Shown here: piece after piece, positions 1 through 64,000 of the stretch | Layout: every line of letters starts with the position of its first letter | How positions within the stretch are numbered: position 1 is the first letter of the stretch | IMG/VR virus record: IMGVR_UViG_3300011772_000022 | Span: 16,259-80,258 of that record | DNA from: a virus | Taxonomy: Duplodnaviria > Heunggongvirae > Uroviricota > Caudoviricetes | Direction: 5' to 3' (one strand) | Length of the DNA stretch: 64,000 bases | Made by a program: the position numbers and the translations under genes | Notes under the pieces: generated by a model | Database searches by the model: none | What the model was told of the DNA's origin: nothing | What the model saw: only the letters and a program-made list of their open reading frames with translations

Positions 1-229
1 ACGCCAGATAAGATTTACCACTCGACCTTGGACCTGCAATTAGTGTGATACGTCCTTCAGGATAACCTCCGCCCATCTCACAATCCAAAGAAAGTGAACC
101 AGAAGGAATTCGTTTAAGGTTCATCGCTACGGCTTTACTCGCCACTGTCATAGTACCTTTACCGAATTTCTTGTTAATCGCCTTGATTTGTGCTGCTAAG
201 GTTAATTTTGCATCTTTTTTCTCTGCCAT
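1..229 (-). CDS. RecA/UvsX-like recombinase, N-terminal fragment (gene continues past the left edge)
   Basis: Reverse translation from the ATG at 227-229 gives MAEKKDAKLTLAAQIKAINKKFGKGTMTVASKAVAMNLKRIPSGSLSLDCEMGGGYPEGRITLIAGPRSSGKSYLA. This matches the RecA N-terminus (KQFGKG...IPTGSLSLD...G.P.GRI.EI.GPESSGKTT) through the Walker A motif. Confidence 0.7.
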   Translation of the reverse strand, partial: MAEKKDAKLTLAAQIKAINKKFGKGTMTVASKAVAMNLKRIPSGSLSLDCEMGGGYPEGRITLIAGPRSSGKSYLA

Positions 230-231
230 GT

Positions 232-447
232 TTACCAGTCCTTTCGAGCATGTAAGCTCATCATCATAAATTTTTTGCCTCGTACATGAGAAAATGTTAC
301 TTCATCTACATCATCAAGTGCAGAAGGTGGTACCTGAACCTGTGTGAGTGGTCCTCCCGGTACCTCTTGCGAATATCCTACGCAAGTATCTCCTCGCAAG
401 AATCGAGCAAAGTCATGTTGTTGTAAATAAACAGTGATAGTTGGCAT
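232..447 (-). CDS. hypothetical protein (71 aa)
   Basis: ORF with strong RBS AAGGAGGAACAAGAT before the ATG; its stop abuts the recA-like start. Confidence 0.5.
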   Translation of the reverse strand: MPTITVYLQQHDFARFLRGDTCVGYSQEVPGGPLTQVQVPPSALDDVDEVTFSHVRGKKFMMMSLHARKDW

Positions 448-531
448 ATCTTGTTCCTCCTTGTATGTGTTATATGTGTTATAACCTCTACCTTTATTAT
501 ACCCATCTCGGGGAAGATTGCAACCCCTTTT

Positions 532-777
532 TCAATATTCGTATAAACTATCTAAATAACGGTCGTATGTGCGGTATTCAAGTAGTGATTGGTCAGTACG
601 TAAAGCCACCACTGTCCGCCGTTTCAGATTTATGCAAGTCCCTCCGCTACCACACATATGACAAAAGTTACTATCTACTTCAGCGATAGCCCCGACGAAT
701 CTACAACGAAAACAAAATGGTAATAATTCATCTGGGTCAAATTCAGGTTCCTTTTTAGCAAACAATTTCTTTAACAT
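532..777 (-). CDS. hypothetical Cys-rich protein (start re-assigned to MLKKLF)
   Basis: RBS GGAGATACCGAT before the ATG at 775-777. CxxC...CxxC pattern (FCFRCRF...CHMCGSGG). The longer track start at 840 would run into the conserved repeat element. Confidence 0.45.
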   Translation of the reverse strand: MLKKLFAKKEPEFDPDELLPFCFRCRFVGAIAEVDSNFCHMCGSGGTCINLKRRTVVALRTDQSLLEYRTYDRYLDSLYEY

Positions 778-788
778 ATCGGTATCTC

Positions 789-866
789 CAATCTTTAGTT
801 TATTTCTCTTTCTTTTGTTAGTTAAGAATCTTAACCTCATACTGGTAAAGATTCTTTACCTGATAA
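789..866. repeat. conserved ~78-bp intergenic element, copy A (tandem 15-bp palindromes GTTAAGAATCTTAAC / GTAAAGATTCTTTAC)
   Basis: About 85-90% identical to 30485-30563 and 43289-43370, in the same orientation; lies between two minus-strand genes. Confidence 0.8.
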
Positions 867-945
867 CCTAATTATTGTAAGAAAGTAACTTGTGTTCCTC
901 TCTTATAAAATAGAGGCTATACCTTTACGGTTAGCCTCCTTTGTG

Positions 946-1697
946 TTACTTACAAGACCCATATTTCCATCCTAGTTCGAAATCTGAGATGATTGGGCAA
1001 GATAATTTCACTACGTTATCCATAATGTCTTTCGTTATTTCCATCATCGCAGGACCATTTTCAGGTGTAGATACGGCTAACACCTCATCGTGTACCTGTG
1101 CGATTTGACCTTGCTGATATTCTTCACCCGGCGTATTGATGCGATATTGCTCTCGCTCCATCTTAATCATTGCCATTTTGATGTAATCAGCAGACGACCC
1201 CTGTACCTCGGCATTGAAGGATTGTCGTTTTGCTCTGTTCTTTGTACCGTTATCAATACTAAAAATCTCAGTGATTCGGCGGCGACGTCCCGTAATCGTC
1301 TTCACATAACCATACTTAGAAAGGAATTTATGCGTTTGAGCGATTCGTTTTTCAATACCCGGGAAACCATTGAAGAAGTTATCGATGATTTTCTGAGTCT
1401 TAGTCATGTACGTCTTATTGATTTTACCGAATGGGTCCCTCTGTGTAGGACGTGCAAGCCAGAAATCAGGCTCCTTACCAAACCAATCGACCGCAAAGCC
1501 TCGTGTCGTCTTTCCATAGACAAGACCGAATGATACTGCTTTAGCATCTCGACGTTCTGCCTTCGTAATGTCCTTGATTTCCTTACCTGTTACGATGGAA
1601 GCATTATAGTAATGGATATCGTGACCCGCCACGAAACCTGCAATCATTGTTTCTTCTTGTGCTAAGTGAGCCGTCATACGTAATTCCATTTGACCTA
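946..1697 (-). CDS. DNA polymerase I family (family A), exon 2 (motif A tail ELRMTAHL, motif B RRDAKAVSFGLVYG, motif C QVHDEVL)
   Basis: Aligns with E. coli Pol I from IELRIMAHLS through RRSAKAINFGLIYG to QVHDELVFE. The exon start is inferred, not the ORF-track M. Confidence 0.8.
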
Positions 1698-1950
1698 CAG
1701 TTGTGTTACGGATATACCGTTTCCGTATACCCTCTTATAGTTTCCTATAAGCTCAGACTATATCTTCAGGTTTTACCTGCTCCCCGTTTCGAGTTCACTT
1801 GAACCCTACGTCTCTCGACTAGTCGTTGAACCTTCGTGTATAGGTGTCTCTCGACGACTATAGTTGCTTGGCTGCTGATTACCCTCGACTTTACGTTAGG
1901 GCTTCCCAGACAATTAGAGGAGTTTATAAAGGAGACCTAGTTGTTGGTTA
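1698..1950 (-). other. putative self-splicing group I intron interrupting polymerase motif A (boundaries approximate)
   Basis: The upstream ORF ends ..NWWMTVGDLTNN* (T7-like WVQAGID with the catalytic Asp). The downstream ORF resumes ..GQMELRMTAHL after a ~250-nt gap. Joining after the U of GAT-T and before TA-GGT (following an intron-terminal G) gives WWMTVGD-LGQ-MELR, matching DYSQIELR. ACTGTAGG is present at both junctions. Confidence 0.5.
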
Positions 1951-3481
1951 AATCTCCTACAGTCATCCACCAGTTACGCTGAAGCTCTTGGAATGCATCA
2001 CGAATCTTCCATTGGATTTCATAACCAGTATGTTCCGGAGTACCTTCGTCACATGGTTCGAACTCTTTATCTTTCTCATTGTATCTAACAGGAACAACCG
2101 TAAACATAAACGCTTTCTGGATTGCCACCTCTAAAGCATTCGGGTCATCCTTATGTTCCTCACGTAATGGGTCAACCACCTTGTCATATTCTTCAATTGT
2201 AATGAAGTCCTTGAAGATGGCGCCACTCGGTAGATTCTGAAGGTTCGGTCCAGATGACGATAGACGACCTGTAACCGTACCTGTTTGATGGAAGGAGCCA
2301 TGTACCCGACCATCAATATCGATTGCCTTGATGATTCCTTTTACGTAAGTAGATTCAGTCTTTTTCAGTTTACGATATTTCAAGATTAATTCGATAAGTT
2401 CTAAGCCTTCCATTGTCAGGTCAGCCAGTGTTCGTTCTTCCGCAGCTTCTCGACCCATTTTCAATAACTCTTTTAGTGTAGCAGCATCAACCTTAACTGC
2501 CCCCTTGTCCGTCTTCGCAATGATAGGAAGTTTCTTCTCGGCATGTAGTACCTCTGCTAATTGTGGTCCACTTCCAATAGAGAATTCGTGTCCGGCTAAA
2601 GCGAAGATTTGTTTCTCAAGGATATCCATTTCTTTTAAGCAGCGGGCACCGATTGCTTCCAGTACCTCTTGGTTAACAGGCATACCACGTCGTTCTATCC
2701 CTTGAAGTACCCCAACGAACGGCATCTCCACTCCGAATAGAACATCAATAAGTTTCTGCTTTTGTAACAACGGATAGTATTTGATGAACAGTTTAGCAGT
2801 CGCCACAATATCCATCAGTGCGTACGGTAAGGTTAATGTAGCTGAAGCCTCATGGAACCGAAGTTTCTTCCCGAGAATCTTATCGAGCTTATTCATATCC
2901 ATCCCAAGGTCTTCTTTCGCCACGTACTTCAAACCGAAACGTTGACGTTCTTCTTTTACGAGCCATGCCATTACCTGTGTATCAGCACAGGATGCTCTTT
3001 TTGGTAGCTCTTCAATATGTTTCGCCATTGCTTCTTTCGTTTCCGGAGCCACCCATTTCGGTACACATAATTTCGGTCGTAAATCAATACCAACATTCAA
3101 GAAGATATCAGCATCATATTTCAGGTTGTGGGCAATTATCATCTTGTCGAAGTCCAAGAAGAATTCCTTCAGTGCCTCTACAACCATTTTGCGATTTAAG
3201 TATCCAGTCGTTCCCACAACCTTCTCTTGGTCAAGGTGGTACATCGTTGGAATGTACGCCGCATATTCTAGTTTCGTAATGTCATCGTCGATAATACCAA
3301 TACCGATACCACAAATTTCTGCTTTTAAGAATGATAGGTCAGTAGTCTCTAAATCGTACACAATATATTTTGCTTTCTTCAGCCGTGCTAATAACCTTTC
3401 TAATTGCATATGATACACAAGGATATTCTCAGCGTAATCAGGTAATTCTCTTACAGGTCTCTCCAATACTGGTGCTCCCAT
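1951..3481 (-). CDS. DNA polymerase I family, exon 1 (3'-5' exonuclease motifs YDLETTDL, HNLKYD, YALMD; thumb/fingers ..TGRLSSSGPNLQNLP)
   Basis: Conserved Exo I-III and polymerase motifs. Start set to MGAPVLE (ATG 3479-3481) behind RBS AAGAGGAGGAAACGGAA. Confidence 0.8.
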
Positions 3482-3575
3482 TTCCGTTTCCTCCTCTTTA
3501 AGTGAAAAGAAAGTACGTTCAGGTGTTGCGACCATGACGTACTTTCTTATAAGTGTTAAGTTTTAGTGTGCTAGA

Positions 3576-4511
3576 TTACATGAAACGGATTGGTGTTTCT
3601 CCACCAGTATCAGCAGGGTGTCCATCAAAAGGATTTTGTTGTTGCCCACCTTGTTGACCTTGGTTTGGATTGTAACCTTGGTTCGGATTATAATATGGTT
3701 CACCTTGGTTTTGACCGTAGCCTTGACCTTGTGGATTCCCATAACCCTGCCCCTGAGGTTGACCTTGCGGTTGTCCATAACCTTGCGGTTGGTAACCCTG
3801 TGGCTGATATCCTTGTTGACCATATCCTTGCGGTTGACCACCATAACCTTGTGGTTGACCGTATCCTTGTTGGTAACCACCTTGTTGCTGCTGATTTTGT
3901 TGATTAGGGTTTCGACCTGCTAAAATGTCAGCTAAGTAGCCCGGCTCTTTCGGAGCAATTTGCTTAAACATTTGTTGACGAATCGTTTCAAGCTCTTCAA
4001 CCGTAGGAAGTTTAAGAGTTGCAGTTACGTCCTCTAATGGGACAGGAATGAATGACCATTGAGTCTGTGAGTCACGACCTGTCTTTGTTACTTCCCATGC
4101 ATGATTCAATAAACCACGTTTGCTTTGTTGTGCTTGTAGCGCTTTCAGTGCCTTGATACCAAGTTTCACAATCTTCACCGCATTTTGGCGAGTATGTTTT
4201 TGGTTATCACGTCTAGAAACCCACTCTTCATAACGAGTGTCGATTGCTAAGTAAGCACCTGAAAATGATGGTTTATTACCAGTCGCACATAATGGGCAAT
4301 CCGGTTGTTGTGAGCATGTAAAGTAACGTTTCTGTGGTTTCAGGTAATGTTGGTAGTAGTTAACAGGTTTATCAGTTAAGAATACCAACGTTGCTTCCTC
4401 GTTTTCACCTAAAATGAAATCCGGGATGTAATTACCATTTTGCTCATCTAACTCCTTAGAGCGTTTTTCCACCGCATCGTAACCTTCAGACATCCATGAT
4501 AAATTTGACAT
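3576..4511 (-). CDS. putative ssDNA-binding/DNA-binding protein with Zn-finger ([10 protein letters not shown]) and Q/G/Y-rich disordered C-terminal tail
   Basis: Start MSNLSW behind RBS AAGAGGAGGAAATTTATT. The C-terminal ~90 aa are [14 protein letters not shown]-type repeats, reminiscent of the flexible tails of bacterial SSBs. The SSB assignment is tentative. Confidence 0.4.
3600..3840. repeat. degenerate tandem nucleotide repeats (ccttg(c)ggttg / ccataacc units) encoding the Q/G/Y-rich tail
   Basis: Visible periodicity in the DNA. It generates spurious ORFs on all other frames (3563..3880, 3590..3907, 3618..3923). Confidence 0.6.
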
Positions 4512-4617
4512 AATAAATTTCCTCCTCTTAGTTCGCTCTGTACTCGACAGGCTTTTCCCTTTTAGTTTTCTAAGTATCTCTCTAGTTGTACGCTCTGCCA
4601 TCGGCAGGCAATTTTCG

Positions 4618-4866
4618 TTATTCTGCGTTTACTACCGACAGAATCTTACCGTCTCGACCGTTTTTCACGTTAGACAGTTTCTTCAGTGAAACCATTTGCT
4701 CTCCTACTTCAGCATCGATAATTTTTCGTGCTTGTTGAAGTGCCTCTGCTACATCTTCACCTTCTTGTAACTCTAATTCTACTTCTGCTTCGATTTTCGC
4801 TGATTCATAGTTCCCCATGTTAACAGTGAATCCGCCTCGAAGTGATACTGATTTGACTTTTGCCAT
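4618..4866 (-). CDS. hypothetical protein (82 aa)
   Basis: RBS GTAGGAGGAAATGAC before the ATG; acidic coiled-coil-like. Confidence 0.5.
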
Positions 4867-5078
4867 GTCATTTCCTCCTACATCATCTTAGTTTCCTACG
4901 GGTGTTTGCTTCACCCTCAGAGGTACGGAATTTGAATCACACGTTCTATATCATCACACAATCACACATTTGGAGGTTCCGTACCCCTGAGCAGGAAGCA
5001 AAATGCTTTCCTACCCATCACACAACTTTTGGAGTTATTGAGTTTTATCATGGTAGAAAGAGAATGGCTAGTTCCCTT

Positions 5079-5168
5079 CCTCTCAGAACACCGAGGTTAT
5101 CAAAGGGGGTTATAACGAAAGGAATCAGTTGGTAAACGTTTCGTTATCCTCGATGTTCTGAGAGGAAG
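5079..5168. other. long imperfect inverted repeat (21-bp outer stem, 9-bp inner stem) in a 365-bp non-coding gap
   Basis: cttcctctcagaacaccgagg ... cctcgatgttctgagaggaag enclosing ataacgaaa ... tttcgttat. A second 16-bp pairing joins 4914-4930 to 4978-4994. Confidence 0.5.
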
Positions 5169-5232
5169 AGGGGAATTATTTCGTTCCCGTTCTTTCCCTT
5201 GCCTTTATATTACCTTACCGTAAGCAACTACC

Positions 5233-5457
5233 CTAATTGCTTTTTAAAACCTTTTCTCTTACATATTCGTTCTCAATCATTCGCTTTAATCTAAAAACGT
5301 CGATGATTACGATAATTCCGAAGGTACAGATACAAAGTAACCAGTACCAGAATAAGTAGTGAACCTTTTCTGTAATGTAAATCCTGTGTGCTCCTAATCC
5401 CCCGAGAAAGAGCCATAGTACAAATGCCATCCCAAACGACTTCTGCTCCGTTTTCAT
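5233..5457 (-). CDS. TM2-domain small membrane protein
   Basis: LFLGGLGAHRIY motif between two hydrophobic helices; RBS GGGAGAGGAACAAA. Confidence 0.5.
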   Translation of the reverse strand: MKTEQKSFGMAFVLWLFLGGLGAHRIYITEKVHYLFWYWLLCICTFGIIVIIDVFRLKRMIENEYVREKVLKSN

Positions 5458-5478
5458 TTTGTTCCTCTCCCTATAAGT

Positions 5479-5694
5479 TTATTCCGGGTTTCGAGCAATT
5501 GCGGCGTTTGCCCACATCATTGCTTCCTCAAGTTTCGTTTTAGCAAGTGATAACTCTCTTGAGGGTGGACATAGTGAATCTAGTGTCTGTGCTAAGAATT
5601 GGCATTTATTTCTTACCAATTCATGTGATTGTGCCTTATTTCCAGTTGGTGCATGATAAGCGAAGTTATTTTCATTTGACCCGATTGCCGCCAT
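5479..5694 (-). CDS. hypothetical protein (71 aa)
   Basis: RBS AAAGGGAGAGAAGCAAA before the ATG. Confidence 0.45.
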   Translation of the reverse strand: MAAIGSNENNFAYHAPTGNKAQSHELVRNKCQFLAQTLDSLCPPSRELSLAKTKLEEAMMWANAAIARNPE

Positions 5695-5748
5695 TTTGCT
5701 TCTCTCCCTTTGTTCTTATTTATAGTATATCCGGTGTGTACTAACTAG

Positions 5749-6060
5749 TTAACCGTTATTTTCAGCTTCTTCAAATTTTTCTGTTGCCTCTTCAAAAGCC
5801 TTGAACACCGCTTCTTTAAAACCATCAGGAATTGGTAACCCTTGTTTTAAATCGTAAGCATCCACTGTTCGTTTAATGGCTTTGATTTGGTCAGTTGAGT
5901 ATAATCGTCTTCCAGATTGCGCTCGATATGTTGCAGCAGGGATGATTCCGAGTCTTTCCCATTTGCGAATCGTTTGCCCTTGACGTTCTAGCTTATTAGC
6001 CAGTTCTCCGATAGTATGCAATTCGATGTCTTTACCACCTATAGTGTAGATTTTGCCCAT
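5749..6060 (-). CDS. MerR-family helix-turn-helix DNA-binding protein (start re-assigned to MGKIYTIG)
   Basis: YTIGELANKLERQGQTIRKWERLGIIP is a MerR-type HTH; RBS AAAGGAGGAAAGAAC before ATG 6058-6060. Confidence 0.55.
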   Translation of the reverse strand: MGKIYTIGGKDIELHTIGELANKLERQGQTIRKWERLGIIPAATYRAQSGRRLYSTDQIKAIKRTVDAYDLKQGLPIPDGFKEAVFKAFEEATEKFEEAENNG

Positions 6061-6098
6061 GTTCTTTCCTCCTTTCATGCCCTGCCCGAACGACATCA

Positions 6099-6623
6099 TT
6101 ACTTCTTCTTAGCTACTTTGAAGGCATACGTTACTTCACTTCTTGTAACGTTCTTTAACTCTTCCTCAGAAATTCTCTCTCCAAGGTATGCCTGCTCAAG
6201 TGCCTGTGGTGACACTTCAAATTCTACATCATCAACCAGTTTAGAATTGTAAAGCAGTAGCTCATCTAAAATGGCTTTCGGTTCGATGTTATTGAATTTC
6301 GGTGTCAACAACTTATGAAGTTGACGTTTCTGGAATAACTTAACGCTTTCCTCTTGATTTATTTTGACAGAAGTTCGAGCTTCTTTTTTGATTGATGACC
6401 CATCCTCTAGTTTAATCATGTAAGAACCTTTGTCATCTTGTTTTCCTTCAGCCTCAGCTAAGTCAAATGCACGTAGACGTATGTGTTTTTCGTAGGCTTT
6501 CAATACCTCCGCCAGAGATTTTACTCGCAGAGCATTACGTGAAACCTCCGCTGCTGATAATTCTGTGATGTTCGTATCTAGACCCAATACCTCTAACATT
6601 GCTTTTTCATTTGTTTCAAACAT
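6099..6623 (-). CDS. hypothetical protein (174 aa)
   Basis: RBS TAGGAGGAGACAAATT before the ATG. Confidence 0.5.
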   Translation of the reverse strand: MFETNEKAMLEVLGLDTNITELSAAEVSRNALRVKSLAEVLKAYEKHIRLRAFDLAEAEGKQDDKGSYMIKLEDGSSIKKEARTSVKINQEESVKLFQKRQLHKLLTPKFNNIEPKAILDELLLYNSKLVDDVEFEVSPQALEQAYLGERISEEELKNVTRSEVTYAFKVAKKK

Positions 6624-6728
6624 AATTTGTCTCCTCCTATATTATAAGTATATCTGCAACATCTATTACTTATACATATTATAACAGATGTTTCTCGAAC
6701 TATACAACGTTTTCTTTTTCCATTGCTG

Positions 6729-6998
6729 CTACTTTTCGGATGTCATTTTTTCGTATGTTTCAACCACATCAGTTACATCCATCCATCGGATAGCACAATG
6801 TAATAACTCTTCTGGCATTTTTTCTACCTTGAATACTGCTACATCGATATGAGGTTCTCCTTCTAGGCTTAAAAATGTGATACGTTTTTTGTCTGTTAAT
6901 CCGGCTTCATCTAGAAGTTTTTCTACTGTTCCTGCTCCAACGTTAGCCGCCTTAGCCATGTTATCGATGAAGTATCTTGTATTAATCGTTACGTACAT
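6729..6998 (-). CDS. hypothetical protein (89 aa)
   Basis: RBS AGGAGGGACAGGAA before the ATG. Confidence 0.5.
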   Translation of the reverse strand: MYVTINTRYFIDNMAKAANVGAGTVEKLLDEAGLTDKKRITFLSLEGEPHIDVAVFKVEKMPEELLHCAIRWMDVTDVVETYEKMTSEK

Positions 6999-7016
6999 TT
7001 CCTGTCCCTCCTATTC

Positions 7017-7193
7017 TTAATCGAGATTGTCTTCCACCATGTCTTCTAGCTCCTGTCGTTTTTCATCATCCGTCATTGTATTGACCGGACGACAATCACC
7101 ATAGTAGCTCGTATCTTCTTCGCTGCATGAGTCTGTATCGGAACATCCGACCAGACCGCCAAGTAATAACAGTGATAGTAATATTTTCTTCAT
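7017..7193 (-). CDS. small lipoprotein (start re-assigned to MKKILLSLLLLGGLVGC)
   Basis: Signal peptide plus lipobox LVGC; RBS GGGGGTGTAACA before ATG 7191-7193. Confidence 0.5.
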   Translation of the reverse strand: MKKILLSLLLLGGLVGCSDTDSCSEEDTSYYGDCRPVNTMTDDEKRQELEDMVEDNLD

Positions 7194-7195
7194 TG

Positions 7196-7321
7196 TTACA
7201 CCCCCAGTACCATGAAAGTCCACATTACGAAAGTGGCTCCATATTCTACAACCTTTAACCCGATGAATGGGGAGGCTGCAAGAAGTGCAATCCCCAGACA
7301 CCATTTACCTAATTTATTCAT
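7196..7321 (-). CDS. possible 41-aa hydrophobic peptide (below the ORF-track size cutoff)
   Basis: AGGAGGAAGCGATT RBS, then MNKLGKWCLGIALLAASPFIGLKVVEYGATFVMWTFMVLGV; the stop is adjacent to the lipoprotein start. Confidence 0.3.
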   Translation of the reverse strand: MNKLGKWCLGIALLAASPFIGLKVVEYGATFVMWTFMVLGV

Positions 7322-7333
7322 AATCGCTTCCTC

Positions 7334-7510
7334 CTAGAACGGTAGTACAGTAACAGAGAAGTGGAGCATCAAATCATTTTCTACCTTACAATCAAAGCAG
7401 TTTGCTTTCATGTTCAATATCCCCTCTTTAATTACGTACCCTTCAGGTAGGCGGCTTATATTTCTTGTTTTACATTCCTCACAATGCCACTCAAGGGTAA
7501 TTCGATTCAA
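7334..7510 (-). CDS. possible small Zn-ribbon ORF (TTG start; alternative ATG at 7411)
   Basis: GGGAGGG RBS 7 nt before the TTG; encodes ..EWHCEECKTR..NMKANCFDCKVEND... Confidence 0.2.
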   Translation of the reverse strand: MNRITLEWHCEECKTRNISRLPEGYVIKEGILNMKANCFDCKVENDLMLHFSVTVLPF

Positions 7511-7525
7511 CCTTCTTCCCTCCCA

Positions 7526-8884
7526 CTAATTAGTATGAACAGGATAACCAAGGTCGCCATAGATTCTACATCGTTTGAAGAATTGATTCATGCAAATCTC
7601 TACGCCTGTATCTACAATATCCAGTACCAGTGGTTCACGTTTGGTTGCGTGTAACCTTGTGATTCTGCCCACTCCTTGTTGTATGGTTATTGCATTTGAT
7701 ACAGGTGAAGCAAAGATTGCCGTATCTAATTCCGGGATATCTAAAGCCTCTTTAGCTATATGGTAAGTTGCGAAGAGCACGTTACATTCTTCAGCAACCT
7801 TATCCCTGTCTTCTTGATTCATCTTACCAACATATAGTCCACTAGTGAAGTCGGTATTTTTGGCAAGTTCATTGAATTCCTTGTTCAATAACTCTAGGTG
7901 AGCAACCCGTTCGGAGAATACAATTATCTTCCGACCTGCCTTCACCGCCTGAGCCGTTAAGTTTAATATCAATTGGTTCCGGCGTGGTAATTTACCAAGA
8001 CCTGTGACCAGTTTTGATATGTGGACGTCACCATTGTATTGCTTAAATTCATCAAGATTCATCTGTTCGTAATAATCAACTCGAACAATATTCGGCTTCA
8101 ATTCATCCGCTTTTAGTCGATGGATAACAGGACCGATATGTGAAAGGAATACTTCTTGTAATCCATCACTTCTATCGACCGTTGCCGTTAATCCCCAACG
8201 TCGTCGAGCCGGGAACATTGTTACTACATACGACCATGTATCAGCTGCAACCCTATGAACCTCATCCGATATAACCAGACCGAAGTATTCTAGGAATCCA
8301 TCAGGAATAGAATCCCTACGAGAATATAAGGTTTGTAGCATACCAACCACAATCTTCTTACCTTCCCATTCCCATTTGTCTCCTCGAACTATACCTGCAT
8401 CGTACCCAAGATGTTCCTTGATACGTTCCACCCATTGGTTCTGTAAAAATTCCTTATGTACAAGTATGAGTGTTGTTCGTCCTACGTTTGCGATTGAGGC
8501 TAAAGACATTACTGTTTTCCCTGTACCACATCCGGCTTGCAATATTCCACCAGTGCTCTTCGTTAAATCTTCTACGGCAGGCAATTGGTATTCTCGTAAA
8601 GATGATTGAAATTCAATATCTACTTTATGTCCATCCACCATTTTGTCAGTACAATAGGGTAATAGTTGCATTAATTCATTGTCTAAGTTTCTTGGAACAT
8701 ATACCAATCCATCTTTTTCGTGCCACATGTTAAGATGAGTTGGAATGCCTCTGGTTGAGGCACCCCGCTTCATTGCACTTATGAAGTCTGGATTCGGTAA
8801 GGTCAGAGCATCATACACCTGAGCCGGAATATCTTCTTCCTTATATACTCGGTGTGTTCGCACCAATCCTGTCATAATAACCAT
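7526..8884 (-). CDS. superfamily-2 DNA helicase (DEAH/UvsW/RAD25-like)
   Basis: Walker A AGCGTGKT, DEAH box VISDEVHR, and a helicase C-terminal domain. Confidence 0.8.
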   Translation of the reverse strand: MVIMTGLVRTHRVYKEEDIPAQVYDALTLPNPDFISAMKRGASTRGIPTHLNMWHEKDGLVYVPRNLDNELMQLLPYCTDKMVDGHKVDIEFQSSLREYQLPAVEDLTKSTGGILQAGCGTGKTVMSLASIANVGRTTLILVHKEFLQNQWVERIKEHLGYDAGIVRGDKWEWEGKKIVVGMLQTLYSRRDSIPDGFLEYFGLVISDEVHRVAADTWSYVVTMFPARRRWGLTATVDRSDGLQEVFLSHIGPVIHRLKADELKPNIVRVDYYEQMNLDEFKQYNGDVHISKLVTGLGKLPRRNQLILNLTAQAVKAGRKIIVFSERVAHLELLNKEFNELAKNTDFTSGLYVGKMNQEDRDKVAEECNVLFATYHIAKEALDIPELDTAIFASPVSNAITIQQGVGRITRLHATKREPLVLDIVDTGVEICMNQFFKRCRIYGDLGYPVHTN

Positions 8885-9410
8885 CCTCCTTCAAAATCCC
8901 CTGTAAAATCTGGTATACCTTAATCAGTTTATCTTTCTCGTTTACTTCCTTCACGGTATTTAGTTTGAATACTTCACCCTCCACCGTGTCTTGCTCGTAA
9001 TACATAATTCGGTCATTGTACTCCGTCAGGTATCCAATGATGTATGTCTTGCCATTTAAGTTGAATTTCGTGAACAATCGTAATTTCGTTCGCTGCTCCT
9101 CATCACCGATGATAACAATTTCGTTACCTTTGTGAGTCGGTGGGTAGATGATAACATCCTTTATGAACCCGTTAATCGTCATGGAGTTATCATCATTCTG
9201 TACAATTGAAAGTTGCGGATTATTCGCATGGTCATAAACCATCTTCAGTACGGTTTGTGTTTCTTCCGTATTTAATAATTCGCCTTCGGGAAGTTCTAAG
9301 ATTCTATCCACTATATGAAGAATCGTCGGTGGCTCAGTATGATTCAACCACAAGGCATTATCTTTTAGAAAGGTCTTCACTTGTTGTGATGCTTCGATGC
9401 GGTTCGTCAT
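8841..9410 (-). CDS. hypothetical protein (189 aa)
   Basis: ORF in the operon context. Confidence 0.45.
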   Translation of the reverse strand: MTNRIEASQQVKTFLKDNALWLNHTEPPTILHIVDRILELPEGELLNTEETQTVLKMVYDHANNPQLSIVQNDDNSMTINGFIKDVIIYPPTHKGNEIVIIGDEEQRTKLRLFTKFNLNGKTYIIGYLTEYNDRIMYYEQDTVEGEVFKLNTVKEVNEKDKLIKVYQILQGILKEDGYYDRIGANTPSI

Positions 9411-9628
9411 TCCTGCTCCTCCCTCAATGCTGCTCCTTTTTCATACCATTCTTTCACCATCGGATTCCTTTTGAAGATGTTTTCAAATGGCTCCCCTCGT
9501 AAATCCTTTTCACCACGTCGTCCGTATTCCATTAAGATGTTCTGTGCCGACGGAATGTTTGCTGAATCTAACGCATGTCGATATCGAATAAATAATTCGT
9601 CCGGCGTTAATTTCGTTAAGTCTTCCAC
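9407..9628 (-). CDS. hypothetical protein (73 aa)
   Basis: ORF; overlaps its neighbours by 4 nt. Confidence 0.45.
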   Translation of the reverse strand: MEDLTKLTPDELFIRYRHALDSANIPSAQNILMEYGRRGEKDLRGEPFENIFKRNPMVKEWYEKGAALREEQE

Positions 9629-9999
9629 TATGCTTCCTCCTTTGGTAAGTGTCCTTGAATAAATTGGTTTACTTCTTCTCTTACTTCTTCTTGGTCTTTC
9701 TCTAACTTTCTATCTTTAAGATTCTTCTCACGTATCAGCCTACGTTTTTTCAATGTTTTTTCGAATTCTTCTGCATTTTTCTTGATGCGTTCTTCATTTT
9801 GTTCTTCTTGTCTTGCTATACGTTCATCCATTTCTTCTAGACAGAAATCGCAGTAATAAGGTTCATCATGAGCGTATACTTCTGTGTGTACATGGATGTT
9901 TTGCATCGCTTGATGAACCGCATGTCTGAAACAGAGACCGTCATGTTCATTCGTAAAGTATCTTACTTTGGCTTCGATTCTCATTTCACAATCACCCAA
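9628..9999 (-). CDS. hypothetical Cys/His-containing protein with Lys/Glu-rich tail
   Basis: ORF; CFRH...YYCDFC motif. Confidence 0.45.
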   Translation of the reverse strand: MGDCEMRIEAKVRYFTNEHDGLCFRHAVHQAMQNIHVHTEVYAHDEPYYCDFCLEEMDERIARQEEQNEERIKKNAEEFEKTLKKRRLIREKNLKDRKLEKDQEEVREEVNQFIQGHLPKEEA

Positions 10000-10232
10000 C
10001 CAGTGTCAAGGTTAATTAGTACCAATCGACCGTCCTTAAATTCCACCTTCAGTTCTCGGGAAATTCCATCGTAACCAGTCCCAATGATTTTCTGAACCTT
10101 TAGAGGTCCTTTCGGAATATCCTTGGCGATGTATGCTAAGGCATCATTTGGGTCTGTGAAATTCTTGAAGAAATATCTATCCTCTCCTAATTTTGCATCC
10201 TCGCTTCTATCGATAATAATTGTGATTTGCAT
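9981..10232 (-). CDS. hypothetical protein (83 aa)
   Basis: ORF. Confidence 0.45.
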   Translation of the reverse strand: MQITIIIDRSEDAKLGEDRYFFKNFTDPNDALAYIAKDIPKGPLKVQKIIGTGYDGISRELKVEFKDGRLVLINLDTGWVIVK

Positions 10233-10286
10233 GTGTATCTCCTCCTGTATCTTTATTGTATCTTCATTGTATGTTATCCTTCGAAA

Positions 10287-10682
10287 CTATTGTAATGTAA
10301 TTTCGATTCCCGGTTTTAATCGGTCCACATAGATGTCACCCTCAGGATATCCAGTGTTTGCAGCAATCTGTTTTATCTCATATAGAAATGGGTCATTCGA
10401 GAATACTATTCTCATACCCGGTTTTAATTTCATAATCTGATTCCAAGCCAATACCTTCTTACCCAGTTCCTCATGTCCAACATATGTTTTAAACGTAAGC
10501 TCAACCGTCTCCATAGACATATCTTTTGTCCCCCATTTACATTCGAAGTCAGCAAAGATTTCATTACACTTTGGGCATCTAAAGACGTCGCCGAATTCCA
10601 AGGTTTCCTCATAAGCAATAGAAGGAGTGGTCCAACGCATACAATGAATACATTGAATCGTTGATACCCTCATCTCACACAC
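10287..10682 (-). CDS. hypothetical Zn-finger protein
   Basis: CIHCMRW...CPKCNE motifs. Confidence 0.45.
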   Translation of the reverse strand: MCEMRVSTIQCIHCMRWTTPSIAYEETLEFGDVFRCPKCNEIFADFECKWGTKDMSMETVELTFKTYVGHEELGKKVLAWNQIMKLKPGMRIVFSNDPFLYEIKQIAANTGYPEGDIYVDRLKPGIEITLQ

Positions 10683-10905
10683 CTCTTATCGGAGGTCGTT
10701 TGTCTTTCTGCTTCTTGCCTTTGTAATCGTTATGTCTACCGTGGCGCAAATCCTCTAAACACTCATTGTGATAGAATTGTCCTTGGTATTTTACAACCGC
10801 CCGCTGCCCGAATTTCTTCATACAAATCGTGCAACGAACAGTTGTAACGTTTACTCCGGCGGTTAACTTTCTTCGTTGTTGGTGCTCTCTTCCCGCCATT
10901 GACAT
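10675..10905 (-). CDS. hypothetical Zn-ribbon protein
   Basis: CTICMKK...HNECLEDLRHGRH. Confidence 0.45.
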   Translation of the reverse strand: MSMAGREHQQRRKLTAGVNVTTVRCTICMKKFGQRAVVKYQGQFYHNECLEDLRHGRHNDYKGKKQKDKRPPIRGV

Positions 10906-10918
10906 ATCGCATCACCTC

Positions 10919-11161
10919 TTATAGGTAGTAAGTTTCATCGACTGTATCATCGACAATCTGTTTTAGAATAACCAGTATTGTGTGGTCACTCTTATGAATA
11001 TGAGAAGCCGTATATTCTACTGCTTCATCTCGTACCCGGAATACCTGAGCAGCATCCAGAGCCTCAACCTGCTTTGCCGTCTTCTTGTCACGCTTTAAAA
11101 TACGACCACTCTCCGTAATAAATACAACATCTAATTCTACGATTTCATCAAACCATCCCAT
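10919..11161 (-). CDS. hypothetical protein (start re-assigned to MGWFDEI; TAATG overlap with the primase stop)
   Basis: The start codon overlaps the upstream stop by 1 nt. Confidence 0.4.
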   Translation of the reverse strand: MGWFDEIVELDVVFITESGRILKRDKKTAKQVEALDAAQVFRVRDEAVEYTASHIHKSDHTILVILKQIVDDTVDETYYL

Positions 11162-12231
11162 TATAAAATCCCATCCTTTCGTACTCTTTGTAATAAATGT
11201 GCTACCTGTTCTGGTGTGCATCCACCTAAGTCCTTATTACCATATGAATCAAATGTCCATATCTTGTTCTTTCTTCGTTGTAATTCTTCTCGTAAGAATT
11301 CTGTTCCTGTTGCTCCCGCCTCATCATTGTCGAGACCGAGTATTACATTTTCATACTGAGCAATCTTATCGACGTGCTCCCGAGAAGGTTTAGCTCCCAT
11401 AATAGCTCCAATGTCTATCTTGTCTTGAATGTTATGCATGTAAGCATATGGTACATCCATTGGTGATTCAATTACTAAAATGGTGTCCTTATTGTAAGGG
11501 TCCCATTTGTCTTCGTTGAATACGACATCACCTTTTGGGAAGTCGAGCATCATCTTCCATCCCGGATTCGGGAACATTTCGTCCGGAACACCTACACCAT
11601 ATCGGATAAAGTCATCATCTCGTGTTGCTCTTGAGATAACACCCATTAATCCTTTCTTACCATTGAACACTGGGATTACCGTTCGTTGTGACCGTTCGCA
11701 GTATCCAATTTGGAATACGTCCCGAACCATCTCGACCGATAATACCATTTGCCCATCTCTTCGAAGTGCCTGCGGGTGTAACGCTTTTAAATATTCATCC
11801 AGTACCGCCATGTCATACGTATTGGAATCAGAAATCTCACCCATTAATACCTTCAAGTCGATGGATAGTGCATCTAAGTGGCTCTCTGATTCATCCTCAG
11901 GAAGTAGGTCATGTTCTTCTAACCAAGCATACGCTTCTATGTCATTGACCATTCGACCTGTATTCCGAGATAAGAATTTCGCCGTCAGTTGTTCGAGTGT
12001 AAACCCGCCACATACATAACAGTTGGATGTTCCTGCCGGAGTCCATTGTGACTTTCTTCTTTCCCATATTGCCTTTTCTAAAATCCCGAAGGAACGTTTA
12101 CGGTCACCATTGCCATGTTTACCTTCAAAGTCCGGGCAATGCGCCATTACGTTATCATTTCTTGCTTGTTTGATTCCCTCTACACCGAAGTAGGAAAGAA
12201 ATTTCCATGCATCGAATGCCATTATAATCAC
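11161..12231 (-). CDS. DNA primase (DnaG-like: zinc-binding plus TOPRIM domains)
   Basis: HCPDFEGKHG...CYVCGG zinc finger; TOPRIM ESPMD ... LGLDNDEAG. Confidence 0.8.
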   Translation of the reverse strand: MIIMAFDAWKFLSYFGVEGIKQARNDNVMAHCPDFEGKHGNGDRKRSFGILEKAIWERRKSQWTPAGTSNCYVCGGFTLEQLTAKFLSRNTGRMVNDIEAYAWLEEHDLLPEDESESHLDALSIDLKVLMGEISDSNTYDMAVLDEYLKALHPQALRRDGQMVLSVEMVRDVFQIGYCERSQRTVIPVFNGKKGLMGVISRATRDDDFIRYGVGVPDEMFPNPGWKMMLDFPKGDVVFNEDKWDPYNKDTILVIESPMDVPYAYMHNIQDKIDIGAIMGAKPSREHVDKIAQYENVILGLDNDEAGATGTEFLREELQRRKNKIWTFDSYGNKDLGGCTPEQVAHLLQRVRKDGIL

Positions 12232-12239
12232 CTACATTT

Positions 12240-12635
12240 CTATGTCCATAACTCATGATAACATTCTTCAGACCAGTTACACGCCTCATTTAGTTCGTAT
12301 AAAAATTGATACAGTTTAATATCTTCTGGTAATCCTGATAAGGCATACTTTACATCATCATGCATAAAGCCCATCTTATCGTAGGCTACCATCGGATGAA
12401 GGTCTTTATATGGTTCGCCGTATTCCATGCCGAGTTTACATATTGTACGCAAGTCAGATAAGTTTCCTTCTTCATCCCCAAGGTTTCTTCCGTCTGCTTG
12501 AGATGTTGCTAAAATGTCTACGCCAAGACCAAGGAAGTTATCATGATATGAAGCGTTGAAAACACCCCATCTATTTAATTTGTCATATGCCTTTTTGTTC
12601 TTGATTGGTACGGCACGGAATCCGCCATCAGCCAT
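12240..12635 (-). CDS. hypothetical protein (131 aa)
   Basis: RBS AAGGAGGGATAAAA before the ATG. Confidence 0.5.
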   Translation of the reverse strand: MADGGFRAVPIKNKKAYDKLNRWGVFNASYHDNFLGLGVDILATSQADGRNLGDEEGNLSDLRTICKLGMEYGEPYKDLHPMVAYDKMGFMHDDVKYALSGLPEDIKLYQFLYELNEACNWSEECYHELWT

Positions 12636-12637
12636 TT

Positions 12638-12769
12638 TTATCCCTCCTTATTTTCTTTCGATTCATAACATTTCTTATTGAAACATTTAATACATCTCTC
12701 GTGATATACGTGCCATATGCTGCCGCTTAGTGGCGTACCACAATCGCTGCAATGATATTCTTTTGTCAT
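12638..12769 (-). CDS. small Zn-ribbon protein (43 aa; below the track cutoff)
   Basis: MTKEYHCSDCGTPLSGSIWHVYHERCIKCFNKKCYESKENKEG; ATGA overlap with the upstream gene. Confidence 0.35.
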   Translation of the reverse strand: MTKEYHCSDCGTPLSGSIWHVYHERCIKCFNKKCYESKENKEG

Positions 12770-12996
12770 TGTTCTTCTACCTCTCTGTAAATTAAGATTA
12801 GTTTTGTTTCAAATTCAATTTCATTTCCGTTCCCGAATTGCCCCCAACCGATGTTACTTACCAAAAGATTAACGTATTCAATTCCGGGTTGCTGCAAGAA
12901 GTCTGTTACCTGCTGAGATGTAGTAATTCTTGTTCGACTTTTATCTTCATTGACAATAAGGTTATCTGTAAATTCTTTTACAAGTGGATTACTCAT
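12766..12996 (-). CDS. hypothetical protein (76 aa)
   Basis: ORF. Confidence 0.45.
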   Translation of the reverse strand: MSNPLVKEFTDNLIVNEDKSRTRITTSQQVTDFLQQPGIEYVNLLVSNIGWGQFGNGNEIEFETKLILIYREVEEQ

Positions 12997-13343
12997 TTCT
13001 TTCTCCTTTTCTTCTTGTCGTTTTCTTCAAGAACCTTATCAAGTAAGTCCGATAAGATTTCATCTAGTTGTCGTTGTGTTTCTTGTTTAACAGTTGTTAT
13101 CTTTCCGTTATACCCCTTCATGAAAGAGTACGTCTGTTCATTGAAGAAGATTACAATTGCATAAGTTTCTCCACCAACCGTTATTGTATGTGTTACTTGC
13201 ACCCTGCCTCTGGATGGATTAAATTGATTTGATAAGTCATTAACGTTTTCTACTCTTATTACTTCTACCGGACCTTGTGCTGAGTCTGCGGTGATTTCTT
13301 TAAGTGTCAAAAGTACGTTTACTTTCATGTGATTTTCCTCCAT
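12993..13343 (-). CDS. hypothetical protein (116 aa)
   Basis: RBS ATGGAGGAAAATCAC before the ATG. Confidence 0.5.
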   Translation of the reverse strand: MEENHMKVNVLLTLKEITADSAQGPVEVIRVENVNDLSNQFNPSRGRVQVTHTITVGGETYAIVIFFNEQTYSFMKGYNGKITTVKQETQRQLDEILSDLLDKVLEENDKKKRRKK

Positions 13344-13345
13344 TT

Positions 13346-13364
13346 GTACCTGTTATAATAGGTC
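13346..13364. promoter_or_regulatory. palindromic motif GTACCTGTTATAATAGGTC containing an extended -10 (TGTTATAAT)
   Basis: Intergenic; the same motif recurs at 14283-14303 and 26831-26853. Confidence 0.4.
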
Positions 13365-13418
13365 TTTGTTCGACCATTTTTAGTATACCCCATTTTGAGG
13401 AACTAGTGAAGAAGAGGA

Positions 13419-14165
13419 TTAATACTCTTCTTCACAATCGTCATAATATTTATCAACTTCTTTTGGGTCTAAAATAATCGTCGCTCCTGAGATGTACAGT
13501 TGTAACATGAAGTCATCGAACCCATGTAACCCTGCCATGATTGTTTCGTTCGTAATTTCCTTACCACGAATTGTTAGATTGTTAATTGTACCTGATTTGT
13601 TAACGGATAATCGGTAGCGGCAAGCATAGTTTGATTCATCCTCATTACCGTCAAAGTCAATGAATGCAAGGTTTGAATACTTCTTATAGTAGAAGGCACA
13701 GTCCATACCATCCAGACTCTCCCCATCGTCATCGTGAACTTTTTTCATATATGCTTCTTTCATTTTGTTAATGATTTCGGATAGTTTCCATTCTTTCTTC
13801 TCTACACTCAACATATCTTCCACGGAACTTTTCAACTTATCGATACCATTCAGTTTGATTACTTCGTCAAATTTTTCTTTCAGCATATTCATAACAAGCG
13901 TATTGTATGCACCAAGACCTAGTTCTTCTAAGTTCACATTCAAGTGATTCTTCAGCTCTTCCTTAACCGCCTTACTGAATGTACTGTAAGAACCGAATAC
14001 GTCATCAATAACACTCGCAAGACCTTTCTTCATATGCTTTTCCATCTCTTCTTTAATGAATCCACTTTGTACTAAATCGCTCACCGTTTCCTGCGAAATC
14101 TTTAGTAAGTCCACCGTTCCTTTTACTTCCTCAACCACTGTTACTTCGTCAACCTTCTTTGTCAT
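13419..14165 (-). CDS. hypothetical protein (248 aa)
   Basis: ORF. Confidence 0.5.
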   Translation of the reverse strand: MTKKVDEVTVVEEVKGTVDLLKISQETVSDLVQSGFIKEEMEKHMKKGLASVIDDVFGSYSTFSKAVKEELKNHLNVNLEELGLGAYNTLVMNMLKEKFDEVIKLNGIDKLKSSVEDMLSVEKKEWKLSEIINKMKEAYMKKVHDDDGESLDGMDCAFYYKKYSNLAFIDFDGNEDESNYACRYRLSVNKSGTINNLTIRGKEITNETIMAGLHGFDDFMLQLYISGATIILDPKEVDKYYDDCEEEY

Positions 14166-14282
14166 TGTTATTTCCTCCTTGTGTGTTTGTTTTCCTTATA
14201 AATTAAGTTTATCTCAGTCTGGCAAACTAGTGTACCAGTATTTTACATTTTGTTTTTGTCATGATGTCCTTCACAAATAAAA

Positions 14283-14303
14283 GTGTACCTGTAATAGGTA
14301 CAC
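14283..14303. promoter_or_regulatory. palindromic motif GTGTACCTGTAATAGGTACAC (variant of the 13346/26831 motif)
   Basis: 8-bp perfect arms GTGTACCT/AGGTACAC in an intergenic gap. Confidence 0.35.
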
Positions 14304-14310
14304 TAGTGAA

Positions 14311-14538
14311 TCAGAGTTTTTTAAGTAGTCTATGCAAACGGACATGTGCATCATTTATGTGCCTATAAATATCACGAAAAGATTCACCCTCAGCCGTAGC
14401 AGATACATAGTTAGGATGGTCACTCATTAAGTCTTTTACTTCTTTTAAGTCCTCTTCTACCCGGTTAATCTCAGTAGCAACCTCTACCGCCCCTTGTGCT
14501 AATTGACTAATTTGTATACGTAGTTTGTCATCTCTCAT
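14311..14538 (-). CDS. hypothetical protein (75 aa)
   Basis: RBS TTAGGAGGAGAAAATA before the ATG. Confidence 0.45.
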   Translation of the reverse strand: MRDDKLRIQISQLAQGAVEVATEINRVEEDLKEVKDLMSDHPNYVSATAEGESFRDIYRHINDAHVRLHRLLKKL

Positions 14539-14664
14539 TATTTTCTCCTCCTAAAAAGTCGTGGTAAATGATGTGTAAAGAAGTCTCCTATAATCATAGG
14601 TAGGAAGAGGAGAAATAAGAATACTTTCTCCTTCCAATTATACGGTCCGCCGCCCCACATAAAA

Positions 14665-14892
14665 TCACCTCTTGAATGGTATATAGTGAATCCCTTTCAT
14701 AATAGCAATCTGTCGGCTCAGTTCCGAGATAGCTCCCTCACAACTAACCTTGTTCAATTTATATACTTCAGCCCGGTCGTCACCTTCAGCCCGAGCTAGT
14801 TCTTCCCTGTTTTCCCACATCTCAGCATGACACGTTAGTTCCTCAATTTCTGCTTCGAAGTGTCTGATTAGTTTACGTTTTCTAATGAACAT
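14665..14892 (-). CDS. hypothetical protein (start re-assigned to MFIRKRKL; the track start is a TTG inside the helicase gene)
   Basis: RBS TTAGGAGGATAGAAAGC before ATG 14890-14892. Confidence 0.4.
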   Translation of the reverse strand: MFIRKRKLIRHFEAEIEELTCHAEMWENREELARAEGDDRAEVYKLNKVSCEGAISELSRQIAIMKGIHYIPFKR

Positions 14893-14905
14893 GCTTTCTA
14901 TCCTC

Positions 14906-16249
14906 CTAAGAAAAGATGATTGACCCACTGTCATCGTCCTCCGGCTCATCCATAATAATGTCCTCTGCCAGTCGTCCGAAGTTTTTCGTATTTTCAAAGT
15001 CCCAATGAATAACAACGTTCGGCGTATTACCGTCACGAACAAGCATCAGGTTAATTCCCATTAAGTTCATCGCTCTCATCTCTTCATCACGGAATGGCTC
15101 AATAACCACATCCGAATCCTGTGCAAATGATTGTGCGAATGAGATTGTCGATTGGTCATTCGCTTTACCAACCTTACCAGTCTTCGCCGATAGCTGAGAA
15201 GATTGAATGATTGGTTTACCAGTCTTACGAGCAACACGTTTTAGTTTACGAGTAATGTTTGTAATCTTCTCCCACATTGCCGTTCCACCTTCTTCATCAT
15301 CTAAAAGGTAAGAACCGTCCACGATAACAAGGTCTGGATTGTATTCCTCAATCTTCGCCTGTACCGCTGATACACCATATCCATGTGAATCATCACCAGA
15401 GATAATGAAGTCACCAATGTCTTCATCTTTTAATGCATCCAGTCCGGCAAAGTATTCTTCCTTGTGTGTATCAGAAAGCATACCTTCCTTGTAATGCGTT
15501 GCATTCATCATGAAGTACAGAACATCGGCACGGGTTGCGATTTCATTGTTACCCATCTCTCGGGTAATGAATAAGACACGGAACCCTTGCTTGATTGCAT
15601 AGTTCGAAATTAGTACCTCAAGATACGTTTTACCTGTTTTCGGCATGGCAACAATGGAAATTAATTGCCCATCTTGAATTCCGCCCGTTGCTTTATCGAT
15701 TGGCTCAATACCTGCATAAGAGATACCAATAAGACCAAGACCATCTGCACGTTTGTTATATGCTTCTTTACGCTCTTCAACCTCCGTATTCCAGTGAAGG
15801 TCTTTTGCCACGTTTACTTCAGTTTGGATTTGTGACATCATACGAGTCAGAAGTTTTTCAGTTCCTTCCTCATCTTCCTTCTTCAGCAGCTCAACCGCCT
15901 GCATAATACCATCCGTCAGTTTCTCACGTTTACGTTTACGACGAACCTCTTTCATCCAATACGAAAGTGGCTCCACCGTGTCCGTTAATTTGAATCCCGG
16001 GAAGTATTGGTTAATGATTTCTAAAGATGCCGTCTTCTTATGTTCGTCATAATGTTCGAACAGGAAATGTGCCATCTGCTCTGCCACGGAACCGTCCTTG
16101 AAGAATACGTATCGGTATCCTCCCTCTTGTCGCTTCTCACGTTTTAGAATCTTGTTCTTCGTAAGCTCTCCTATTGCATTACCTCGGATTGCCTCCTTCA
16201 GGAGTTCCATCTCTTCACTCAGCCGTCTTTCTTCCATCATCTTGCTCAC
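14906..16249 (-). CDS. replicative DNA helicase (DnaB family)
   Basis: RecA-like core with Walker A AMPKTGKT, the FITREM motif, and an N-terminal DnaB-like domain. Confidence 0.8.
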   Translation of the reverse strand: MSKMMEERRLSEEMELLKEAIRGNAIGELTKNKILKREKRQEGGYRYVFFKDGSVAEQMAHFLFEHYDEHKKTASLEIINQYFPGFKLTDTVEPLSYWMKEVRRKRKREKLTDGIMQAVELLKKEDEEGTEKLLTRMMSQIQTEVNVAKDLHWNTEVEERKEAYNKRADGLGLIGISYAGIEPIDKATGGIQDGQLISIVAMPKTGKTYLEVLISNYAIKQGFRVLFITREMGNNEIATRADVLYFMMNATHYKEGMLSDTHKEEYFAGLDALKDEDIGDFIISGDDSHGYGVSAVQAKIEEYNPDLVIVDGSYLLDDEEGGTAMWEKITNITRKLKRVARKTGKPIIQSSQLSAKTGKVGKANDQSTISFAQSFAQDSDVVIEPFRDEEMRAMNLMGINLMLVRDGNTPNVVIHWDFENTKNFGRLAEDIIMDEPEDDDSGSIIFS

Positions 16250-16656
16250 TCTCCATAATGATAAATTTCACCTACATGCTGCACCCATTTCTCTTTACGT
16301 TTGTTTTCTACGGAAGCATGTAATGGATTATTATAAAAGTAAAAATGTATATGTCGTCGAGAAAGTAACATTTCTTTCTCCTTATTATCCTTCATAAAGG
16401 ACAACTTGGTATACGGAAAATCAACGTCGTCAAGTTTACCTTGTATGACCGCCTGTTCCTTTTCATCGTAACCGTGCCCGACCAAGTAAACACCAATACC
16501 ACGGTACATGATTGTATCCAACACCGGGACTGACTTCTTGTTCACTCGCAAAGATTTAGCGAACCCAAATAGTTTGGATTCGCTAAGGATGACGAGATTG
16601 TCAAGGTCAATCACAATGGTTGGTGCAAGCTCATTGCTTATGTCACCACCTAGCAT
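16246..16656 (-). CDS. hypothetical protein (136 aa)
   Basis: ORF coupled to its neighbours. Confidence 0.5.
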   Translation of the reverse strand: MLGGDISNELAPTIVIDLDNLVILSESKLFGFAKSLRVNKKSVPVLDTIMYRGIGVYLVGHGYDEKEQAVIQGKLDDVDFPYTKLSFMKDNKEKEMLLSRRHIHFYFYNNPLHASVENKRKEKWVQHVGEIYHYGE

Positions 16657-17358
16657 TTAAACCCCTCCATATTGTTCTCGTATTCTTCTTGCTTCCTGTA
16701 TTTTACGCCAATCCGGAAATGAGGATTGGTCCTCAAAATATAGTTTAATCGTGTTGCCTTCAATTAAAGATGCAACGGATACACCATACGTTTGTGATAA
16801 CATCGTAAGGGAAGCATTTGTCGTAAAGATTGTGGGTAGTAATCGATTGGTACGGTAGCGAATCAGTTCATCAAATACAGATGGAGCTAGTTCGCTGCGC
16901 TCTGATTGGAACCCTTTACCTACATCATCGACAACTAAAAAATCGCTATTCTTCACTCGTTTATCGTACAGGTCTGCTTTGCCGGAATCATACCATGCTC
17001 CTGCATAGAGATTAATGATTCCTGCAAGGTTTGCGAATTGCGTTCGGAATCCCTGCCTGATAGCAGCCTTTTGGACCGATACGGCAAGGTGGGTTTTGCC
17101 CACCCCGTTCATACCGTATAAAAATATTCCAGTACCTTCTTTACGATGGGTACGGATTCTAGCCGCATAATCGACCAGAGTTTGTGCCGTTTCAAAACGT
17201 TTGGGAATGATTACTCCACTATTATCTCGTATAGGGAAAGTTCGAAAATCGGCGGGATAGTATTTTTCTAATATGCCATGTCTTCTTTGTGTTTTAGGTT
17301 CCAAAGGACCGAAGACGTCACTCCCAATTAAAGTTTCCAGTTCCGTCATTGCCATCAT
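16657..17358 (-). CDS. helicase loader, DnaC/IstB-like AAA+ ATPase
   Basis: GMNGVGKTHLAVSV Walker A; FLVVDDVG Walker B. Confidence 0.7.
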   Translation of the reverse strand: MMAMTELETLIGSDVFGPLEPKTQRRHGILEKYYPADFRTFPIRDNSGVIIPKRFETAQTLVDYAARIRTHRKEGTGIFLYGMNGVGKTHLAVSVQKAAIRQGFRTQFANLAGIINLYAGAWYDSGKADLYDKRVKNSDFLVVDDVGKGFQSERSELAPSVFDELIRYRTNRLLPTIFTTNASLTMLSQTYGVSVASLIEGNTIKLYFEDQSSFPDWRKIQEARRIREQYGGV

Positions 17359-18364
17359 TCTTTTTCACCTCTGGTTTGTACTCTCTCGCACTCGATTTCT
17401 TTTGTTTTGCCGCTGAAGGATTCAGCATTTGAGGGATTATCGTGTTTCTATAAGCAAAGAAAACACCGAAGTTAGGGTAACCCTCTGGCAAATACGTGAG
17501 TTGTTTGTAGTTTTGTAGATAGAAGTCAATCGCATCAGCAACCTGTTCTGGCTCATATGCCGTCAGCAAGTTCTTGCATTGTCCTCTGTCCTTGTTCGTT
17601 GAAGCCGGAGATGTAATCCCCAGTTCCAATTTATACATATGTCGGAAGTAGGCAACTAGATGATTCGCATTCCATTTGCTCCGTGGGAGGTCTTGGAATC
17701 CTTTACCTCGTTTGTCCTTCTTCGTCGGTTTTTCTTCTGGTGCATATAGTTCATCTAAAACGTTCGGGATATCTTCTTCCGCTACCTCGTTTGGTTTGTC
17801 GGAAGGCATAACCACTTTAATGTTCTTTAGTCGTTCTGTGTCATCGGTAAAACTCATATCAGGTTCCGCCTCTGTCTTTTTTTCCTGTGGCGGTTCAGGT
17901 ATAGGTTCTTGATTCGGCTTTTGCTTCGGCTCCGGAGGTGGCGGTGGTGTCATACCTTCCTGTGCGACCATGTAAACAGAGGTGTGATTCTCTCTGGTGT
18001 AACCACCAAATGAACCCTTCTTGGTACAGACCACATAACCATCATCCATTGCTCGTTTGACCCCATCACTACATGCAGGTCTTGATAAACCAGTTAGCTT
18101 TTCAAATTGCGACAGGGACACCGCATCTTCTTCCTTGTAGACGGGCGCCCCTGTATCTTGGTCAATATGGCTTACCCACCCGTAAGTTTTACGGAACAAT
18201 GCCAACAAGACCTTTAATTCAGATAAACTTTTAATGTTGGGTAATGCTTCATCGAAAAACTCGTTGGGTATTGAAGTAAACCCTTTCATGTCCAACCGTG
18301 GTTTAAATCCGTTAAATTTGTTTCCCTCTTCCATACGTTTCATCCCCCATGAATATAATGTCAT
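17318..18364 (-). CDS. putative replisome organizer / replication initiation protein (N-terminal DnaD-like HTH, Pro-rich linker)
   Basis: The N-terminus resembles the phage replisome-organizer domain; PPPPPEPK linker. Sits directly upstream of the DnaC/DnaB pair. Confidence 0.45.
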   Translation of the reverse strand: MTLYSWGMKRMEEGNKFNGFKPRLDMKGFTSIPNEFFDEALPNIKSLSELKVLLALFRKTYGWVSHIDQDTGAPVYKEEDAVSLSQFEKLTGLSRPACSDGVKRAMDDGYVVCTKKGSFGGYTRENHTSVYMVAQEGMTPPPPPEPKQKPNQEPIPEPPQEKKTEAEPDMSFTDDTERLKNIKVVMPSDKPNEVAEEDIPNVLDELYAPEEKPTKKDKRGKGFQDLPRSKWNANHLVAYFRHMYKLELGITSPASTNKDRGQCKNLLTAYEPEQVADAIDFYLQNYKQLTYLPEGYPNFGVFFAYRNTIIPQMLNPSAAKQKKSSAREYKPEVKKNDGNDGTGNFNWE

Positions 18365-18413
18365 GGTCTAGTGTATCATAATAATTTGTCCTTGGGACAG
18401 TCCTATTATGAGA

Positions 18414-18821
18414 TTACTGGTAAGAATATTCATACCATTTCGCAAGCATTAAGTCTTTCGAGAAGTTTTGACCAGTTAATGTCCAATTCTGTTTGATTTC
18501 ATCAAATGATTGAAGGTCACCAATCGTTCCCGGAGCCTTACGGTATTGCGTTAAAATCTTTACTCCACCTTCCATGCGTTCAGCAACAAAGACAACATTT
18601 TCTTCAGTAGATAATCGAGTTAACACTTCAGAAACAGGTACATACAATGGGTCCAGAGTCCACGTTTTTTGAATGTACTCTTCCATTAATGGTAGCACGT
18701 TACCCGTACTAGTAAACACCACACCTACTTTATCACGTTTGATGTTCACACCATCGTTTGATGTTGCACCTTGACCTGCCTTCATTTTTACCAAGATTTC
18801 TAATAAATTCATTATTAACAC
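18414..18821 (-). CDS. hypothetical protein (135 aa)
   Basis: ORF. Confidence 0.5.
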   Translation of the reverse strand: MLIMNLLEILVKMKAGQGATSNDGVNIKRDKVGVVFTSTGNVLPLMEEYIQKTWTLDPLYVPVSEVLTRLSTEENVVFVAERMEGGVKILTQYRKAPGTIGDLQSFDEIKQNWTLTGQNFSKDLMLAKWYEYSYQ

Positions 18822-18890
18822 CTCCTTATCCTATTATATCAAATTACTAATGGGAAGTGGTACTAATTGCGACAAAATCTGTCAGAATTG

Positions 18891-19277
18891 TTACTTCTTT
18901 TTCTCTTCCTCTTTCTGAATAAGTTCAAGTACCTTATCGGCATATGGTTCATCTTTGTTTACTACATAATAAGATGGTTCCGGGTCTCGACCACCGAATT
19001 TTCGCAGTTCCATTACACGGCGAATGATTTCTTCTAGTTGGTCAAATTCATCAGAGCCTTCTAAAACACGATTGATTTCATCCCATTTTAGTACAAGGAA
19101 TTTGTTGTACATCTCATGTGGATAATCTTTGAAGTCACCAATATCCATTTCCGTGTCCTTGTAACTCTCTCGTGTTACATCCCAACAATCTTTACACATG
19201 CTCGCTGCACCGTCCGCCATAAATGGAGATGGTCTTACTTCTGGTCTTAATTCATCACAATAGTTACATAGTTTCAT
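18891..19277 (-). CDS. hypothetical protein (128 aa)
   Basis: RBS TTAGGAGGGTATAAT before the ATG. Confidence 0.5.
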   Translation of the reverse strand: MKLCNYCDELRPEVRPSPFMADGAASMCKDCWDVTRESYKDTEMDIGDFKDYPHEMYNKFLVLKWDEINRVLEGSDEFDQLEEIIRRVMELRKFGGRDPEPSYYVVNKDEPYADKVLELIQKEEEKKK

Positions 19278-19278
19278 A

Positions 19279-19551
19279 TTATACCCTCCTAATGTATCCT
19301 TGGCATATTAATGTATTAAACATTGAGGCTAGTGTGTATTTAATCTCTGCCTTCACATGAGGCATCATCGGTTGGAATAAAAACTCATTTTCCAATAGTG
19401 TTTTTACATCGAACAAAATCATTTCCTTCGTAGTGCTGATATCGATTACCTCTACGTTGTTATTCAGTATCGAGGCAACGTTTACTGACACGTCTCCACG
19501 TAATCCGTCTGTTAGTATAATAAAATCCGATTCATCAAATAGTTCTCTCAT
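19279..19551 (-). CDS. hypothetical protein (90 aa)
   Basis: ORF. Confidence 0.45.
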   Translation of the reverse strand: MRELFDESDFIILTDGLRGDVSVNVASILNNNVEVIDISTTKEMILFDVKTLLENEFLFQPMMPHVKAEIKYTLASMFNTLICQGYIRRV

Positions 19552-19554
19552 GAT

Positions 19555-19869
19555 TTACCACCCTCTTACAATATCGACGACCATGAACCCTAGTTTCACT
19601 TTTGATTGTCCTCGACCTTGATTCTTTACTGAAAGGTCATACAATGGAAGAGCATAGTCATCGTCAGGGGTAGCATATAATATCCACTTACCATCCTGCA
19701 ACCCAATGTATCCATTCTTTCGGGCATCACCATAGATTCTTGTGCGCTGCCTATAAGTTGTATCATCCCCTTTCCTCATGATGAGTGTTACCTTTTCCCC
19801 ATAACTGAAAGATTTAATCTTATCTAAAAGATTCCTGATTACATCTAGCGCCTCTTCCTTTGTTCTCAT
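19555..19869 (-). CDS. hypothetical protein (104 aa)
   Basis: ORF. Confidence 0.45.
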   Translation of the reverse strand: MRTKEEALDVIRNLLDKIKSFSYGEKVTLIMRKGDDTTYRQRTRIYGDARKNGYIGLQDGKWILYATPDDDYALPLYDLSVKNQGRGQSKVKLGFMVVDIVRGW

Positions 19870-20417
19870 GCTTGCATCTCCTTTAATTGAGTGGTTAATG
19901 TTTTAGCTAGTTCTAAGTTGTTTTCATCTAGTGCCATATCAATAGCCGCTTTAACATTGGAACGTTCCATATGACGAAGGAATCGATTCAGTTGCTTATG
20001 GTCGATGTCCAATAGTTCCGTGCGGAGCATTGATTCTGTGTCTGGTAGTTCTTCGATGAGTGCAAGGTTTGGGTCTCTCCCCATATCTTCATATACAATC
20101 GAGATAGATAAGTCCTTATATTCCTGTCCTTTGCTACGTAATGTTTGAAAAATTATTTCTGCATTGTTACTCTGTACTTTCCCATTTTGATACCAAGCAA
20201 CAGGACCCGGGTATTTATTCCTTTCCGAAGAAGATAAGCCACGAGAAATTATCTGGATGCATACGCCTTGTTGTGGAATATTTCTCACGACTTTTACTCT
20301 TTTAAGTAATGTTTCAGAACCTAAGAAGTATCGAATCACATCGCCACCTGTTTGTAATGCAGGCGGATATTTCTTTAATACATCCGTTAAAAATTTCTTT
20401 TTCTCAGTGTTTCCCAT
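19866..20417 (-). CDS. hypothetical protein (183 aa)
   Basis: RBS GGGGAGGAGAGGCTATC before the ATG. Confidence 0.5.
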   Translation of the reverse strand: MGNTEKKKFLTDVLKKYPPALQTGGDVIRYFLGSETLLKRVKVVRNIPQQGVCIQIISRGLSSSERNKYPGPVAWYQNGKVQSNNAEIIFQTLRSKGQEYKDLSISIVYEDMGRDPNLALIEELPDTESMLRTELLDIDHKQLNRFLRHMERSNVKAAIDMALDENNLELAKTLTTQLKEMQA

Positions 20418-20518
20418 GATAGCCTCTCCTCCCCTTCTCGGTATATGTTTATATTATTCTATCCTTGGAAACTGGTAAATTAGTATTTAATTCTCCAAGA
20501 ATACCCAAAGTCCTTTTA

Positions 20519-20917
20519 TTATACAAGTCTTCCTGCATACCAGAATTCAGCTAACGAGAAACATCCAACATAGCGGTCACATTTCTTATTTACAAATAAG
20601 TCGAACACTCTTCGCTTAGAGCACACGTTATAGGCGTAGCCAATCATGTCACCATTAGTCACCAGTTGCCCATCCCTTGGGTCGGTACTTAATCTGAAGT
20701 TATCAATGGCAATAGCAGTAAGCACGTTATCCCTAGTAGGTCCATATTTGTTGTAGATTTCTCTAGCATTCAGATAATCTTCATCCTTCTTAAAATGTTT
20801 ATCTGGTTTGTCAGCCAATAACAAACCTAGTATACGGGATGTAGGATAGTTCTTTTCTTTCATCTGTTTCGCCCATTCAATGACAGGCATATGTTCAGGT
20901 AGTAATGTAGGATACAT
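20519..20917 (-). CDS. hypothetical protein (start re-assigned to MYPTLLPEH)
   Basis: RBS AATAGGAGGAAATCAA before ATG 20915-20917. Confidence 0.45.
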   Translation of the reverse strand: MYPTLLPEHMPVIEWAKQMKEKNYPTSRILGLLLADKPDKHFKKDEDYLNAREIYNKYGPTRDNVLTAIAIDNFRLSTDPRDGQLVTNGDMIGYAYNVCSKRRVFDLFVNKKCDRYVGCFSLAEFWYAGRLV

Positions 20918-20928
20918 TTGATTTCCTC

Positions 20929-21309
20929 CTATTGAATCCAGTACCAGTTTGGATTCGTTAATATTGTTAGTGCCTGCATCAGGCGGTCCGTGTAGAAGTG
21001 TCCGAAATGACATTCCGATTGAGGTATCTGCATTATCCATGCCAACCTCCTATAGGCTTCACTTCGACTTAACTGGTTACTCTTCCACACGTCGTCGAAT
21101 AATTCATGACACGCTTTCTTTAGTACCCGCATTTCTCTTGTAGCTAAAACGCCAAGAGGGTTCTTTGTTCCATTATGCACACCAACACTCGCCATGCAGT
21201 TCCGACAAAGGTAACACTTCCCATTCCCGTATTCTTTTCCGTATATTTCTTTGTTTGATGTAAATACAACTTCGTGCCCACAAAACGTACATATTGTTGG
21301 CGGCTGCAT
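20929..21309 (-). CDS. hypothetical Zn-finger protein (CTFCGH...CYLCRNC)
   Basis: RBS AGGAGGGATATT before the ATG. Confidence 0.5.
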   Translation of the reverse strand: MQPPTICTFCGHEVVFTSNKEIYGKEYGNGKCYLCRNCMASVGVHNGTKNPLGVLATREMRVLKKACHELFDDVWKSNQLSRSEAYRRLAWIMQIPQSECHFGHFYTDRLMQALTILTNPNWYWIQ

Positions 21310-21320
21310 AATATCCCTCC

Positions 21321-21497
21321 TTATTCGTCCCAGTCGCTCATAATTTGTTCGATACCATCGTCAATCTTTTCTACTATCTCGTAAGCTCTAGAATTTACAT
21401 CCAAGTTACCTCTTCCATGAAGAAGACCATTACGTAAAGCCTCTGCTTCTTCATAGGTTAATTCCAGTATCACTTTTCGCACTGTTTTTACGTCCAT
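21321..21497 (-). CDS. small hypothetical protein (58 aa; below the track cutoff)
   Basis: ATGA overlap with the upstream gene; MDVKTVRKVILELTYEEAEALRNG... Confidence 0.3.
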   Translation of the reverse strand: MDVKTVRKVILELTYEEAEALRNGLLHGRGNLDVNSRAYEIVEKIDDGIEQIMSDWDE

Positions 21498-21733
21498 CAA
21501 TATTCCTCCTCTTTAAGTGCCATTCCCTCTGGTCTCTTCATGATGTGGGCGTAATGACCGTCATTGAAATAGAAGTATTCATAACCAAATCCATTACGAT
21601 GCAAGATATCAATTGCCGTCTGTTTCGTCTTCGCCAAAATGTCAGCGTGACCTTGTGTTAGTAATTGTACTTCCATCTCTTCTTCTGTTTCTTGTATGAA
21701 TACAATATCGCCGCAGTAACCAATTGTTTTCAT
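21497..21733 (-). CDS. hypothetical protein (78 aa)
   Basis: ORF. Confidence 0.45.
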   Translation of the reverse strand: MKTIGYCGDIVFIQETEEEMEVQLLTQGHADILAKTKQTAIDILHRNGFGYEYFYFNDGHYAHIMKRPEGMALKEEEY

Positions 21734-21862
21734 CTTAATACCCCCTCTGATTTTCTTTTTCTAATAGTTCCATACACCGTGAATAAACTTCCCACGTAAT
21801 TTCACCTTTCTCGTACTGCTCCTTGAATCTCCTTTTCATGAATTCATATTTTTCGCCATTCA

Positions 21863-22063
21863 TCAGGATTCCCCCAATCGTTGCACCCAGTAATTAACCG
21901 TTACATCATTTAGTGAAACACTGAATGATTTACCTGTAATAACGTAAGTGTTTCCTTTGATATCAATACGGCTTTGCTTCTCCATATCCGGGAAAGGATA
22001 TTTATTCACCAATGACATAATCTCACCTACATGATTATCATGAAAAACAACGAAGTATTTCAT
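21863..22063 (-). CDS. hypothetical protein (start re-assigned to MKYFVVF; the track start overlaps the upstream gene)
   Basis: The start overlaps the stop of 22063..22293 by 1 nt. Confidence 0.35.
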   Translation of the reverse strand: MKYFVVFHDNHVGEIMSLVNKYPFPDMEKQSRIDIKGNTYVITGKSFSVSLNDVTVNYWVQRLGES

Positions 22064-22293
22064 TACCACCACATCCACCCTCTTTTCTCGAAGTCTTCCC
22101 ATTCTTCTCTCAGGATTGTCATTCGTCTCTCTTGCTCCTGTCCGTAACATTCTAAAAGGACCACTACTCTCACACGCTCTTTTTCAATCAGGTTCTCCTC
22201 TTTCCACGGTAGACCTTGGGGGAGAAGTTTTATAGAATCCATCGGCAGTACACTGATAACCTTTTTAATGTGCGCTCTTACTTCTAAGCCCAT
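22063..22293 (-). CDS. hypothetical protein (76 aa)
   Basis: ORF. Confidence 0.4.
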   Translation of the reverse strand: MGLEVRAHIKKVISVLPMDSIKLLPQGLPWKEENLIEKERVRVVVLLECYGQEQERRMTILREEWEDFEKRGWMWW

Positions 22294-22305
22294 GATTGTT
22301 TCCTC

Positions 22306-22503
22306 CTATGCCATAAAGTATCCTTGCTTCTTGATTTGCTCCCATTGCGCTTTATCCCAAACATTCGTGTATTCTTGAATACCGCCATAACAATTTGCGA
22401 GTACCTTTACCTCAACAAATTCTTTATCCCATTTCTTTGTCCAATCCTCCGTATAAGGCTCCACGGAAATTACTTCTTTAATGTAGTGTTCTAAAATGTT
22501 CAT
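22306..22503 (-). CDS. hypothetical protein (65 aa)
   Basis: ORF. Confidence 0.4.
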   Translation of the reverse strand: MNILEHYIKEVISVEPYTEDWTKKWDKEFVEVKVLANCYGGIQEYTNVWDKAQWEQIKKQGYFMA

Positions 22504-22628
22504 TCTTCTTCCTCCTCAATAGGTTCTTCTGTCATATCCTTCTCACAGTTTACGCAATAGTAGTAAACTATACCATCTGTACCTCCTATCGGAGCAATGT
22601 CTGTATGTTTGCAGTTATTCATCGCCAT
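22500..22628 (-). CDS. small Zn-ribbon protein (42 aa; below the track cutoff)
   Basis: MAMNNCKHTDIAPIGGTDGIVYYYCVNCEKDMTEEPIEEEEE; ATGA coupling at both ends. Confidence 0.3.
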   Translation of the reverse strand: MAMNNCKHTDIAPIGGTDGIVYYYCVNCEKDMTEEPIEEEEE

Positions 22629-22857
22629 CTAACTCCTCTATTTCATCTGCTACTTCACATCTTCCCTCTTGGTAAACCCAACATTGAGGACCACAACCAC
22701 CCCATATTCCAACTTTATGACAGTCAGATGTTGATAAGGACCCGAATAGCCCTTCTTCAATTCTTACACTAATTTCGAAATCCCTATCCATAGTCATCCT
22801 CCTAGTATGGTGTATATACTTTCTTCCCTTGTTTGAAATCTTCATGCGCCAAAACAA
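22615..22857 (-). CDS. hypothetical Cys-rich protein (80 aa)
   Basis: ORF. Confidence 0.4.
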   Translation of the reverse strand: MFWRMKISNKGRKYIHHTRRMTMDRDFEISVRIEEGLFGSLSTSDCHKVGIWGGCGPQCWVYQEGRCEVADEIEELDGDE

Positions 22858-23044
22858 CCTTTAGAAATTTCCTACATTCGTCATTAATATCCCGTAAGTT
22901 ACCACCTACTAAGTCTCGATGACATCTTACAATTGTATGATTAATTTTCTTGTTCTCTTCAATTGATTCTTTGAGGTGCCAAGGGAGGTCAATCTCCCTC
23001 TTCACCACATCAAAGTCTAAGTCTGTTGCTTCTCTATAAAACAT
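22802..23044 (-). CDS. hypothetical protein (start re-assigned to MFYREATD)
   Basis: RBS TATAGGAGGGGTTCAG before ATG 23042-23044. Confidence 0.45.
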   Translation of the reverse strand: MFYREATDLDFDVVKREIDLPWHLKESIEENKKINHTIVRCHRDLVGGNLRDINDECRKFLKVVLAHEDFKQGKKVYTPY

Positions 23045-23055
23045 CTGAACCCCTC

Positions 23056-23379
23056 CTATAAATCTAATAATCGGATAACGTCTTCGCTCGTATGTCCGTC
23101 CCAAGCAGGTGCAGTAGGTAATTCATCTACCTCGAATTTCTCCCAGTCGTCCTTGTGATAATGGTAAGTAAATTGACCCTCTGGTGTTTCAATCCCAACA
23201 ATGAAGTAATCGTCAAACATTGTGCCGTCGTCATGGAGCCATGATTTCCATGCATGTTCTTTATGTGCCTTACATACGACTGCAAATAATATCAGACGTT
23301 GATAATATAGTTCATCAAATGTGTGGTACCCATCACTGATTAAACCTTTTCTTTATACATCAAATTCAAATTTTGGCAT
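23056..23379 (-). pseudogene. possible degraded gene: strong RBS plus ATG, an in-frame TAA after 8 codons, then ~75 open codons and an apparent frame change
   Basis: AGGAGGAAGAATAAG ATG CCA AAA TTT GAA TTT GAT GTA TAA, then an open frame. No ATG/GTG/TTG-initiated ORF of 60 aa or more covers this 330-bp gap in an otherwise gap-free region. Read by hand and may contain errors. Confidence 0.25.
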
Positions 23380-23380
23380 C

Positions 23381-23611
23381 TTATTCTTCCTCCTCAGTTA
23401 TGAATATAGGAAGCTCTGTATCGATATGTACAGGTTTCCCTCCGATTACATTAATACCTAAATCCTTCTCGCCTTTTTCATTCAGTTTCATAGAGAATAT
23501 TACTGCTGCATTGTTACATGTATATATGAAGTCATCTCCCACTTCCATCTGCCTACCATTCAATTCCTTCTTCAGCGCCTCGAAAAATAAACTTAAATCA
23601 AGTCCCTTCAT
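23381..23611 (-). CDS. hypothetical protein (76 aa)
   Basis: ORF. Confidence 0.45.
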   Translation of the reverse strand: MKGLDLSLFFEALKKELNGRQMEVGDDFIYTCNNAAVIFSMKLNEKGEKDLGINVIGGKPVHIDTELPIFITEEEE

Positions 23612-23787
23612 TTCGCATCCTCCTTTACTAATTCATGTTCCATTAACCAAGTTTCCGGTTTTTCTACAATGTTATACTGATATCCGAATGGCGGACAATT
23701 CAATGCATACCACCAAGAGTCAATCGTAACAATCTCACCCGTCGCTTTAATGCGAACTGTTTCTCCGTCTTCAAATAAGTTTTTCAT
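23608..23787 (-). CDS. small hypothetical protein (59 aa; below the track cutoff)
   Basis: MKNLFEDGETVRIKATGEIVTIDSWWYALNCPPFGYQYNIVEKPETWLMEHELVKEDAK; ATGA/TAATG overlaps on both sides. Confidence 0.4.
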   Translation of the reverse strand: MKNLFEDGETVRIKATGEIVTIDSWWYALNCPPFGYQYNIVEKPETWLMEHELVKEDAK

Positions 23788-24047
23788 TATTCCTCATCCT
23801 CCTCGTGGTAACTATCCCATTCTTTTACACGACCTCTTGTGTGTTCCCAAATCCCATTTTTCTCTAATCGTAGTAACGTAATTTCTACTGGAACATAATT
23901 AACGGATAATTCATTTTCAATAACCTGTTCCGCCAGTTCCTTTGTTGGTAGGAAACATGTTTCAGTTATCGACATTGTATCTTCACCTGCTGCAACATCA
24001 TAGAATGCATCTTCTTCATACTTATAAGCAATCGCCCAAAATTTCAC
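23787..24047 (-). CDS. hypothetical protein (86 aa; GTG start)
   Basis: RBS AGGAGGAAGAAGA before the GTG. Confidence 0.45.
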   Translation of the reverse strand: MKFWAIAYKYEEDAFYDVAAGEDTMSITETCFLPTKELAEQVIENELSVNYVPVEITLLRLEKNGIWEHTRGRVKEWDSYHEEDEE

Positions 24048-24208
24048 TCTTCTTCCTCCTTATTAAACCCACGTTTCTTTAGTTCTACGCCCATAAAATC
24101 CACCCCATCAGTAATCCTAGTAGGAATATTGGAATTCCTACCGGAAGTAACGCTTTTAGCATCTCCCATTTGTAGTACCAGATAAATTCCATCATATCTT
24201 TGAAGCTC

Positions 24209-24445
24209 TTAGGACCCCACATCTTCTGTGCTCCCTTCTACAATCCATCCGTTTCGCAGTGCATATTTATACTTTCTTGAGTATCGGTATTTCCATTCAT
24301 CCCACTCTTTTCGATGACCCGTTACTGCATGGGGGTTACCTTCTCTTTTCTTTACTAAAATGTCCGCAACCCATTGAGGGATTACAGGTTTATATAATGG
24401 TTCCATGTTCAGTCCTCCTTTATTACTGTTGCACCCTTGAGCCAC
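24209..24445 (-). CDS. hypothetical protein (78 aa)
   Basis: ORF. Confidence 0.45.
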   Translation of the reverse strand: MAQGCNSNKGGLNMEPLYKPVIPQWVADILVKKREGNPHAVTGHRKEWDEWKYRYSRKYKYALRNGWIVEGSTEDVGS

Positions 24446-24918
24446 TTTAGGAAGATAGGTGTACTCTCACCTACAACATCCTTAGAAGAAGGCTTTCTAT
24501 AATAAACAAACATCGCATCAATACCAAGGAATGTCCGTTTTCGTTTTCCCTTTTGTAGTACCGTTCCTGTTTTCATACCGTCCAAGTCTCTTAATGTTAG
24601 TTCGTTCTCGTCTTTCTGTTTTTCTAATGCCGCACACATTACTTTGTAACGAGTTCTCCCTTCTCTTTTTACTTTCTTTGTACCTTGGTAATGCTCACAA
24701 GTTGGAATCATATGCACCCCACCATGATAACCGCTACGATAAATACATTGGCACTCATGCAGTACAGGATTTTCTCTACCTTCTGGAACGGATAGATATT
24801 TATTACGTGTACGTTGTGTATCTTTTCGTTTAATCGGGCAATCCTCTACTAACACATGTACATCTTCTGTGCCATCTGTCCCAAATGCACAACAACTCGA
24901 TATTATTTCTTTTTTCAT
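24409..24918 (-). CDS. hypothetical Cys/His-rich protein (169 aa)
   Basis: RBS TAGGAGGAAGAGGGAA before the ATG; several CxxC/H motifs. Confidence 0.5.
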   Translation of the reverse strand: MKKEIISSCCAFGTDGTEDVHVLVEDCPIKRKDTQRTRNKYLSVPEGRENPVLHECQCIYRSGYHGGVHMIPTCEHYQGTKKVKREGRTRYKVMCAALEKQKDENELTLRDLDGMKTGTVLQKGKRKRTFLGIDAMFVYYRKPSSKDVVGESTPIFLKWLKGATVIKED

Positions 24919-24942
24919 TTCCCTCTTCCTCCTAGTAAGGTA

Positions 24943-24958
24943 AGGGGCTTTCGCCCCT
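24943..24958 (-). other. GC-rich hairpin with a GNRA tetraloop (AGGGGC-GAAA-GCCCCT on the mRNA) directly upstream of the RBS of 24409..24918
   Basis: Perfect 6-bp GC stem, GAAA loop, not followed by a T-run. Possibly an RNA stability or processing element. Confidence 0.35.
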
Positions 24959-24959
24959 C

Positions 24960-25364
24960 CTATATAAAGTCACTCTGTCTCATACCATTCATAACATCCT
25001 TTGCATCCGCTTCCTGTTCACGGCGAAGGTCTATGATGTCATGTACAATACTTCGCATTTCTTTCCATTTGTTAATGTACATATAATCGTGAATCCATTC
25101 GTACATTCCTGTCGGTAAGTTCTTCAGGTGGATGTCGTCTTCTGATTGATACATATTATCTAAAATGTCATCAAGCATCTTCACCCAGTCTTGGTCATCG
25201 AATTCCCCCGGAGCAAATCGTTGAGGGTCCTCCAAACCTTTTCTTCTCATTTCTTCTAAGATGTTACTGATAATCCCGTCTGACTTTAGTTGTTTGAAAT
25301 GCGCCTTCAATATCATCTTGTTCATGTGTGATTCCTCCTTATGTTTACAGTATAGGCAATGCAC
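24960..25364 (-). CDS. hypothetical protein (134 aa)
   Basis: ORF. Confidence 0.5.
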   Translation of the reverse strand: MHCLYCKHKEESHMNKMILKAHFKQLKSDGIISNILEEMRRKGLEDPQRFAPGEFDDQDWVKMLDDILDNMYQSEDDIHLKNLPTGMYEWIHDYMYINKWKEMRSIVHDIIDLRREQEADAKDVMNGMRQSDFI

Positions 25365-25377
25365 CGAAACGAGGGTA

Positions 25378-26796
25378 TTAACGTTTTTTGATGTCTAATA
25401 AATTCATAATCATATCAGAGTAGCCCGTGATAAGTTTCTGTGGCTCCCCGTTCTCCTTTGTTTTCCAACGTAGTCCTTCATGGATTAATACCTTTGTCAT
25501 TTCATATAGGTCTTCACTTAAAGTCTCATCAATATAGATAACATCATCCCCAAAGTGATATAGACCTTTTACGGCGATACCATTGCTTTCTAATTCTGAA
25601 GCGAATCTAACAGGGGGTAAATCATCTTTTCGTTCCAAGCCTAATACCTTTGCTGCTTTTTCTTCTGCTACCTCTAAGTCTAGGACAGGAGCAGACGTTG
25701 CAGCAGTTGTAGATTGTTTAACTTTAGACGTGTTCTTAATCACATCATCTACTTTCGGGAATCCAATGCTACCTAAGAAGTATCTCCATGCAGTAGGAAG
25801 TTCGATTAAGTGGTAACCCATATTTTCAGCTTCCTTATTCTTATCATTGTTTTCCAGAGAGGAAAGCATTAGCTTCTCTACGTCTACTGAATGACATTCT
25901 GCTACCGCCTGCTTCCATAGAGAGCGCATTGTATCCAAGTCTGTATCGCAATCATAGGCAACCATTGGTCCTTCACGAAGGTCAGCATATTTAGAAGCCT
26001 TCTCTTTATCCATCGCACCGTAAATGAAGTTCTCGATAAATTGCGTATCATATTCCATTTCTTTAAATACAACTCTTCCGATTTTCATTAATGCATCTGA
26101 GATGTTTACTTTCGTTCTATCTCGGTTCATCAGAGAGCGGTCTGTCAGATTGTATGCATATTTAATTTCCAGTGGGCTTTCGAAGCCAAAGAATTCTTCC
26201 TTCTTGATTTCTCCAATAAGAACCCCACGAATCCATAACTCATGATAGCGACCCGGTAGTACGGAATTACGAACCACATCATCTTGGTCAATATCTTCAA
26301 ATGGAGCAAACCCTTTAACGGCATGTAAGAATTCTTCTTCAGATACCTTCGCTTCAACCAGTGTTCCAACCCCTCGGTCATTCGGTTCGACTTCAATAGT
26401 CAAGACGTTTGTGTTGTGCTCTGTTTGCACCATTACGCCTTTGAATGTGTAGCCTACCGTTTCGACTTTGTGTTCGATATTATTTCTCGCCATTGCTAAA
26501 AGAAATAATTTCCACCCTTCACCGAAGTTACCTAATCCGTCTTCGTCATCTCGTTGTTCAGATTCTCCAATGTATAGATATCGTTTATCGAATCCTGTGT
26601 GTTGGTCTTTCAGTACGCCTACGCCTCTTTCATTGTCATAGAACAGTGTAGCCTTCTTACCAGATTTAACAGTTCCATATGCGATGTTTTGTGCTGCTTC
26701 TCGAAGTCCTTCCATTGCGCCCCAGTAGCTCACATAGTTTTCTGTTAGTCCCGTTGGAATAATTTCGTTACAAATCTCTAATTTATCAGTTGTCAT
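25378..26796 (-). CDS. hypothetical 472-aa protein with a weak GHKL-ATPase-like N-terminal signature
   Basis: EGLREAAQNIAYG / YDNERGVGV / DGLGNFGEGWK loosely resemble the N, G1 and G2 boxes of the Bergerat fold. Tentative. Confidence 0.5.
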   Translation of the reverse strand: MTTDKLEICNEIIPTGLTENYVSYWGAMEGLREAAQNIAYGTVKSGKKATLFYDNERGVGVLKDQHTGFDKRYLYIGESEQRDDEDGLGNFGEGWKLFLLAMARNNIEHKVETVGYTFKGVMVQTEHNTNVLTIEVEPNDRGVGTLVEAKVSEEEFLHAVKGFAPFEDIDQDDVVRNSVLPGRYHELWIRGVLIGEIKKEEFFGFESPLEIKYAYNLTDRSLMNRDRTKVNISDALMKIGRVVFKEMEYDTQFIENFIYGAMDKEKASKYADLREGPMVAYDCDTDLDTMRSLWKQAVAECHSVDVEKLMLSSLENNDKNKEAENMGYHLIELPTAWRYFLGSIGFPKVDDVIKNTSKVKQSTTAATSAPVLDLEVAEEKAAKVLGLERKDDLPPVRFASELESNGIAVKGLYHFGDDVIYIDETLSEDLYEMTKVLIHEGLRWKTKENGEPQKLITGYSDMIMNLLDIKKR

Positions 26797-26837
26797 TTTA
26801 AGCCCTCCAATAGTTTTATATGTGTGAAGTAATACCT

Positions 26838-26845
26838 GTTATAAT
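26838..26845 (+). promoter_or_regulatory. extended -10 promoter element TGTTATAAT (plus strand) inside the palindromic motif AATACCTGTTATAATAGGTATGT
   Basis: TGn plus TATAAT consensus; third copy of the 13346 motif. Confidence 0.35.
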
Positions 26846-26851
26846 AGGTAT

Positions 26852-27090
26852 GTCGTTCGATGTACCCTTATGTTAACCCATATTGGGGAAGATGTAAAGA
26901 GGTTTACCGAAACTATTGGTTTGCTTTTTGTTTACCAAAAATCAACAGTGACAAAAGCAAAAAATATATGGTAAGTTTGTATCATATTATGTGTCGAGTC
27001 GCATAATATAGATTAAGGATTGAATCTCTGGTTCGTCGTTAAGACCCATATCTTATAAAGTCTACCCTCGGTTGGGGTAGACCTTTTTCT
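26852..27090 (+). ncRNA. candidate plus-strand non-coding RNA (~240 nt) between the extended -10 promoter and the intrinsic terminator
   Basis: No RBS-preceded ORF. Bounded by the TGTTATAAT promoter (26838-26845) and the hairpin GTCTACCC-TCGGTT-GGGTAGAC plus T5 (27059-27090). It is the only long non-coding stretch in the replication region. Confidence 0.3.
27059..27090. terminator. bidirectional rho-independent terminator (8-bp stem; T-run on plus, TTTATAA on minus)
   Basis: aaagtctaccctcggttggggtagacctttttctt. Confidence 0.5.
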
Positions 27091-27155
27091 TGGTTTGATG
27101 TATACTAGGCAGGCGAGTAAATCACGCTAACCTTTTTCCTTTTTATCAACACGGT

Positions 27156-27191
27156 AAAGACCACCCCTATTCGGAGTGGTCTTCTTTTTCG
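27156..27191. terminator. hairpin AGACCAC..GTGGTCT plus TCTTTTTC overlapping the stop of the FtsK-like gene
   Basis: aaagaccacccctattcggagtggtcttctttttcg. Confidence 0.4.
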
Positions 27192-28639
27192 TTCAAGTCT
27201 TCAGCTCTGAGAATGTGAAAGGTTGAGTCGCCCAAGTCTTCTGGAAATTCAATCGGAGGTGTGTCGATTGGAGGAAGAGAAGATTCGAACACCTCTCTGT
27301 CATATTGTACCCGCATTTCCTCCATATATTCATGTGCCTTCTTCGTAGATAAAAATGGTACCTGAACCTCCGTTGTTAGATGACCAGATTGCAGGATAGC
27401 CCGCCCGGGAATATTCGGATTCAATTTAGCAGCTCCATCCTCTTGTTCACCTAGTAAGATTCGAGAGTTCAATTCATTCCGTACCCTGAATGCAACCGTT
27501 ATCGGGATATTGGCTTTACTATCACCCGGAAGTACCTTTGCATCCGGACGTTGAGTTGCCACGAATAAATGTATCCCTAATGCTCTTGCTAATCGTAGCA
27601 GCCTGTTAATCATGGAATGGGTGTATTCTAAAAGGTCTTTGGCTTTCATCATTCCCTTAGGTGGAGCCGAATTACCTTTAGTAGGTACAATGTTCAATCC
27701 ATAGATATAATCCTGCAAGTGTTCCGGGATGTTCCATAGCTCACTCTTCCCTACGCTTTCTGGTGAGAGTTCCGCCAGTTCATCGATAACCAACAAAATG
27801 TATGGTAGGTGCCCGACTGCTTCACGATACTCTCGAATGTTTGTGACCCCTGCATTGTAGAAGTCAGCCTGACGTTTATCCATTTCGGCTTCCACCGTTC
27901 GTAGCACTTCAAATGCTGAGAAGGCTTCCTTTGAGATTTCCCTGACATGTGGAGCATTTTTAAATAATTGAAATTCAAGACCTCCCTTTAAATCAATCAT
28001 ATAAATTTCTAAGTCGGTCGGTGTCTTCAGTGACATGAGTGATGTAAGAGCCTGCCGTACGAATACGGATTTACCTCCACCAGTTTCCCCACCGACCAAG
28101 ATGTGTGGACGTTTACCTAAGTCAACAATCTGTAAACCTTTCTTGCTCTCTCCTATAATGATAGGAAGTTCCATTCCTTCGGCTCCATCAAATCGTCTCG
28201 TGCTGAAAGTTTCTTGATGTTTTAAATGACCAGTTGAAATTTCCATTACGCAATACTCATCCTCCTGATACGTTCCAATCTCGGCATTGAGGTTTAGTTC
28301 AATAGCCGGAAGTTTACGGTTAATATCATCGATAGACATACCTGCGGGAAGTTTAAAATAGGCTTTGTATAAATAGTCCTCCTTTCTCTCCTCTTTTATA
28401 TAAGAAGGCGTGTATCTTTTGGTCTCACCTAAAAGCGGTTTGTGTTCCTTGTATAATCCGAATGACTCCCAGTTGTTAGCCAAGCGATAAGTTAACGGTG
28501 ATTTGAAGCGGTGGGTCTGATAAATTTTAAACCCCGCATAAGATGTTAAAGCAATGCCACCAACCTTAAATACATTTGCACCAACAATTTTCATAGCGGT
28601 TCCCAATACCGCCGGAGTAAGAATACTCATCAGTCCCAC
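27167..28639 (-). CDS. FtsK/SpoIIIE-family DNA-translocase-like ATPase with an N-terminal membrane anchor
   Basis: N-terminal hydrophobic segment; Walker A VGGETGGGKS; Walker B LLVIDE; the conserved ATQRP motif of the FtsK family. Confidence 0.75.
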   Translation of the reverse strand: MGLMSILTPAVLGTAMKIVGANVFKVGGIALTSYAGFKIYQTHRFKSPLTYRLANNWESFGLYKEHKPLLGETKRYTPSYIKEERKEDYLYKAYFKLPAGMSIDDINRKLPAIELNLNAEIGTYQEDEYCVMEISTGHLKHQETFSTRRFDGAEGMELPIIIGESKKGLQIVDLGKRPHILVGGETGGGKSVFVRQALTSLMSLKTPTDLEIYMIDLKGGLEFQLFKNAPHVREISKEAFSAFEVLRTVEAEMDKRQADFYNAGVTNIREYREAVGHLPYILLVIDELAELSPESVGKSELWNIPEHLQDYIYGLNIVPTKGNSAPPKGMMKAKDLLEYTHSMINRLLRLARALGIHLFVATQRPDAKVLPGDSKANIPITVAFRVRNELNSRILLGEQEDGAAKLNPNIPGRAILQSGHLTTEVQVPFLSTKKAHEYMEEMRVQYDREVFESSLPPIDTPPIEFPEDLGDSTFHILRAEDLNEKEDHSE

Positions 28640-28640
28640 C

Positions 28641-28838
28641 TCACAAGAATAAGTTTAATACAGGTAACATGAAGGCAACCTCTTTGGCTAGAATGTACCA
28701 AAGAATCGTAATGGTACCAACCCGAATCCATTTGACAAGTTTAGTCTTATTCTGGGTGATAGCAAATTTCTCACCAAGCCATCCTCCGAATATTGCCCCA
28801 GAACCTTTTGCTACGATAATCGATATTGTCTCAACCAT
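28641..28838 (-). CDS. small membrane protein (65 aa, 2 TM helices)
   Basis: Hydrophobic; immediately upstream of and coupled to the FtsK-like gene. Confidence 0.45.
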   Translation of the reverse strand: MVETISIIVAKGSGAIFGGWLGEKFAITQNKTKLVKWIRVGTITILWYILAKEVAFMLPVLNLFL

Positions 28839-28936
28839 GTCTATCCTCTCCTTATGGACAAGTTTGTTATACCCATATACTCTAGGTAGCCTCCGGCGAT
28901 TTTTCGTTAGGAAAAATCCGTTACCTAGAGTATATG

Positions 28937-29236
28937 CTATGAGGTTGCCTGTGTTACGTAAGGGACAGGTTCCTCATCAGAATGGGCTTCACCTTGAAAG
29001 TGCCCCTCCATTTCCATGTACATTTCTTGCAGCTCAACTGCTTCATTAATTAACAGGCTTACATATAATCGGTATTTATCGGAAGTTGTTGGCATGAGTT
29101 CTGGTTTTGTTGCTAAATCCTCCTTCAATTTCTTGATTGTCTTCAGTGCCGTATCGATGTTCTTATCGTACGCTTGAAACCATTTTAAATCTTTATCAGT
29201 ATATGAAGTATGCATTCTAAAATCTCCGCCTTTCAT
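28937..29236 (-). CDS. hypothetical protein (99 aa)
   Basis: ORF. Confidence 0.45.
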   Translation of the reverse strand: MKGGDFRMHTSYTDKDLKWFQAYDKNIDTALKTIKKLKEDLATKPELMPTTSDKYRLYVSLLINEAVELQEMYMEMEGHFQGEAHSDEEPVPYVTQATS

Positions 29237-29241
29237 CCTAG

Positions 29242-29382
29242 TTATTTATTAGTCTTTTTAACGGTAGCAATTGCTCTCCGATTGACCCATACCTGCGTTA
29301 CCTTTCCTGCTTCGAACATGACCCTGAATTCCGCCACCTTCATTAGGTCATCAAGGATTGTAATTTTCGTTGGTTTATTCAT
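29242..29382 (-). CDS. small hypothetical protein (46 aa; below the track cutoff)
   Basis: RBS ATAGGGGAGATTGACG before the ATG; MNKPTKITILDDLMKVAEFRVMFEAGKVTQVWVNRRAIATVKKTNK. Confidence 0.3.
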   Translation of the reverse strand: MNKPTKITILDDLMKVAEFRVMFEAGKVTQVWVNRRAIATVKKTNK

Positions 29383-29496
29383 CGTCAATCTCCCCTATCA
29401 TTCTGGTGTGTTTTGTTTCTTAGTCTAATATATGTTATATGTGTTATTTAATGTCTGTCCGGACCTGAACTATTTAATTTTCTGCACAACGAAAAA

Positions 29497-29523
29497 AGAC
29501 ACCCTATCGCAAAGTGTCTTTTT
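29497..29523. terminator. bidirectional rho-independent terminator (AGACAC..GTGTCT flanked by an A-run and a T-run)
   Basis: gaaaaaagacaccctatcgcaaagtgtctttttaag. Confidence 0.55.
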
Positions 29524-29958
29524 AAGATGAACTTATTTAGAAAGAGGACGACTTATGAAACGGAATCCATAAGCAGTCAGATATACAAGTGGTGAGTAGG
29601 CACCTGTATGTCATGATTCAAGTTTAGGATGAAGCTGCATTATACCCCATTGGAAGAAATCCCATAGAAAAGAGTTACCCTTAGGAATATTATACTATGA
29701 ATTCGTTTTATTGCCAACATTTTCTTGTATGAGCCTTACGAATTTTCGCTCCTCTTCCTTTACCTGTTCAATCATTCTTTGAAAATACTTATCTGGCAAT
29801 TCGTATTCCCCCTCAGTGTTTTGTTTTACAGTATATGAGTTAGTAGACAAGTTTATTCATCCTTTCGTTTTGTAATGGATGGACAACCTTCTTGTACCAT
29901 ACATTCCGCCGAGTCTCGCCCCAAGGCGAAGGGAGCGGAATGTATGCTTTCTATATAC

Positions 29959-30435
29959 CTATGACGTGACTAGTAAGTAGGTGAATACGACTCCTGTAAG
30001 GACAAAGATGACAGCCTCAGATATTTTCCCTGTTCTATATGTGATAGGTGCTTTGTATTTCTTTTTACTAAATGGTGCAAGTAAGGGTACCCCTGATTTG
30101 GAGAAGTAATCCCCTAGTATATGAGAGGCGTATCCGAATATTAATCCCGCCGAAAAGGATAATGGTAATACAATTGCGGGGATTAATGCTAATGCTCCTA
30201 CGATTAATGTACACGGAATGGAATGAGTGAATCCTCGATGACCACATAATTTATTAACCAATTTGGATATCGGTTTTAATCTTCTTCCTATATAAGAATT
30301 AGGATGGTCAATGTCAGGTAATGTTGAACCTAAAATCACTCCGCCGTAAAACCCAATCGAGAATGGGGCATTTGCTACTCTCATTACTCCTTGCGCCAAG
30401 GTAACCGATGTAAGCATATGAGTTTGATACAACAT
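29959..30435 (-). CDS. YdjM/DUF457-family membrane-bound metal-dependent hydrolase
   Basis: Multi-TM with HRGFTHS and HILGD motifs; RBS AAAGGTGGGATTTTT before the ATG. Confidence 0.6.
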   Translation of the reverse strand: MLYQTHMLTSVTLAQGVMRVANAPFSIGFYGGVILGSTLPDIDHPNSYIGRRLKPISKLVNKLCGHRGFTHSIPCTLIVGALALIPAIVLPLSFSAGLIFGYASHILGDYFSKSGVPLLAPFSKKKYKAPITYRTGKISEAVIFVLTGVVFTYLLVTS

Positions 30436-30484
30436 AAAAATCCCACCTTTCTACAGTATAGTCAGAAGGGTAGGATTTAACACC

Positions 30485-30563
30485 GCAATCTTTAGTTTAT
30501 TTATAGCTTTATATTGTTAGTTAAAATTCTTAACCTCATGTGGTAAAGAATCTTTACCTCATT
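30485..30563. repeat. conserved ~78-bp intergenic element, copy B
   Basis: gcaatctttagtttatttatagctttatattgttagttaaaattcttaacctcatgtggtaaagaatctttacctcat; same orientation as copies A and C. Confidence 0.8.
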
Positions 30564-30843
30564 CACTCTTTTTGTGTATCTCACCTGTCATCGTTATTTC
30601 CCAGATAGTCGGTTGAATCAAGAAATAATATTCAGGTGTCGCAAGCGGATTCGGTATGCATTTAGTACGCAGAGTCCATTTGATTGAATAGTTATCAAGA
30701 GGGACACCTTTATCTTCGAAGTATCCCGTAATGGCATGTTGCATCCGATTTGTTTCTAGATGTATCTGGTCATCCGTCGGTGCCTCAGTGCATCCCCATC
30801 TGGTCGATAACATTGCGCTGCTACCTATGAATTCATCTCTCAA
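30559..30843 (-). CDS. hypothetical protein (94 aa); its 3' end overlaps repeat copy B
   Basis: ATGA coupling with the upstream gene supports it, but the C-terminus runs into the repeat. Confidence 0.35.
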   Translation of the reverse strand: MRDEFIGSSAMLSTRWGCTEAPTDDQIHLETNRMQHAITGYFEDKGVPLDNYSIKWTLRTKCIPNPLATPEYYFLIQPTIWEITMTGEIHKKSE

Positions 30844-31199
30844 AAGTCATCTTCCTTTCGTGGTTCATTATCTGTATACACCGTAGCGCATAACATAAAG
30901 CGAATAGGGAGTAGTGATTCGTAGCGTAGTTCGCTTGAAACGAATTCCGGTACATCATCTTCAGGGGCATGTTTCTTATACATGAAATCACCAAGGAATA
31001 AGTTAAGGTGGGTACGTCTCCTGCCATCCGTTCTAAAATCCGTGAATGCTATCATAAGTTCATGCTTCAATGCGTGTTTTATACTATCTATGAATCGTGG
31101 GTCGTCTCCATGTAATGCTAATGCTTCTCGGCTTACATCTCTATACGCCGTTAGGGTCTCAATTTTCTCAACTGCTTTCAGGTCATCTCGTCTTTTCAT
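30840..31199 (-). CDS. hypothetical protein (start re-assigned to MKRRDDL)
   Basis: RBS TAGGAGGAGAAAGAGG before ATG 31197-31199. Confidence 0.45.
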   Translation of the reverse strand: MKRRDDLKAVEKIETLTAYRDVSREALALHGDDPRFIDSIKHALKHELMIAFTDFRTDGRRRTHLNLFLGDFMYKKHAPEDDVPEFVSSELRYESLLPIRFMLCATVYTDNEPRKEDDF

Positions 31200-31220
31200 C
31201 CTCTTTCTCCTCCTATAGAA

Positions 31221-31245
31221 AAAGCAGACAATTAAGTCTGCTTTA
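31221..31245 (-). terminator. rho-independent terminator (AAAGCAGAC..GTCTGCTTT plus TTTCTATAGG on the minus strand)
   Basis: aaagcagacaattaagtctgcttt overlapping the stop of 31243..31539. Confidence 0.45.
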
Positions 31246-31539
31246 CTTTTGTAGTTTGGTAATCTCTCTTGTATCATGACGTAAGCTCAAGTTCGGTTCC
31301 TTCGCAATCGGAATATTATACTTCGCACGAATCTCATTCCACCATGCTTCATCCTCTTTCATAAGTTCAGCACGTTGGTCTTCAATCTGCTTCAGCATAT
31401 CGTTGTTCGCTTTACGTCTGTAATTAATAGCGATAATTTCCTTTAGTTCACCCTTACTAATAACCGCAAGAGTTTCTACAGAAGTGTCAGGACCGTTACC
31501 TAAATCCATGCCGATAATTTCTTTTTTCTCTTCAGCCAT
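31243..31539 (-). CDS. hypothetical protein (98 aa)
   Basis: ATGA-coupled to the SPFH gene. Confidence 0.45.
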   Translation of the reverse strand: MAEEKKEIIGMDLGNGPDTSVETLAVISKGELKEIIAINYRRKANNDMLKQIEDQRAELMKEDEAWWNEIRAKYNIPIAKEPNLSLRHDTREITKLQK

Positions 31540-32420
31540 TACTTCTTCACCTCACCTTTCAATAATTCGCTTGGCATGTTAATGATTGAGCTTCCACCAC
31601 TTACAAGCGGTTGCTTACCATCCCATTTCTTAGCGATTTCATAGTTGATGATGTCAGGAGATAATGATTGTTGTAACTCTTTATTGGCTTTCGCTTCACC
31701 TTGAGCAGCGATAACCTTTTTATCTGCCTCACCTTGAGCCTCTGCACGTTTCTTATCGGCTTCAACCTTAGCAGTTTCTAATGCTACCTTCATAGTTTCT
31801 TGTGCCTGTTGAGCATCTACTTTCGTATTGATTGCTTTCATAGCACCTTCGTCAGGTCGGATTTCACCAAGTGTAAATTTCTCAAGGTTGATACCATCTA
31901 CCTTTAATCGTTTTGCTAGGTTGTCCTGTACCTGTGTTTGAATCTCACCACGTTTTTCACCATATACTTCTAAAATGCCATATTTAGACGTTACTAATTG
32001 TATTGCATCCTGAAGTTGAGATTTGATATATGTTGCTTCAATCTGTTCTGAGGTTTGACGTTTGAACTTCGTGAAGATGTGTGGCAGCTTTGAAGCCTCC
32101 ATATTGTACGAATACATCACATCCAAGTTCACTGGCTTACCTTCAGAAGTGGATACGTTTAATGAATGGTCTTCATCTTTCGTCTTCTTTAGGTATACAG
32201 TTTCAGTCGATACCGGATAAGCCGTTACTGACTTCCACGGTAGAACAGGTTTCAAACCTTGTCCGAGTGTTTCTTCTTCGAGTCCACCCATCTTATTGTA
32301 TACAACACCTGCATACCCCGGGGTAATTTGTACTGAGCAAGCAGCGAATCCTCCGACCGCCAATGCAATTGTGCCACCGATTACGGCAGCGCCTCTTTTC
32401 CAAGTTTTAAATGGATTCAT
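31539..32420 (-). CDS. SPFH/band-7 (stomatin/prohibitin/HflKC-like) membrane protein
   Basis: N-terminal TM helix, SPFH domain, and a long Ala/Gln/Glu/Lys-rich coiled-coil (KVDAQQAQETMKVALETAKVEADKKRAEAQGEADKK). Confidence 0.75.
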   Translation of the reverse strand: MNPFKTWKRGAAVIGGTIALAVGGFAACSVQITPGYAGVVYNKMGGLEEETLGQGLKPVLPWKSVTAYPVSTETVYLKKTKDEDHSLNVSTSEGKPVNLDVMYSYNMEASKLPHIFTKFKRQTSEQIEATYIKSQLQDAIQLVTSKYGILEVYGEKRGEIQTQVQDNLAKRLKVDGINLEKFTLGEIRPDEGAMKAINTKVDAQQAQETMKVALETAKVEADKKRAEAQGEADKKVIAAQGEAKANKELQQSLSPDIINYEIAKKWDGKQPLVSGGSSIINMPSELLKGEVKK

Positions 32421-32562
32421 CCTTCTTTTCCTCCTCGTCCTCTTTTGAGATTCGAGGGGTTAGAAGATTCTTAGTCTTTTCTCCTACAACCTCGCCGAAA
32501 AATTTGGATAATACCCACCACAAACAAATCGCAGAAATGATTATAAATAGAATCCAAGCCAT
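32407..32562 (-). CDS. small membrane peptide (start re-assigned to MAWILFIII), coupled upstream partner of the SPFH gene
   Basis: RBS GAGAGGTGGTGAGAAGAAA before the ATG; one TM helix plus an acidic tail; overlaps the SPFH start. Confidence 0.4.
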   Translation of the reverse strand: MAWILFIIISAICLWWVLSKFFGEVVGEKTKNLLTPRISKEDEEEKKDESI

Positions 32563-32969
32563 TTTCTTCTCACCACCTCTCGTCCTAATACCTATTATAA
32601 GATGTATTAGCAAATATTACAAGACATAAAAAAGAAACCTACCACATATAATGATAGATTCCTCTTTTAACTTAATTGTGTATCGCCTTTAGGCTTTTGA
32701 TTTTTTGGTTTTTTGGGTGTAACACATCGACGTGCGACGAAGGATAAAGGTCTATGCTAATCTATAAACCAAAGATGCGGTACGGTTCTTAGCTCCACCG
32801 TGGAGAAATACGTTATCCTGCGTATCCAAACCTCCTAGTTGCGTTAAGAGGTTTCATAGAGATGAGTAAAGAGGGTTCAGTACCCTCTAACTCATGCAAT
32901 TATCGCCGCATGGGGTCGTTGTAATTACAAACTAATTGTACCACATATTTCCTGCCTGTACAATCCCTA

Positions 32970-32998
32970 TAGACAACGGTTCTTCCAACCGCTATAAT
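32970..32998 (+). promoter_or_regulatory. sigma-A-type promoter for the HNH gene: -35 TAGACA, 17-bp spacer, -10 TATAAT
   Basis: tAGACAacggttcttccaaccgcTATAATga, about 20 nt upstream of the HNH ATG. Confidence 0.5.
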
Positions 32999-33015
32999 GA
33001 AATAAAATATGTAGG

Positions 33016-33543
33016 ATGGAGGAACACAAGTTGGCTTCATGGAATATTGGTGACCAAGTATTTTATTTTACTATCTTAGAAAAAACAAATGAAAAGAAAA
33101 GAGGGTATTATCTTTTTAGAGCAAGATGTGTATGTGGAAAAGAAGAGTTAATTCACAAAGGACAGATATTCCCAGACAGAAAAACATCATGTGGTTGTAT
33201 TCGACATAACAAATTAGTGGCAAGAAATAAGTCACATGGTCTTTCTAAACATCCGTTATACGCTCGATGGAAGCAAATTCGTAATCGATGTCACAATCCT
33301 AATTCAGATAAGTACATATTCTATGGAGCAAGAGGTATCGAGATGTGTGAAGAATGGAGGTCGAACCCACAAGCGTTCTTTGATTGGTATTTGAGTAAAA
33401 CAGATGACCTTTCATTAACCGTAGACCGTAAAGATAATAATGGTAATTATGAACCTGATAATTGTCGTCTCATTACCATACAGGAACAACAAAGAAATAG
33501 GAGACCTCGTTCCTGTTATAGAAGAGAAAAGGATGCTCAGTGA
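33016..33543 (+). CDS. free-standing HNH homing-endonuclease-like protein (only plus-strand gene in the window)
   Basis: SKHPLYARWKQIRNRCHNPNSDKYIFYGARGIEMCEEWRSNPQAFFDWY is the phage HNH_3/AP2-type endonuclease signature; it has its own promoter and terminator. Confidence 0.75.
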   Translation: MEEHKLASWNIGDQVFYFTILEKTNEKKRGYYLFRARCVCGKEELIHKGQIFPDRKTSCGCIRHNKLVARNKSHGLSKHPLYARWKQIRNRCHNPNSDKYIFYGARGIEMCEEWRSNPQAFFDWYLSKTDDLSLTVDRKDNNGNYEPDNCRLITIQEQQRNRRPRSCYRREKDAQ

Positions 33544-33558
33544 GCATCCTCTTTTTAT
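33531..33558. terminator. bidirectional rho-independent terminator shared by the HNH gene (plus) and the holin gene (minus)
   Basis: aaaaggatgctcagtgagcatcctctttttat; T-runs on both strands. Confidence 0.55.
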
Positions 33559-33776
33559 AGCAAGTTGTTATCTTTTAATACTTCTTTTTGAGCAATGCCC
33601 TTCGAAGTTAGGTACGTATTCTTCCACCCACAATAAAGGATGTACACACCAGATACAACCGCAACAATATTGTTCGCTAAACCTTCGTCGATAGTTTGAT
33701 AACCTACTAAGTTAAGAACGGAGTTAATTACTGCAATAACTAAAAGGATGTAGCGTGAGATTGAAGCCTTGTCCAT
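33555..33776 (-). CDS. holin (start re-assigned to MDKASISRY; the track M is a GTG)
   Basis: RBS GGAGGTGGGAATT before the ATG; ~73 aa, one or two TM helices, charged C-terminus; immediately upstream of the endolysin. Confidence 0.6.
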   Translation of the reverse strand: MDKASISRYILLVIAVINSVLNLVGYQTIDEGLANNIVAVVSGVYILYCGWKNTYLTSKGIAQKEVLKDNNLL

Positions 33777-33797
33777 AATTCCCACCTCCTTTCAATA

Positions 33798-34604
33798 TTA
33801 CTCTTTGATTTGGCAGTACCAACCGTTGTCATCCATGAATTTCTTGAATTCAGAAATTGCAGGTTCAGACAGTCCGCCAGTAACGAAGAACATGTCTCCA
33901 CGACCAGTGAATTCAGCTCGTGCCCACCATTTACGGTCAAGCATGTATTTAGAAACCTTAGCAATCGCTTCAGCATCATTGAATCCACCTGTTTCGAAAT
34001 ACTTAGGCTTTGCATCCTGACCAAGGAACCAAGCAAGGTCTTTGTCACCTACTAATTTATTACGGTCCACTTTGCCGATACCATCCATCCAACCGCCTGT
34101 TTCGCCATCAGCACATTGCCAGATGTCACAAGGGTAGGCAGGTTTTGGTCCGCCGTAACGTGGAATCCATAAGAAGTCAGCCTTCAAGTTATTCAAACCA
34201 TACTTCGGATACATATGGTGAGAAATGTACACGCCGACTTTCCAACCTTTAGATTTACAACGGTCAATGAATGCCTGAGATGCAGCAGCTAGATTAGTAG
34301 CTCCACAAGATGCTAATGTGTCATCCTCAACATCTAACACTAAGAACTTAGCATGAGGATTCGTTCTAGCCATGAAATCATCTGCTTCAATGATTGCATC
34401 TTTAACAGATACATAACATCCGTAAGCGTAAGCAGCATGAGGTACATTACGAGCTTCTAAAGCTGCAACGTATTCTTTGTACTTCTCGTCGATTTTGTTA
34501 GAGCCATATTGCACACGACAAATTACAAGACCGACCTGAGGAGCGACCTTATCCCAGTTTGGATTACCATTCCATTTGGAAACATCAATAATTTCGTCAC
34601 CCAT
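33798..34604 (-). CDS. endolysin, glycoside hydrolase family 25 muramidase with a C-terminal cell-wall-binding region
   Basis: IIDVSKWNGNPNWDKVAPQVGLVICRVQYG and the acidic catalytic residues of GH25; start MGDEIIDV behind RBS GAGAGGTGGAATTTAAA. Confidence 0.75.
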   Translation of the reverse strand: MGDEIIDVSKWNGNPNWDKVAPQVGLVICRVQYGSNKIDEKYKEYVAALEARNVPHAAYAYGCYVSVKDAIIEADDFMARTNPHAKFLVLDVEDDTLASCGATNLAAASQAFIDRCKSKGWKVGVYISHHMYPKYGLNNLKADFLWIPRYGGPKPAYPCDIWQCADGETGGWMDGIGKVDRNKLVGDKDLAWFLGQDAKPKYFETGGFNDAEAIAKVSKYMLDRKWWARAEFTGRGDMFFVTGGLSEPAISEFKKFMDDNGWYCQIKE

Positions 34605-34627
34605 TTTAAATTCCACCTCTCAAAATA

Positions 34628-34987
34628 TTATTGGAAAAACGGTACGATTTTCGTGATACCGAAAGCAGCGAGTACAATTGTTCCGAGGATTGTAACGGAG
34701 CCAATGATGAGTTTACGATAGAAGATTTTTTCTGCATTCCCATCTTCAGTAGACTTGTCCAATGCAGTCATGACTAATTTCATCATTTCATTACGAATCT
34801 CCTTCGTGTCCGATTGCACTAGTAATATTGTACTCTGTACAGTCTCCATCATCTTCTCCATTTTGGCATCCTGAACAGACTTTTCTTTCAGTTCCACTCG
34901 AATCTCTTCTACGGACCCCTCAACTTTGTTCAATCGTTCAACAACGTTTTCAAAATCCCTATCTGTAAATACATGCGGTTCCTGCAT
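34628..34987 (-). CDS. XhlA-like lysis-associated membrane protein (haemolysin XhlA family)
   Basis: N-terminal coiled-coil, single C-terminal TM helix (IIGSVTILGTIVLAAFGI); sits next to the holin/endolysin pair as in Bacillus PBSX-like lysis cassettes. Confidence 0.5.
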   Translation of the reverse strand: MQEPHVFTDRDFENVVERLNKVEGSVEEIRVELKEKSVQDAKMEKMMETVQSTILLVQSDTKEIRNEMMKLVMTALDKSTEDGNAEKIFYRKLIIGSVTILGTIVLAAFGITKIVPFFQ

Positions 34988-35174
34988 GTTAATACCCCCT
35001 TATAATCACCTCCTGAATTCTATCCCGTATGTTTCTCTCGTTGGTTGTACGTTAAGACCGCTTTCAATCGGTTGTCTATTTGTATGAGAACCCCTTCCTG
35101 AAACGAAAGGGGTTACACTCTAATGATACTTTAAAATAGGTAAATTTTCTATAACTTAGCAAAGTTTACCCTAC

Positions 35175-36233
35175 TTATTTTAGCTCTAGTATTCTATAAC
35201 CAGATTTAGCTGCAACGAATACTTCATTACCATTCCATGAATAAGCAGATACATTATCTAAAATGGCTGATTCCATTCGTGTCACGGAGAAATGGTTCCC
35301 GTCTTTAAATTTTCTCATGTCATTAAAGATGAGTGAATACCCTTGATAATCTAAGCAATGGTATAATGCACCCGGTTGAATAACACTTTCATAGGCATAC
35401 TTTACAACACGGTCACGATACAATTTTACTTCACTTGTTGGTGGTACGGTTATTTGGTCTAGTTTAAGTAGTGTGTTAGTTGTGATATCTACGATTTGAA
35501 CCCCTAATTCCCAACTATTCTGGCTATTAAATTCAGTTTTTTCTCGGGTTATAATAAGATACTTATTTCTATAGAGTCTCCTATCTGTACCACCTAGTTG
35601 AGAACCACCTGTTAGAACGCTTGTACCTGTATTCAAATCATACGTCTTCAGTCCATATAAGAATCCGTTATAAATAGGGAAATTATTACTTGTATGAGAA
35701 TTAGATTCTAATGGATAATCCTGTATAGTGGTTTCTAGAAATTTATAAGAAGTAACATTAAAGTTACTATCTAATTTCGCTATTCCATTTTTCAAAACCA
35801 CATATAATGTATCCGTTGCTGCATCTAAAGAGAACGCATAGACATAAGTGAAACTCGGGTGTGATGAAGCGTTAAGTGTCTTAAATAAAGATAAGTCAGA
35901 CTCATTATATACATAACAATCGATTTCATCTTTAACCGTTACAAGTACCTTATCTTTATATACTGAGAGGCAACGTCCTGCATAACGAGGTACCTTAACT
36001 CTCTTTATCTCTGTTAGGGTCGTCCGATGCAGCTTAACAAGGTAGGATTCCATATTACCTGACGAACCTTGCTGATTCCATAACATATAAATGGCATCAG
36101 ATGTCATACATACTTCTCTTACCCCCGAGCTAGTTCCTGCTAGTATCCCTCGTTCTACTTTCTTTACAAGTGTCCCTTGTGTAATACCCAATCTTGAATT
36201 TCCACCTAATCCATGTATCGGTAAGTTTGGCAT
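35175..36233 (-). CDS. paralog 1 of a tandem 3-gene family (352 aa; N-terminal MPNLPIHGLGG), putative tail/receptor-binding protein
   Basis: Shares the N-terminal motif MP.L..HGIG and RBS context with 36247..37359 and 37551..38654; Ser/Thr/Asn/Tyr-rich beta-type composition. Confidence 0.5.
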   Translation of the reverse strand: MPNLPIHGLGGNSRLGITQGTLVKKVERGILAGTSSGVREVCMTSDAIYMLWNQQGSSGNMESYLVKLHRTTLTEIKRVKVPRYAGRCLSVYKDKVLVTVKDEIDCYVYNESDLSLFKTLNASSHPSFTYVYAFSLDAATDTLYVVLKNGIAKLDSNFNVTSYKFLETTIQDYPLESNSHTSNNFPIYNGFLYGLKTYDLNTGTSVLTGGSQLGGTDRRLYRNKYLIITREKTEFNSQNSWELGVQIVDITTNTLLKLDQITVPPTSEVKLYRDRVVKYAYESVIQPGALYHCLDYQGYSLIFNDMRKFKDGNHFSVTRMESAILDNVSAYSWNGNEVFVAAKSGYRILELK

Positions 36234-36246
36234 TTCATTTCACCTC

Positions 36247-37359
36247 TTAGTTTATTTTGTATAATCTCAGACTTGCTTCACCACCAAAGTAAGCAGGTCG
36301 TGGGGTATACAGGAGAAAGTATTTGTCATCCATCATATACCGATTGTCTGTGAAATCATAAAGTTTAGGTGAAACAATCTCATTAAATGTCATTACCTTA
36401 CCCGGTTGGAATCCTGACATGTCTTTATAAAGGAAGGTATAATAGTTATACGGGAATACAGTTAGGACATTTGTTGGTGTAAGCGTATTTTGAAGTACCG
36501 CAGTCTTAACTCCACCTTCTAATTGTTTATCTCTTAAATAACCATCAGTATAATATGGGTCGAGGTTAACTCGACTGCCAGTTGTTAAATCATAACATCC
36601 TAGACGTAAAGTACGTAATCCCTCGTTTTCACCATCATTCCTCTCAGTGTATGCAAAGAGATATCTATCCTGAATTAATGACACACTAATAACTCTCGCT
36701 AACTGTTCCGCTGCGTAAACAAACCCTCTAGTTTTAGTTCCAGTGGCTAAATCGTATTCATTAACCACGTCGGAGTACGAAGGGACGTATATCTTATTAT
36801 TGTGTATCACATAATTTTGTCTATCTCTACCGCACCGATAACTGTAATTGGTAGGGAAATCAGTAACTGTCATATTAATTTCTCGTACAATATCAAAGGA
36901 GGAATTCAACTCTTTAATATGACTATAATAAATAAGATAATACTTATCTGTAACTTTATCGTAACTATACGTGTAGCAGTATGATGTAGTATTCGGTGGG
37001 AGTGTATGTTTTTTAATAACCGATAGATTAGAAGTATCAAAGATGTACCCAACGTCATACGTAAACGTAAGGAACAGTTTACCTTTTTTATATTGCATCG
37101 AGGTTGCGCCATTTGCATTCGTATACTTTTCTACGAACGTATAGGATGCTACCTCTGTATAGGAAGGCAAAGTGAATTTCTTTAAAACAAATGGTTTGTC
37201 TTGGTCACTGAATAAGATATATAAGTGACCGTCACCAACACAAGCAAAGTCTATCGCAGGAGACATTGTGTAGGTCTTCTCGAAAACAAACTCAAATGAT
37301 ATATTCTCCATTGCCTTTTTATTGCTCATTCCAATTCCATGTTCTTCTAATGATGGCAT
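36247..37359 (-). CDS. paralog 2 of the tandem family (start re-assigned to MPSLEEHGIG)
   Basis: RBS GCGAGGTGCCTCAATA before ATG 37357-37359, matching the RBS of the other paralogs. Confidence 0.5.
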   Translation of the reverse strand: MPSLEEHGIGMSNKKAMENISFEFVFEKTYTMSPAIDFACVGDGHLYILFSDQDKPFVLKKFTLPSYTEVASYTFVEKYTNANGATSMQYKKGKLFLTFTYDVGYIFDTSNLSVIKKHTLPPNTTSYCYTYSYDKVTDKYYLIYYSHIKELNSSFDIVREINMTVTDFPTNYSYRCGRDRQNYVIHNNKIYVPSYSDVVNEYDLATGTKTRGFVYAAEQLARVISVSLIQDRYLFAYTERNDGENEGLRTLRLGCYDLTTGSRVNLDPYYTDGYLRDKQLEGGVKTAVLQNTLTPTNVLTVFPYNYYTFLYKDMSGFQPGKVMTFNEIVSPKLYDFTDNRYMMDDKYFLLYTPRPAYFGGEASLRLYKIN

Positions 37360-37550
37360 TATTGAGGCACCTCGCTTCCAAGATGCCCCGCAATTGTTGT
37401 TCTGTTTTCTTCGTGATTTAGCATCGTTCCCATCCCCTTTAGTAATAATTTTACTAATTGGAAACGAGTAATCGTTCATAGTTGTGTTTCCTAGTTGTCT
37501 GTTACTCTGTTTCTGTTGTCTGTAATATTATACCATCTTTCTTACACATC

Positions 37551-38654
37551 TTACCAGTATCTTCCGTAGCTTTCATACGGTCCCTTCCACTTTCTAAAAG
37601 TTCCACGATGCCCACGGTCGAGACCTGATATCATTCCCGTTGTAGGTGGATATACAAGTACAGGGAAGTTAACATCTGACTTACTATATTTCATAAGTCT
37701 AACCGCCTCTGTATCTACGGCTTCAAGTGCATAGAAGAATGAGTCGTCTACGTCCACAAGACTGACCGATGTATCCCATACTTCCTTTGAGTCCGTCTGT
37801 TGTAGGTTTGCATTTACTTTCACCAGTGTTTTTTGCGTACCACTCGAAGGGAATAAAACATAATAAATTTCATCTCGATAGTGTCCTACGTATCGGCGCC
37901 AAACGTTGCTTGCTACCTCAGGAGAAGATTTCGTTCCAGTAACCGTTCTTGTTGCATAATTGATTTGAAGGCTCTTTAAGAATGGTGTTGCGATTCTTAT
38001 ATCCCCAATGTATACAAGTAAGTCACCATTAGGTAAGAAGTCGGCGAATTGACCATCACTCCCAAGGGTATAAGTTGATTTGAGCACCAGTTGTCGGTCA
38101 TAAAGTTGAATGACTCCTTCTTTACGTTCAAACACCGCAATTGTATTTCGCTTACTACTAACAATGACGTCCCCTGAACCACCATTAGGAGTCTGGCGTA
38201 TATTTGTTGTATTTGATTTCTTCAGGACACCGTTTTTATCGAACAGTTCTAAAGAAGGTGCGGCTTGGTTCAAGACAACAAAATCTCCATTCGTGAACGT
38301 ATCAACATGAAGGTCATTGTAATCAACCTGATATGATTTCTCCCAGAAGGTGTTCTTCATTACATCATGTTTCATAACAATCTGTCGTGAAGTTGTTTCT
38401 CTTGTAACGGTTAACATATACCCTTGAGTCGGGCATGTTGTTGAACGTATTCTGTCTCGGTGAATCTGATAAGAGTCCTGACGAAACAATTTCAGTAATG
38501 GGTCAAGGAAGTAAATGTTACTGTTAAAGTTGCTATAGAAATCTAGCTTATCTTTATTCTTAATCTTGTATAAATTATCAAGAGACCCTATCCCGTGAGA
38601 GATAGGGTTTGTACCATCGCTGATAATTCCTAGATGTTTTTCTATGAATGGCAT
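37551..38654 (-). CDS. paralog 3 of the tandem family (367 aa; MPFIEKHLGI...HGIG)
   Basis: RBS ACGAGGTGCTTTCATA before the ATG; ATGA coupling with the upstream tail-fibre gene. Confidence 0.5.
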   Translation of the reverse strand: MPFIEKHLGIISDGTNPISHGIGSLDNLYKIKNKDKLDFYSNFNSNIYFLDPLLKLFRQDSYQIHRDRIRSTTCPTQGYMLTVTRETTSRQIVMKHDVMKNTFWEKSYQVDYNDLHVDTFTNGDFVVLNQAAPSLELFDKNGVLKKSNTTNIRQTPNGGSGDVIVSSKRNTIAVFERKEGVIQLYDRQLVLKSTYTLGSDGQFADFLPNGDLLVYIGDIRIATPFLKSLQINYATRTVTGTKSSPEVASNVWRRYVGHYRDEIYYVLFPSSGTQKTLVKVNANLQQTDSKEVWDTSVSLVDVDDSFFYALEAVDTEAVRLMKYSKSDVNFPVLVYPPTTGMISGLDRGHRGTFRKWKGPYESYGRYW

Positions 38655-40756
38655 TATGAAAGCACCTCGTTTACTAAGGCTCCGTCCGCATCGTACGAAA
38701 GCGTATAATTTTCTGTTTTTGATAGTGCACCCGCAATAGTGTAAATCTGGATTGTCTGTTTTGTATAGTTACCATTTGCATCAGGTACAGAAAGTGTAGA
38801 ACGTTTACGAATTGTTCCACTCTTCTCTTTCCACTCAACTACTGTGAAGATACCATTCGCATCTTTGTTTGCACGGTATACGTTGTACGTACCTGAAAGG
38901 TTGTCCTCCGTATCAGTCAGTTTGCGCCATTGGTTCCAACCTGCATTCTGATTGTAACCACCTCGAACGTATACATCACCTTTGCTATGTGTTGTATAAC
39001 GTTGGAATACACCTGTACCCGGAGTGTTTACTGTTTCGAGTACGCCGAATGCGTAAGCGTGAGGTGTTGGACCATTTGCACCTTTTACCCCATCGTTAAC
39101 TTGATAGAATCCAGTCGTTAGTAACGTATTCCAATCAGTTGTTGCCGTAACCATCGTTGTTTGACGATTAAAGATGTCAGCAAGATGTGTAGCATTTAGA
39201 ACATCATTTCCATTATGCTTCAATCCAGATGTAGTAAAGTTGACCTCATTTGCATCTCGTGAATATGCCCAGATTTGTCTACTTTTCTCCCAGTCATATG
39301 CCCCTAAGAAATCTTTTTTGAAGTAGAAGCCTGAGTGGTTGACCGTCGAACGTCCTTTAATCTGGTATTCTGTTTGTCCTGCTATATCTAAGTCTACGGC
39401 TCCATTAATGAATTTTGTAACTCCTGTCATCTCAATTCCATTCGAGAAGTCTTTAGTGAAGTTAAGTACAAGTTTATCTCCATCCGCAGTTGCGTAACCA
39501 ACCATAGCTCGTTTGTTGTGTACTAAAAAGTCACGAGTACCAAATCCCCATTGCCCGAAATCGGATAGGAGTGCATGACGTTCCCAAGGAGTCCATACCG
39601 CCCCGGCTCTTTTACGAGTATACATATGCGGAGTTAATGCCGTATTTAAACAGTAAGCGATTTGCATACAAGCAAAAGCATTATCATCGTGAGCATTCAC
39701 AATCACATAGAACCATGAATCATTCGTAGGTCCGTTTACTGGATTATTCACTCGGTAGAAACCTGTTAAGATAACGTCATTTAGGTTCGTACCCGGAGTT
39801 AACAAGTTACTTCGTCCATTATCATCCGTTACTTTGTGCTTCTGTTTGAAAGGAACATTACTTCCAGTTTCATAGAAACTACCTGCTACAAGAGAACCAT
39901 CGTCCTTGAATCGAACCATTTTTGTCCAGTCCCACGTTGTCCCATCAATAGCAGTTGAAGGAGCAATAACGAAGTCTGCATCCGTAGTTGTATTTGCAAG
40001 TACCCACGATTTCTTACCTGCCAATTTACTAATAAGTGGTTGTGTGTTCGTGCTAGTAAGTGGACCAGTCATTGTATCCCCAGAATTCTTCACATACGTA
40101 TTATCATGGTTATGGTCAGAACGGGCTACTGTTGTTGCGGAACCTGTACCTAAAAAGTTCACGGTTAACGTTCTATCCGCCGTTAAGTCTCCACCGCCTG
40201 TAAGACCTGCCCCCGGATTTACTTTACGAGCAGTATCCGCTTTTGTAGATGGATTGAAGTTACCTGAATGATAAACAGTCCATCCTCTGTAAGTAAACGT
40301 TGTAGCATTTACGAGTAGTGTTGCTCCGGCATTACCGATATGGAAATCACCATCTGTTCTCACAAGGGAATTCCCAAAGTAAACACCAGAAGAGTGAGTT
40401 GGTGTTGTACCTGCACCATTAATACGTAGCCATGCATCATTTGTATTAATGACACTCCCTTTCGTACCCTTCATTTCTAGAACATTGTCGATTACGTTAC
40501 CTGATAAGTCTAGTGCCGCCGTTATTGTTATTTTTGATGATGTAAATTTAGCAACGACTTTATTATTTGCCAGTACATCAAATTCACCATCTTTAATCCA
40601 GTTGAAACCAGTATCAGAATCTCCGATACCTACTGTGATGGTTGAAGCATTGAATCCGGAACCCGCCGTTGTAAATAAGACGGGTCCAGTGAATGGATTT
40701 GAACCATCGGTAAAAGCTATGTCAGAGGCACGATAAATGTCGCCACGTTTTGGCAT
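38654..40756 (-). CDS. tail fibre protein (700 aa) with an NHD motif
   Basis: ARSDHNHDNTYVKNSGDTMTGPLT is shared with the fibre at 44607..46553; Gly/Thr/Asn-rich beta-rich composition. Confidence 0.6.
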   Translation of the reverse strand: MPKRGDIYRASDIAFTDGSNPFTGPVLFTTAGSGFNASTITVGIGDSDTGFNWIKDGEFDVLANNKVVAKFTSSKITITAALDLSGNVIDNVLEMKGTKGSVINTNDAWLRINGAGTTPTHSSGVYFGNSLVRTDGDFHIGNAGATLLVNATTFTYRGWTVYHSGNFNPSTKADTARKVNPGAGLTGGGDLTADRTLTVNFLGTGSATTVARSDHNHDNTYVKNSGDTMTGPLTSTNTQPLISKLAGKKSWVLANTTTDADFVIAPSTAIDGTTWDWTKMVRFKDDGSLVAGSFYETGSNVPFKQKHKVTDDNGRSNLLTPGTNLNDVILTGFYRVNNPVNGPTNDSWFYVIVNAHDDNAFACMQIAYCLNTALTPHMYTRKRAGAVWTPWERHALLSDFGQWGFGTRDFLVHNKRAMVGYATADGDKLVLNFTKDFSNGIEMTGVTKFINGAVDLDIAGQTEYQIKGRSTVNHSGFYFKKDFLGAYDWEKSRQIWAYSRDANEVNFTTSGLKHNGNDVLNATHLADIFNRQTTMVTATTDWNTLLTTGFYQVNDGVKGANGPTPHAYAFGVLETVNTPGTGVFQRYTTHSKGDVYVRGGYNQNAGWNQWRKLTDTEDNLSGTYNVYRANKDANGIFTVVEWKEKSGTIRKRSTLSVPDANGNYTKQTIQIYTIAGALSKTENYTLSYDADGALVNEVLS

Positions 40757-40795
40757 ATGAATAACCTCCCTTTGTTTCCTTAATTATACTATATT

Positions 40796-41989
40796 TTACG
40801 AGTATACCCTATGGATTCCTCGTGGATAAAACGGTGATTGTGAGCCGTACCAAGCGATAAGCTCTTCATCTGTTCGAGCCACTTTATCAATACGAAGTTC
40901 ATCGTAAATCATATTAGTGAATGGTGATAAGAAGAAGCTCGTTATCGCTCCAAGGTAATTATCATTCGTATTAGATATATCGTATTTACGACCTTCATGG
41001 AAGATAGTAACAGTCATCTTATTACCTTGTCTTCGTAAAGCAAGAGCGTATTCACTATAGGCTTCTGACGGAGTTGGAACACCTCCATAAGAGTATTGAA
41101 TGGTGCTATCCAACATAAATCCCCAGTCATCTGTCCAACCATTAAATACACTAAGGTTCGGTTTTCCCGGTCTCTTGAATGTTAGGAATCTACGGATTGT
41201 ATTCGTTACTTTATACCCTTTAATGTATAAAAATGCAGTAAAATCTCCCTCGATAAGGAGTGGATATTCTACGTTTGCAATACCTCTTATTCCTTGGGTA
41301 AAGGACGTAGGGTATGTTTTTTCCTCTACCTGTGGCATCGCTGCATGGATAGTAGCCGCCGCAGGGAGATTTCGAATCGCTACACCAAAACCACCTGTAC
41401 CGGATATTGTCTCTTTAGATGGATTTACTGACTCGAAACGTTTCCAATCTGTTGAAATACCTTGTGTAGTCACACCCGTTTGGTCTGTTACTTGGTGTTG
41501 ACCTCCGGCATTCGAGTTCAAATATAATTCAACCCGTACATCATCTAGAGGAATATCTGATTTTAAATAGATAGACCGAGCGTAAGAAGAGTCCTTCGTA
41601 AATGATAATGGGTAATACAAAAAGAGAAAAGCCGTTGCCAAGTCTGTTGCGTTCTGCCCACGAAACACCTTGCCCATAATAGGGTCATCGTACTGTGTTC
41701 GGGTTGCTTGCTTCCAATAAGTTGCATTATTGTAATGAGACCATTTCGACCAATCTTGTGATACGTTATTACCCTGAGTATCTAAAAGGTTTTCGGTTCC
41801 TGCTTCGACCGCAAGACCTCCTCCGAACTTCCCTTCAAAGCGACGTAGCGTTGAGACGCCCGAGATTGGCGTTATACCGCTTAGAGACTCGTCCTGAGTC
41901 ACATCGTAGTGAGCAAGGAATATCGTCTTGTCATCAGCCGGAAAACACGTTTTAATGGGTAGTATCATTCCTGAGTGTGCAATTCCCAT
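40796..41989 (-). CDS. LamG/concanavalin-like tail protein, paralog 1 (397 aa)
   Basis: Jelly-roll-like region; C-terminal motif EELIAWYGSQSPFYP shared with 42001.. and 43376... Confidence 0.5.
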   Translation of the reverse strand: MGIAHSGMILPIKTCFPADDKTIFLAHYDVTQDESLSGITPISGVSTLRRFEGKFGGGLAVEAGTENLLDTQGNNVSQDWSKWSHYNNATYWKQATRTQYDDPIMGKVFRGQNATDLATAFLFLYYPLSFTKDSSYARSIYLKSDIPLDDVRVELYLNSNAGGQHQVTDQTGVTTQGISTDWKRFESVNPSKETISGTGGFGVAIRNLPAAATIHAAMPQVEEKTYPTSFTQGIRGIANVEYPLLIEGDFTAFLYIKGYKVTNTIRRFLTFKRPGKPNLSVFNGWTDDWGFMLDSTIQYSYGGVPTPSEAYSEYALALRRQGNKMTVTIFHEGRKYDISNTNDNYLGAITSFFLSPFTNMIYDELRIDKVARTDEELIAWYGSQSPFYPRGIHRVYS

Positions 41990-42000
41990 GATTCCACCTC

Positions 42001-43248
42001 CTAGTAATAGTTAAATTGGTCTCGACCGTCAAAGAATGGAGCGTTTGATTCGTACCATAATTGAATCTCTTCCGCCGAGAATGTTTTAGATGGATGTATC
42101 GCCAAGTGTTCAAATAATGTATTTGGAGTTAACCCGGTATCGTCCCATCCAATTCGCATATACTTCATTGTGTAGTCAGAAAGGATATCTGTTTTGGCAG
42201 CTGCAATTAGCGTTCCATTGAAATAGACCTCTTTGTTATTTCCATTCGCCATCCCTTGTTTATCCCACTGAATAACAACGTGACACCAGTTACCAACATT
42301 TGCGTAAGTGCTGATAATCTGAGGGAATTGTAAGTCATGATTTGTAAATGTTTTATCAGCATTTGTCTTTCGTGTCCAGAAGTTAAGTCGCCTAGCACCA
42401 TTCATCATGAAGTTGATTGTATCTCCATAAATTGCTCCACTATTATCAGGTCTGTTTGTCCCGAATTTTACGGTGTACACATTGTTACCTGATTTTGCAT
42501 TGAAGAACGAATCAGTCAGATACATCCAGAATGATGCACAACCTCTGTCTTTCATGTTTAATTGGGAAACATCCCAAGTCGCACTAAGAGTCGGTCGATT
42601 ATCTTTTACGTAAGACGTACTAAATTTCAGCTCTTCTAACTGTGGGTGCCATACATAACAAGGTGTAGTAGTCCCTGCGAAACCACCTGCCCACATAATA
42701 GCCCGTACCGCCGTCCGAGTATTTGTAGCAGTGAAGATACACGTTACATCATAACGTTTCCACTCTACTGACACATCGAAGGTTGTCGAGGTTGCTTCTA
42801 CGTTATTGGTATCTTGAACCTTAACAGTCACCTTAGAGGGTACATCCGAACGTAACCATACAGATAGTGTAAAAGGTCGATTCGCTATAGCAGTTGTTGC
42901 ATAGTCCGTATATAAATCCTGACTAATAGCGGTTGGACTAATCTTAAAAGCGGTTTGCCCACCTTCAGGGTCTAGATGACCTTTTGTTACTGTCGATACC
43001 GCCATACCTGTCCATTTCGTTAAGTCCTCAGGAAAGGGAATTAGGTTTACGGTACTTCTATCGATTGCTAGAGATTCACGGAATTTCTTTTCATCCTTTC
43101 GATATACCTCAGGTCCCGTCGAAAGAATAGGAATTGTATCTGTCGTATCTCGCAATGTTCCTGCTAATGGAAATAAGAACATTCCAGTTGGTAGATTTGG
43201 AGCATGTTTTTGCAGTTGCAAAAATGAACCATCATGAGCCATTACCAT
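42001..43248 (-). CDS. LamG/concanavalin-like tail protein, paralog 2 (start re-assigned to MVMAHDG)
   Basis: RBS AAGGTAGGTGATTTTAGT before the ATG; C-terminal EEIQLWYESNAPFFDG. Confidence 0.5.
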   Translation of the reverse strand: MVMAHDGSFLQLQKHAPNLPTGMFLFPLAGTLRDTTDTIPILSTGPEVYRKDEKKFRESLAIDRSTVNLIPFPEDLTKWTGMAVSTVTKGHLDPEGGQTAFKISPTAISQDLYTDYATTAIANRPFTLSVWLRSDVPSKVTVKVQDTNNVEATSTTFDVSVEWKRYDVTCIFTATNTRTAVRAIMWAGGFAGTTTPCYVWHPQLEELKFSTSYVKDNRPTLSATWDVSQLNMKDRGCASFWMYLTDSFFNAKSGNNVYTVKFGTNRPDNSGAIYGDTINFMMNGARRLNFWTRKTNADKTFTNHDLQFPQIISTYANVGNWCHVVIQWDKQGMANGNNKEVYFNGTLIAAAKTDILSDYTMKYMRIGWDDTGLTPNTLFEHLAIHPSKTFSAEEIQLWYESNAPFFDGRDQFNYY

Positions 43249-43288
43249 ACTAAAATCACCTACCTTAAAAGTTACTAAAAAGTGCATT

Positions 43289-43370
43289 GCAATCTTTAGT
43301 TTATTTCTCTTTATATTGTTAGTTAAGATTCTTTACCTCATAGAAGTAAAGAATCTTTACCTGATATAAC
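43289..43370. repeat. conserved ~78-bp intergenic element, copy C (tandem palindromes GTTAAGATTCTTTAC / GTAAAGAATCTTTAC)
   Basis: gcaatctttagtttatttctctttatattgttagttaagattctttacctcatagaagtaaagaatctttacctgat. Confidence 0.8.
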
Positions 43371-43375
43371 CAGAA

Positions 43376-44590
43376 TTATCCATATATGATGGAATAATCG
43401 TATGGGTCATACATGCGTTTTCCATAGGCAAACCACGTTGAAATCTCGTAATCTGGTACAACTCTCGGACAAATTAATAGGTCGGCATATTTCGCCCTAC
43501 TATCTTTTAGCTCAACGAACTCTACTATTCCAAGTTTCGTGATAATGTTACCTGTCCAGAAGACACCATTTCGATAGAATCGGAAAGCATTCTCCGCAGC
43601 TGAGAACGTAATCGTTAACATTTCCCACTCGCCCGGAACAAATTTCTTTGTCGAAATCAAGTCCGTATATTGGCGGGAGCCAGAAGCATTACTCCCAAAG
43701 TCAGCAATTAATCTTCTGTTCGATACGTCATCAGTTGTTGGATTGTATCTCCATAACTTCAACATCGCCGTACCTGTATCTTCCCCGAAGCTAATGATTC
43801 GAGAGTAAGAATTCTGTCCAAGTACATTCTCATTAAAGGAAATCCAAAAGTTAATCGTGAAATCTTTCGGGGGAAGTAGCTCTTTCGGATACTTAACATG
43901 CCCTGTTTTTTGAGTAGTTTCTGTGAATTCCGTTAATGTACCTTCTTCAAGTTTTGCTTTACGTAAGTACATGTAAGACACATTCTTCAGCTTTAACGAC
44001 TCATCACCCGGAATCATTAGGTCTAACGCACGTACCGTCGTAACACCTTCAGGCATGGTGAATGTTGCTGATGCTCGATACCATCCGTCCTGTAAAGGAA
44101 CAACCTTTGCATCAAGAATGTTATGCCCAATGTTTGTTAGGAAGAAAGAAATATTCATCTTTCCGGGTTGGTCACCATCAGTACGAAATTCGACACTCTC
44201 TGTATACGTTTTTCCTGCAACAACTGGAAATGCTTTAGCAACTGTATACTCAGTTCGAACCGTTCCATCAGCAGTTATCATTGGGATACGAACCGTTCTA
44301 AAACCGTCCACCATTCCAAGGTCCTCAGCATTAGATTGGTCTTTATTTGGGTAGTACCCATAAACAGAAAGTAGATGATTTTCAGGGAGCATGTTTGTTG
44401 TTTGCTCCTCGATTGCTACGACCTTTCCGAATCTTGGGTCCGGAACCATTAGTGCCGTATTCACATCTGGATGGATTCCTCTTGCCGAAGAAGTGTGCCA
44501 ATAAAACGGGAATAAAACGTCTTCGGAATTGACAGGGAGAATAATATCTCCCGCCATTCCTAAGGGTGAACCATAATGTGATTTATTCAT
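43376..44590 (-). CDS. LamG/concanavalin-like tail protein, paralog 3 (404 aa)
   Basis: FTINFWISFNENVLGQNSYSRIISFGED... jelly-roll; C-terminal ISTWFAYGKRMYDPYDY. Confidence 0.5.
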   Translation of the reverse strand: MNKSHYGSPLGMAGDIILPVNSEDVLFPFYWHTSSARGIHPDVNTALMVPDPRFGKVVAIEEQTTNMLPENHLLSVYGYYPNKDQSNAEDLGMVDGFRTVRIPMITADGTVRTEYTVAKAFPVVAGKTYTESVEFRTDGDQPGKMNISFFLTNIGHNILDAKVVPLQDGWYRASATFTMPEGVTTVRALDLMIPGDESLKLKNVSYMYLRKAKLEEGTLTEFTETTQKTGHVKYPKELLPPKDFTINFWISFNENVLGQNSYSRIISFGEDTGTAMLKLWRYNPTTDDVSNRRLIADFGSNASGSRQYTDLISTKKFVPGEWEMLTITFSAAENAFRFYRNGVFWTGNIITKLGIVEFVELKDSRAKYADLLICPRVVPDYEISTWFAYGKRMYDPYDYSIIYG

Positions 44591-44606
44591 TTTTTATGCA
44601 CTCCTT

Positions 44607-46553
44607 TTAGTACGTCCAAGAGCCAACCATCAAGACATCGACAAGGATTGTTCCACCCATATACGGAGAATCAAGTACGATATCAAGTGTATTGTTCGTC
44701 TTATTCTCCCATGCCACATGTCGAGCAACTGAGTTTGCACCAAGAGCTGCCTGATATTGAACGCTACCGATATTATGAGTAATCGTTTTTCTAGTCTCTC
44801 CCGGAGCAAATGACACTTGAGCCGTAGATTTATTTGAGTGTAAATATCCTTTTGTGCGAATGTTACCACCAACGTCGAGGTTACCTGAGGTAGATGCGTT
44901 AGAATCTCCTACCTTTAAGTAACGTTGGTCACTCAATGTTTTCGTATAATAATCAGTGTCATGATTGTGCACCGAGGGTGCGAATGTAGTTGGTTTGTTT
45001 GCTACGTTTGCCCATGTAATCTCATCTAAAAAGGCAATCTTTCGAGCCGCCGCCCAAGTATCAGAATTGTGTGCTCCTTGTCGTAGGTAAAGTCGTTCTT
45101 CTGTCTTTGCCGCTAAGATAGCATTAATTTTACCACCACCGCTATCTGAATACGTACTAAGCATTAAACCGTCTGCGTAATCATTTCCTGTACTTACATT
45201 CGCTATCGTAGTAAACATAAATTGCACTTCACGAGTAGTAGTAGACAGTTCTTTCGGTGTTACAGTTCTTTTATCTGCTGCGGCTACACTATAATTCTGT
45301 GTTCCTCGGTATGCGTAAGCAGAATCATGGTTATGGACGAATGCTGCCACTTTCGTAAAGTCTACACTTAACGTTCTATCTGCGCCAAGAGTCCCTCCAC
45401 CAGTTAAACCGTTACCCGCATTAATGTTTACTGCCTTACTAGCGTACTTGTTCGCAAGTGTTGTACCACCTTCGGAGAGTTCTCCCTGAACATTTACCTT
45501 TGTTGCATATAAATCCAAGTTAGCAAGTAACACTCCGTTGTAACCACTAAGCACTAAATCTCTCGTCTTATCGTCAGAAGTTCCACTTTGAATGTAGTTC
45601 TTATCATTTGTGAATGGGAGGAATCTAATTTTACCGTTACCATTCTCAGCGATAAGTGGTGGTTCTGTCGTAGACGATAACTTGATGCTTAGTGGACCTG
45701 TCATCGTGTCTCCGAGTTTTTTCACATAGGAACTGTCATGGTTGTGGGTATCGAAAGAATTCTTGAATGTAGAAATCTTTACGCCATCCACGTTACCCGT
45801 AACTGAGATGTCACCTGTTACCGATGCCCCATTCTTCAATGTAGTTGCACCTGTAACTTCTAAGCCCGCTTTAGCCCGGAAGATAATAAGTGAATTAATT
45901 TCCGAGAATTTTGCTTCGAAAGTATCTTTTGTTGTACTAGAATAAGTAGCACGGATAACAAAGTAATCAGGGTCTCCATCATCAGCCGTGTGAATAACAA
46001 GACGTGTACTATTCGCTGCATATTGCTCAGAATAGATTTTGTGGTTGTCTGTTACACCAGTAAAAACAATACCATTACCTGCTGCGCCGACTGTACCCGG
46101 AATTCCGAATGTTAAATCAGATGTTGCCGTACGTCTCATAAATACTGATTCTTGGAAACCATCTAGTAAATCAGCATCAAGACCTGAGCCAACACCATCG
46201 TTACCAGATGTCCAGACCTTATCGCCATTCCATGTCACATCCCCTGTTTTCGGAATAATGAAGTTACCTCCACCATCAATCCATAAACGAATTGAGTCTT
46301 GGTATCTATCAAGATGCCCCTTATTTGCTGCGAAAGCTCCTGCACCTTCAAGAACGACTTCTCCACCTTCGTTGGTCGCATCTTGAGGTTTCATTGTTAG
46401 GTTTGCTAATGTTGATAATCCATCAACGGTAAGTGTCCCATTTACCTTAGCAGTTCCAAGGGCTTCAAAGGCTCCTGAAATCTTGGCTCCACTTAATGCT
46501 TCTAAAAGCCCGCCAATTTGGGCTATCGTATCAATTTGAAACTTTTTAGCCAT
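44607..46553 (-). CDS. tail fibre protein (648 aa) with three NHD repeats
   Basis: FDTHNHDSSYVKKLGDTMTGPL, VHNHDSAYAYRG, VHNHDTDYYTKT. Confidence 0.6.
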   Translation of the reverse strand: MAKKFQIDTIAQIGGLLEALSGAKISGAFEALGTAKVNGTLTVDGLSTLANLTMKPQDATNEGGEVVLEGAGAFAANKGHLDRYQDSIRLWIDGGGNFIIPKTGDVTWNGDKVWTSGNDGVGSGLDADLLDGFQESVFMRRTATSDLTFGIPGTVGAAGNGIVFTGVTDNHKIYSEQYAANSTRLVIHTADDGDPDYFVIRATYSSTTKDTFEAKFSEINSLIIFRAKAGLEVTGATTLKNGASVTGDISVTGNVDGVKISTFKNSFDTHNHDSSYVKKLGDTMTGPLSIKLSSTTEPPLIAENGNGKIRFLPFTNDKNYIQSGTSDDKTRDLVLSGYNGVLLANLDLYATKVNVQGELSEGGTTLANKYASKAVNINAGNGLTGGGTLGADRTLSVDFTKVAAFVHNHDSAYAYRGTQNYSVAAADKRTVTPKELSTTTREVQFMFTTIANVSTGNDYADGLMLSTYSDSGGGKINAILAAKTEERLYLRQGAHNSDTWAAARKIAFLDEITWANVANKPTTFAPSVHNHDTDYYTKTLSDQRYLKVGDSNASTSGNLDVGGNIRTKGYLHSNKSTAQVSFAPGETRKTITHNIGSVQYQAALGANSVARHVAWENKTNNTLDIVLDSPYMGGTILVDVLMVGSWTY

Positions 46554-46567
46554 TGACCCTCACCTCC

Positions 46568-47764
46568 TTAATAAACGTCGTAAGCGATTAGTTCCACATA
46601 CATAATTGTTATTTCCCCCGCACCTGCGTAGTTGCCTGCTGCATTCTGAATTTGCGCTTGTAAGACATAATGGTCTAAGTTGTCCGCAGCAGTAAATTCA
46701 GGAGACACTGCGAAACGTCTGCTACTATCATTTGCTCCTTGAACGTATCCTAGAGAGAACTTTGTAAGCTCTGACGATTTCGTTTTATTATACAGACGGA
46801 CATATCCATTGGCACCTGCTGCAACACCTGAATCACTGAATGCAATCTGCAATTTATATTTACGAGTTGCACCAGATGGAACAGACGGCAATGCGTAAGT
46901 TGTTGAAAATAGACTGTATAAATTTGCAGTTACATCTTCCCAAGCCTTAGCATCCGATTGGTATTGTAAGTCTCCTGCAATACCGAAGATTGGCATTCTC
47001 CCAACCTCCATCAATTTACCCTTCTGAGTAAGACCACCAGTTAGATAAAGACCACCTGTAATTTCCACATCATCATCTAAGTAGATACGACCACCGAAAG
47101 TAGTTCCGGGATTCTTCACTCGACCACGAACCGCAATAATATCTGATTCGTCATCCCCAAGTGTTACAGAACCTTTTACATCGAATCCATCACCTTCGAA
47201 GGTCGCCTTTACAGAACGTTTGTCTACAATGTTTGCATTTGTAATCGCATTGTTGTTTGCCGTACGATTAACCTCAGCAATCTTGTAGTACGTTGCAGTT
47301 GCCGTATCTAAAGGGACAGTTGCTCCTACTTTCACGGCACTAGATATTTGTATACGACGAGTCGGTTCCAATGTCAGACGTGGATGTTTAATCTCTGGGT
47401 CTTTTACACTGTCAATCTCTTGCTCTGTTACCTCGATGTATACCATATCAACACGAGTCCCGCTTGTTGGAGCCGCAGGTAATGTAACAGTTACATCCTG
47501 CCCAACGTATACACGATAACCAGAAATATATAGGGCACCTTTAGAAACCAAGATTGTATTATTCGGAGTAGCAGCCTGTGTACAACGGAATGCATCTCCA
47601 ATCGCACCATCACCCATAAGCTCCTTAATAATACGTCGTAACTTTAATCGTTGAATGTCCTGCATCTCATTGAAGTCGTAATCCGTAACTGGCACACCTT
47701 GCTGCAAGATAACCTTGTCATATTGTTTTGATTCGTTAAAACTATTTCGTGAAATATTCGCCAC
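46568..47764 (-). CDS. tail fibre/baseplate-distal structural protein (398 aa; at the gpH position of a P2-like order)
   Basis: Sits between the gpI-like gene and the fibre gene; beta-rich composition. Confidence 0.45.
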   Translation of the reverse strand: MANISRNSFNESKQYDKVILQQGVPVTDYDFNEMQDIQRLKLRRIIKELMGDGAIGDAFRCTQAATPNNTILVSKGALYISGYRVYVGQDVTVTLPAAPTSGTRVDMVYIEVTEQEIDSVKDPEIKHPRLTLEPTRRIQISSAVKVGATVPLDTATATYYKIAEVNRTANNNAITNANIVDKRSVKATFEGDGFDVKGSVTLGDDESDIIAVRGRVKNPGTTFGGRIYLDDDVEITGGLYLTGGLTQKGKLMEVGRMPIFGIAGDLQYQSDAKAWEDVTANLYSLFSTTYALPSVPSGATRKYKLQIAFSDSGVAAGANGYVRLYNKTKSSELTKFSLGYVQGANDSSRRFAVSPEFTAADNLDHYVLQAQIQNAAGNYAGAGEITIMYVELIAYDVY

Positions 47765-47778
47765 GGTAAAACCTCCTC

Positions 47779-48879
47779 TTAGTAAACATCAATATCGAAT
47801 TTCGACCCTGCCGGAGAGAATCGCTTCAATAGTTTTGTTAATCGGTATTTCATTTGTTCTTCCTCTTCTTCGGTAATCGGATGAGTTTTTCGAACGTATG
47901 CTACAAATCGCTCCTCACTCTGACGTGAATCAGCAGCAAAGTCGAATGTGTATTTCAATGGGTCTCCTGCTTGACCTATTAATGACAAGTCATCTCCACC
48001 TTGGTTTACAGGTCTAAAATCAGGCGTTCCTGTCTCATGGTCCCTCAGTAATTCAAAGTCATAATAACCGAAGTATGTGGAGTTCAATACAAGACCACGA
48101 CTCTCTGTTACCCCTGAACTATTCGGGAATCCTGAGTTCGTCTTAACCAGAATATCTAACCCAATCTTCGTACCCGCCATACGGTAAACGTTGATGGCAT
48201 TTTTAAGTGCCTGTCGCTGAGACGAGATTGGTAATGTACTATCCAGTTCCCAGTCCAATTCTTTAGCGATGTAAGGTAGATACTCAGGAGGACATTTATC
48301 GATGTCCATTAGTAGAGACATATTCTGCGCCTTCGTCATGAGGTAGTCTAGAGAATGCCCAATGACCTGTATATAACGCTTTAATTCATAGCTCTGTTTT
48401 GTATCTTCTCGACGATATACGTCCGGGAAATATTGTTGGTACAGGACATCACCTAATCCATGATTACGAGACGGCATCCCAGAAATTCGTGTTGCATTAG
48501 AGAAGTGATGTTTCCCATCTTTATCTACAGAGAATATAGTATAGTAATATAATGTCTCTGCATCCAATGGGTCCGGTATCTTACCTACGAATCTACTTTC
48601 GTATTGCACCCAGTCACCAATGATTGCTTGTCGTACAACCTTATAATCTTCAGTAGCAGGTTTCGATAATGAGTAATCATATATTTGTTCTGCCGTTCCT
48701 GAGTAGACCAATTGGGAGTACGAATCTAAAGGATTTGTACAGAAGTCATTTATCTTTCTGTATACCGCCACATGGTCAAAGGTTTTCTCACTTGAATTCC
48801 GCCAGTTCAGGCGGATGACTCCCGGAAGTAAATCCATATGTGACTCTACCGAGGTAGCGAACAAACGGCTTGTCTCCAT
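47779..48879 (-). CDS. baseplate protein, P2 gpI-like
   Basis: QRQALKNAINVYRMAGTKIGL matches the gpI signature (..AL..A...HR.KGT); lies next to the gpJ-like gene. Confidence 0.55.
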   Translation of the reverse strand: METSRLFATSVESHMDLLPGVIRLNWRNSSEKTFDHVAVYRKINDFCTNPLDSYSQLVYSGTAEQIYDYSLSKPATEDYKVVRQAIIGDWVQYESRFVGKIPDPLDAETLYYYTIFSVDKDGKHHFSNATRISGMPSRNHGLGDVLYQQYFPDVYRREDTKQSYELKRYIQVIGHSLDYLMTKAQNMSLLMDIDKCPPEYLPYIAKELDWELDSTLPISSQRQALKNAINVYRMAGTKIGLDILVKTNSGFPNSSGVTESRGLVLNSTYFGYYDFELLRDHETGTPDFRPVNQGGDDLSLIGQAGDPLKYTFDFAADSRQSEERFVAYVRKTHPITEEEEEQMKYRLTKLLKRFSPAGSKFDIDVY

Positions 48880-50636
48880 TAGCCACGACCTCCTGTAACA
48901 GTAATCTGTAAGTCATCCTCCGCCAGAACCAGTAATTCATGAGGCTCAATTGCAATGTTCGATAGATATGGGAACGTTTTGAATTTCCAGTTGTCTCCCG
49001 GAGCACATGGTACAGTACCCGCAGTAATTGTAAAGGAAATCATATTGCCTGTATCCGTAAACTTAGTCCCCATTGTTCCAGTACCTTTTGGCACCAATAC
49101 CTCTTTACCAGACGAATCGTATGACAATTGGTTAACCGTAAAAGCAGTTGGAGATGTCATTACAACTTTCCATTTTCCTTCATACGTAGCAGTTGTTTTA
49201 ATTTCAACCGGACCGAATGTTGGATTACCACTAACAATCGTACCCTCTACTAATGGTACAGTAGTTAATCTCCGAACATTAACAGAATAAACGGAGTCAA
49301 TGTTCATTAATTCACGGTAGATACGAGAAATTGGAACCCCTTCACCAAAGCTGATTGTGTCAAAGTCGAACAAATCTCGAAGCGCCTGTGTAACAAACGT
49401 TTTAGTCTCCATGTTATTTGCAGACTCATACGCTTCAACCTCTAGGGTCATTAAAGCACCGATATATTTTGGAGCCTCTAAAATAACCTTCGTCGTTAAT
49501 ACTTTCACGGCATCTATCGTTTGGAACACTAAGTTGATAAGAGCGGGTGAGGGTTGTCCACCACCGATAGGAGCGACCGTCAATTTAACGGCATTCGTTT
49601 GCTTTTCGTCAGCAACCGCTCTCGCCTTAGCTACCCCGATAACAGAACGGGAAATGTTTTCATAATCCTCCATTGTTACGGCACGGTTTTGTGTTTTGAA
49701 TAGCTTCGGAGCATTTACCTTAGCCTGCTCAATTGTTTCCATGTCTGTACCATCGATTGAAGGAGTCGGGTTATTTACTTCTACGATTCCTGCCTTTGCA
49801 TCTAGAAGGGTATTAATCGTATTCGCACCAACGTTTTTGTCTCGACCACCACCTACACGATATGATGCAGCAATATTACTGAAACCTACAGTAGGAATTT
49901 TACCTCGAAGACCATCCCCGAAAACAATCCATGTGAAACCATTTTCATCTAATTCACGCTGATAGAATTTACCGTCAAGAGTTGTACCAATTGGGTCATC
50001 TGTCATGTCAGCCCACAATTCATCTCCTGTACCTTCGTTGACATAAACACGAACACTGTCCGTAAGAACATCAGCATATTTTAGAGCAAAGCGCATATTC
50101 GGTTGAGCAGAAGAAGCACCGATAATGTCACGAGGAATTGTGATACCTTGGATGACATCAACCAAGTATAGATAATTCCCTTGTGCATCTTTCTCATTAC
50201 CCTTGGCTCCTTGTGGGATGAACAAATCTTGTACCGTTTCAAACTGAATGCTAGGTTCATAGTCAGTTGGTTTTGTCCCGATAGCGAATCCCTTAGGTAC
50301 AACAAAACCTCCGGCAGGGGCAGGAGTTGCTAGTGTGAAGTACACCTTTGTACGGGATGCGGTAGCAGTCTTCAACTGGTAACCTAGCATCTTACTAATA
50401 TCTAATACTGATTTAAGTTGTGTGGCAGTTGGTAAGTATACTTCATTTGCTCGTCTGTCTTGGTAGTAAGATAGAATGTCCCCCATGTATGCGAACGCTT
50501 CAATCATCATAATACCTGCATCTGATTCTGAGTAATCTGTGTATGTAGGCAGGATTTGAGGTATCAAGTTAATCATGTCATTTCTAAAGCCCTCATAGTC
50601 TTTAGATGTGTAATCAATCTGTGGTTTTTTCATCAT
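48879..50636 (-). CDS. baseplate protein J-like (gp6/gpJ family)
   Basis: Size (585 aa) and position between the gp25-like and gpI-like genes; ATGA-coupled. Confidence 0.6.
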   Translation of the reverse strand: MMKKPQIDYTSKDYEGFRNDMINLIPQILPTYTDYSESDAGIMMIEAFAYMGDILSYYQDRRANEVYLPTATQLKSVLDISKMLGYQLKTATASRTKVYFTLATPAPAGGFVVPKGFAIGTKPTDYEPSIQFETVQDLFIPQGAKGNEKDAQGNYLYLVDVIQGITIPRDIIGASSAQPNMRFALKYADVLTDSVRVYVNEGTGDELWADMTDDPIGTTLDGKFYQRELDENGFTWIVFGDGLRGKIPTVGFSNIAASYRVGGGRDKNVGANTINTLLDAKAGIVEVNNPTPSIDGTDMETIEQAKVNAPKLFKTQNRAVTMEDYENISRSVIGVAKARAVADEKQTNAVKLTVAPIGGGQPSPALINLVFQTIDAVKVLTTKVILEAPKYIGALMTLEVEAYESANNMETKTFVTQALRDLFDFDTISFGEGVPISRIYRELMNIDSVYSVNVRRLTTVPLVEGTIVSGNPTFGPVEIKTTATYEGKWKVVMTSPTAFTVNQLSYDSSGKEVLVPKGTGTMGTKFTDTGNMISFTITAGTVPCAPGDNWKFKTFPYLSNIAIEPHELLVLAEDDLQITVTGGRG

Positions 50637-50637
50637 T

Positions 50638-51021
50638 TTATGAACCTCCTACTCTTACAGTGGCGCTTGATTCCACTTTCGTACTAATTACCGTGTAATC
50701 CACGGTCACATACGCCGTACTTTCATCTGTAACAACCCTTACATCATCAACCTTGATTCTAGGCTCATATATTTTCAGGGCTTCAGTAATTGTATACTTA
50801 ATCATATTTGCAATTCCCGGGTCCAAGTTCTCGAAGAGAGCATCTTGTAAGTTGCACCCGAAGTTTACAAGGTTTACCCGTTCACCTTTTCGGGTGAGGA
50901 TAATTTGTCGAATTGATTCATTAATGTGGGAATAGTCAGTATCAGAAGTTGTAGACATTACAACACCGCCTTTTGACCCAATCCGAAATGGGAAAGAGAC
51001 CCCAGTGAATCCTTGTGTCAT
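50638..51021 (-). CDS. gp25/GPW-family baseplate wedge protein (start re-assigned to MTQGFTG)
   Basis: INESIRQIILTRKGERVNLVNFGCNL..ALFENLD matches the GPW_gp25 signature; RBS AAGGGGGATTAGAGCG before the ATG. Confidence 0.65.
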   Translation of the reverse strand: MTQGFTGVSFPFRIGSKGGVVMSTTSDTDYSHINESIRQIILTRKGERVNLVNFGCNLQDALFENLDPGIANMIKYTITEALKIYEPRIKVDDVRVVTDESTAYVTVDYTVISTKVESSATVRVGGS

Positions 51022-51096
51022 CGCTCTAATCCCCCTTGTCAAGACTATTTTCTAAAGATTTTAACTATACTTATTATACTATGAAAAATATAGTAA

Positions 51097-51122
51097 AGGA
51101 AGGCATTTATGGAAGCCTTCCT
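51097..51122 (-). terminator. rho-independent terminator (AGGAAGGC..GCCTTCCT plus T-rich on the minus strand) downstream of the gpV-like gene
   Basis: aggaaggcatttatggaagccttcct, then TTACTATATTTTTCAT on the minus strand. Confidence 0.4.
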
Positions 51123-51408
51123 ACTTCACAACCCCGCACCAGATAGGCTTTGTTGGGTCTCCTTGTTGGAATTCAATCCAGACCATTGTACCCACCGGAG
51201 GTACCTTAATAAATTGTTCATGCTGCTCGATGTAAGGCACACATGCTTCACACCACGGGCTATCATATTCTCCATAGATTTCTTTACACGTTACTTGAAC
51301 CTGCATACCTTGTGTTTTCACGACAGACCCTTTGTACTTGCCGAAGTATTGTTTGGAATGAATATTCGGCTTGGCTTGCATCATGAAAGTCCCTCTCATC
51401 GTCCTCAC
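51121..51408 (-). CDS. small baseplate spike/plug protein, gpV/gp5 N-terminal OB-fold-like (95 aa)
   Basis: VKTQGMQVQVTCKE...PPVGTMVWIEFQQGDPTKPIWCG matches the Phage_base_V pattern P.VG..V.V.F..GD...P...G. Confidence 0.45.
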   Translation of the reverse strand: MRTMRGTFMMQAKPNIHSKQYFGKYKGSVVKTQGMQVQVTCKEIYGEYDSPWCEACVPYIEQHEQFIKVPPVGTMVWIEFQQGDPTKPIWCGVVK

Positions 51409-51411
51409 TCC

Positions 51412-52032
51412 TTACGGTATTATTATCTTAGTGCCTCCGTGTATCCAGTGTCCTTCATCCCCACTATTTCGTTTATCACGATTCATCAGAATGTCCCTAT
51501 TCGCATCCCAGATTCTCCGCCATTTAGAACCTGCTCCATAATATGCACGGGAAATATCCCAGAGCGTATCACCTTGCTTAATGACATATTCTTTTCCTGT
51601 ATTAGGTGTTTCAACAGGCATCTTCCCATTCCCTGAAGCAGGTGAAGGTTGGTACGTTTGCAACCCAAACTTATCTGTTTTCACTTCGATTTGCAATGTG
51701 TACCCACTCGATTTACTCCATGTGTGTGTAACCTTTTCCATATAATACATAGTCGATAATTGAGCGCCTAACCCATAGATACCAACCATCTTATTAGCTC
51801 GCAGAATTGGAGAGCCAATCACATCTATTGTACCTTCAAGCATGAATTCCTCTTCAATCTTCTTTACCTCACTACTTCTATTAACAGAAGCAAATTGACC
51901 TGCTTCAGCAACGGCAGGTAATCTCTCTTCCAATTCTGCTAAAGCACGACGACTTCCTGACCCTTTAGCAGGAGATTCATAGTGGACAATTTCATTACCT
52001 CGGGCATCATATTGTTTATAGGCTCCACTCAT
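51412..52032 (-). CDS. LysM-domain tail/baseplate protein (206 aa)
   Basis: C-terminal YVIKQGDTLWDISRAYYGAGSKWRRIWDAN is a LysM domain. Confidence 0.55.
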   Translation of the reverse strand: MSGAYKQYDARGNEIVHYESPAKGSGSRRALAELEERLPAVAEAGQFASVNRSSEVKKIEEEFMLEGTIDVIGSPILRANKMVGIYGLGAQLSTMYYMEKVTHTWSKSSGYTLQIEVKTDKFGLQTYQPSPASGNGKMPVETPNTGKEYVIKQGDTLWDISRAYYGAGSKWRRIWDANRDILMNRDKRNSGDEGHWIHGGTKIIIP

Positions 52033-52047
52033 GGTAATCCCTCCTAC

Positions 52048-52827
52048 CTACTTTTTACTCTTTGCTTTCTCTTCTTTTTTCGCTGCTTTTTCGGCTTCTT
52101 TTTCTTCCTCATTTTCCCAAGGTGCCTTTACTTTTTCTTTCACAACCACACGGATATCAGCACTCAAGATATCGAATCCGTAGATAGGTTGTACAGGGTT
52201 ACGACCTCGGTAAACGTAGTTCACATAAGGTAACGTTTCATATGCACGTTCAATAAACCAGAGCATGTCATGAGATACAGAGATAAGGAAGTTGATGTCT
52301 TCCGCAAGTTGCTGAATGAATTGCATATCTGTTTGTTCAGATTGAGTGATGTCTTCCTCAACCTTACCTGACCATTCCGTCCATTGCCCTTTGTATACCA
52401 TCCCGTATTCCTGACAAATTTTCTTTACAATATCAAAGCGACTCATATTCTTCCAGTTACGAGTTATTTTTTCTCGGTTAAAAATCTGTGAGTAGTCGAG
52501 AATGTTCAGAACAAGTTGTGGTGTACCATCATCAGGGAATTGATAGTCTACCGTGGATATAAAACCACGCATCTTTTCTTCACTCCAACCATAGTAACCA
52601 CCTACCAATTTGAAAGGAGCATTCTGAACAAATAATTTATTATCCACCAGTTTTCGTAATGGGTCGTTGATTGTAACGGTACAGATTCGAGCGCCTGAAG
52701 CAACATCCTCGAATCGTACCTCTTCAATTAAATCATGCATCCAACCCGGTAGCTCTTTGTTACCAATCGTGATTCTGAAGTAAGGCATTTGGTGCCACGG
52801 ATTATCATTAAAACGCATTTGTTCCAC
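52048..52827 (-). CDS. baseplate/tail assembly protein (259 aa; gpD-like position), Lys/Glu-rich C-terminus
   Basis: Context within the baseplate operon. Confidence 0.4.
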   Translation of the reverse strand: MEQMRFNDNPWHQMPYFRITIGNKELPGWMHDLIEEVRFEDVASGARICTVTINDPLRKLVDNKLFVQNAPFKLVGGYYGWSEEKMRGFISTVDYQFPDDGTPQLVLNILDYSQIFNREKITRNWKNMSRFDIVKKICQEYGMVYKGQWTEWSGKVEEDITQSEQTDMQFIQQLAEDINFLISVSHDMLWFIERAYETLPYVNYVYRGRNPVQPIYGFDILSADIRVVVKEKVKAPWENEEEKEAEKAAKKEEKAKSKK

Positions 52828-53131
52828 CCCGCATTGATTTAGGTATTGACGTCGGAATTGCTAAAACGTCGCCTATCTTTATGTCAAGAGAAGAAAGGTA
52901 TCTAGGGTTCGCATCCATAATAACCCACCACAATTGTTCGTCCCCATAGTATCGTGCAGCTAAGATATCGATTCGGTCTCCTAGCTTCCATTGGTGGGAA
53001 ATACCACGGTCGTCTTTCTCTACTTCCAAGTCACGACGAGGGATGGTATTAATACCAATCTCCCCGCCCTTTACTTCTTGGAAGTGCTTATACATTCTGA
53101 TAACCTCATATCTTGAGCCTACATATATCAT
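52808..53131 (-). CDS. LysM-like tail protein (gpX-like, 107 aa)
   Basis: KLGDRIDILAARYYGDEQLWWVIMDANP is a LysM-type motif. Confidence 0.45.
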   Translation of the reverse strand: MIYVGSRYEVIRMYKHFQEVKGGEIGINTIPRRDLEVEKDDRGISHQWKLGDRIDILAARYYGDEQLWWVIMDANPRYLSSLDIKIGDVLAIPTSIPKSMRGGTNAF

Positions 53132-53141
53132 ATAGCACCTC

Positions 53142-53591
53142 CTACTGAATTTTCATTAGTTCTACATCTACCGTAGCCTGAATTGCCTTTAAATCTCGGT
53201 CGAACATTGTACGATTTACTGTCATCGTTTTTAATACACATCTCTCCATGTATGGTCCAAAGCAGAACAGTAATGGAGGTGGTGGTGAATAAAGATAATC
53301 CTGATTACCTGAACCCGGAAGGAAACTCTTTAGAAATTCAATTGATTTCTCAACGTCCTGTTTCCCGGGTGACCTACCATTTATAAATAAAGTGAAGGAA
53401 ATAGGAGAGGAATTCCCCCCAACGTATGAGAACGTTGGGTAGGACATTCCGGGAGATTGTATTTCCTTAAACTCTACTGAAAAGGTTTCTGAGAATTCTT
53501 CGGGGTTATATTCGAATGCCATTCGACGTAGGACGTTTCCTGCTTCGGCAATATAACCCTTTTGAAGTTTCCCTGTTAAATTGTACTGCAT
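53142..53591 (-). CDS. tail protein (149 aa; gpU-like position downstream of the tape measure)
   Basis: Context. Confidence 0.4.
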   Translation of the reverse strand: MQYNLTGKLQKGYIAEAGNVLRRMAFEYNPEEFSETFSVEFKEIQSPGMSYPTFSYVGGNSSPISFTLFINGRSPGKQDVEKSIEFLKSFLPGSGNQDYLYSPPPPLLFCFGPYMERCVLKTMTVNRTMFDRDLKAIQATVDVELMKIQ

Positions 53592-53604
53592 CGTCTATAC
53601 CCCC

Positions 53605-56600
53605 TTAGTTACCTTGACGGTTTCCGTAGTTACGGATATTCTCAATTTCCATCATCTTCTTGAACTTCTCGAACAATTGTCTTGCTCCCTTATCTGTCTC
53701 AGCAGGGTCAGATAGGTTGTCTACGTGGATTTGAACCGCTCCTTGAGCAAATGTAATAGTCGTTGCTCCTCCGCCTTGTCCAGAGCCTTGTGGAGCTTCT
53801 GATACAGGTGTCGGAACAGGCATTGGGATTGCAACCTTTCTAGGAGAACTAGACCCCGCACTTAAAGCTGATTCGACAGAAGAGTCTCCTTCACTCATAC
53901 GTTTCTTCATAGCCGTAATAAAGTTGTCAGAGGAACCCATAATGCTTCGAGCAAATTGTGCCTCACTCTTAGTAAGAACCATTTCACCACCATGAAGACG
54001 AGCAACATAATCGTCCTTTGGAACTTTATAAAGACCAGTACGGTGACCCATAAGACCACCAATGAAATCTCCTGCTGCTCCGATGCCATCACCTACAGTT
54101 TTAACAACCTTAGTAACCGTTTGTACGATTGGGTTGTTCATAACGTAAGATTTAGCATCGTCCCAAGCCGATTTAATAGGAGCGAATAGGTCAGCTAAAT
54201 ACGCCTGAGCATCGGATACCATGCTATTGAACGCATCTACCGCCCATTGTTTCGTATTTTCCCAAGCCTCTTGAGCCTTTTGAACAATCCAGTCCCAGAT
54301 TGCCTGTAATAATTCTTGACCGCTAGTTACCATATAGTTCCATGCATCTGTTGCCATTGTTTTAGCAGTTTCCCACACCCAAGGTAATGCAGTACCAGTA
54401 ATCCAGTTCCACAAGTTACCTAAGAGAGTCATACCGTCAGTACAAATCCAATTCCATGCATCTGCCGCAAGTGTCTTCGCAGTTTCCCAAACCCAAGGCA
54501 TTGCCGTTCCTGTAATCCAATTCCATAAGTTTCCTAGAATTGTCATACCATCCGTGCAAATCCAGTTCCAAGCATTTGAAGCTGCCGTTTTCACCCATTC
54601 CCAAGCAGCCGCAGCCCATATAGGAAGGTTGTTCCAGAATTGACCTAACAGTGCAACACCGTCAGTACAAATCCAGTTCCACGCCGCCGAAGCTACGCTT
54701 TTTACCCATTCCCAAGCCTGACCTGCCCAGATAGGAAGGTTGTTCCAGAATTGTCCTAGTAATGCGACACCCTCTGTGGAAATCCAAGTCCAAGCATTTG
54801 AAGCAGTAGTTTTAATCCACTCCCAAGCGGTAGCCGCTCCTGCTTTAATAGAATCCCAGTTTGAGAATATCATGCTGATTGCATCCCAAGCTAAGAGCGC
54901 CCAACCTACGATAGGGATTGCTCTCATTAGACCTTTACCTACTAAGGAAAGACCCATCATAAGACCTTTACCTAACATACCTCCGGCTTTCGGTCCTAAC
55001 AGTGCGAATCCTTTTAGTAAGCTACCACCTACTTTACCTCCGGCTCCAAACATCTTACCTACACCAGAGAACATCTTACTTACAATTCCGCCACCTGCTC
55101 TCGCCGTAGTTGCGCCACCTCTAGATGCTGCACGAGTTAATCCTGCCGCTGCTCCGCCTGCTCTTACTGCACCACCCGCACCTGCACGAGTTGCCGCTCC
55201 TGCACCACCACGAACTGCTCCACCTGCTGCAACCCTAGTTCCTGCACGAGCCGCTTCTTGACGTTGGAATGAGCTAAAAGGCATCATCATTGATGTATTA
55301 CCTGCAACCCCCATACGTTGTGAACGGTTTTTAGAACCAACCACTGCTGCTTTAATACTTCTAGCCCAGTGACCTTTACGTTGACGGGAATCCGTGTAGT
55401 TCATTCCTGCATCGACGAAGTTTCTAGCATTCATGTAACGTCTACGTTGAGCCATCGTTTGCCTAGCCCCACGAGTTGCGTTACCGATACGACCCGGAAT
55501 ACCCATGATAGAAGCACCGAATCCTTTCACCTTGTTCCATGCATTAGAAGGACCACTACGTACAGAAGGAGGAATACTTCTTGTAACTGCTTGTCGAGCG
55601 CCACCCATTTTCTCACGCATCGTACGAATTGGAGAGAATAAGAAGTCACGTAAGCCACCAGTGTATCGATTCTGTCCTCGGACTCGACCGTTCGCATCTG
55701 ATAATGTGTTATGTCCACGTCTTGTACGGATACGGTTTTGCATGTTTCCATTTCGAGTAATTTGACGGTCAGGTAGATATTGGTCACCTCTCCATAAACG
55801 CTGCATGAAACCTTTGAAACCTTGGTTACGAACACGTCTAGATGATTCACCATTTCTACCTTGTCTTGCTAACGTCCCGCCTTGTCCGTAAACAATACGG
55901 CGGTTACCATTCTCATCTCGTTCAACACGAGTATTTAATCGAGTATGGAGACCTTCGTTTCTACGACGTCTTGCTCTATCATTAACATCCATCGCACGGT
56001 TATAACCACCCGCAGCACGTCTTCTATCAGCCTCAGGAACAAGTAATCTAGCAGCACCTCGACCAGTAGCTCTAGCACCACGACCGACCATGCCCATCAT
56101 TCCACCTTGACGGTAGCTATCTCGCATTCCTCGACCCATCTTACCTACGCCGCCCATTAATTTACCCATTAACTTCAATGGAGCAAGAGCAGTACGAATT
56201 GCTTTTGACCATAGGAAGATTGCGCCTCGAATTGCAAGAGCAAGACCTAATGCAACACCGAGATTTTGACCCATCGCTTTGAATCCTGTTGCGTTGTCGT
56301 CAATGCCATCGAAGAACCCAAGAGCTTTAGATAATTCTAAAAGTTTTTCTTTCACCCAACCTAGTATTTCTACCAGAGGAGAAACAAAGACTTTCAGCAT
56401 CTCGAATCCATCTTTCAGACCACCAATGAAGCCATCCCAGAACTGCTTAACGTTTTCAATAGCGTGTACAATGCTGATAAACGATTGGTCTACACCAACC
56501 ATTTGCATTTGTTGCATATTGACAACGTTCTTATTGTCGCCCTTGTCTGTACTATAGTAATCTTTTAAAGATTTCTTCAAGATTTGTGCTTTAACAATCG

Positions 56601-58422
56601 CATTAGACAGTTTACCTTCAATGCCGCCTAACGCATCATTCTGACGGAACTGCTCCTTGAATAAGAAGTCGTTGTTACCTAATAAGCCCATCGTCTTCTT
56701 CGCACGTTTCATTCCTCGGTCTACTTCATTAACCCAACCTGTTACCGCCGTTTTCATTCCTAAGAAGTCATGAGTCCAAGCGATATAAGCAAAGCCAGAT
56801 AAAGCAGATAACCAAAGCAATTTCTTACCCATCATTAATAATGGACCCATTGTTTGGCTTCGGAAGATTTGACCCATTGTACTGAATCCTCGTCCGGCGA
56901 CCTCCGCACTGTTACCTAATGCACCGAGCGTTACCGCAGCAGAAGCAATAGAACCGTACATCGACATTAATGCCCCTACGAAGATAAGAATTCCACCGAC
57001 AACCATTGTTAATGCCCCGGCTACAAGACCAGTCATTGCAACGAATTTCGTCAATTGTGGATGTTGTTGTGCAAATTTACCGATAGCTGCAAGACCATCA
57101 GCCACACCTTTTAGAACCTTATTAACCGGACCTAAAACGGATAGACCCATGATAGTCATTAAGGTTTCCTTCGCACCTTCGAGAATTTTCTGCGTACCGT
57201 AAGTGGTATTCATCATCTCTTCCATGTACTTATCGGAATACCCTTTTGAGCCTTTACCTAATTGGTCACGGAGGTTGAATGGGTCAATGCCTGATTCCTT
57301 GTACTTATCCATCATCTGAATAACAGGTAAACCTTCTACCCCGAATAAGTCAATCAGTTTTTCCTCACGAGCCTTCGTGTTACCCCATAGTTCTTTCGAC
57401 TTTGTATTGATTTTGTCGAATACCTTTAAGATGTCATCTTCTTTCTCAAGGTCGATACCCAAAGCAGCCCATAATCCTCCACGCTTAGATTCTGGTGAAG
57501 ACCCCATCGCCTGTAACATACCACGAGACATAGAGTTCATCATCATACCTGAAGCACGAGGTTGGAATTGCGTTGACATCATACCCATTAAAGTTAAGAA
57601 TGAATCTTCCCCTGTTTCCGAACGTCTTAATCCCATGTTGTCATATGCAGCACGAGTAGACTGGAAAGCACGGTTAATTCCATCGATATCAGTTGTGAAT
57701 AAATCGGCAGTTTTTGCTACTTTATCCAGTGCGGTTTTAGCGTAATCTACGTCTTTACCAGTTGTCTTCAAGTAACCGTTCAAGAATTTAACCGATTCCG
57801 CTTCGTCCATTTTTCCGCCAGATAAGAATGCCATCTCTGTAACAGGTTTTAACATTTTCATGGCTTTATTGTAGTCGTAACCTGCACGTTGGATTTCTAC
57901 CAGACCTTCAGCAACCTTTTGGTTTGTAGTAGGCATCGCCATACCGAGTTCTTGGACCTGACGAGTCGCTTCTGCTAATTGCGAATTATCTAATTGTCCT
58001 AAAAACTTAACCTCTTTCATCGTTTTCTCAAATTTTGATGCCATAGAAATCGCTTCAGTAAAAAAGCCCGTAATTGCACGACCCGCATTCATGAAGCCAA
58101 CCCCAGTCATGGAGGTAGCTACCCCTGCCATGACGACAGAGTTGAGTTCGTTCTGCAAATTACGGACTTGATATTGGAACCTCTGCATGTTACCACGCAT
58201 CTGCTCCATATTTTGATTGACACGACCAGTTGTGTTTGAAAGTATGTTATTAAAACGATTGAAAGGGGCGGCAAGAGCTGAATCCCAGTTACGGGGTACC
58301 TCTTGTGCGAATCTTCGGGAATCTTGAATTAGGCGCATTTGCTGCTGCCCTAATTGTTGAAACCCACGAACCGCATCTCCTACATCTGCATAAACGTGAA
58401 TACCATTGTTTATCAGGTTCAT
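53605..58422 (-). CDS. tail tape measure protein (1605 aa)
   Basis: Position after the chaperone pair. N-terminal coiled-coil, central hydrophobic segments, five tandem ~41-aa repeats (WEWVKTAASNAWNWICTDG..LLGQFWNNLPIWA; DNA 54255-54870) and an Arg/Gly-rich low-complexity segment (DNA 55032-56082). Confidence 0.8.
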   Translation of the reverse strand: MNLINNGIHVYADVGDAVRGFQQLGQQQMRLIQDSRRFAQEVPRNWDSALAAPFNRFNNILSNTTGRVNQNMEQMRGNMQRFQYQVRNLQNELNSVVMAGVATSMTGVGFMNAGRAITGFFTEAISMASKFEKTMKEVKFLGQLDNSQLAEATRQVQELGMAMPTTNQKVAEGLVEIQRAGYDYNKAMKMLKPVTEMAFLSGGKMDEAESVKFLNGYLKTTGKDVDYAKTALDKVAKTADLFTTDIDGINRAFQSTRAAYDNMGLRRSETGEDSFLTLMGMMSTQFQPRASGMMMNSMSRGMLQAMGSSPESKRGGLWAALGIDLEKEDDILKVFDKINTKSKELWGNTKAREEKLIDLFGVEGLPVIQMMDKYKESGIDPFNLRDQLGKGSKGYSDKYMEEMMNTTYGTQKILEGAKETLMTIMGLSVLGPVNKVLKGVADGLAAIGKFAQQHPQLTKFVAMTGLVAGALTMVVGGILIFVGALMSMYGSIASAAVTLGALGNSAEVAGRGFSTMGQIFRSQTMGPLLMMGKKLLWLSALSGFAYIAWTHDFLGMKTAVTGWVNEVDRGMKRAKKTMGLLGNNDFLFKEQFRQNDALGGIEGKLSNAIVKAQILKKSLKDYYSTDKGDNKNVVNMQQMQMVGVDQSFISIVHAIENVKQFWDGFIGGLKDGFEMLKVFVSPLVEILGWVKEKLLELSKALGFFDGIDDNATGFKAMGQNLGVALGLALAIRGAIFLWSKAIRTALAPLKLMGKLMGGVGKMGRGMRDSYRQGGMMGMVGRGARATGRGAARLLVPEADRRRAAGGYNRAMDVNDRARRRRNEGLHTRLNTRVERDENGNRRIVYGQGGTLARQGRNGESSRRVRNQGFKGFMQRLWRGDQYLPDRQITRNGNMQNRIRTRRGHNTLSDANGRVRGQNRYTGGLRDFLFSPIRTMREKMGGARQAVTRSIPPSVRSGPSNAWNKVKGFGASIMGIPGRIGNATRGARQTMAQRRRYMNARNFVDAGMNYTDSRQRKGHWARSIKAAVVGSKNRSQRMGVAGNTSMMMPFSSFQRQEAARAGTRVAAGGAVRGGAGAATRAGAGGAVRAGGAAAGLTRAASRGGATTARAGGGIVSKMFSGVGKMFGAGGKVGGSLLKGFALLGPKAGGMLGKGLMMGLSLVGKGLMRAIPIVGWALLAWDAISMIFSNWDSIKAGAATAWEWIKTTASNAWTWISTEGVALLGQFWNNLPIWAGQAWEWVKSVASAAWNWICTDGVALLGQFWNNLPIWAAAAWEWVKTAASNAWNWICTDGMTILGNLWNWITGTAMPWVWETAKTLAADAWNWICTDGMTLLGNLWNWITGTALPWVWETAKTMATDAWNYMVTSGQELLQAIWDWIVQKAQEAWENTKQWAVDAFNSMVSDAQAYLADLFAPIKSAWDDAKSYVMNNPIVQTVTKVVKTVGDGIGAAGDFIGGLMGHRTGLYKVPKDDYVARLHGGEMVLTKSEAQFARSIMGSSDNFITAMKKRMSEGDSSVESALSAGSSSPRKVAIPMPVPTPVSEAPQGSGQGGGATTITFAQGAVQIHVDNLSDPAETDKGARQLFEKFKKMMEIENIRNYGNRQGN

Positions 58423-58428
58423 AGGAAT

Positions 58429-58605
58429 CTACACCTCTTTCGCATTATTCTCCATTTGTACATGTTCAATTATAAATTCAACCCATCGTTTTCGCTCTCG
58501 TGGCGGTAAATTTAGTAACGTATTTCTATCCCAATGGTAGTAATACGCTATAAGATGCATTTCATGGAACGGGTCTGTGGTTAGAAACCTGAACATATCT
58601 GCCAT
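58429..58605 (-). CDS. tail assembly chaperone, -1 frameshift extension ORF (gpT/E'-analog)
   Basis: Open in the -1 frame for 14 codons upstream of its ATG, overlapping the last 7 codons of 58626..59402. The slippery heptamer A_AAT_TTT lies at the very end of the upstream ORF. Confidence 0.45.
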   Translation of the reverse strand: MADMFRFLTTDPFHEMHLIAYYYHWDRNTLLNLPPRERKRWVEFIIEHVQMENNAKEV

Positions 58606-58625
58606 GAAATACTCACTTATAGTGC

Positions 58626-59402
58626 TTATAGAAAATTTACTGGGTTAACACCAACATCGAACGTAGCACCGCAAGATGGGCAATCGATTTCGATTTTAAA
58701 GTTAGGACCAAAGTGGCTCTCACCGATTAAGACAACCAGTTTCTCACGGTCAGCAACACTCATGTCTTTGAACGTTTTAGCAGATAACTTCACTGTACCC
58801 AAGTCTTTTACACAACGAGTAATTAATGAAGTATTTGCTTGACCCATGTTCTTACGAGCAATTGAGTCTAAAAGTTCTTGGTCTTCACCAGTTGGTAATC
58901 GTAATGTACCGTGTTTAATAAGGTTACCCTCTTTGTCACGTACACCACGTTTCAGTTCGAATGGAATGTTATGAGGACTCACATCTAGTTCGTCAATCTC
59001 AAGTTCGTCCCACTCTAGGATGTGCTTACCTTTTTGCTTGCACTCTGGGTTTTGGCATTGGAACGGTAATTCCACATCGCCGCCGTAAGTTAATTTACGA
59101 ATTTCCATTAACAGTAAATCACGGTCACCTAAGTATAAGCTCTTAACGACTTTTTCCCATTGAGCAGGTTTCATGTCCTTGCTCGTATATGGACCAATTT
59201 TCGTTACACAACCTACTAATAATGAAGTTACAAGGCGACCAATGTTCGAGCGGTTTTCAGTTTTCTGAACCATCTCTTCGTCTACCCCTAACATCTCACG
59301 AATGACTGCATCCGTATGTGTTACACCTGCTTCGTCAGTATATCCCGCTAATAGAGTTACCTCTTGTGTTTCAAAAATTTGCTCTTCGTTTGCTTTTGCC
59401 AT
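58626..59402 (-). CDS. tail assembly chaperone (gpG/E-analog, 258 aa) with CxxC...CPSCG zinc ribbon
   Basis: Position between the tail tube and tape-measure genes. Confidence 0.5.
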   Translation of the reverse strand: MAKANEEQIFETQEVTLLAGYTDEAGVTHTDAVIREMLGVDEEMVQKTENRSNIGRLVTSLLVGCVTKIGPYTSKDMKPAQWEKVVKSLYLGDRDLLLMEIRKLTYGGDVELPFQCQNPECKQKGKHILEWDELEIDELDVSPHNIPFELKRGVRDKEGNLIKHGTLRLPTGEDQELLDSIARKNMGQANTSLITRCVKDLGTVKLSAKTFKDMSVADREKLVVLIGESHFGPNFKIEIDCPSCGATFDVGVNPVNFL

Positions 59403-59467
59403 TTCTGTTTCCTCCTCAAATCTATTTTTTCTGCTCTATATTCGTCCTCCACCGATTGAAAAAGATT

Positions 59468-59492
59468 GGGAGAGAGCTGCCTTCCCTCTCCC
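59468..59492 (-). terminator. rho-independent terminator (GGGAGAG..CTCTCCC plus AATCTTTTTC on the minus strand) between the tail tube and chaperone genes
   Basis: gggagagagctgccttccctctccc; T-run on the minus-strand transcript. Confidence 0.5.
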
Positions 59493-59499
59493 AGTCCCA

Positions 59500-59925
59500 T
59501 TAAGCTAACTCTTCGAATTGAATCTCTACAGACTCAACCGCTACGTCAGAAGAAGATGCGTCTAATTCTGGCGCTGCCACTTTAGATGCCCATGCTTCGA
59601 ACAGTGTCCAAGTACGCATGTCACGACCTAAATGGTCTTGCTCCGTAATTGTAATTGTCTTACGGAAGTTTTCTTGAGTTAACACTTGTTTGAACCATGT
59701 GAACAAGTGCTTGTCTTTGAATGAACCACGTTCAAGAGTTACTGTACCAGTCTTCTCTTGACCCGGGATTTTACGCATACGGTTATATCCGCCTTCACGG
59801 TATTCCGTAACCTCGATTTCAGATTCAAGACCAGAAGCCTTTTGGAATCCGATACCAGTGATTCCTTCAATCGAAATCTTAAATCGGTATTGTTGAGTTG
59901 GGTCTTCAGCAAGTGTACGTCCCAT
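59500..59925 (-). CDS. tail tube protein (contractile tail, gp19/FII-like)
   Basis: YRFKISIEGITGIGFQKASGLESEIEVTEYREGG...KIPGQEKTGTVTLERG is the classic tail-tube signature. Confidence 0.8.
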   Translation of the reverse strand: MGRTLAEDPTQQYRFKISIEGITGIGFQKASGLESEIEVTEYREGGYNRMRKIPGQEKTGTVTLERGSFKDKHLFTWFKQVLTQENFRKTITITEQDHLGRDMRTWTLFEAWASKVAAPELDASSSDVAVESVEIQFEELA

Positions 59926-59971
59926 AATTAGTAGCCTCCTTTATAGTTAAGCCGGAAGTAACCCCGAAGGA

Positions 59972-61420
59972 TTACTTACCTGCGCTTTTTTGAGATAATT
60001 CGATAACAACGAATTCACCCGGACGGTTGATTGCTACACCAACCTGAGCTTTTACGAATCCTGCATCGATTGAATCTGGTGTGTTTAACTCAGCATCACA
60101 TTTTACGAAGAATGCATCCTCAACTTTATCGCCTTGGAACATACCTTTCGAAAATTCGTTTCGTAGGAAACCGCCAAGTGAAGCAGTTAAACGACCCCAT
60201 AAATCTTTGTTGTTTGGCTCAAATACTGCCCAACGTGTACCTTCTTGCATTGAAGAAGCAAGGTATAATAATGAACGCTTAACGTTCAGATATTTTGTGT
60301 TAGGGTTTGGAGAAATCGTACGAGCGCCCCACATTACTAATCCTGCACCAGAAATTAAACGGATAACGTTGATTCCTTTAGGATTTAGTAAGTCTTGGTC
60401 GTTGTCCTCGATTTTCACCTTAACATCTAAAGCACCTTTGATTCCTGCTTCAATTCCCGCAGGAGCTTTGTGTACTCCACGAGTACCATCGATACGAGCA
60501 ATCAATCCTGCATAGTGACCACAAGCAGGTAACCAACGAGATTTATCACGAGAGCGTGATAATGGGTCAGATACCTTAATCCAAGGGAAGCACATTGCAG
60601 TATTTTCAGAACCGTATTTCTCACGTTCAGTAAGAATTGATTCTTTCGTAGCATCCGCAGGTCCCTCTAAGATGAATGTTGCACGACGTTTTTCCGCATA
60701 AGCGTAAGCCGCCTTGTTAACTGCATCAGATTGAGATTCTGGGATAGCCAGTAAGTTAAAGCTCGTACCATCTAATTTTGCTAGAGCAGCAATTAATTCA
60801 GTATCAGATGCACCAGAGATTCCATCAGAACCGCCCGCAAGAGCAATTTCTTTGTCCTCATCCGTTGGGTCGATAGCAGGAGATGGAACCACTACTTTAA
60901 CCTCTACGAATTTGCTTGCACCGTTTACTACGTACTCGATGAAAGTATCTTTAGAAGCATCAAGTGATACGTCATAAGATTCTACGACTTTACCTTTATA
61001 TGACACTGTGAAGATAGCAGGTTTTGAAGCATCAGTTTTCAGTTTAACTTTTACGTCGTTACCGAATGACCCTGCTTCAACCGCAGTAACAGTGATGATT
61101 GCATCAACACCAGTTTTCTTGTACGTATAAGTAGCAGCTTTCATGTCTTTACCTGCACGTACGATTTTTGCCTTAGTTCCGCCGTTTTGGAAGAATCCAT
61201 ATACTGCGTAAGCTAAGTTAGCATTTGGAACGAACGCTGAGTCCAAACCATATGCACAACGGTCAACGAATTCTGTCCAAGAAGTAATTGACATTGCTTC
61301 CTGTGAACCACGTTTTAAGTAACCGATAAATGCAGCTTCAGATGTACCTACACCTTCGATTGGCGCTGCACCGTTATTAGTTTCTAATACGGTAACGCCG
61401 GGATGTAAAATTTCAGCCAT
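59972..61420 (-). CDS. tail sheath protein
   Basis: N-terminal MAEILHPGVTVLETNNGAAPIEGVGTSEAAFIGY matches the sheath N-terminus (PGV..E.....P...V.TS.A.FIG); 482 aa; directly upstream of the tube gene. Confidence 0.8.
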   Translation of the reverse strand: MAEILHPGVTVLETNNGAAPIEGVGTSEAAFIGYLKRGSQEAMSITSWTEFVDRCAYGLDSAFVPNANLAYAVYGFFQNGGTKAKIVRAGKDMKAATYTYKKTGVDAIITVTAVEAGSFGNDVKVKLKTDASKPAIFTVSYKGKVVESYDVSLDASKDTFIEYVVNGASKFVEVKVVVPSPAIDPTDEDKEIALAGGSDGISGASDTELIAALAKLDGTSFNLLAIPESQSDAVNKAAYAYAEKRRATFILEGPADATKESILTEREKYGSENTAMCFPWIKVSDPLSRSRDKSRWLPACGHYAGLIARIDGTRGVHKAPAGIEAGIKGALDVKVKIEDNDQDLLNPKGINVIRLISGAGLVMWGARTISPNPNTKYLNVKRSLLYLASSMQEGTRWAVFEPNNKDLWGRLTASLGGFLRNEFSKGMFQGDKVEDAFFVKCDAELNTPDSIDAGFVKAQVGVAINRPGEFVVIELSQKSAGK

Positions 61421-61432
61421 CAGTAATCCCTC

Positions 61433-61714
61433 CTATTTTTGTTCTTTCGAACCACGTTTTCTTTTCGGTTGTTCCACTACCTCTTCTACAACAACAGGTT
61501 CAGGTTGGAAAACCTCAGCTGCCATCGTTTCTACAGGTTGTGGGCTATAGCTTATGATTATCAGATGTTCATTTCTTGCGAAACTCTCATCGTCAATCGC
61601 TCCTATAGGTAGGTGTTTTACCTCTCTTGGTTCAAAGCGATATGATTCGCCTTGGAGAGTAACCTGAGTCTGATAGAAGAGGGTATTAAATACCTCGACC
61701 GTTCTCTCAGCCAC
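61433..61714 (-). CDS. hypothetical structural protein (93 aa)
   Basis: ORF upstream of the sheath gene. Confidence 0.45.
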   Translation of the reverse strand: MAERTVEVFNTLFYQTQVTLQGESYRFEPREVKHLPIGAIDDESFARNEHLIIISYSPQPVETMAAEVFQPEPVVVEEVVEQPKRKRGSKEQK

Positions 61715-62330
61715 GTTGATTCCCCCTATCCTGTTTATCTTTTATATCTGCATCGATAGCCACTTCTTTAACACGTTTGTAACGTTGAATAGAAGCAGTA
61801 TCTAGTCGAGCATTCACACAGTAGCGGAAGATTCGTCTAAAGAAGCGTTGGTCAGAGTATTTCGACCCTGTATCCCATAACTTCGTATCACCATTCTTGA
61901 AGTGTTTTAGTTCGACGAATGCTCCATAATCTTCTCCGTTGGAATCAGCTACAATCAATGTCCCGAAAGCCGGGATTAATGCTTGCAGTTGGTGAGTCAT
62001 CGTAATGATGTCTTCCTGCCAATCGGACCAGATATCAATTTGGTAATAGACCTTATACGGCATAGCAGGTTTCTTTAACTCTGCATCACCTTGTAAATCC
62101 CCAATATCGATGGTGTAATCAGATTCAAGACGTCCTTTATCAGGTAGTAGGTCGTATTGAAACAGTGATACCATCGATTGACCTGCCATGTCTGGCATCC
62201 CTTCCCCTTCAGGTAGATGGAATGTGACAGGACAAGGTATCTTTTCGCCTTTATCGTTCTTGACGAAGATTTTGCCTGTTAACAGGGTCATTAGAGCTTC
62301 GTCCAGTTGGTCAATAAAAACAGAAGACAT
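61707..62330 (-). CDS. hypothetical tail/neck protein (207 aa)
   Basis: ORF in the structural operon. Confidence 0.45.
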   Translation of the reverse strand: MSSVFIDQLDEALMTLLTGKIFVKNDKGEKIPCPVTFHLPEGEGMPDMAGQSMVSLFQYDLLPDKGRLESDYTIDIGDLQGDAELKKPAMPYKVYYQIDIWSDWQEDIITMTHQLQALIPAFGTLIVADSNGEDYGAFVELKHFKNGDTKLWDTGSKYSDQRFFRRIFRYCVNARLDTASIQRYKRVKEVAIDADIKDKQDRGNQRG

Positions 62331-62334
62331 GTTA

Positions 62335-62832
62335 TCACCCTCTCAATACGCCTTTACCGATAGAATTTAGAATCTTGTTAATCTGAGGGCTTACCCTCTC
62401 GAATGCCGGAGAAATCAATGGTCTAGCTGAGTCTAGCTTGTCTACTAATTGGGATATACTGTACCCCGAGTAGTGACTGCCATTGCTAAATCCTGCCCAA
62501 GCACGGAAACGTAAATTACCATCTTGAGTGATTTCAGTCGTTAGATGTCCTAGTAAATCACCTTTATAGATATAAGGAGAGTTCGGGCTACCACCAAGCA
62601 TAGCCTTCTTCTTTTTATACCAAAGTGTATCTAGGTTCCATAGCCCCATACCATCGCCTGCAATGAAGTTTTCAATGCTTTCTTGGTACAGGATTGCAGC
62701 ATCTAACGTTGCTTCTTTCGCCTCATTGGATAATTGCTCACCCGCAACCTGAAAGGTATGGCGATTGTTGTACAAAGACCCAGAATACTTTACGCTACTT
62801 GCCACGGTTCTGAGACCTCCTTTGACACCCAA
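62335..62832 (-). CDS. hypothetical tail/neck protein (165 aa)
   Basis: ORF. Confidence 0.45.
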   Translation of the reverse strand: MGVKGGLRTVASSVKYSGSLYNNRHTFQVAGEQLSNEAKEATLDAAILYQESIENFIAGDGMGLWNLDTLWYKKKKAMLGGSPNSPYIYKGDLLGHLTTEITQDGNLRFRAWAGFSNGSHYSGYSISQLVDKLDSARPLISPAFERVSPQINKILNSIGKGVLRG

Positions 62833-63196
62833 CCCTCACTAATAGTGGGTCGCCGCCAACGATTCCCTTCTGTTGAAGAGAAGTGATGAAATAACGAAAG
62901 TCCTTAATGTCTATTGCATCATCGACATTGAGTTCGATACCCGCTTTCATCGCTACGTGCAGCGGAACTTTCACGACGATATCAACATTCTCTTTGTCGA
63001 ATCCGTATTCCTCTAGCTCCTCCGCTGAAGGGTCATATTTGACGAAAGCCGTAATCGGAATCGGGTCATACTCTTTCACCTTGCTCTCACCGTATCGGTT
63101 TTTCTCGGACGGTTTATACTTTTGGTATATAACCGGGCTACCAACACGTTCTAGCACTCTATCGATTGACCCTTGATAATAAGTGCGATTCAACAT
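62795..63196 (-). CDS. hypothetical head-tail connector-region protein (133 aa)
   Basis: ORF. Confidence 0.45.
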   Translation of the reverse strand: MLNRTYYQGSIDRVLERVGSPVIYQKYKPSEKNRYGESKVKEYDPIPITAFVKYDPSAEELEEYGFDKENVDIVVKVPLHVAMKAGIELNVDDAIDIKDFRYFITSLQQKGIVGGDPLLVRVGCQRRSQNRGK

Positions 63197-63648
63197 TAGT
63201 AAGCACTCCCATCAGGTTTCGGGACCATGCGGTTGTCTGAGACACGCCACCTTGATGCATCCGAAACAGTAATAGTGTCTACTTTTGCTGCAAGCTCCTC
63301 ATCAAGTGATTTCTCTAAAGCCGTTGCCAGTTTTAGATAGTTAGAGGCAGTATGTTGTTGGTGAACCTCCAAGTCTCCCTCAATACGGAAGCGGTGGAAT
63401 CGAGCATGTTTTCCTGCTAAGTTATAATAGCCGTTCTTCTGAGCGACCTTTAATACTAACGGGATATACTCACGAGGCAGTTTTTCAATCGGTACTTCTC
63501 CATATGGATACCCCACTTCTGATAGCGCATCGACAATTAAATCTTGCAGCTCTTCATCGGTAGGTGGAAACACTTCATCGTCTACTCTAGCTTTCAGTCT
63601 ATTGACCAAGAATTCGAGTGTTATAGGTTGAAGGTCCATCAGGCTCAC
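63196..63648 (-). CDS. hypothetical head-tail connector-region protein (150 aa)
   Basis: ORF; ATGA coupling. Confidence 0.45.
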   Translation of the reverse strand: MSLMDLQPITLEFLVNRLKARVDDEVFPPTDEELQDLIVDALSEVGYPYGEVPIEKLPREYIPLVLKVAQKNGYYNLAGKHARFHRFRIEGDLEVHQQHTASNYLKLATALEKSLDEELAAKVDTITVSDASRWRVSDNRMVPKPDGSAY

Positions 63649-63652
63649 CGCC

Positions 63653-63868
63653 TTAAATGTAAATTGCTTTCGCTTCTAAAAGAACACGTTTCGCATCTTG
63701 TGATACTTCCGTCTCTTTACCTGCAACGAAATCATACCAGTCAGCACCGATTTTACGTTTACCTGTAAATTTCGGAGTAACCTTCGTTAATTTATCCTGT
63801 ACGACTACAGGTGCTTTCTCCCTCTTAGGAGTAGCTTCTTTTACTTCCTCATTCCCTTTTGTCGCCAT
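63653..63868 (-). CDS. hypothetical protein (71 aa), Lys-rich
   Basis: ORF. Confidence 0.45.
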   Translation of the reverse strand: MATKGNEEVKEATPKREKAPVVVQDKLTKVTPKFTGKRKIGADWYDFVAGKETEVSQDAKRVLLEAKAIYI

Positions 63869-64000
63869 ACGTAACTCATCTCCTCTGAGCTTCTTAATTG
63901 TTCAGGAGTCGGTTTGTTAGGATTGTAGTTATCCCACACTCCCGGTTGCGCCTTAACCTCAACGGAAACGGCTTTTTCAGCTTTCTCTCCATCTTTGTCA
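63841..64000 (-). CDS. C-terminal fragment of a gene continuing past the right edge
   Basis: Open minus-strand frame ..DKDGEKAEKAVSVEVKAQPGVWDNYNPNKPTPEQLRSSEEMSYVWRQKGMRK* ending at the TAA at 63841-63843. Confidence 0.3.
   Translation of the reverse strand, partial: DKDGEKAEKAVSVEVKAQPGVWDNYNPNKPTPEQLRSSEEMSYVWRQKGMRK

Follow-up and report, generated by a model that had tools for sequence, protein, structure and literature searches.

The copy-control RNAs of plasmids, such as CopA/CopT of R1, RNAI/II of pT181, and RNAIII of pIP501, are short, constitutively made, and ended by a terminator, and they are complementary to the mRNA of the replication initiator, whose supply they set. They are encoded in cis, overlap the leader of the rep gene, and match it fully. 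Phages use small RNAs as well. For example, in P4 CI and in P1/P7 c4, a short conserved sequence pairs in trans with repeated boxes on phage transcripts. These RNAs are processed from sense transcripts and act on the immunity or antirepressor operons of temperate Gram-negative phages.

The OOP RNA of phage lambda, which is about 77 nt long, is transcribed opposite to the early and replication genes and has its promoter beside the replication region and an intrinsic terminator (PMC12197685; PMC3985674). PreS of lambda and VpdS of VP882 are intergenic, trans-acting small RNAs of approximately 50-90 nt that adjust functions related to replication (PMC12197685). Neither Bacillus nor Gram-positive hosts are mentioned in a 2025 review of phage small RNAs (PMC12197685). 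Initiator genes can also carry the DNA sites of replication. In SPP1, gp38 binds direct repeats in its own gene (oriL, gene 38) and at a distant intergenic site, oriR (PMC6316719). Each of the two adjoins an AT-rich unwinding element, and oriR lies between transcription signals (PMC6316719). In lambda, the origin lies within the inter-domain linker of the O gene (PMC6022878).

The locus described here is an intergenic gap in a novel, myovirus-like phage. The window, meaning the whole stretch of DNA that was analyzed, is 64,000 nt long and carries nearly all of its genes on the minus strand. Judging from comparative sequence analysis, the gap most likely holds a conserved plus-strand gene for a regulatory RNA of about 76 nt, antisense to all neighboring genes. 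That this short RNA acts in trans, as an antisense RNA controlling the replication initiator, is given a probability of about one half (0.5). Like the plasmid RNAs, the predicted RNA is complementary to the initiator mRNA, and its target-binding sequence may sit in a small loop, CCCAUA. Unlike them, it is encoded 3-9 kb from its apparent target and is 77-90% complementary over 26-35 nt, within the coding region, in a phage of about 100 kb. The antisense partner of OOP is the 3' end of cII, in cis, and not the O mRNA, whereas here no gene lies opposite and the initiator gene is complementary. As with P4 CI and P1/P7 c4, a box of the same sense occurs twice, in the gap and in O, but the analysis turned up no processing signal, lysogeny module, or termination target. 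PreS and VpdS are Hfq-dependent, belong to Gram-negative systems, and have mainly host mRNAs as targets (dnaN for PreS), whereas the apparent target here is a phage gene. As in oriL and oriR of SPP1, a sequence of the initiator gene recurs in a long intergenic region flanked by transcription signals, and the order initiator, loader, DnaB-like helicase is the same (PMC6316719). Unlike the SPP1 origins, the box is present in single copy at each place, has no AT-rich element by the O copy, and lies within a putative promoter-seed-terminator unit. As far as we found, the literature describes no trans-encoded RNA directed against a phage's own replication initiator.

The gap and its surroundings

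The gap is 370 bp long (26797-27166) and lies between two minus-strand genes. Its upstream neighbor in the sense direction is an FtsK/SpoIIIE-like gene (27167..28639; PF01580, E = 4.8e-27), and downstream is a conserved gene of unknown family that codes for a 472-aa protein (25378..26796; phrog_6077). This protein has no Pfam match and no sequence relative in the PDB, and a distant homologue is annotated in one record as a histidine-kinase-like ATPase. The replication genes, also on the minus strand, are a Rep-O-like initiator gene (17318..18364; phrog_678, E = 4.8e-18), then a DnaC/IstB-like loader gene (16657-17358), and then a DnaB-like helicase gene (14906-16249). Against the initiator, the Pfam model Phage_rep_O scores 25 bits, below the cut-off of 28.7. 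The gap marks the border of a late module (tail, lysis, FtsK) and an early (replication) module. A preliminary description of this DNA placed the gap between the replication and FtsK modules; its 472-aa neighbor is not a recognizable replication protein by Pfam or PDB, and the module starts about 9 kb further on. The host of this phage and its relatives is probably a spore-forming member of the Firmicutes.

Two other statements of the preliminary description hold up, namely that the plus strand is antisense to its surroundings and that the gap is without a credible open reading frame (ORF). All genes neighboring the gap are on the minus strand, and 26797-27166 contains no minus-strand ORF of at least 30 codons. 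The only plus-strand ORFs are 26860-27006 (48 aa) and 26870-26974 (34 aa), neither with a Shine-Dalgarno sequence. The 48-aa ORF was rejected as a gene, as it has no ribosome binding site and is frameshifted by a 1-nt indel in a close relative (L002). In the sense direction, a promoter scan found a promoter-like site for the 472-aa gene, TTTACA-17-TAACAT (26870..26898, minus strand), and a second, TCGACA-18-TACCAT (26968-26997, minus strand), which stands back to back with the -10 box of the predicted RNA. Equivalent sense sites (TTGCAA/TTGTAA-17-TAnnnT) were flagged in L004, L016, and L018 and seen by eye in L003.

Six variants of the gap were compared, from the window and from the relatives L003, L004, L013, L018, and L020, together with L002, which is 89% identical to the window. 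The order of FtsK-like gene, 300-560-bp gap, and 472-aa gene is kept in the window, L002, L003, L004, L013/L016, and L018, and the gap of L020 is shorter (165 bp as annotated). The core of the gap (26797-27100) is 97.7% identical to L002, compared to 87.1% and 90.0% for the flanking coding sequences. There are no substitutions in 26797-26898, while 26899-27001 holds most of those found in the core, plus an indel. The stretch 27002-27092 has a single substitution, a G to T change at 27092 that lies in the T-tract and lengthens the T-run.

An Rfam 15 scan of the gap, as suggested in the preliminary description, gave only noise at E values up to 10 (the best was VrrA, with 22.6 bits vs 50, on the second hairpin discussed below), and six relatives had no Rfam match. 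No tRNA or tmRNA was found. INPHARED held no DNA match to the gap; its protein matches were distant (at most 25-30% identity for the neighboring genes), with none for the O-like protein. Scans of IMG/VR with single proteins gave no match, a scan with an alignment gave one prophage of unrelated architecture, and a metagenome scan added one new relative, L013. In the window as a whole, the sole Rfam match is a group I intron, located elsewhere than the gap.

Anatomy of the predicted short RNA

The predicted short form of about 76 nt (27016..27091, plus strand) would consist of a weak 5' hairpin, a conserved single-stranded body, and a terminator. The equivalent stretches of L003, L004, L013, L018, and L020 fold in the same layout, with z-scores of -0.45 to -2.6. 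In the window, the terminator hairpin GTCTACCCT-CGGTT-GGGGTAGAC (27060..27082, plus strand; nine pairs, five of them GC) runs into the T-tract CTTTTTCTT (27083..27091), which is present on the plus strand only. This is, to within about 1 nt, the plus-strand terminator reported earlier at 27059-27090. On the sense strand of the window, an A-run precedes the hairpin, and the same asymmetry is seen in 6/6 gap variants. The six carry GC hairpins of unrelated sequence, and behind each hairpin the antisense strand (plus in the window) has five or more T, compared to 0-4 T on the sense strand. The scan called an antisense terminator in the window, L003, L004, L018, and L020, that of L013 was recognized by folding, and all six fold as terminators. 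Terminator-like sites number 3 in 3 kb vs 1.9 +/- 1.3 expected, so that the window terminator alone is not above chance; it is rescued because an antisense-oriented terminator occupies the same place in every relative. Consensus folding by RNAalifold on a MAFFT alignment was discarded as meaningless for the hairpins, since their stems are not alignable by sequence, and per-sequence folds were used instead.

The body includes a candidate seed, the 19-mer TCGTTAAGACCCATATCTT (27036..27054, plus strand), which reads AAGATATGGGTCTTAACGA on the gene-sense strand and UCGUUAAGACCCAUAUCUU as RNA. The 19-mer is identical in the window/L002, L003, L004, L013, and L018 despite only 37-39% identity of the neighboring 472-aa proteins. 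It stands 5-9 nt upstream of the terminator hairpin, and the hairpins on both sides of it differ in sequence between lineages. Within the seed, the small loop CCCAUA can be closed by AAGA/UCUU. No second copy was found in the window, and a motif scan of IMG/VR and genomes yielded chance matches only, inside coding sequence encoding DMGLN.

The proposed promoter of the short RNA is a -10-like box, CATAATATA (27002..27010, plus strand, with TAATAT at 27004-27009), and the 5' end would most likely lie at about 27016. The box is kept in the window, L002, L003, L013, and L018, and L004 has CATAGTATTATA; its opposite strand, TATATTATG, is also -10-like. The scan did not call this promoter because the -35 is poor, and in the five 19-mer lineages such an uncalled box with a poor -35 is the only candidate for a promoter of the RNA's own. 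L020 has an 11/12 sigma-70 promoter, TTGACA-18-TACAAT, on its antisense strand, about 75 nt upstream of the point where the terminator ends. It stands back to back with a sense promoter, and its TACAAT is positionally equivalent to the CATAATATA box. A conserved proximal box and a promoter at the equivalent place in L020 are the reasons for predicting an RNA of about 76 nt rather than one of about 240 nt. Further upstream, TTTGTATCAT (26976..26985, plus strand) is the window version of GGTGTA(A/C)TAT and is possibly a weak -35; the box lies 17 nt before CATAATAT in the relatives, and the window spacing is 2 nt longer. A hairpin formed by these two upstream boxes was rejected as a conserved RNA structure. 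It is strong in the window and L004 and absent in L003, L013, and L018, so the two boxes are conserved as sequence and not as RNA structure.

The longer RNA, of about 240 nt, follows from the start proposed in the preliminary description, an extended -10 element at 26838-26845. This element, TGTTATAAT, is present (26837..26845, plus strand, a shift of about 1 nt) in the loop of a leader hairpin, ATACCT-ATTATAAC-AGGTAT. Transcription from about 26853 to the same terminator would yield an RNA acting as a cis-antisense on the promoter or leader of the 472-aa gene, by face-to-face promoter interference or by leader pairing, and the short form may coexist with it. The element is exact in the window and recurs as GGTGTTATAAT in L003, and a promoter-like site, TTGACC-18-TATTCT with TG, lies at a distal position on the antisense strand of L016. 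With the sense promoter TTTACA-17-TAACAT, the two starts would face each other across about 10 nt, 26797-26898 is free of substitutions relative to L002, and the 241-nt RNA folds with z = -2.87. However, TGNTATAAT occurs 6 times in the window vs 4.3 +/- 2.5 expected, which is chance frequency. Elsewhere, the extended -10 is intact only in L003; L018 has a degenerate version (TATAAG), and L004 and L013 lack it. It also lies inside the conserved 5' leader of the 472-aa gene, which the sense strand explains equally well. The RNA of the minus strand is no less well folded (z = -3.68), and folding is uninformative on the choice of strand because both strands of the gap fold better than shuffles. 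Moreover, the middle of the long form (26899-27001) is where most of the core's substitutions and the indel fall, and the hairpin of the two upstream boxes is not conserved. The long form is rather unlikely, and the proposed start at TGTTATAAT is not supported. As for overlap in cis, the unsupported 240-nt form would cover the leader of the 472-aa gene, whereas the short form overlaps no gene or UTR of the other strand, as it lies opposite only an unsupported 20-codon mini-ORF, with no sense promoter predicted upstream of the box.

A second hairpin near FtsK, followed by CTTTTT (27157..27189, plus strand; the hairpin itself at 27157-27183), agrees with the hairpin and T-run described earlier at 27156-27191. 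The FtsK stop codon (27167-27169) falls within it, and it escaped the scan because its loop is longer than 8 nt. It probably terminates transcription in both directions and serves as a backup to the first terminator. The region around it, 27101-27166, is only 77% identical to L002, with indels.

Complementarity to the initiator gene

Part of the RNA body (27027..27052, plus strand) is complementary to the O-like initiator mRNA, with 20/26 Watson-Crick pairs in a local alignment, or 22/26 counting G-U. The candidate target box is located in the linker region of the initiator gene (17835..17860, minus strand), where the peptide is DMSFTDDTE, and a homologous box occupies the same linker position in L003, L004, L016, and L020. 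In pairing orientation, the gap and O match at 20/26 positions in the window, 23/29 in L003, 30/35 in L004, 27/32 in L016, and 28/31 in L020. Shuffles reached the observed score in 0/300 cases in four phages and in 10/300 in the window, and reverse-complement controls remained at background level. In each locus, no second match on either strand is better than the O site. The match also tracks the phage: the diverged element of L020 reaches a score of 47 with the O gene of L020 but no more than 21 with the other O genes. A distant relative, L007, has neither the gap element nor such a match to its O gene. Essentially, two independent lineages contribute to this co-variation: the 19-mer group and L020.

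The complementarity is strong in L004 and L020, where the duplex energy is about 6.5 and 7.5 sd, respectively, below that of shuffled RNAs, moderate in L003 and L016, and weakest in the window, where the duplex energy gives no significance. The O box of the window is the third-best trans site among 3198 windows (-26.5 kcal/mol), a ranking that is not decisive; when the full RNA body is used, another site in the O mRNA outranks the O box, and even this top site differs from shuffles by no more than about 1 sd. Between gap and O boxes there is no excess of G-U-compatible changes (7 compatible and 7 incompatible transitions). The O boxes drift while the 19-mer stays invariant, which suggests a further constraint on the 19-mer, for example, another target or a protein partner. 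The similarity of gap and O is not driven by a peptide, since the 19-mer has three synonymous sites that never vary, three non-synonymous changes separate the gap box from the O box, and the variants read the downstream TATATTATG box in three different frames.

The sequences show conservation, terminators confined to one strand, and a complementarity to O that tracks the phage; from these features, we infer the transcript, its 5' end, its pairing in vivo, and the outcome of that pairing. Transcription would start at about 27016, downstream of CATAATATA, and would stop at the intrinsic terminator (27060-27091). In the infected cell, the RNA body would pair with a 26-35-nt coding segment of the phage's own O mRNA that corresponds to the inter-domain linker and, in the window, is encoded about 9 kb from the gap. 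This would lower the synthesis of the initiator through duplex-directed cleavage or a block of translation, and the lower supply of initiator would limit or time the initiation of replication, like plasmid copy control but encoded in trans. The dedicated plus-strand noncoding transcript of the preliminary description is retained in this proposal, favored by the orientation of the terminator, the adjoining 19-mer, and the one substitution relative to L002; only the start proposed for it is given up.

Alternative readings of the gap

The box could instead act as DNA, bound by the O-like initiator or by some other DNA-binding protein of the phage, with one copy inside the initiator gene and a second in the gap. 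In that case, the gap would serve as an additional origin or as a roadblock that aids a switch in replication mode, and the adjacent terminator would only insulate it. A box in the initiator gene with a copy in a long intergenic region is the layout of SPP1 (PMC6316719), the order of initiator, loader, and DnaB-like helicase genes in the window is that of SPP1 as well, and the O box of the window lies in the inter-domain linker, as does the lambda origin. An AT-rich stretch, which is also promoter DNA, comes after the gap box and reaches 80% AT near 26992 (about 40-60 nt from the box). An invariant noncoding copy beside a drifting coding copy is, in addition, how an optimal protein site would behave. 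However, there is no iteron array; the box is present in single copy in each O gene and each gap, and a search for direct repeats at the box found no repeat family beyond chance-level two-copy matches. The O box has no AT-rich element beside it, its flanking 100 nt being 46-62% AT, like the gene average. By eye, about 40% of the positions in the L020 box differ from the 19-mer group. Even so, the N-terminal (DNA-binding) domain of the L020 O protein is 66-78% similar to those of the 19-mer group, compared to 66-80% among the members of that group, and the putative recognition helix is nearly identical. A DNA site also leaves unexplained the strand-specific terminator 5-9 nt from the box (6/6) and the 11/12 promoter of L020 that drives across the box, and on balance, this reading is somewhat unlikely. 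It is very unlikely that the RNA and the O-gene box form an RNA-guided replication switch acting on DNA instead of mRNA. In such a switch, the phage origin would lie in the O linker, as it does in lambda and SPP1, an R-loop formed by the small RNA with the origin strand to which it is complementary would prime or block initiation, and the gap copy would be both the RNA gene and a second, competing site. If true, this would represent a trans-encoded RNA component of a protein-initiated phage origin.

That the gap holds no functional RNA at all is improbable. It would then be an early promoter/operator region, with terminators that stop stray antisense transcription into the late genes and a motif that serves as operator. 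Its position at the border of the late and early modules, the sense promoters predicted in every variant, and recurrent ACACC-type boxes that could be operators (by eye) are in line with this. The motif, however, is neither palindromic nor repeated, the significant, phage-specific match to the O gene is left unaccounted for, and the consensus promoter of L020 drives across the motif into the terminator. The alternative raised in the preliminary description, that the terminators act only against read-through, similarly does not explain the invariant motif and its match to the initiator gene. It is hardly credible that the 19-mer instead begins a sense mini-gene, ATG GGT CTT AAC GA..., whose peptide mimics DMSFTD of the O linker or is a small toxin under the control of the antisense RNA. 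The frame MGLN(D/E) is open in 5/5 variants with the 19-mer (MGLND... has 20 codons in the window, 27048-26986, and 22-44 in relatives), and GGAAG is found just before the ATG. This Shine-Dalgarno-like GGAAG ends only 2 nt before the ATG, however, and the invariance of the synonymous positions of MGLN points to constraint at the nucleotide level. After residue 5, neither the sequence nor the length of the peptide is conserved, and the variants read the next conserved DNA box in three different frames. The scan predicted no sense promoter in the stretch from the FtsK gene to the box. The peptides are too little hydrophobic for a typical type I toxin, and a search for a type I toxin-antitoxin pair found no conserved small hydrophobic ORF opposite the RNA, as MGLND... 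varies in length, frame, and hydrophobicity.

A short RNA that acts in trans on the initiator mRNA is the reading preferred here. Few regulatory RNAs are known from the phages of Gram-positive bacteria. If confirmed, this one would mean that antisense control of the plasmid type governs the supply of initiator in large, virulent-type phages of Firmicutes, and it would provide an example of a compact, conserved promoter-seed-terminator module with reprogrammable specificity.

The phage and its genes

The window belongs to a novel phage whose gene annotation indicates a contractile tail, with tail sheath, tape measure, and tail fibre genes at 36–61 kb (minus strand) and an endolysin gene at 33.8–34.6 kb (minus). 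The replication module, all on the minus strand, runs in the order Rep-O-like initiator (the O gene; 17318–18364), DnaC/IstB-like loader, DnaB-like helicase, primase, helicase, and DNA polymerase. Small genes separate this module from a 472-aa gene of unknown family (25378–26796, minus), and a gap of 370 bp (26797–27166) lies between the latter and an FtsK/SpoIIIE-like gene (27167–28639, minus). DNA and protein comparison found no close relative among deposited phage genomes. The contig is represented in one Logan assembly, and a relative, L002, a contig of an NCBI metagenome assembly, encodes a 472-aa protein 89% identical to that of the window.

In the conserved family of the 472-aa protein, the invariant N-terminal residues E33, N37, D64, and G68, together with a GLGNFGEG motif, resemble the GHKL/Bergerat ATPase fold. 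A distant homologue bears the annotation of histidine-kinase-like ATPase; the protein itself has no Pfam match and no PDB sequence match, and a role in replication is not evident. Spore-forming, Bacillus-like hosts are indicated by the window endolysin (33798–34616, minus), which carries a GH25 domain and a PlyG-type cell-wall-binding domain, and by genes for small acid-soluble spore protein (SASP) and a SpoIIIAC-like protein that adjoin the FtsK-like gene in the relatives L004 (801–971 and 1639–1959) and L020 (1–266 and 1257–1469).

Other parts of the window hold features of their own. A group I catalytic intron (1734–1991, minus; Rfam RF00028, 80.7 bits, E = 6e-19) is flanked by a DNA-polymerase ORF (1937–3535) and an ORF at 946–1689, so that a self-splicing intron apparently interrupts the polymerase gene. 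An element of ~75 nt, with the pattern ..TCAGGTAAAGATTCTTTACC..ATGAGGTTAAGAATCTTAACTAACAATATAAAG..AAATAAACTAAAGATTG and two small hairpins, occurs three times (~30490–30565, ~789–861, and ~43289–43362; gene sense on the minus strand) and is present in L002 too. Its copies lie just 5′ of a YdjM-like gene, just 5′ of a 428-aa tail-region gene, and, for ~789–861, just 3′ of the 946–1689 ORF; the element resembles a promoter-leader or regulatory module in repeated form. The start of the FtsK-like gene and the preceding 65-aa ORF (28641–28838) fall in a stretch (28567–28866) that is 97–99% identical to L002, compared to 87–91% in the surrounding DNA.

A conserved element in the gap

The preliminary description proposed a noncoding plus-strand RNA of 210–240 nt, running through the gap from an extended -10 promoter to an intrinsic terminator. 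The features it listed are all found in the sequence, at positions within ~1 nt. Within the gap there is no minus-strand ORF of at least 30 codons, and the two on the plus strand (48 and 34 codons) lack ribosome-binding sites. The promoter motif TGTTATAAT lies at 26837–26845, the first terminator is a 9-pair hairpin (27060–27082) followed by CTTTTTCTT, and a second hairpin with a T-run (27157–27189) overlaps the FtsK stop codon. Since such signals by themselves do not exceed chance (TGNTATAAT is present 6 times in the window vs 4.3 expected, and terminator-like sites 3 times vs 1.9 expected in 3 kb), comparison with relatives was needed.

A homology search with the 472-aa protein returned 42 proteins and was followed by contig look-ups and one metagenome motif scan, giving six distinct versions of the region: window/L002, L003, L004 (the same as L005 and L006), L013 (the same as L016 and L017), L018, and L020. 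The FtsK-like gene, a noncoding gap of ~300–560 bp, and the 472-aa homologue follow one another in the window, L002, L003, L004, L013/L016, and L018; L020 has a shorter gap, of 165 bp in the annotation, in which the gene start is probably placed too early. The element is absent from the distant relatives L007–L009, L019, L021, and L022, which have small ORFs at that place instead.

In gene sense, the versions share the order FtsK stop, one or two sense terminators, A-run, GC-rich hairpin, 5–9 nt, box, short variable hairpin, (C)TATATTATG, 17 nt, (T/G)TACACC, sense promoter (TTGCAA/TTTACA-17-TAnnnT), leader hairpin, ribosome-binding site, and ATG. The box is a 19-mer, UCGUUAAGACCCAUAUCUU in RNA sense (window 27036–27054, a single copy), invariant in five versions whose neighbouring proteins are just 37–39% identical; L020 has a diverged version of it. 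The GC-rich hairpin differs in sequence in every version. Read on the antisense strand (window plus), the part from A-run to box becomes conserved sequence, hairpin, and T-run, which is, to judge from its layout, the 3′ half of a typical small RNA. At least 5 T follow the hairpin on this strand, compared to 0–4 on the sense side. A terminator scan called the antisense strand in the window, L003, L004, L018, and L020, and on folding, the bulged L013 hairpin takes the same fold as the other versions' terminators.

By eye, a leader box ACAC(N)TAAAA is seen ~15–25 nt 5′ of the ribosome-binding site of the 472-aa gene (window 26810–26835, minus; equivalents in L003, L004, L013, and L018). The predicted sense start site is followed by a 5′ stem-loop usually beginning CAGG, and each gap has two to three AACACC-type boxes, which could serve as operators. 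The L004 gap holds an extra structured segment of ~170 nt (3470–3640, plus) between the FtsK and antisense terminators. This segment includes a TATAAT-like box and, on the sense strand, a terminator, and possibly yields a second small transcript.

The gap core (26797–27100) is 97.7% identical between the window and L002, compared to 87.1% and 90.0% in the flanking genes, and the FtsK-proximal 27101–27166 is only 77% identical, with indels. The sense promoter and leader (26797–26898) show no substitutions; those in the core fall in 26899–27001, at 27013, between the proposed -10 and start site, and at 27092 and 27098, past the terminator hairpin (within or just past the T-tract). Besides 27013, the block 27002–27092 holds a single change, which extends the T-run; ~8–9 differences would be expected in this block at background divergence.

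The terminator of the proposed RNA is therefore real and conserved, as this comparison with relatives shows, and the promoter and length are probably wrong: TGTTATAAT occurs at chance frequency, has a counterpart only in L003, and falls within the leader-hairpin loop of the 472-aa gene, leaving a long form that begins there without specific support. The L020 antisense strand has a near-consensus promoter, TTGACA-18-TACAAT (11/12), ~75 nt from the terminator end and back to back with the sense promoter. At the equivalent position, the other versions carry a conserved CATAATATA box (window 27002–27010) with GGTGTA(A/C)TAT 17 nt upstream. These two signals place the predicted start near 27016, for an RNA of ~76 nt (27016–27091, plus). 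The CATAATATA box makes a reasonable -10 with a poor -35, was not called by the promoter scan (window, L003, L004, L016, and L018), and leaves the antisense promoter of the window lineage weak by consensus. A hairpin between the two upstream boxes forms in the window and L004 and is missing in L003, L013, and L018, so the boxes are conserved as DNA sequence, not RNA structure. Folding does not discriminate the strands (z of -2.87 for plus and -3.68 for minus), and the Rfam scan that had been proposed as a check matched no family to the gap.

A promoter-like site, TAGACC-17-TATACT (27078–27106, plus), overlaps the first terminator and points to the second hairpin and its T-run, ending at 27189. 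It could yield a second plus-strand transcript of ~75 nt, probably not functional because the region is poorly conserved with L002; the second hairpin has a weak VrrA-like Rfam match (22.6 bits vs 50).

A matching box in the initiator gene

A mismatch-tolerant search found near-copies of the 19-mer inside the O genes of L003, L004, and the window (17835–17860, minus). Each phage's element was then locally aligned to its own O gene, with 300 shuffles and reverse-complement controls. The matches were 20/26 in the window (10/300 shuffles reach the score), and 23/29 in L003, 30/35 in L004, 27/32 in L016 (the same phage as L013), and 28/31 in L020 (0/300 each), with only background in the controls. 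As all matches share one orientation, the predicted antisense transcript would be complementary to O mRNA. The O box sits at the same place in each gene: the two O domains are joined by a linker, rich in proline and lysine, that is variable except for this conserved island (peptide DMSFTDNSD or EDRDVREAVD).

The match follows the phage: the L020 element reaches a score of 47 with its own O gene and no more than 21 with those of the other phages, whose elements score at most 20 against L020 O, although essentially two independent lineages stand behind this co-variation. At four loci, the O site is the element's best second match on either strand, and no internal repeat of the locus is stronger than the gap–O pair; such a repeat is missing from L007, which also lacks the element. 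Predicted duplexes exceed those with shuffled RNAs by ~6.5 sd in L004, ~7.5 sd in L020, and ~2 sd in L003 and L016. Pairing is poorest in the window phage itself, where the duplex is no better than with shuffled RNAs; the O box is the third-best of 3198 trans sites for a 35-nt seed-containing body segment scanned along the window. Gap-to-O differences show no bias to G-U-compatible changes (7 vs 7 transitions), and the 19-mer is so strictly invariant as to suggest another partner.

Antisense RNA, initiator site, or peptide

The main rival to an antisense RNA is that the box is a DNA site for the initiator. In SPP1, the gp38 initiator binds direct repeats within its own gene (oriL) and also oriR, in a long intergenic region with transcription signals on both sides, each origin adjoining an AT-rich unwinding element (PMC6316719). 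One box in the O linker and a copy in the gap match that layout, and a noncoding box that stays invariant while the coding box drifts is the pattern expected of a protein site. However, a repeat search found the box in single copy, so iterons are absent, and the O box has no neighbouring AT-rich element. The L020 box has changed, yet its O DNA-binding domain is 66–78% similar to the others, which are 66–80% similar among themselves. A DNA site also leaves the tight strand-specific packaging of promoter, box, and terminator unexplained. The two models are not mutually exclusive. A sense-strand peptide is unlikely: the 19-mer holds ATG GGT CTT AAC, which opens a frame of 20–44 codons in five versions, but synonymous positions in it do not vary, three non-synonymous changes separate the gap and O boxes, and the next conserved DNA box falls in three different reading frames.

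The predicted plus-strand small RNA probably exists, and a role for it in antisense control of the replication initiator is plausible, with an overall probability of roughly 0.5. A 2025 review of phage sRNAs has nothing comparable. The simplest account is a short gene for a trans-acting antisense RNA, divergent from the early promoter; the RNA's single-stranded body would pair with initiator mRNA inside its coding region. It would resemble lambda OOP in size and placement, and plasmid copy-control RNAs in reducing initiator supply, but unlike either it would be trans-encoded and pair within the initiator coding region. Such pairing would lower the supply of the initiator.

Follow-up and report, generated by a model that had tools for sequence, protein, structure and literature searches.

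Separate cassettes, including a putative TcpA/FtsK-type DNA pump unit, may make up the region between the lysis and replication modules of a large tailed phage

The membrane-associated genes between the lysis and replication modules of a tailed phage were analyzed in a 64,000-nucleotide window (positions 16,259 to 80,258 of IMG/VR record IMGVR_UViG_3300011772_000022). On the reading that we hold slightly better than even, they form not one island but three autonomous cassettes (peptide-SPFH, YdjM and the FtsK unit) and one selfish insertion in an early/middle region of host-RNA-polymerase type. All open reading frames (ORFs) named in the preliminary description were recovered at their positions (Table 1), the HNH-like ORF on the plus strand and the others on the minus strand. 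The flanks are likewise as described there, with an SPP1-type holin and a GH25 endolysin at 33555..34616 on one side and Rep-O-like, helicase loader and DnaB genes at 14906..18364 on the other, about 9 kb of additional small ORFs lying between the latter and the FtsK-like gene. Profile searches upheld the FtsK-, YdjM- and SPFH-like homologies in Pfam, and the HNH-like one via PHROG only. G+C is flat across the region (0.39-0.41), and the region is therefore no compositional island. Its gene families have all been seen in phages before.

The phage appears to represent a lineage of ~100-kb tailed phages that had not been sequenced before and that encode replication machinery of their own. The lineage is probably virulent: the phage carries PolA, DnaB, primase and helicase genes, and the lineage-specific GHKL protein has no relative in 185,579 species genomes; no integrase was found in the scanned parts of the genome. 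The hosts are probably endospore-forming Bacillota. We lean towards sporulation because SASP genes lie in the corresponding region of relatives (L003, L007-L009 and L171) and because spoIIIE is counted among phage-borne sporulation genes (PMC10294663).

Table 1. Features of the region in window coordinates, ordered from the GHKL gene towards the lysis genes
Feature	Position	Strand	Evidence or remark
GHKL protein, soluble, 472 aa	25378..26796	-	beyond the coordinates of the preliminary description
FtsK-GHKL intergenic region	26797..27166	-	
Promoter-like TTTACA-17-TAACAT	26898..26870	-	
Conserved TATATTATG block	within 26797..27166		
Invariant 19-mer AAGATATGGGTCTTAACGA	27054..27036	-	single-copy in window
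GC-rich hairpin	27082..27060	-	
FtsK/SpoIIIE-TcpA-type P-loop ATPase, 487 aa	27167..28630	-	Pfam FtsK_SpoIIIE 95.3 bits (cut-off 24), 4.8e-27
Hydrophobic two-helix protein, 65 aa	28641..28838	-	ends 10 nt before FtsK start
p99, small soluble ORF, head of FtsK unit	28937..29236, likely start 29215	-	
Small soluble ORF, 48 aa, head of FtsK unit	29242..29388	-	
Strong hairpin + T-run terminator	29523..29492	-	
Promoter-like TTGGCA-17-TATAAT	29717..29689	-	
Soluble ORF, 51 aa	29695..29850	-	
YdjM-family polytopic membrane metal-dependent hydrolase, 158 aa	29959..30435	-	Pfam YdjM 116.7 bits (cut-off 29), 1e-33
Three overlapping small ORFs (98, 145, 94 aa)	30559..31539	-	packed directly behind SPFH
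SPFH/Band-7 protein, 293 aa	31539..32420	-	Pfam Band_7 104.4 bits (cut-off 23.6), 9e-30
Single-pass membrane peptide, 51 aa; N-terminal TM, charged C-terminal tail	32407..32562	-	
Promoter-like TTGTAA-17-TATAAT before 51-aa peptide ORF	32622..32594	-	
Leader 19-bp hairpin + T-run	32669..32627	-	
Non-coding leader or candidate structured RNA	32625..32962	-	fold and promoter/terminator scans
Leader promoter-like TGTACA-16-TACAAT + TG extension	32962..32935	-	
HNH insertion, promoter-like site	32970..32998		consensus scan
HNH-like free-standing homing endonuclease ORF, 175 aa	33016..33543	+	PHROG 374, 3e-44
HNH insertion, bidirectional hairpin terminator	33527..33553		

The FtsK unit, which comprises the 48-aa ORF, p99, the 65-aa protein and the ATPase, would encode a hexameric double-stranded-DNA pump of TcpA/FtsK type. 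The more likely start of the ATPase is the ATG at 28630, behind GAGGTGGG and 10 nt past the stop of the 65-aa ORF; the Pfam match in Table 1 was computed on 27167..28639. In the protein, which matches PHROG 1358 (1.6e-77), a Gly/Ala-rich N-terminus with a helix at residues 20-41 is followed by the alpha and beta motor domains, and the C-terminal tail is acidic. Its ATPase motifs are intact, with conserved Walker A (G181..G186-K187), Walker B (D283-E284) and T359-Q360-R361-P362. The AF2 model has a pLDDT of 86, the first 22 residues and the acidic tail being of low confidence. The closest proteins are the conjugative coupling protein TcpA and the FtsK motor, whose scores are practically equal in both Foldseek (TcpA 1.5e-26, FtsK motor ~1e-24) and a PDB sequence search (3.5e-26 and 7e-26). 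TcpA of Clostridium perfringens pCW3 (PDB 6O1W-6O1Z), aligned by Foldseek over ~380 columns at 24-26% identity, and the FtsK motor (2IUS, 6T8B) have the same P-loop alpha+beta motor fold. The window protein shares with the Firmicutes TcpA coupling proteins (PMC5357655) a single PF01580 domain, which, as in TcpA, lies behind a short N-terminal hydrophobic region; unlike FtsK/SpoIIIE, it has neither the 4-TM domain nor the sequence-reading gamma winged helix. It differs from TcpA and FtsK alike in a ~35-residue insert between Walker B and TQRP, judged by eye, and in the acidic tail.

FtsK/SpoIIIE-like proteins of Bacillus phages (BtCS33 ORF22, gamma/W-beta-like phages, phiCM3, SP-15) belong to the same phrog_1358, and identity of the window protein to any deposited phage is at most 30%. 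Such Bacillus phage genes have repeatedly been noted, with a link to DNA translocation or sporulation only suggested (PMC3359378, PMC4113786). FtsK-like genes also occur in phages of non-sporulating hosts (54 Mycobacterium, 10 Listeria and 8 Staphylococcus records), and a sporulation-specific role therefore cannot be general. Whereas the genes of small temperate Bacillus phages adjoin a replication/relaxation gene, the window gene is coupled to p99 and to a SpoIIIAC/AD-like ORF.

SpoIIIAC and SpoIIIAD (PF06686) are small membrane proteins of the spoIIIA sporulation operon. The 65-aa family resembles them in size (~65-70 aa) and in having two hydrophobic helices with a short charged loop between, but differs in its partner, an FtsK-type ATPase rather than the spoIIIA operon, and in being carried on phages and mobile elements. 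In the window protein, hydropathy marks the C-terminal helix clearly (1.76) and the N-terminal helix more weakly. Pfam returned no direct SpoIIIAC match for it, and the hhalign probability against SpoIIIAC is 31%. Matches were obtained for its positional orthologues (L003, 8.6e-08; L168 and L171, ~1e-3) and for the small ORF of the independent element L086 (5.4e-07), suggesting through the orthologues that the 65-aa partner is a divergent SpoIIIAC/AD-like protein. The reading frames of the positional orthologues in L002, L007, L168, L170 and L171 overlap the start of FtsK, and a small hydrophobic ORF overlaps or abuts FtsK in seven distinct relatives (L001, L002, L003/L004, L007-L009, L168, L170, L171); L086 likewise pairs its FtsK-type gene with such an ORF. 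No partner ORF was called in L005/L006, which have FtsK, and the ORF upstream of the FtsK homologue in L010 is non-hydrophobic. L001-L009 have p99 orthologues (43-50% identity) ahead of FtsK, and p99-like sequences were seen by eye in L168, L170 and L171; neither p99 nor the 48-aa ORF has a family match in Pfam or PHROG.

We infer that the Gly/Ala-rich N-terminal helix and the two-helix partner jointly tether the pump to the membrane, and that the pump would move DNA at or across a membrane. Of the preliminary label of a membrane-anchored FtsK/SpoIIIE-like ATPase, the homology stands and the anchoring is only plausible, as the Gly/Ala-rich N-terminus is weakly hydrophobic (KD 1.48). The likeliest single purpose of the unit, though one that we hold at well below even odds, is phage DNA handling in sporulating hosts, where the DNA would be brought into the forespore or kept out of it; the unit may instead serve genome entry, replication or segregation, or the exclusion of competitors.

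The ATPase could alternatively be a cytoplasmic DNA-metabolism factor that works with the GHKL ATPase and the replication genes in concatemer resolution, segregation or replication-coupled translocation, the upstream small ORF being incidental. Besides the weakly hydrophobic N-terminus and a motor as close to FtsK as to TcpA, this is favored by gene order, since FtsK lies upstream of GHKL and the replication genes in the window and L001-L006, with an invariant 19-nt element between FtsK and GHKL; FtsK also abuts replication/relaxation genes in small Bacillus and Geobacillus phages and is a delayed-early gene in phage Fah (PMC4113786). We nevertheless regard it as unlikely, given that the seven relatives and L086 all keep the hydrophobic partner in translational coupling, that 3-7 ORFs separate GHKL from FtsK in L168, L170 and L171, and that each gene occurs without the other (GHKL in two distant phages, FtsK in L007-L009). 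The 19-mer is identical in L001-L006, where the flanking proteins are 38-51% identical to those of the window; its matches in public collections beyond these contigs are without the flanking conserved blocks, and their number is about that estimated for a random 17-mer. The 472-aa protein combines a GHKL (Bergerat-fold) ATPase and a transducer-like domain with a minigluzincin/SprT-like zincin fold at the C-terminus, and can probably be grouped with the DNA-metabolism genes. Closest to it are the GHKL/GHL ATPases (Hsp90/TRAP1, ParE/topo II ATPase, MutL, MORC, and the T4 rIIA N-domain as a candidate); it differs from them in the zincin-like domain, whose HExxH is present in only about half of the family. 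It has no Pfam or PDB sequence match, and no Toprim or DNA-gate partner was seen.

The preliminary description took the whole region for a single accessory island of envelope-remodelling functions, for example in excluding superinfecting phages, controlling DNA entry, modulating the holin or taking over host-membrane microdomains. Hydropathy does find hydrophobic segments in most products, the genes adjoin the lysis cassette, the order peptide-SPFH ... YdjM ... partner-FtsK is retained in L002 at 39-53% protein identity, and the comparable SPFH pair of Kayvirus also lies in the lysis region (PMC7150955). The units nevertheless differ in distribution. YdjM-p99-small membrane ORF-FtsK is present in most of the ~100-kb relatives examined: YdjM, p99 and FtsK have orthologues across L001-L009 (YdjM upstream of FtsK in L001-L003 and L005-L009), the same order was called in L168 and L170, with Pfam-called YdjM genes in the same position, and L171 shows it from the contig end. 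SPFH was found only in the window, L001 and L002 among these, and is missing from L005-L009, L168 and L170 despite their YdjM and FtsK. In other phages the SPFH pair has no FtsK or YdjM nearby. Promoter- and terminator-like sites lie between the units (32962-32594, 29717-29492 and 27082-26870), these boundaries coming from consensus scans whose 22 promoter-like sites, against 32 expected in shuffled sequence, are no excess. The HNH gene is a separate insertion, and PADLOC gave no match except to the shared ATPase domain. A single co-functional island is thus improbable, somewhat more so than the cytoplasmic factor. Nor does "accessory" fit if it is taken to mean recent acquisition, the YdjM-p99-partner-FtsK order being kept across phages at 38-52% protein identity; dispensability is borne out by L169, which runs from lysis genes to the GHKL gene without any of these genes. 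It is very unlikely that the ATPase is a TcpA-type coupling protein by which the phage genome or a satellite uses a resident conjugation channel: TcpA of pCW3 is its best sequence and fold match, the single PF01580 domain is shared, and in L010 a Replic_Relax gene comes after a 34% homologue within an integrated element, but TcpA and FtsK score practically alike, neither the window nor L001-L009 has a relaxase, RCR initiator or T4SS gene near it, and the gene is carried by a large phage whose genome of about 100 kb includes a complete virion module.

Returning to the separate cassettes, the 51-aa peptide has a strong TM segment (KD19 2.35) and its ORF has its own RBS and a 14-nt overlap with the SPFH start, in line with the earlier description of the small membrane ORFs as tightly coupled to the large genes beside them (51-aa/SPFH, 65-aa/FtsK). 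A small-TM-peptide ORF stands directly upstream of the SPFH gene at 41 of 46 non-redundant phage loci, compared with 15 of 156 control genes (10%), and the two are fused into one protein in phage vB_BceM_WH1. The earlier analogy to NfeD/YuaF partners fails: although the membrane partner is directly upstream in YuaF-FloT-type stomatin-NfeD operons as well, an NfeD partner has an OB-fold domain, which the window peptide lacks and is too short to contain. The peptide instead belongs to a distinct, widely conserved class of peptide + SPFH cassettes. In arrangement it is like Kayvirus mbpV-mbpS, where an SPFH protein near the lysis genes adjoins a small protein that has a TM segment at its N-terminus and bears a charged tail (PMC7150955); MbpV has 102 aa, against 51 aa here, and the window peptide ORF overlaps the SPFH start.

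The SPFH protein (PHROG 200, 2e-66) has an N-terminal signal-anchor with a strong TM segment (KD 1.93), as well as an SPFH domain and a helical region of ~60 residues rich in Ala, Glu and Lys. Its best PDB sequence matches are prohibitin 1/2, covering residues 18-245, and NCBIfam gives a weak HflK match. HflK/HflC and prohibitin cages likewise have an SPFH domain, N-terminal anchor and helical region, but HflK/HflC form a K/C pair, whereas the window has a single SPFH gene and no adjacent protease gene. A lipobox-like GFAAC matched only in the window and L001 and was rejected as a family feature. SPFH proteins typically form ring or cage scaffolds. The peptide and the prohibitin/HflK-like protein are probably translated as a coupled pair and may co-assemble into such a scaffold in the host membrane. 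Hydropathy and the positive-inside rule would place the charged tail of the peptide in the cytoplasm and the body of the N-terminally anchored SPFH protein outside it; the scaffold might corral or shield a membrane client, for example an FtsH-type protease or secretion or lysis machinery.

The three small ORFs behind SPFH have no family assignment in Pfam or PHROG, the 98-aa ORF giving a sub-threshold TIGR04116 match. Their identity to the corresponding L001 ORFs is only 27-54%, compared with 94% for SPFH, and they are therefore a mosaic replacement. The YdjM-like protein has strong TM segments (KD 2.34) and an NCBIfam PRK11648 match of 6e-28, under its cut-off; it would be a membrane hydrolase forming an autonomous cassette. 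The stretch 29492..29850 (-) sets it apart from the FtsK unit, with ~170 nt of non-coding sequence (fold z-score -2.4) between the TTGGCA-17-TATAAT site and the terminator.

The HNH-like ORF lies inside a ~590-bp insertion (about 32965..33573) on the plus strand, with its own promoter- and terminator-like sites, that is missing from the ~97% relative L001. It has no Pfam match at E<=0.01 and no PDB sequence match, and homologues occur in 1091 phage records from unrelated hosts, consistent with a recently inserted selfish gene unrelated to the other functions. Next to it, upstream of the SPFH cassette, the leader spans about 300 nt of structured sequence (fold z-score -5.7, with 0 of 100 shuffles equally stable). 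It has no Rfam match and was found only in the window and L001, where, judged by eye from alignments, the hairpin at ~32830..32850 has a changed stem sequence and kept pairing.

All of the genes named in the preliminary description were recovered, coordinates included, in the ORF listing, and all of them lie on the minus strand except for the HNH-like ORF. Three of the homologies were upheld by Pfam (FtsK_SpoIIIE, 4.8e-27; YdjM, 1e-33; Band_7/SPFH, 9e-30), with which the PHROG matches are in accord, and the flanks were as described, with an SPP1-type holin and a GH25 endolysin on the lysis side and Rep-O-like, helicase-loader, DnaB, primase, helicase, and PolA genes on the opposite side. G+C content is even throughout the region. 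Hydropathy placed transmembrane (TM) segments in the 51-aa peptide, SPFH, YdjM, and 65-aa ORF products, the N-terminus of the FtsK-like protein being weakly hydrophobic, and an Rfam search gave no match within the region. The ATPase matched SspH, mad8, and HerA in PADLOC at the domain level only and the other nine scanned proteins matched nothing, which gives no grounds for assigning the region to a defence system.

The same description had treated positions 27167-33560 as a single accessory island of membrane functions. This reading had to be given up, since the HNH-like gene sits on a separate insertion, promoter- and terminator-like sites lie between the units, and the units are unequally distributed among relatives. 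The best-supported interpretation is that the region consists of three autonomous cassettes and one selfish gene. The unit boundaries are consensus matches, drawn from a promoter scan that yields no excess over shuffled sequence. Among the related loci (designated L and a number, L001 being the closest), the gene order YdjM, p99 (a conserved small soluble ORF), small hydrophobic ORF, and FtsK is kept in L001-L003, L007-L009, L168, and L170; L004 and L171 show this order as well, starting from the contig ends, and L005 and L006 have YdjM, p99, and FtsK with no called partner ORF. The SPFH gene is limited to the window, L001, and L002 among the relatives compared. In L169, a 93-kb relative, the lysis cassette leads directly to the GHKL gene, and YdjM, the small partner, FtsK, and SPFH are all missing (8776..11362), indicating that the cassettes are dispensable within the lineage. 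The three small ORFs behind SPFH form a swapped block, with 27-54% identity to L001 compared with 94% for SPFH. An apparent excess of conservation in the intergenic regions over the genes, window against L001, was discarded, as it is true only against this swapped block, baseline identity being 89-98%.

Coordinates of the features discussed, in window numbering
Feature	Position	Strand	Remark
PolA ORFs	946..1689 and 1937..3535		Family-A DNA polymerase
Group I intron	1734..1991	-	Rfam RF00028, 80.7 bits, E 6e-19
GHKL gene	25378..26796	-	472 aa
19-nt block AAGATATGGGTCTTAACGA	27036..27054	-	Within 26976..27092, always between FtsK and GHKL gene
Hairpin after FtsK	27082..27060
Probable FtsK start (ATG)	28630	-
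65-aa ORF (partner)	28641..28838	-	Before FtsK-like gene
p99	28937..29236	-	Ahead of 65-aa ORF
Boundary after ORF downstream of YdjM, terminator	29523..29492
Boundary after ORF downstream of YdjM, promoter	29717..29689
Candidate small RNA or leader	29492..29717	-	Between YdjM and FtsK units
98-aa ORF	31243..31539	-	Start overlaps SPFH stop
51-aa ORF (peptide)	32407..32562	-	Before SPFH gene
Promoter-like site before 51-aa peptide	32622..32594
Non-coding stretch	32625..32962	-	Between lysis cassette and peptide-SPFH genes
HNH-like ORF	33016..33543	+	175 aa
SPP1-type holin	33555..33785		Flank, lysis side
GH25 endolysin	33798..34616		Flank, lysis side
Rep-O-like, helicase-loader, DnaB, primase, helicase, PolA genes			Flank opposite lysis side

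The FtsK-like ATPase matched PF01580 over residues 171-278 with 95.3 bits (cut-off 24) and PHROG 1358 over residues 54-450 (1.6e-77). Its probable start, behind GAGGTGGG, lies 10 nt past the stop of the 65-aa ORF. Residues G181, G186, and K187 (Walker A), D283 and E284 (Walker B), and Q360 of the TQRP motif are invariant, and the other residues of that motif, T359, R361, and P362, are nearly so. Foldseek matched the structural model (pLDDT 86, with low confidence in the C-terminal tail) almost equally to TcpA of pCW3, at 1.5e-26, and to the alpha+beta FtsK motor, at ~1e-24 and with target TM-scores of 0.6-0.66 for the latter; TcpA was also the top hit in a sequence search of the PDB (3.5e-26), FtsK scoring nearly equally.

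True FtsK/SpoIIIE proteins combine an N-terminal 4-TM domain, which targets the septum, with a C-terminal gamma domain that reads KOPS/SRS, whereas the protein of the window has neither. It gave no PF13491 (4-TM domain) match and has just one, weakly hydrophobic, segment (KD19 maximum 1.48), the N-termini of its lineage homologues are equally devoid of strong membrane segments, and the gamma winged-helix (PF09397) was found neither in it nor in the precomputed Pfam annotation of its 34 best homologues. TcpA coupling proteins have a single PF01580 domain behind one or more N-terminal membrane segments; the membrane segments of the window ATPase are weak. In Firmicutes, the gene for TcpA-type proteins lies upstream of an RCR-type or other relaxase, in or beside a type IV secretion system (T4SS) (PMC5357655), whereas the window gene lies upstream of a GHKL ATPase; relaxase and T4SS families were found neither in the ORFs near the FtsK-like gene nor in L001-L009. 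Lacking the 4-TM and gamma domains as well as relaxase or T4SS neighbours, the protein does not qualify as a genuine FtsK/SpoIIIE and cannot be shown to be a coupling protein. Replic_Relax was found only in a distant, recombinase-bearing element (L010, 9790..11867), which carries this gene after its FtsK-like ATPase and, before the ATPase, an ORF of ~72 aa that is not hydrophobic. Discussion of phage FtsK/SpoIIIE genes in the literature is speculative only (PMC3359378, PMC4113786), and spoIIIE is among the listed phage-borne sporulation genes (PMC10294663).

The 65-aa ORF encodes two hydrophobic helices joined by a short charged loop, a size and architecture matching the SpoIIIAC/AD family, and its product aligns as a two-helix protein with positional orthologues from other lineages, whose genes overlap the ATPase start. 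Several of these orthologues matched Pfam SpoIIIAC (PF06686), that of L003 above the cut-off (8.6e-08) and those of L168 and L171 at 7.8e-4 and 1.1e-3, and a search of 1.8 billion sequences with the partner-family profile finds PF06686-positive proteins. The window protein gave no match to PF06686 at E<=10 and aligned weakly with its SpoIIIAC-positive relatives in hhalign (probability 31%, P 5e-4); a word-indexed search with the partner-ORF profile returned the input family only. From position and family, we infer that the window protein belongs to the SpoIIIAC/AD family. Known SpoIIIAC/AD genes belong to a spoIIIA-type sporulation operon, whereas the window ORF is a phage gene upstream of an FtsK-type ATPase, and we found no literature linking SpoIIIAC/AD to phages. 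One of the proteins found with the partner-family profile, a bona fide SpoIIIAC-family product of a ~72-aa ORF, is encoded directly upstream of another FtsK-like gene, in an unrelated recombinase-bearing element (L086, 2735..4353).

The SPFH protein scored 104.4 bits against PF01145 (cut-off 23.6) and has an N-terminal TM segment (KD 1.93) and, towards its C-terminus, a helical region. Its closest solved structures are prohibitins, aligned through residue 245, and its match to HflK is weak. By the positive-inside rule, the body of the protein would lie outside the cytoplasm, held by an N-terminal anchor. Annotation as a lipoprotein, following the PHROG name, was rejected: the Gram-positive lipobox pattern fits the window and L001 only, and the cysteine occurs in 13 of 23 relatives; the N-terminus is therefore treated as a signal-anchor. 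The 51-aa ORF upstream has its own ribosome-binding site and extends 14 nt into the SPFH gene. It had been likened to the NfeD/YuaF-type partners of bacterial stomatins, a comparison that stands for gene position, with a membrane ORF directly upstream of SPFH and overlapping it, but not for domain content; Pfam and NCBIfam found no PF01957 domain in the peptide, and the ~24 residues after its TM segment leave no room for one.

Of 72 phage loci with SPFH relatives, 46 were non-redundant. In 41 of these 46, the SPFH start lies no more than a few bases from the end of a small ORF (28-102 aa, mostly 39-62 aa) whose product has a TM helix at its N-terminus and a charged tail; for other genes of these loci, scored more generously, the rate was 15 of 156. 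Kayvirus mbpV-mbpS has the same arrangement, adjoining lysis genes, and its function is not known (PMC7150955). In Bacillus subtilis, there is precedent for small membrane proteins, YdjG/YdjH, that recruit an SPFH protein, YdjI (PMC8581546). The peptide and SPFH protein would form a membrane scaffold. Phage B13 encodes a 46-aa version of the peptide, and gp219 of Bacillus phage vB_BceM_WH1 (L011, 2797..3870) has an extra N-terminal TM segment on SPFH and looks like a peptide-SPFH fusion. The 98-aa ORF behind SPFH matched TIGR04116 ('CXXX repeat peptide modification system protein') below threshold, with 28.5 bits where the cut-off is 50 (1.3e-06).

The YdjM-like protein is polytopic by its TM segments and matched PF04307 with 116.7 bits (cut-off 29). 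Its translation contains the His/Asp motifs PDIDH, HRGFTHS, and HILGD, presumably the metal ligands of the family. The space separating the YdjM unit from the FtsK unit holds a near-consensus promoter (TTGGCA-17-TATAAT), then an ORF-free run of ~170 nt and a strong intrinsic terminator (fold z -2.4); this stretch may give rise to a small RNA or serve as an attenuated leader. The ~300 nt of non-coding sequence ahead of the peptide-SPFH genes carry a promoter-like site and a 19-bp terminator-like hairpin, fold far better than shuffles (z -5.7), and have no Rfam match. By eye, one of the hairpins has a different stem sequence in L001 that still pairs.

The GHKL protein has no Pfam match and 42 unannotated homologues. 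PDB sequence searches with the protein and its profile gave nothing usable, and a fold search alone revealed a Bergerat fold with N-box, G1, G2, and G3, followed by a transducer-like domain and a C-terminal minigluzincin/SprT-like fold. The ATP-binding motifs are invariant among the homologues; HExxH is present in 15 of 32 and missing in the window protein. The gene follows FtsK in the window and L001-L006. A functional coupling of the two is made less likely by the occurrence of the GHKL gene without FtsK, amid DNA-metabolism genes, in distant phages (an Exiguobacterium phage and a Moorella phage) and by the several ORFs that separate the two genes in L168, L170, and L171, for which reasons we place the GHKL gene with the DNA-metabolism genes.

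The intergenic element between FtsK and GHKL contains a block of 19 nt, present once in the window, whose sequence is unchanged throughout L001-L006 and is shared by four lineages with flanking proteins 38-51% identical to those of the window. On its sides lie GC-rich hairpins, which differ between lineages and lack T-runs, and the conserved TATATTATG. RNAalifold gave no consensus structure for the element, as the variable hairpins do not align. A conserved 17-mer scanned in three public collections gave 79 matches, of which two are real, both in contigs of known loci; the others are without the flanking conserved blocks, and their number is about that expected by chance according to our estimate. 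The block may represent an RNA leader or else a site bound by protein.

The phage belongs to a lineage distant from deposited records. Among 50,697 phage records none matched the region in a megablast search, and a scan of IMG/VR with the FtsK protein found no relatives; at the protein level, 408 deposited phage records matched the FtsK/SpoIIIE-like protein and 750 matched SPFH, with identities of at most 30% and 42%, respectively. Protein searches identified the ~97% relative L001, a 107.9-kb metagenomic contig, and further, increasingly distant relatives at 51-34% identity on contigs up to ~100 kb. The phage encodes its own replication genes. A scan of 185,579 species genomes with the GHKL alignment returned no relative of the 472-aa protein, and thus neither prophage copies nor a host assignment; the absence of this lineage-specific protein from species genomes suggests that the lineage is virulent. 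SASP (PF00269) genes lie in the same lysis-to-replication region of sister phages (L003 1434..1604; L007 8897..9079; L171 8972..9151), and none was found among the ORFs scanned in the window. Together with the SPP1-type holins and the strength of the GGAGG ribosome sites, the SASP genes of these relatives suggest a host among the endospore-forming Bacillota.

The ATPase and its SpoIIIAC/AD-like partner could constitute a membrane-tethered pump for double-stranded DNA. That this pump acts in sporulating hosts is our leading single guess, a tentative one, prompted by the SASP genes, by the link to the SpoIIIAC/AD family, and by a motor of SpoIIIE type; the presence of FtsK-like genes in phages whose hosts do not sporulate speaks against it. 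We consider improbable a more far-reaching proposal, in which the p99/SpoIIIAC-AD-like/FtsK-like unit, with SASP in sister phages, would be a viral membrane-embedded pump that moves the phage genome across the sporulation septum or blocks host chromosome pumping, the virulent phage riding in the spore with a counterpart of host SpoIIIE, and in which, separately, the peptide and SPFH protein would make up a membrane-cage module that is widespread among phages and hitherto undescribed.

At present the region is a well-annotated set of familiar kinds of gene, with putative functions, from a new lineage of phages. Such genes are known and common in phages, and what novelty there is, a modest one, lies in the conserved pairings and in the GHKL-zincin protein. 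Few accessory genes of Gram-positive phages are annotated as often, or understood as poorly, as the FtsK/SpoIIIE-like and SPFH genes, and each of the two now has a small, conserved, translationally coupled membrane partner: a SpoIIIAC/AD-like protein in the case of the ATPase, and a peptide with a single membrane pass in that of SPFH. Two vague annotations thereby become two defined two-component units, open to cloning, co-purification, complex modelling, and deletion. Should the ATPase unit prove to act in sporulating cells, it would offer a molecular handle on phage persistence in spores; should the SPFH pair cage the machinery of lysis or a protease of the host, this would represent a new mode of host-membrane takeover.

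The selfish gene of the region is the HNH-like ORF. Its designation as an HNH endonuclease is supported by PHROGs 374, 3377, and 2081, which carry that annotation (3e-44 to 3e-25), but not by Pfam (no match at E<=0.01) or by sequence search of the PDB (no match). The motif region reads VDRKDNNGNY...N, presumably with an Arg at the place expected for the first His of the motif. The gene lies on the opposite strand within a ~590-bp insertion, missing at the same site of L001, that brings along a promoter-like site and a bidirectional terminator. Homologues of the gene are scattered over 1091 phage records from unrelated hosts. In its sporadic presence, the ORF behaves as a free-standing homing endonuclease, a reading that fits with the group I intron in the PolA gene of the phage. 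This intron, which has no ORF, splits the polymerase gene in two, and the Pfam DNA_pol_A profile is shared out between the two flanking ORFs.

Follow-up and report, generated by a model that had tools for sequence, protein, structure and literature searches.

Five dispersed intergenic elements as candidate minimal lambda-type origin modules in a ~107-kb myovirus of Bacillota

Phage replication origins are mostly unknown outside a few models. In lambda, unwinding and in vitro replication require as a minimum two iterons together with the adjacent AT-rich tract (PMC7466680, citing Dodson 1986 and Wickner & McKenney 1987). Phage SPP1 has a second, intergenic origin (oriR) among its late genes with a repeat-plus-DUE layout (PMC6316719), and gp38 at oriR has been proposed to act as a fork roadblock that triggers the switch from theta to sigma replication (PMC6316719, PMC3485210). 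The large Bacillus phage SPbeta carries SPBRE, a short conserved element found in about ten intergenic regions and bound by MrpR (PMC10516654). In T4-type phages, the conserved intergenic repeats known as PeSLs lie at indel and replacement junctions between close relatives (PMC2839356, PMC4122927). Here we describe an intergenic element of ~74 bp, present in five copies in a large phage genome, which by analogy with lambda we read as a minimal origin or initiator-binding module, with a probability of roughly 0.6.

Five copies of the element and their genomic setting

The stretch of DNA analysed here (the window, 64,000 nucleotides) has a GC content of 41%, and nearly all of its genes lie on the minus strand and are preceded by strong Gram-positive Shine-Dalgarno sequences. 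Its gene content is that of a large myovirus (sheath, tube, tape-measure, baseplate, GH25 lysin and SPP1-type holin) accompanied by a replication module; the phage is a myovirus and its host belongs to the Bacillota. Exact-protein matches placed the window on contig 622 (86.5 kb) and contig 2365 (20.2 kb) of Logan run SRR1749594, from which we infer a genome of ~106.6 kb (~107 kb) with a circular map joined via the contig ends. The closest named phage is Bacillus phage BCD7 (TerL 45% identical), in which both the O-like initiator and the palindromes described below are absent. DNA similarity searches among the INPHARED phages, using positions 28000-33000 and the element as queries, gave no meaningful match, and no close relatives were found in IMG/VR with the C-terminal exon of the DNA polymerase or with YdjM as query.

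The first-pass annotation had reported a 78-bp repeat family in this DNA. We confirmed it by repeat finding and MAFFT alignment, which recovered three copies in the window with unrelated flanks. The genome has five copies in total (A-E), every one of them intergenic and co-oriented. The copies, and the parts of copy B, are the following:

789-861 (core; repeat 789-865), minus strand: copy A, after the DNA polymerase gene
30486-30559 (core; repeat 30487-30563), minus strand: copy B, reading iteron 1, 7-nt spacer, iteron 2 and A-rich tract on the coding strand
43290-43362 (core; repeat 43290-43366), minus strand: copy C, between two Laminin_G_3 tail-fibre paralogs
~190-260 bp past the high end of the window, co-oriented: copy D, after the major head gene
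L340 1-62, outside the window, co-oriented: copy E, inside which contig 622 begins
30542-30558, no strand assigned: iteron 1 of copy B, a perfect 17-bp palindrome (GGTAAAGAATCTTTACC, 0 mismatches)
30520-30534, no strand assigned: iteron 2 of copy B (GTTAAAATTCTTAAC, 3 mismatches to the consensus), adjoining the A-rich tract
30486-30518, minus strand: A-rich tract of copy B (coding strand AACAATATAAAGCTATAAATAAACTAAAGATTG), the proposed DNA-unwinding region

Each element contains two palindromes of 15-17 bp (GGTWAAGAWTCTTWAC) whose centres are 23-24 bp apart, and in every copy the coding strand reads AGGTWAAGAWTCTTTAC, 5-7 nt, GAGGTWAAGAWTYTTAAC and then TAACAA(T/A)A..AAAG...AAACTAAAGATTG. The A-rich tract downstream of iteron 2 is ~35 bp long with ~20% GC, and carries at matching offset the motif AACAAAAGAAAGAG in copies A and E and AACAATATAAAG in copies B, C and D. 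A Shine-Dalgarno sequence and an ATG follow 11-52 nt downstream of each copy; in copy A, the Shine-Dalgarno sequence of an 81-aa Zn-ribbon gene (532-777) directly follows the element. When searched with at most three mismatches, the palindrome GGTAAAGANTCTTTACC occurs five times in the window (0.29 expected; 0 of 100 shuffles reach five) and is confined to the elements. Besides the elements, we detected no iteron-like clusters in the 83.6 kb of readable genome.

The gaps between the five copies are 23.1, 20.9, 12.8, 29.7 and 20.1 kb, which is more even than random points (P about 0.01-0.025) if the circular map inferred from the contig ends is assumed. One end of contig 622 lies inside copy A (window ~811-837) and the other inside copy E (L340 position 1), and these two copies have an identical 30-mer in common. 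Short-read assemblies of the phage break at these repeats, which is explained by the repeat copies themselves. The cumulative GC and AT skew curves rise monotonically, a result of all genes lying on the same strand, and do not inflect at the elements; GC skew is uninformative.

On the coding strand, scans for consensus promoters and terminators gave no match within the elements, and no Rfam family was found there. A contig scan with the invariant 17-mer CAATCTTTAGTTTATTT returned chance matches in unrelated taxa only, IMG/VR scans with two element-specific composite patterns returned 0 matches, and a literature search for the iteron sequence returned unrelated primer matches only. A weak sigma-A-like pair, TTAACT-N17-TAAACT, overlaps iteron 2. 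Elsewhere in the window, a near-consensus sigma-A promoter (TTGCAA-N16-TATAAT) is present at 496-523 (minus strand), just past the Zn-ribbon gene that follows copy A, and comparable strong promoters stand before the PhoH gene and at ~29717. Promoters of canonical host type thus occur elsewhere, unlike the weak hexamers of the element.

Several other features of the genome were recorded. The sole Rfam match in the window is a group I intron (RF00028, 80.7 bits, E=6e-19) at 1734-1991 (minus strand), which splits the family-A DNA polymerase gene and lies between ORFs 1937-3481 and 946-1689. The relative MTEU01003794.1 (see below) has an HNH endonuclease ORF (L323 1859-2335) at roughly this place between the polymerase parts, within a segment of ~457 nt that has no alignable counterpart in the window. 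On one side of copy E (L340 1-62; L324 76-2382) are a TGT/DpdA-like gene of 302 aa and three small ORFs, and on the other is a protein of 200 aa whose match is to the C-terminal part of PHROG 887 (queuine tRNA-ribosyltransferase). Gp021 of Bacillus phage BCD7, which has the same annotation, is ~757 aa long and by length alone could cover both parts. The genes around copy E suggest a 7-deazaguanine DNA-modification pathway. A 71-aa protein at 5479-5694 (minus strand) has a precomputed Pfam match to Acb2_Tad1_hairpin (anti-CBASS/Thoeris sponge fold) and is adjoined by a MerR-like protein of 103 aa (5749-6060). The 1605-aa tape-measure gene contains tandem repeats of 111-114 nt (64-75% identical) at 54319-54853 (minus strand). 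Outside the window, the intergenic region upstream of the large terminase (L243 ~800-1250) is rich in short direct repeats (ATATATAACAT at 24-bp, CACACCCCGAC at 28-bp and AGAGGCAGTGA at 22-bp spacing) and could be a pac site or a regulatory region.

Conservation in a close relative and the copy B locus

Using an element-specific pattern in a metagenome scan, we found exactly one other contig, MTEU01003794.1 (107,890 bp). It carries five copies orthologous to A-E, identical in number and positions to those described above. The element cores of the two phages are identical at 285 of 293 positions (97%), compared with 77-94% identity in the colinear flanks. Copy C is identical to its ortholog at all 73 positions, with flanks at 85-87%, and copy B at 70 of 74, with all four differences at palindrome centres or in the spacer. 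Across the elements, most differences are found either at the central, unpaired base of a palindrome or in the spacer between the palindromes; the exception is the A-rich tract of copy A, which has one substitution and a 1-nt deletion. As judged from these alignments, the conservation pattern is that expected for dimer-binding sites and reflects purifying selection. Orthologs are 95-100% identical and thus closer than paralogs (82-91%), which indicates that the copies are old, already existed before the two phages diverged and are each under constraint of their own. Individual half-sites change between GTAAAG and GTTAAG independently of one another, which argues against a requirement for hairpin pairing.

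The same comparison showed that rearrangement breakpoints coincide with the element at some copies only. At copy B, identity rises from ~56% (unalignable) over the 300 bp upstream to 93% on the downstream side, and the switch falls exactly at or inside the element; since all four differences of this copy are in its upstream half, a recombination joint is placed at or inside copy B. At copy A, one 78-aa gene found in MTEU01003794.1 only lies immediately upstream of the element. Colinearity is unbroken across copies C and D, where the flanks to either side have similar identity. The four comparable copies thus yield a single sharp junction plus one indel next to an element, and the block between C and B is not a discrete swapped unit. 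This block (12.8 kb from C to B) had been described as holding all the accessory, lysis and fibre genes. A tail-fibre paralog, an XkdV-like protein, the GH25 lysin, the SPP1-type holin and Band_7 are indeed inside, but the block does not extend to the second Laminin_G_3 paralog (43376-44590) or to other baseplate/fibre genes, which are found upstream of C.

The two Laminin_G_3 tail-fibre-like paralogs flanking copy C (42001-43248 and 43376-44590, minus strand) have a short DNA repeat in common (42402-42433 and 43728-43759). The only convincing gene on the opposite strand is at 33031-33543 (plus strand, 170 aa, good Shine-Dalgarno sequence), where ~610 bp are swapped for ~24 bp in MTEU01003794.1; it looks like a moron-type indel beside the holin gene.

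Copy B is surrounded by the following features:

30559-30843, minus strand: 94-aa gene with a TTG start, a TTGA overlap with the upstream stop, and a TGA stop (30559-30561) that abuts the element
30436-30474, minus strand: stable hairpin (~-14.7 kcal/mol) with TTTTT after it, in the interval from copy B to the YdjM ATG
29959-30435, minus strand: YdjM-like hydrolase gene (PF04307 and PHROG), with the same neighbour in the syntenic L339

The first-pass annotation had the last codons and the stop of the 94-aa gene running into the second palindrome. The stop codon does touch the element, but the last codons lie outside the palindrome: with the TGA at 30561-30559, exactly one stop-codon base overlaps the core of copy B, and the overlap amounts to 3-5 bases if the wider element coordinates of that annotation are used. 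In MTEU01003794.1, the TAA stop of the ortholog falls within AGGTAAAG. Doubts as to whether the ORF is real were dispelled by a full-length diverged ortholog at the same position in that relative (90 aa, end-to-end alignment, 27% identity, E=7e-12). The TTGA start/stop overlap with the preceding gene is present in both phages, and the ORF is also in the public gene call; on these sequence comparisons, it is a genuine, fast-evolving gene. The proposal that its C-terminus was remodelled by insertion of the element is at most trivially true, as the edge of the element supplies or abuts the stop codon and the rest of the protein is not element-derived. Nor is the element a recent insertion at this site, because the distant syntenic relative L339 already has iterons there. 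On the other side, copy B precedes the YdjM-like hydrolase gene, as had been annotated. The intervening hairpin, identical in MTEU01003794.1, contains and sequesters the YdjM Shine-Dalgarno sequence and may terminate or attenuate transcription where the late/lysis operon ends.

The O-like initiator family and its palindrome arrays

The replication module of the phage is encoded in the order initiator, DnaC/IstB-like loader and DnaB helicase:

17318-18334, minus strand: lambda-O-like replication initiator, 338 aa (PHROG 678 'replication initiation O-like', 4.5e-18)
16657-17358, minus strand: DnaC/IstB-like helicase loader (domain match)
14906-16240, minus strand: DnaB-family replicative helicase (domain match)

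The initiator scores 25.1 bits against PF04492, under the cutoff of 28.7; its full-length homologs carry PF04492, and tblastn matched it to annotated replication protein O genes. Within the initiator gene, we found no palindrome site with at most three mismatches and no internal array, and the linker of the protein is rich in P, E and K, without KESLP-type repeats.

When IMG/VR was scanned motif-first, many contigs proved to carry GTAAAGAnTCTTTAC in arrays of 3-5 copies spaced 22-24 bp apart. Each of these arrays lies within an O-like gene whose product starts with a wHTH domain and which a DnaB helicase follows, as in the ori-inside-O arrangement of lambda, and some of the array-bearing wHTH proteins resemble the window ORF 17318-18334. 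Because a motif-based choice of loci would be circular, the association was tested on 80 IMG/VR viral loci picked solely by similarity to the wHTH domain of the initiator. Clusters of the palindrome GTAAA[GA]AnT[CT]TTTAC were present in 60 of these 80 loci, inside the initiator gene and 80-400 bp past the wHTH part, whereas none of the 120 unrelated loci used as controls (0.89 Mb) had one. An S-R/K-P motif in the region of the recognition helix is common to the window initiator and to initiators with GTAAAGA arrays; P0012 has SLG in its place and different iterons (CTCTAAAnTTTAGAG).

After the last iteron of 38 distinct in-gene arrays follows a tract that starts with ACAAAAGA and contains 53% A, against 27% upstream, with a GC content of 24%. 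The A-rich tract of the element agrees in polarity and in its ACAAAAGA start with the in-gene origins and with L335 and L339, and the A-rich tract of copy B matches those found 3' of the last iteron in the in-gene origins.

L335 and L339 encode initiators that are 40-51% identical over their full length to that of the window, and they too lack an in-gene array. In L335, three CTCTAAAATTTAGAG palindromes followed by ACACAAAAGAAATAAAA (the A-rich stretch after the three iterons is also given as ACAAAAGAAATAAAA) are intergenic and located 1.4 kb upstream of the initiator gene, and the recognition motif is SLG instead of SRP. L339 has the gene order lysin, YdjM, FtsK-like and initiator in common with the window. 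Just upstream of its YdjM gene, the position of copy B is occupied by a terminator, by three GGTWAAG..CTTAAC palindromes spaced at 36 bp and by a ACACAAAATAAATAA tract, which suggests that the copy B position is an old origin site in this phage group. In L244, a 105-kb IMG/VR contig whose initiator wHTH is 48% identical, no iterons were found within the 6.3 kb examined. Since specificity varies within the initiator family (L335), binding by the window protein is suggested by the family correlation together with the common recognition motif.

Candidate origin modules, alternatives and likeness to known systems

Building on the anatomy of the elements, the family-wide link between initiator and palindrome, the purifying selection and the synteny, all observed here, we consider the ~74-bp elements to be probable minimal lambda-type origin or initiator-binding modules. 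By analogy, dimers of the O-like initiator (17318-18334) would bind the paired inverted-repeat iterons, and the bound initiator would open the A-rich tract, downstream in the direction of transcription, as a DNA-unwinding region; the DnaC-like loader and the DnaB helicase would then be recruited. The origin would lie outside the initiator gene, its ancestral site being copy B at the late/early junction upstream of YdjM, and would have been copied from there to four further intergenic sites, giving five co-oriented and roughly evenly spaced modules. All five may fire as multiple origins. Alternatively, one module, perhaps B alone, would fire and the others would serve as initiator-bound roadblocks or sinks, as proposed for SPP1 oriR. 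The conserved islands could double as joints for homologous recombination, compare the junction at B. With only two iterons per module, against 3-5 in relatives, one feature of the elements counts against origins.

All copies lie immediately upstream of genes, and A, D and E run straight into a Shine-Dalgarno sequence, which would also suit a promoter or leader cassette. In such a cassette, the pair ~TTAACT-N17-TAAACT would act as a regulated promoter with its start in AAAGATTG and two operators over the -35, so that five transcription units are switched by the initiator itself or by another phage protein such as the MerR-like 5749-6060, analogous to the SPbeta element bound by MrpR. The intergenic position of the five copies, their co-orientation with transcription and the start codon 11-52 nt on would fit, as would the terminator-like hairpin ahead of copy A and the terminator ahead of the iterons in L339, and dispersed intergenic operators are already known from a Bacillus phage in the case of SPBRE (PMC10516654). 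We nevertheless regard a promoter as unlikely. The hexamers match at 8 of 12 positions and fall under the scan threshold in all copies, the spacing is 19 nt in B, and the -10 of D is GAAACT, starting with G, in both phages; in L339 and L335 the hexamers are not kept, whereas the iterons and the A-rich tract are. A hairpin and T5 stand between B and the YdjM ATG, near-consensus sigma-A promoters are used elsewhere in the genome, and the genes downstream are not of one temporal class (head-tail, fibre, recombination/nucleotide metabolism and DNA modification). Moreover, the same palindrome and A-rich tract occur inside the initiator genes of dozens of phages, where no promoter is expected.

The sharp mosaic junction at or inside B, the confinement of the differences of this copy to its upstream half and the one-gene indel abutting A would fit a recombination linker or mobile cassette boundary, with homology patches shuffling gene blocks in the manner of PeSLs (PMC2839356, PMC4122927), or a MITE-like element. 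Such a primary function seems very unlikely to us, since the junction is absent at C and D, copy number and positions are the same in two phages, and homology patches alone leave the conservation of the palindrome arms and the link to O-like initiators unexplained. An alignment of the nine copies with their flanks showed neither terminal inverted repeats nor target-site duplications, and paralogs that are only 82-91% identical argue that the element did not spread recently. Rather than being the function of the conserved islands, a role in recombination is more likely a side effect of them. An element acting in RNA, whose two palindromes fold into a long hairpin in polycistronic mRNA as an RNase III site or mRNA stabiliser, is highly improbable. 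Palindrome 1 can pair with palindrome 2 (~-18 kcal/mol; z-scores of -3.4 in B and -4.1 in C), and in copy D palindrome 2 is the exact reverse complement of palindrome 1. The z-score for A is only -1.7, however, an Rfam match is absent, and in A, B and E the palindromes are off mutual complementarity at 2-3 of 15 positions while each is self-symmetric. We rejected the long hairpin for this lack of consistent complementarity; it would also leave the conserved A-rich tract and the arrays in initiator genes unexplained.

Initiator-binding origin modules remain our preferred reading, and they yield a testable rule for the O-like initiators, a large family that crosses phyla: GTAAAGAnTCTTTAC followed by an A-rich tract starting ACAAAAGA would mark the origin, which would permit its annotation in many phage and prophage genomes. 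The phage described here would represent a lineage in which the origin has moved out of the initiator gene and now exists as five copies at regular spacing. A wider proposal, that the phage replicates from or organises its genome around five even, co-oriented minimal origins served by one O-like initiator, the origin having escaped the initiator gene and been copied round the genome, with the modules doubling as control points for forks and transcription and as recombination joints, is tentative and in our view somewhat doubtful. If true, it would give a ~107-kb phage a multi-origin layout like that of eukaryotes or archaea. Should the modules fire or bind the initiator, they would offer a simple system for multi-origin replication, for titration or roadblocks (the SPP1 oriR idea) and for the coupling of replication and transcription.

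Among the described systems, PeSLs consist of an early promoter and a stem-loop terminator, are numerous and flank single-gene cassettes, whereas here only one or two of four comparable copies are at a junction and the repeats are initiator iterons. SPBRE is likewise a short intergenic element repeated in a large phage, but its copies are 15-bp operators located in promoter regions, where a repressor of recombinase fold binds and maintains lysogeny, and it has neither an A-rich tract nor a link to a replication initiator. SPP1 is similar in having more than one initiator-binding origin per genome, each made of repeats and an AT-rich DUE, and in its module order of initiator, loader and DnaB-type helicase. 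It differs in that oriL is inside gene 38, the sites are two rather than five and the repeats are direct. The initiator (17318-18334) had Pfam and PHROG matches to O-like families only, and none to the gp38/Phage_rep_org_N family, so that the resemblance to SPP1 is functional and organisational only. Unlike the origin of lambda, the modules lie outside the initiator gene, contain two iterons rather than 4-6 and are dispersed in five copies with a different iteron sequence; a DnaC/IstB-like loader and a phage DnaB stand in place of lambda P and the host DnaB, and the genome is that of a ~107-kb myovirus with a Bacillota host. Like the origin of lambda, they are linked to an initiator with an O-like wHTH N-terminal domain, their iterons are inverted repeats of 15-19 bp placed ~23 bp apart, and the A-rich tract is downstream of the iterons in the direction of transcription. 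Two iterons and an AT-rich tract, as in each of the five elements, would correspond to the minimal functional ori-lambda unit (PMC7466680).
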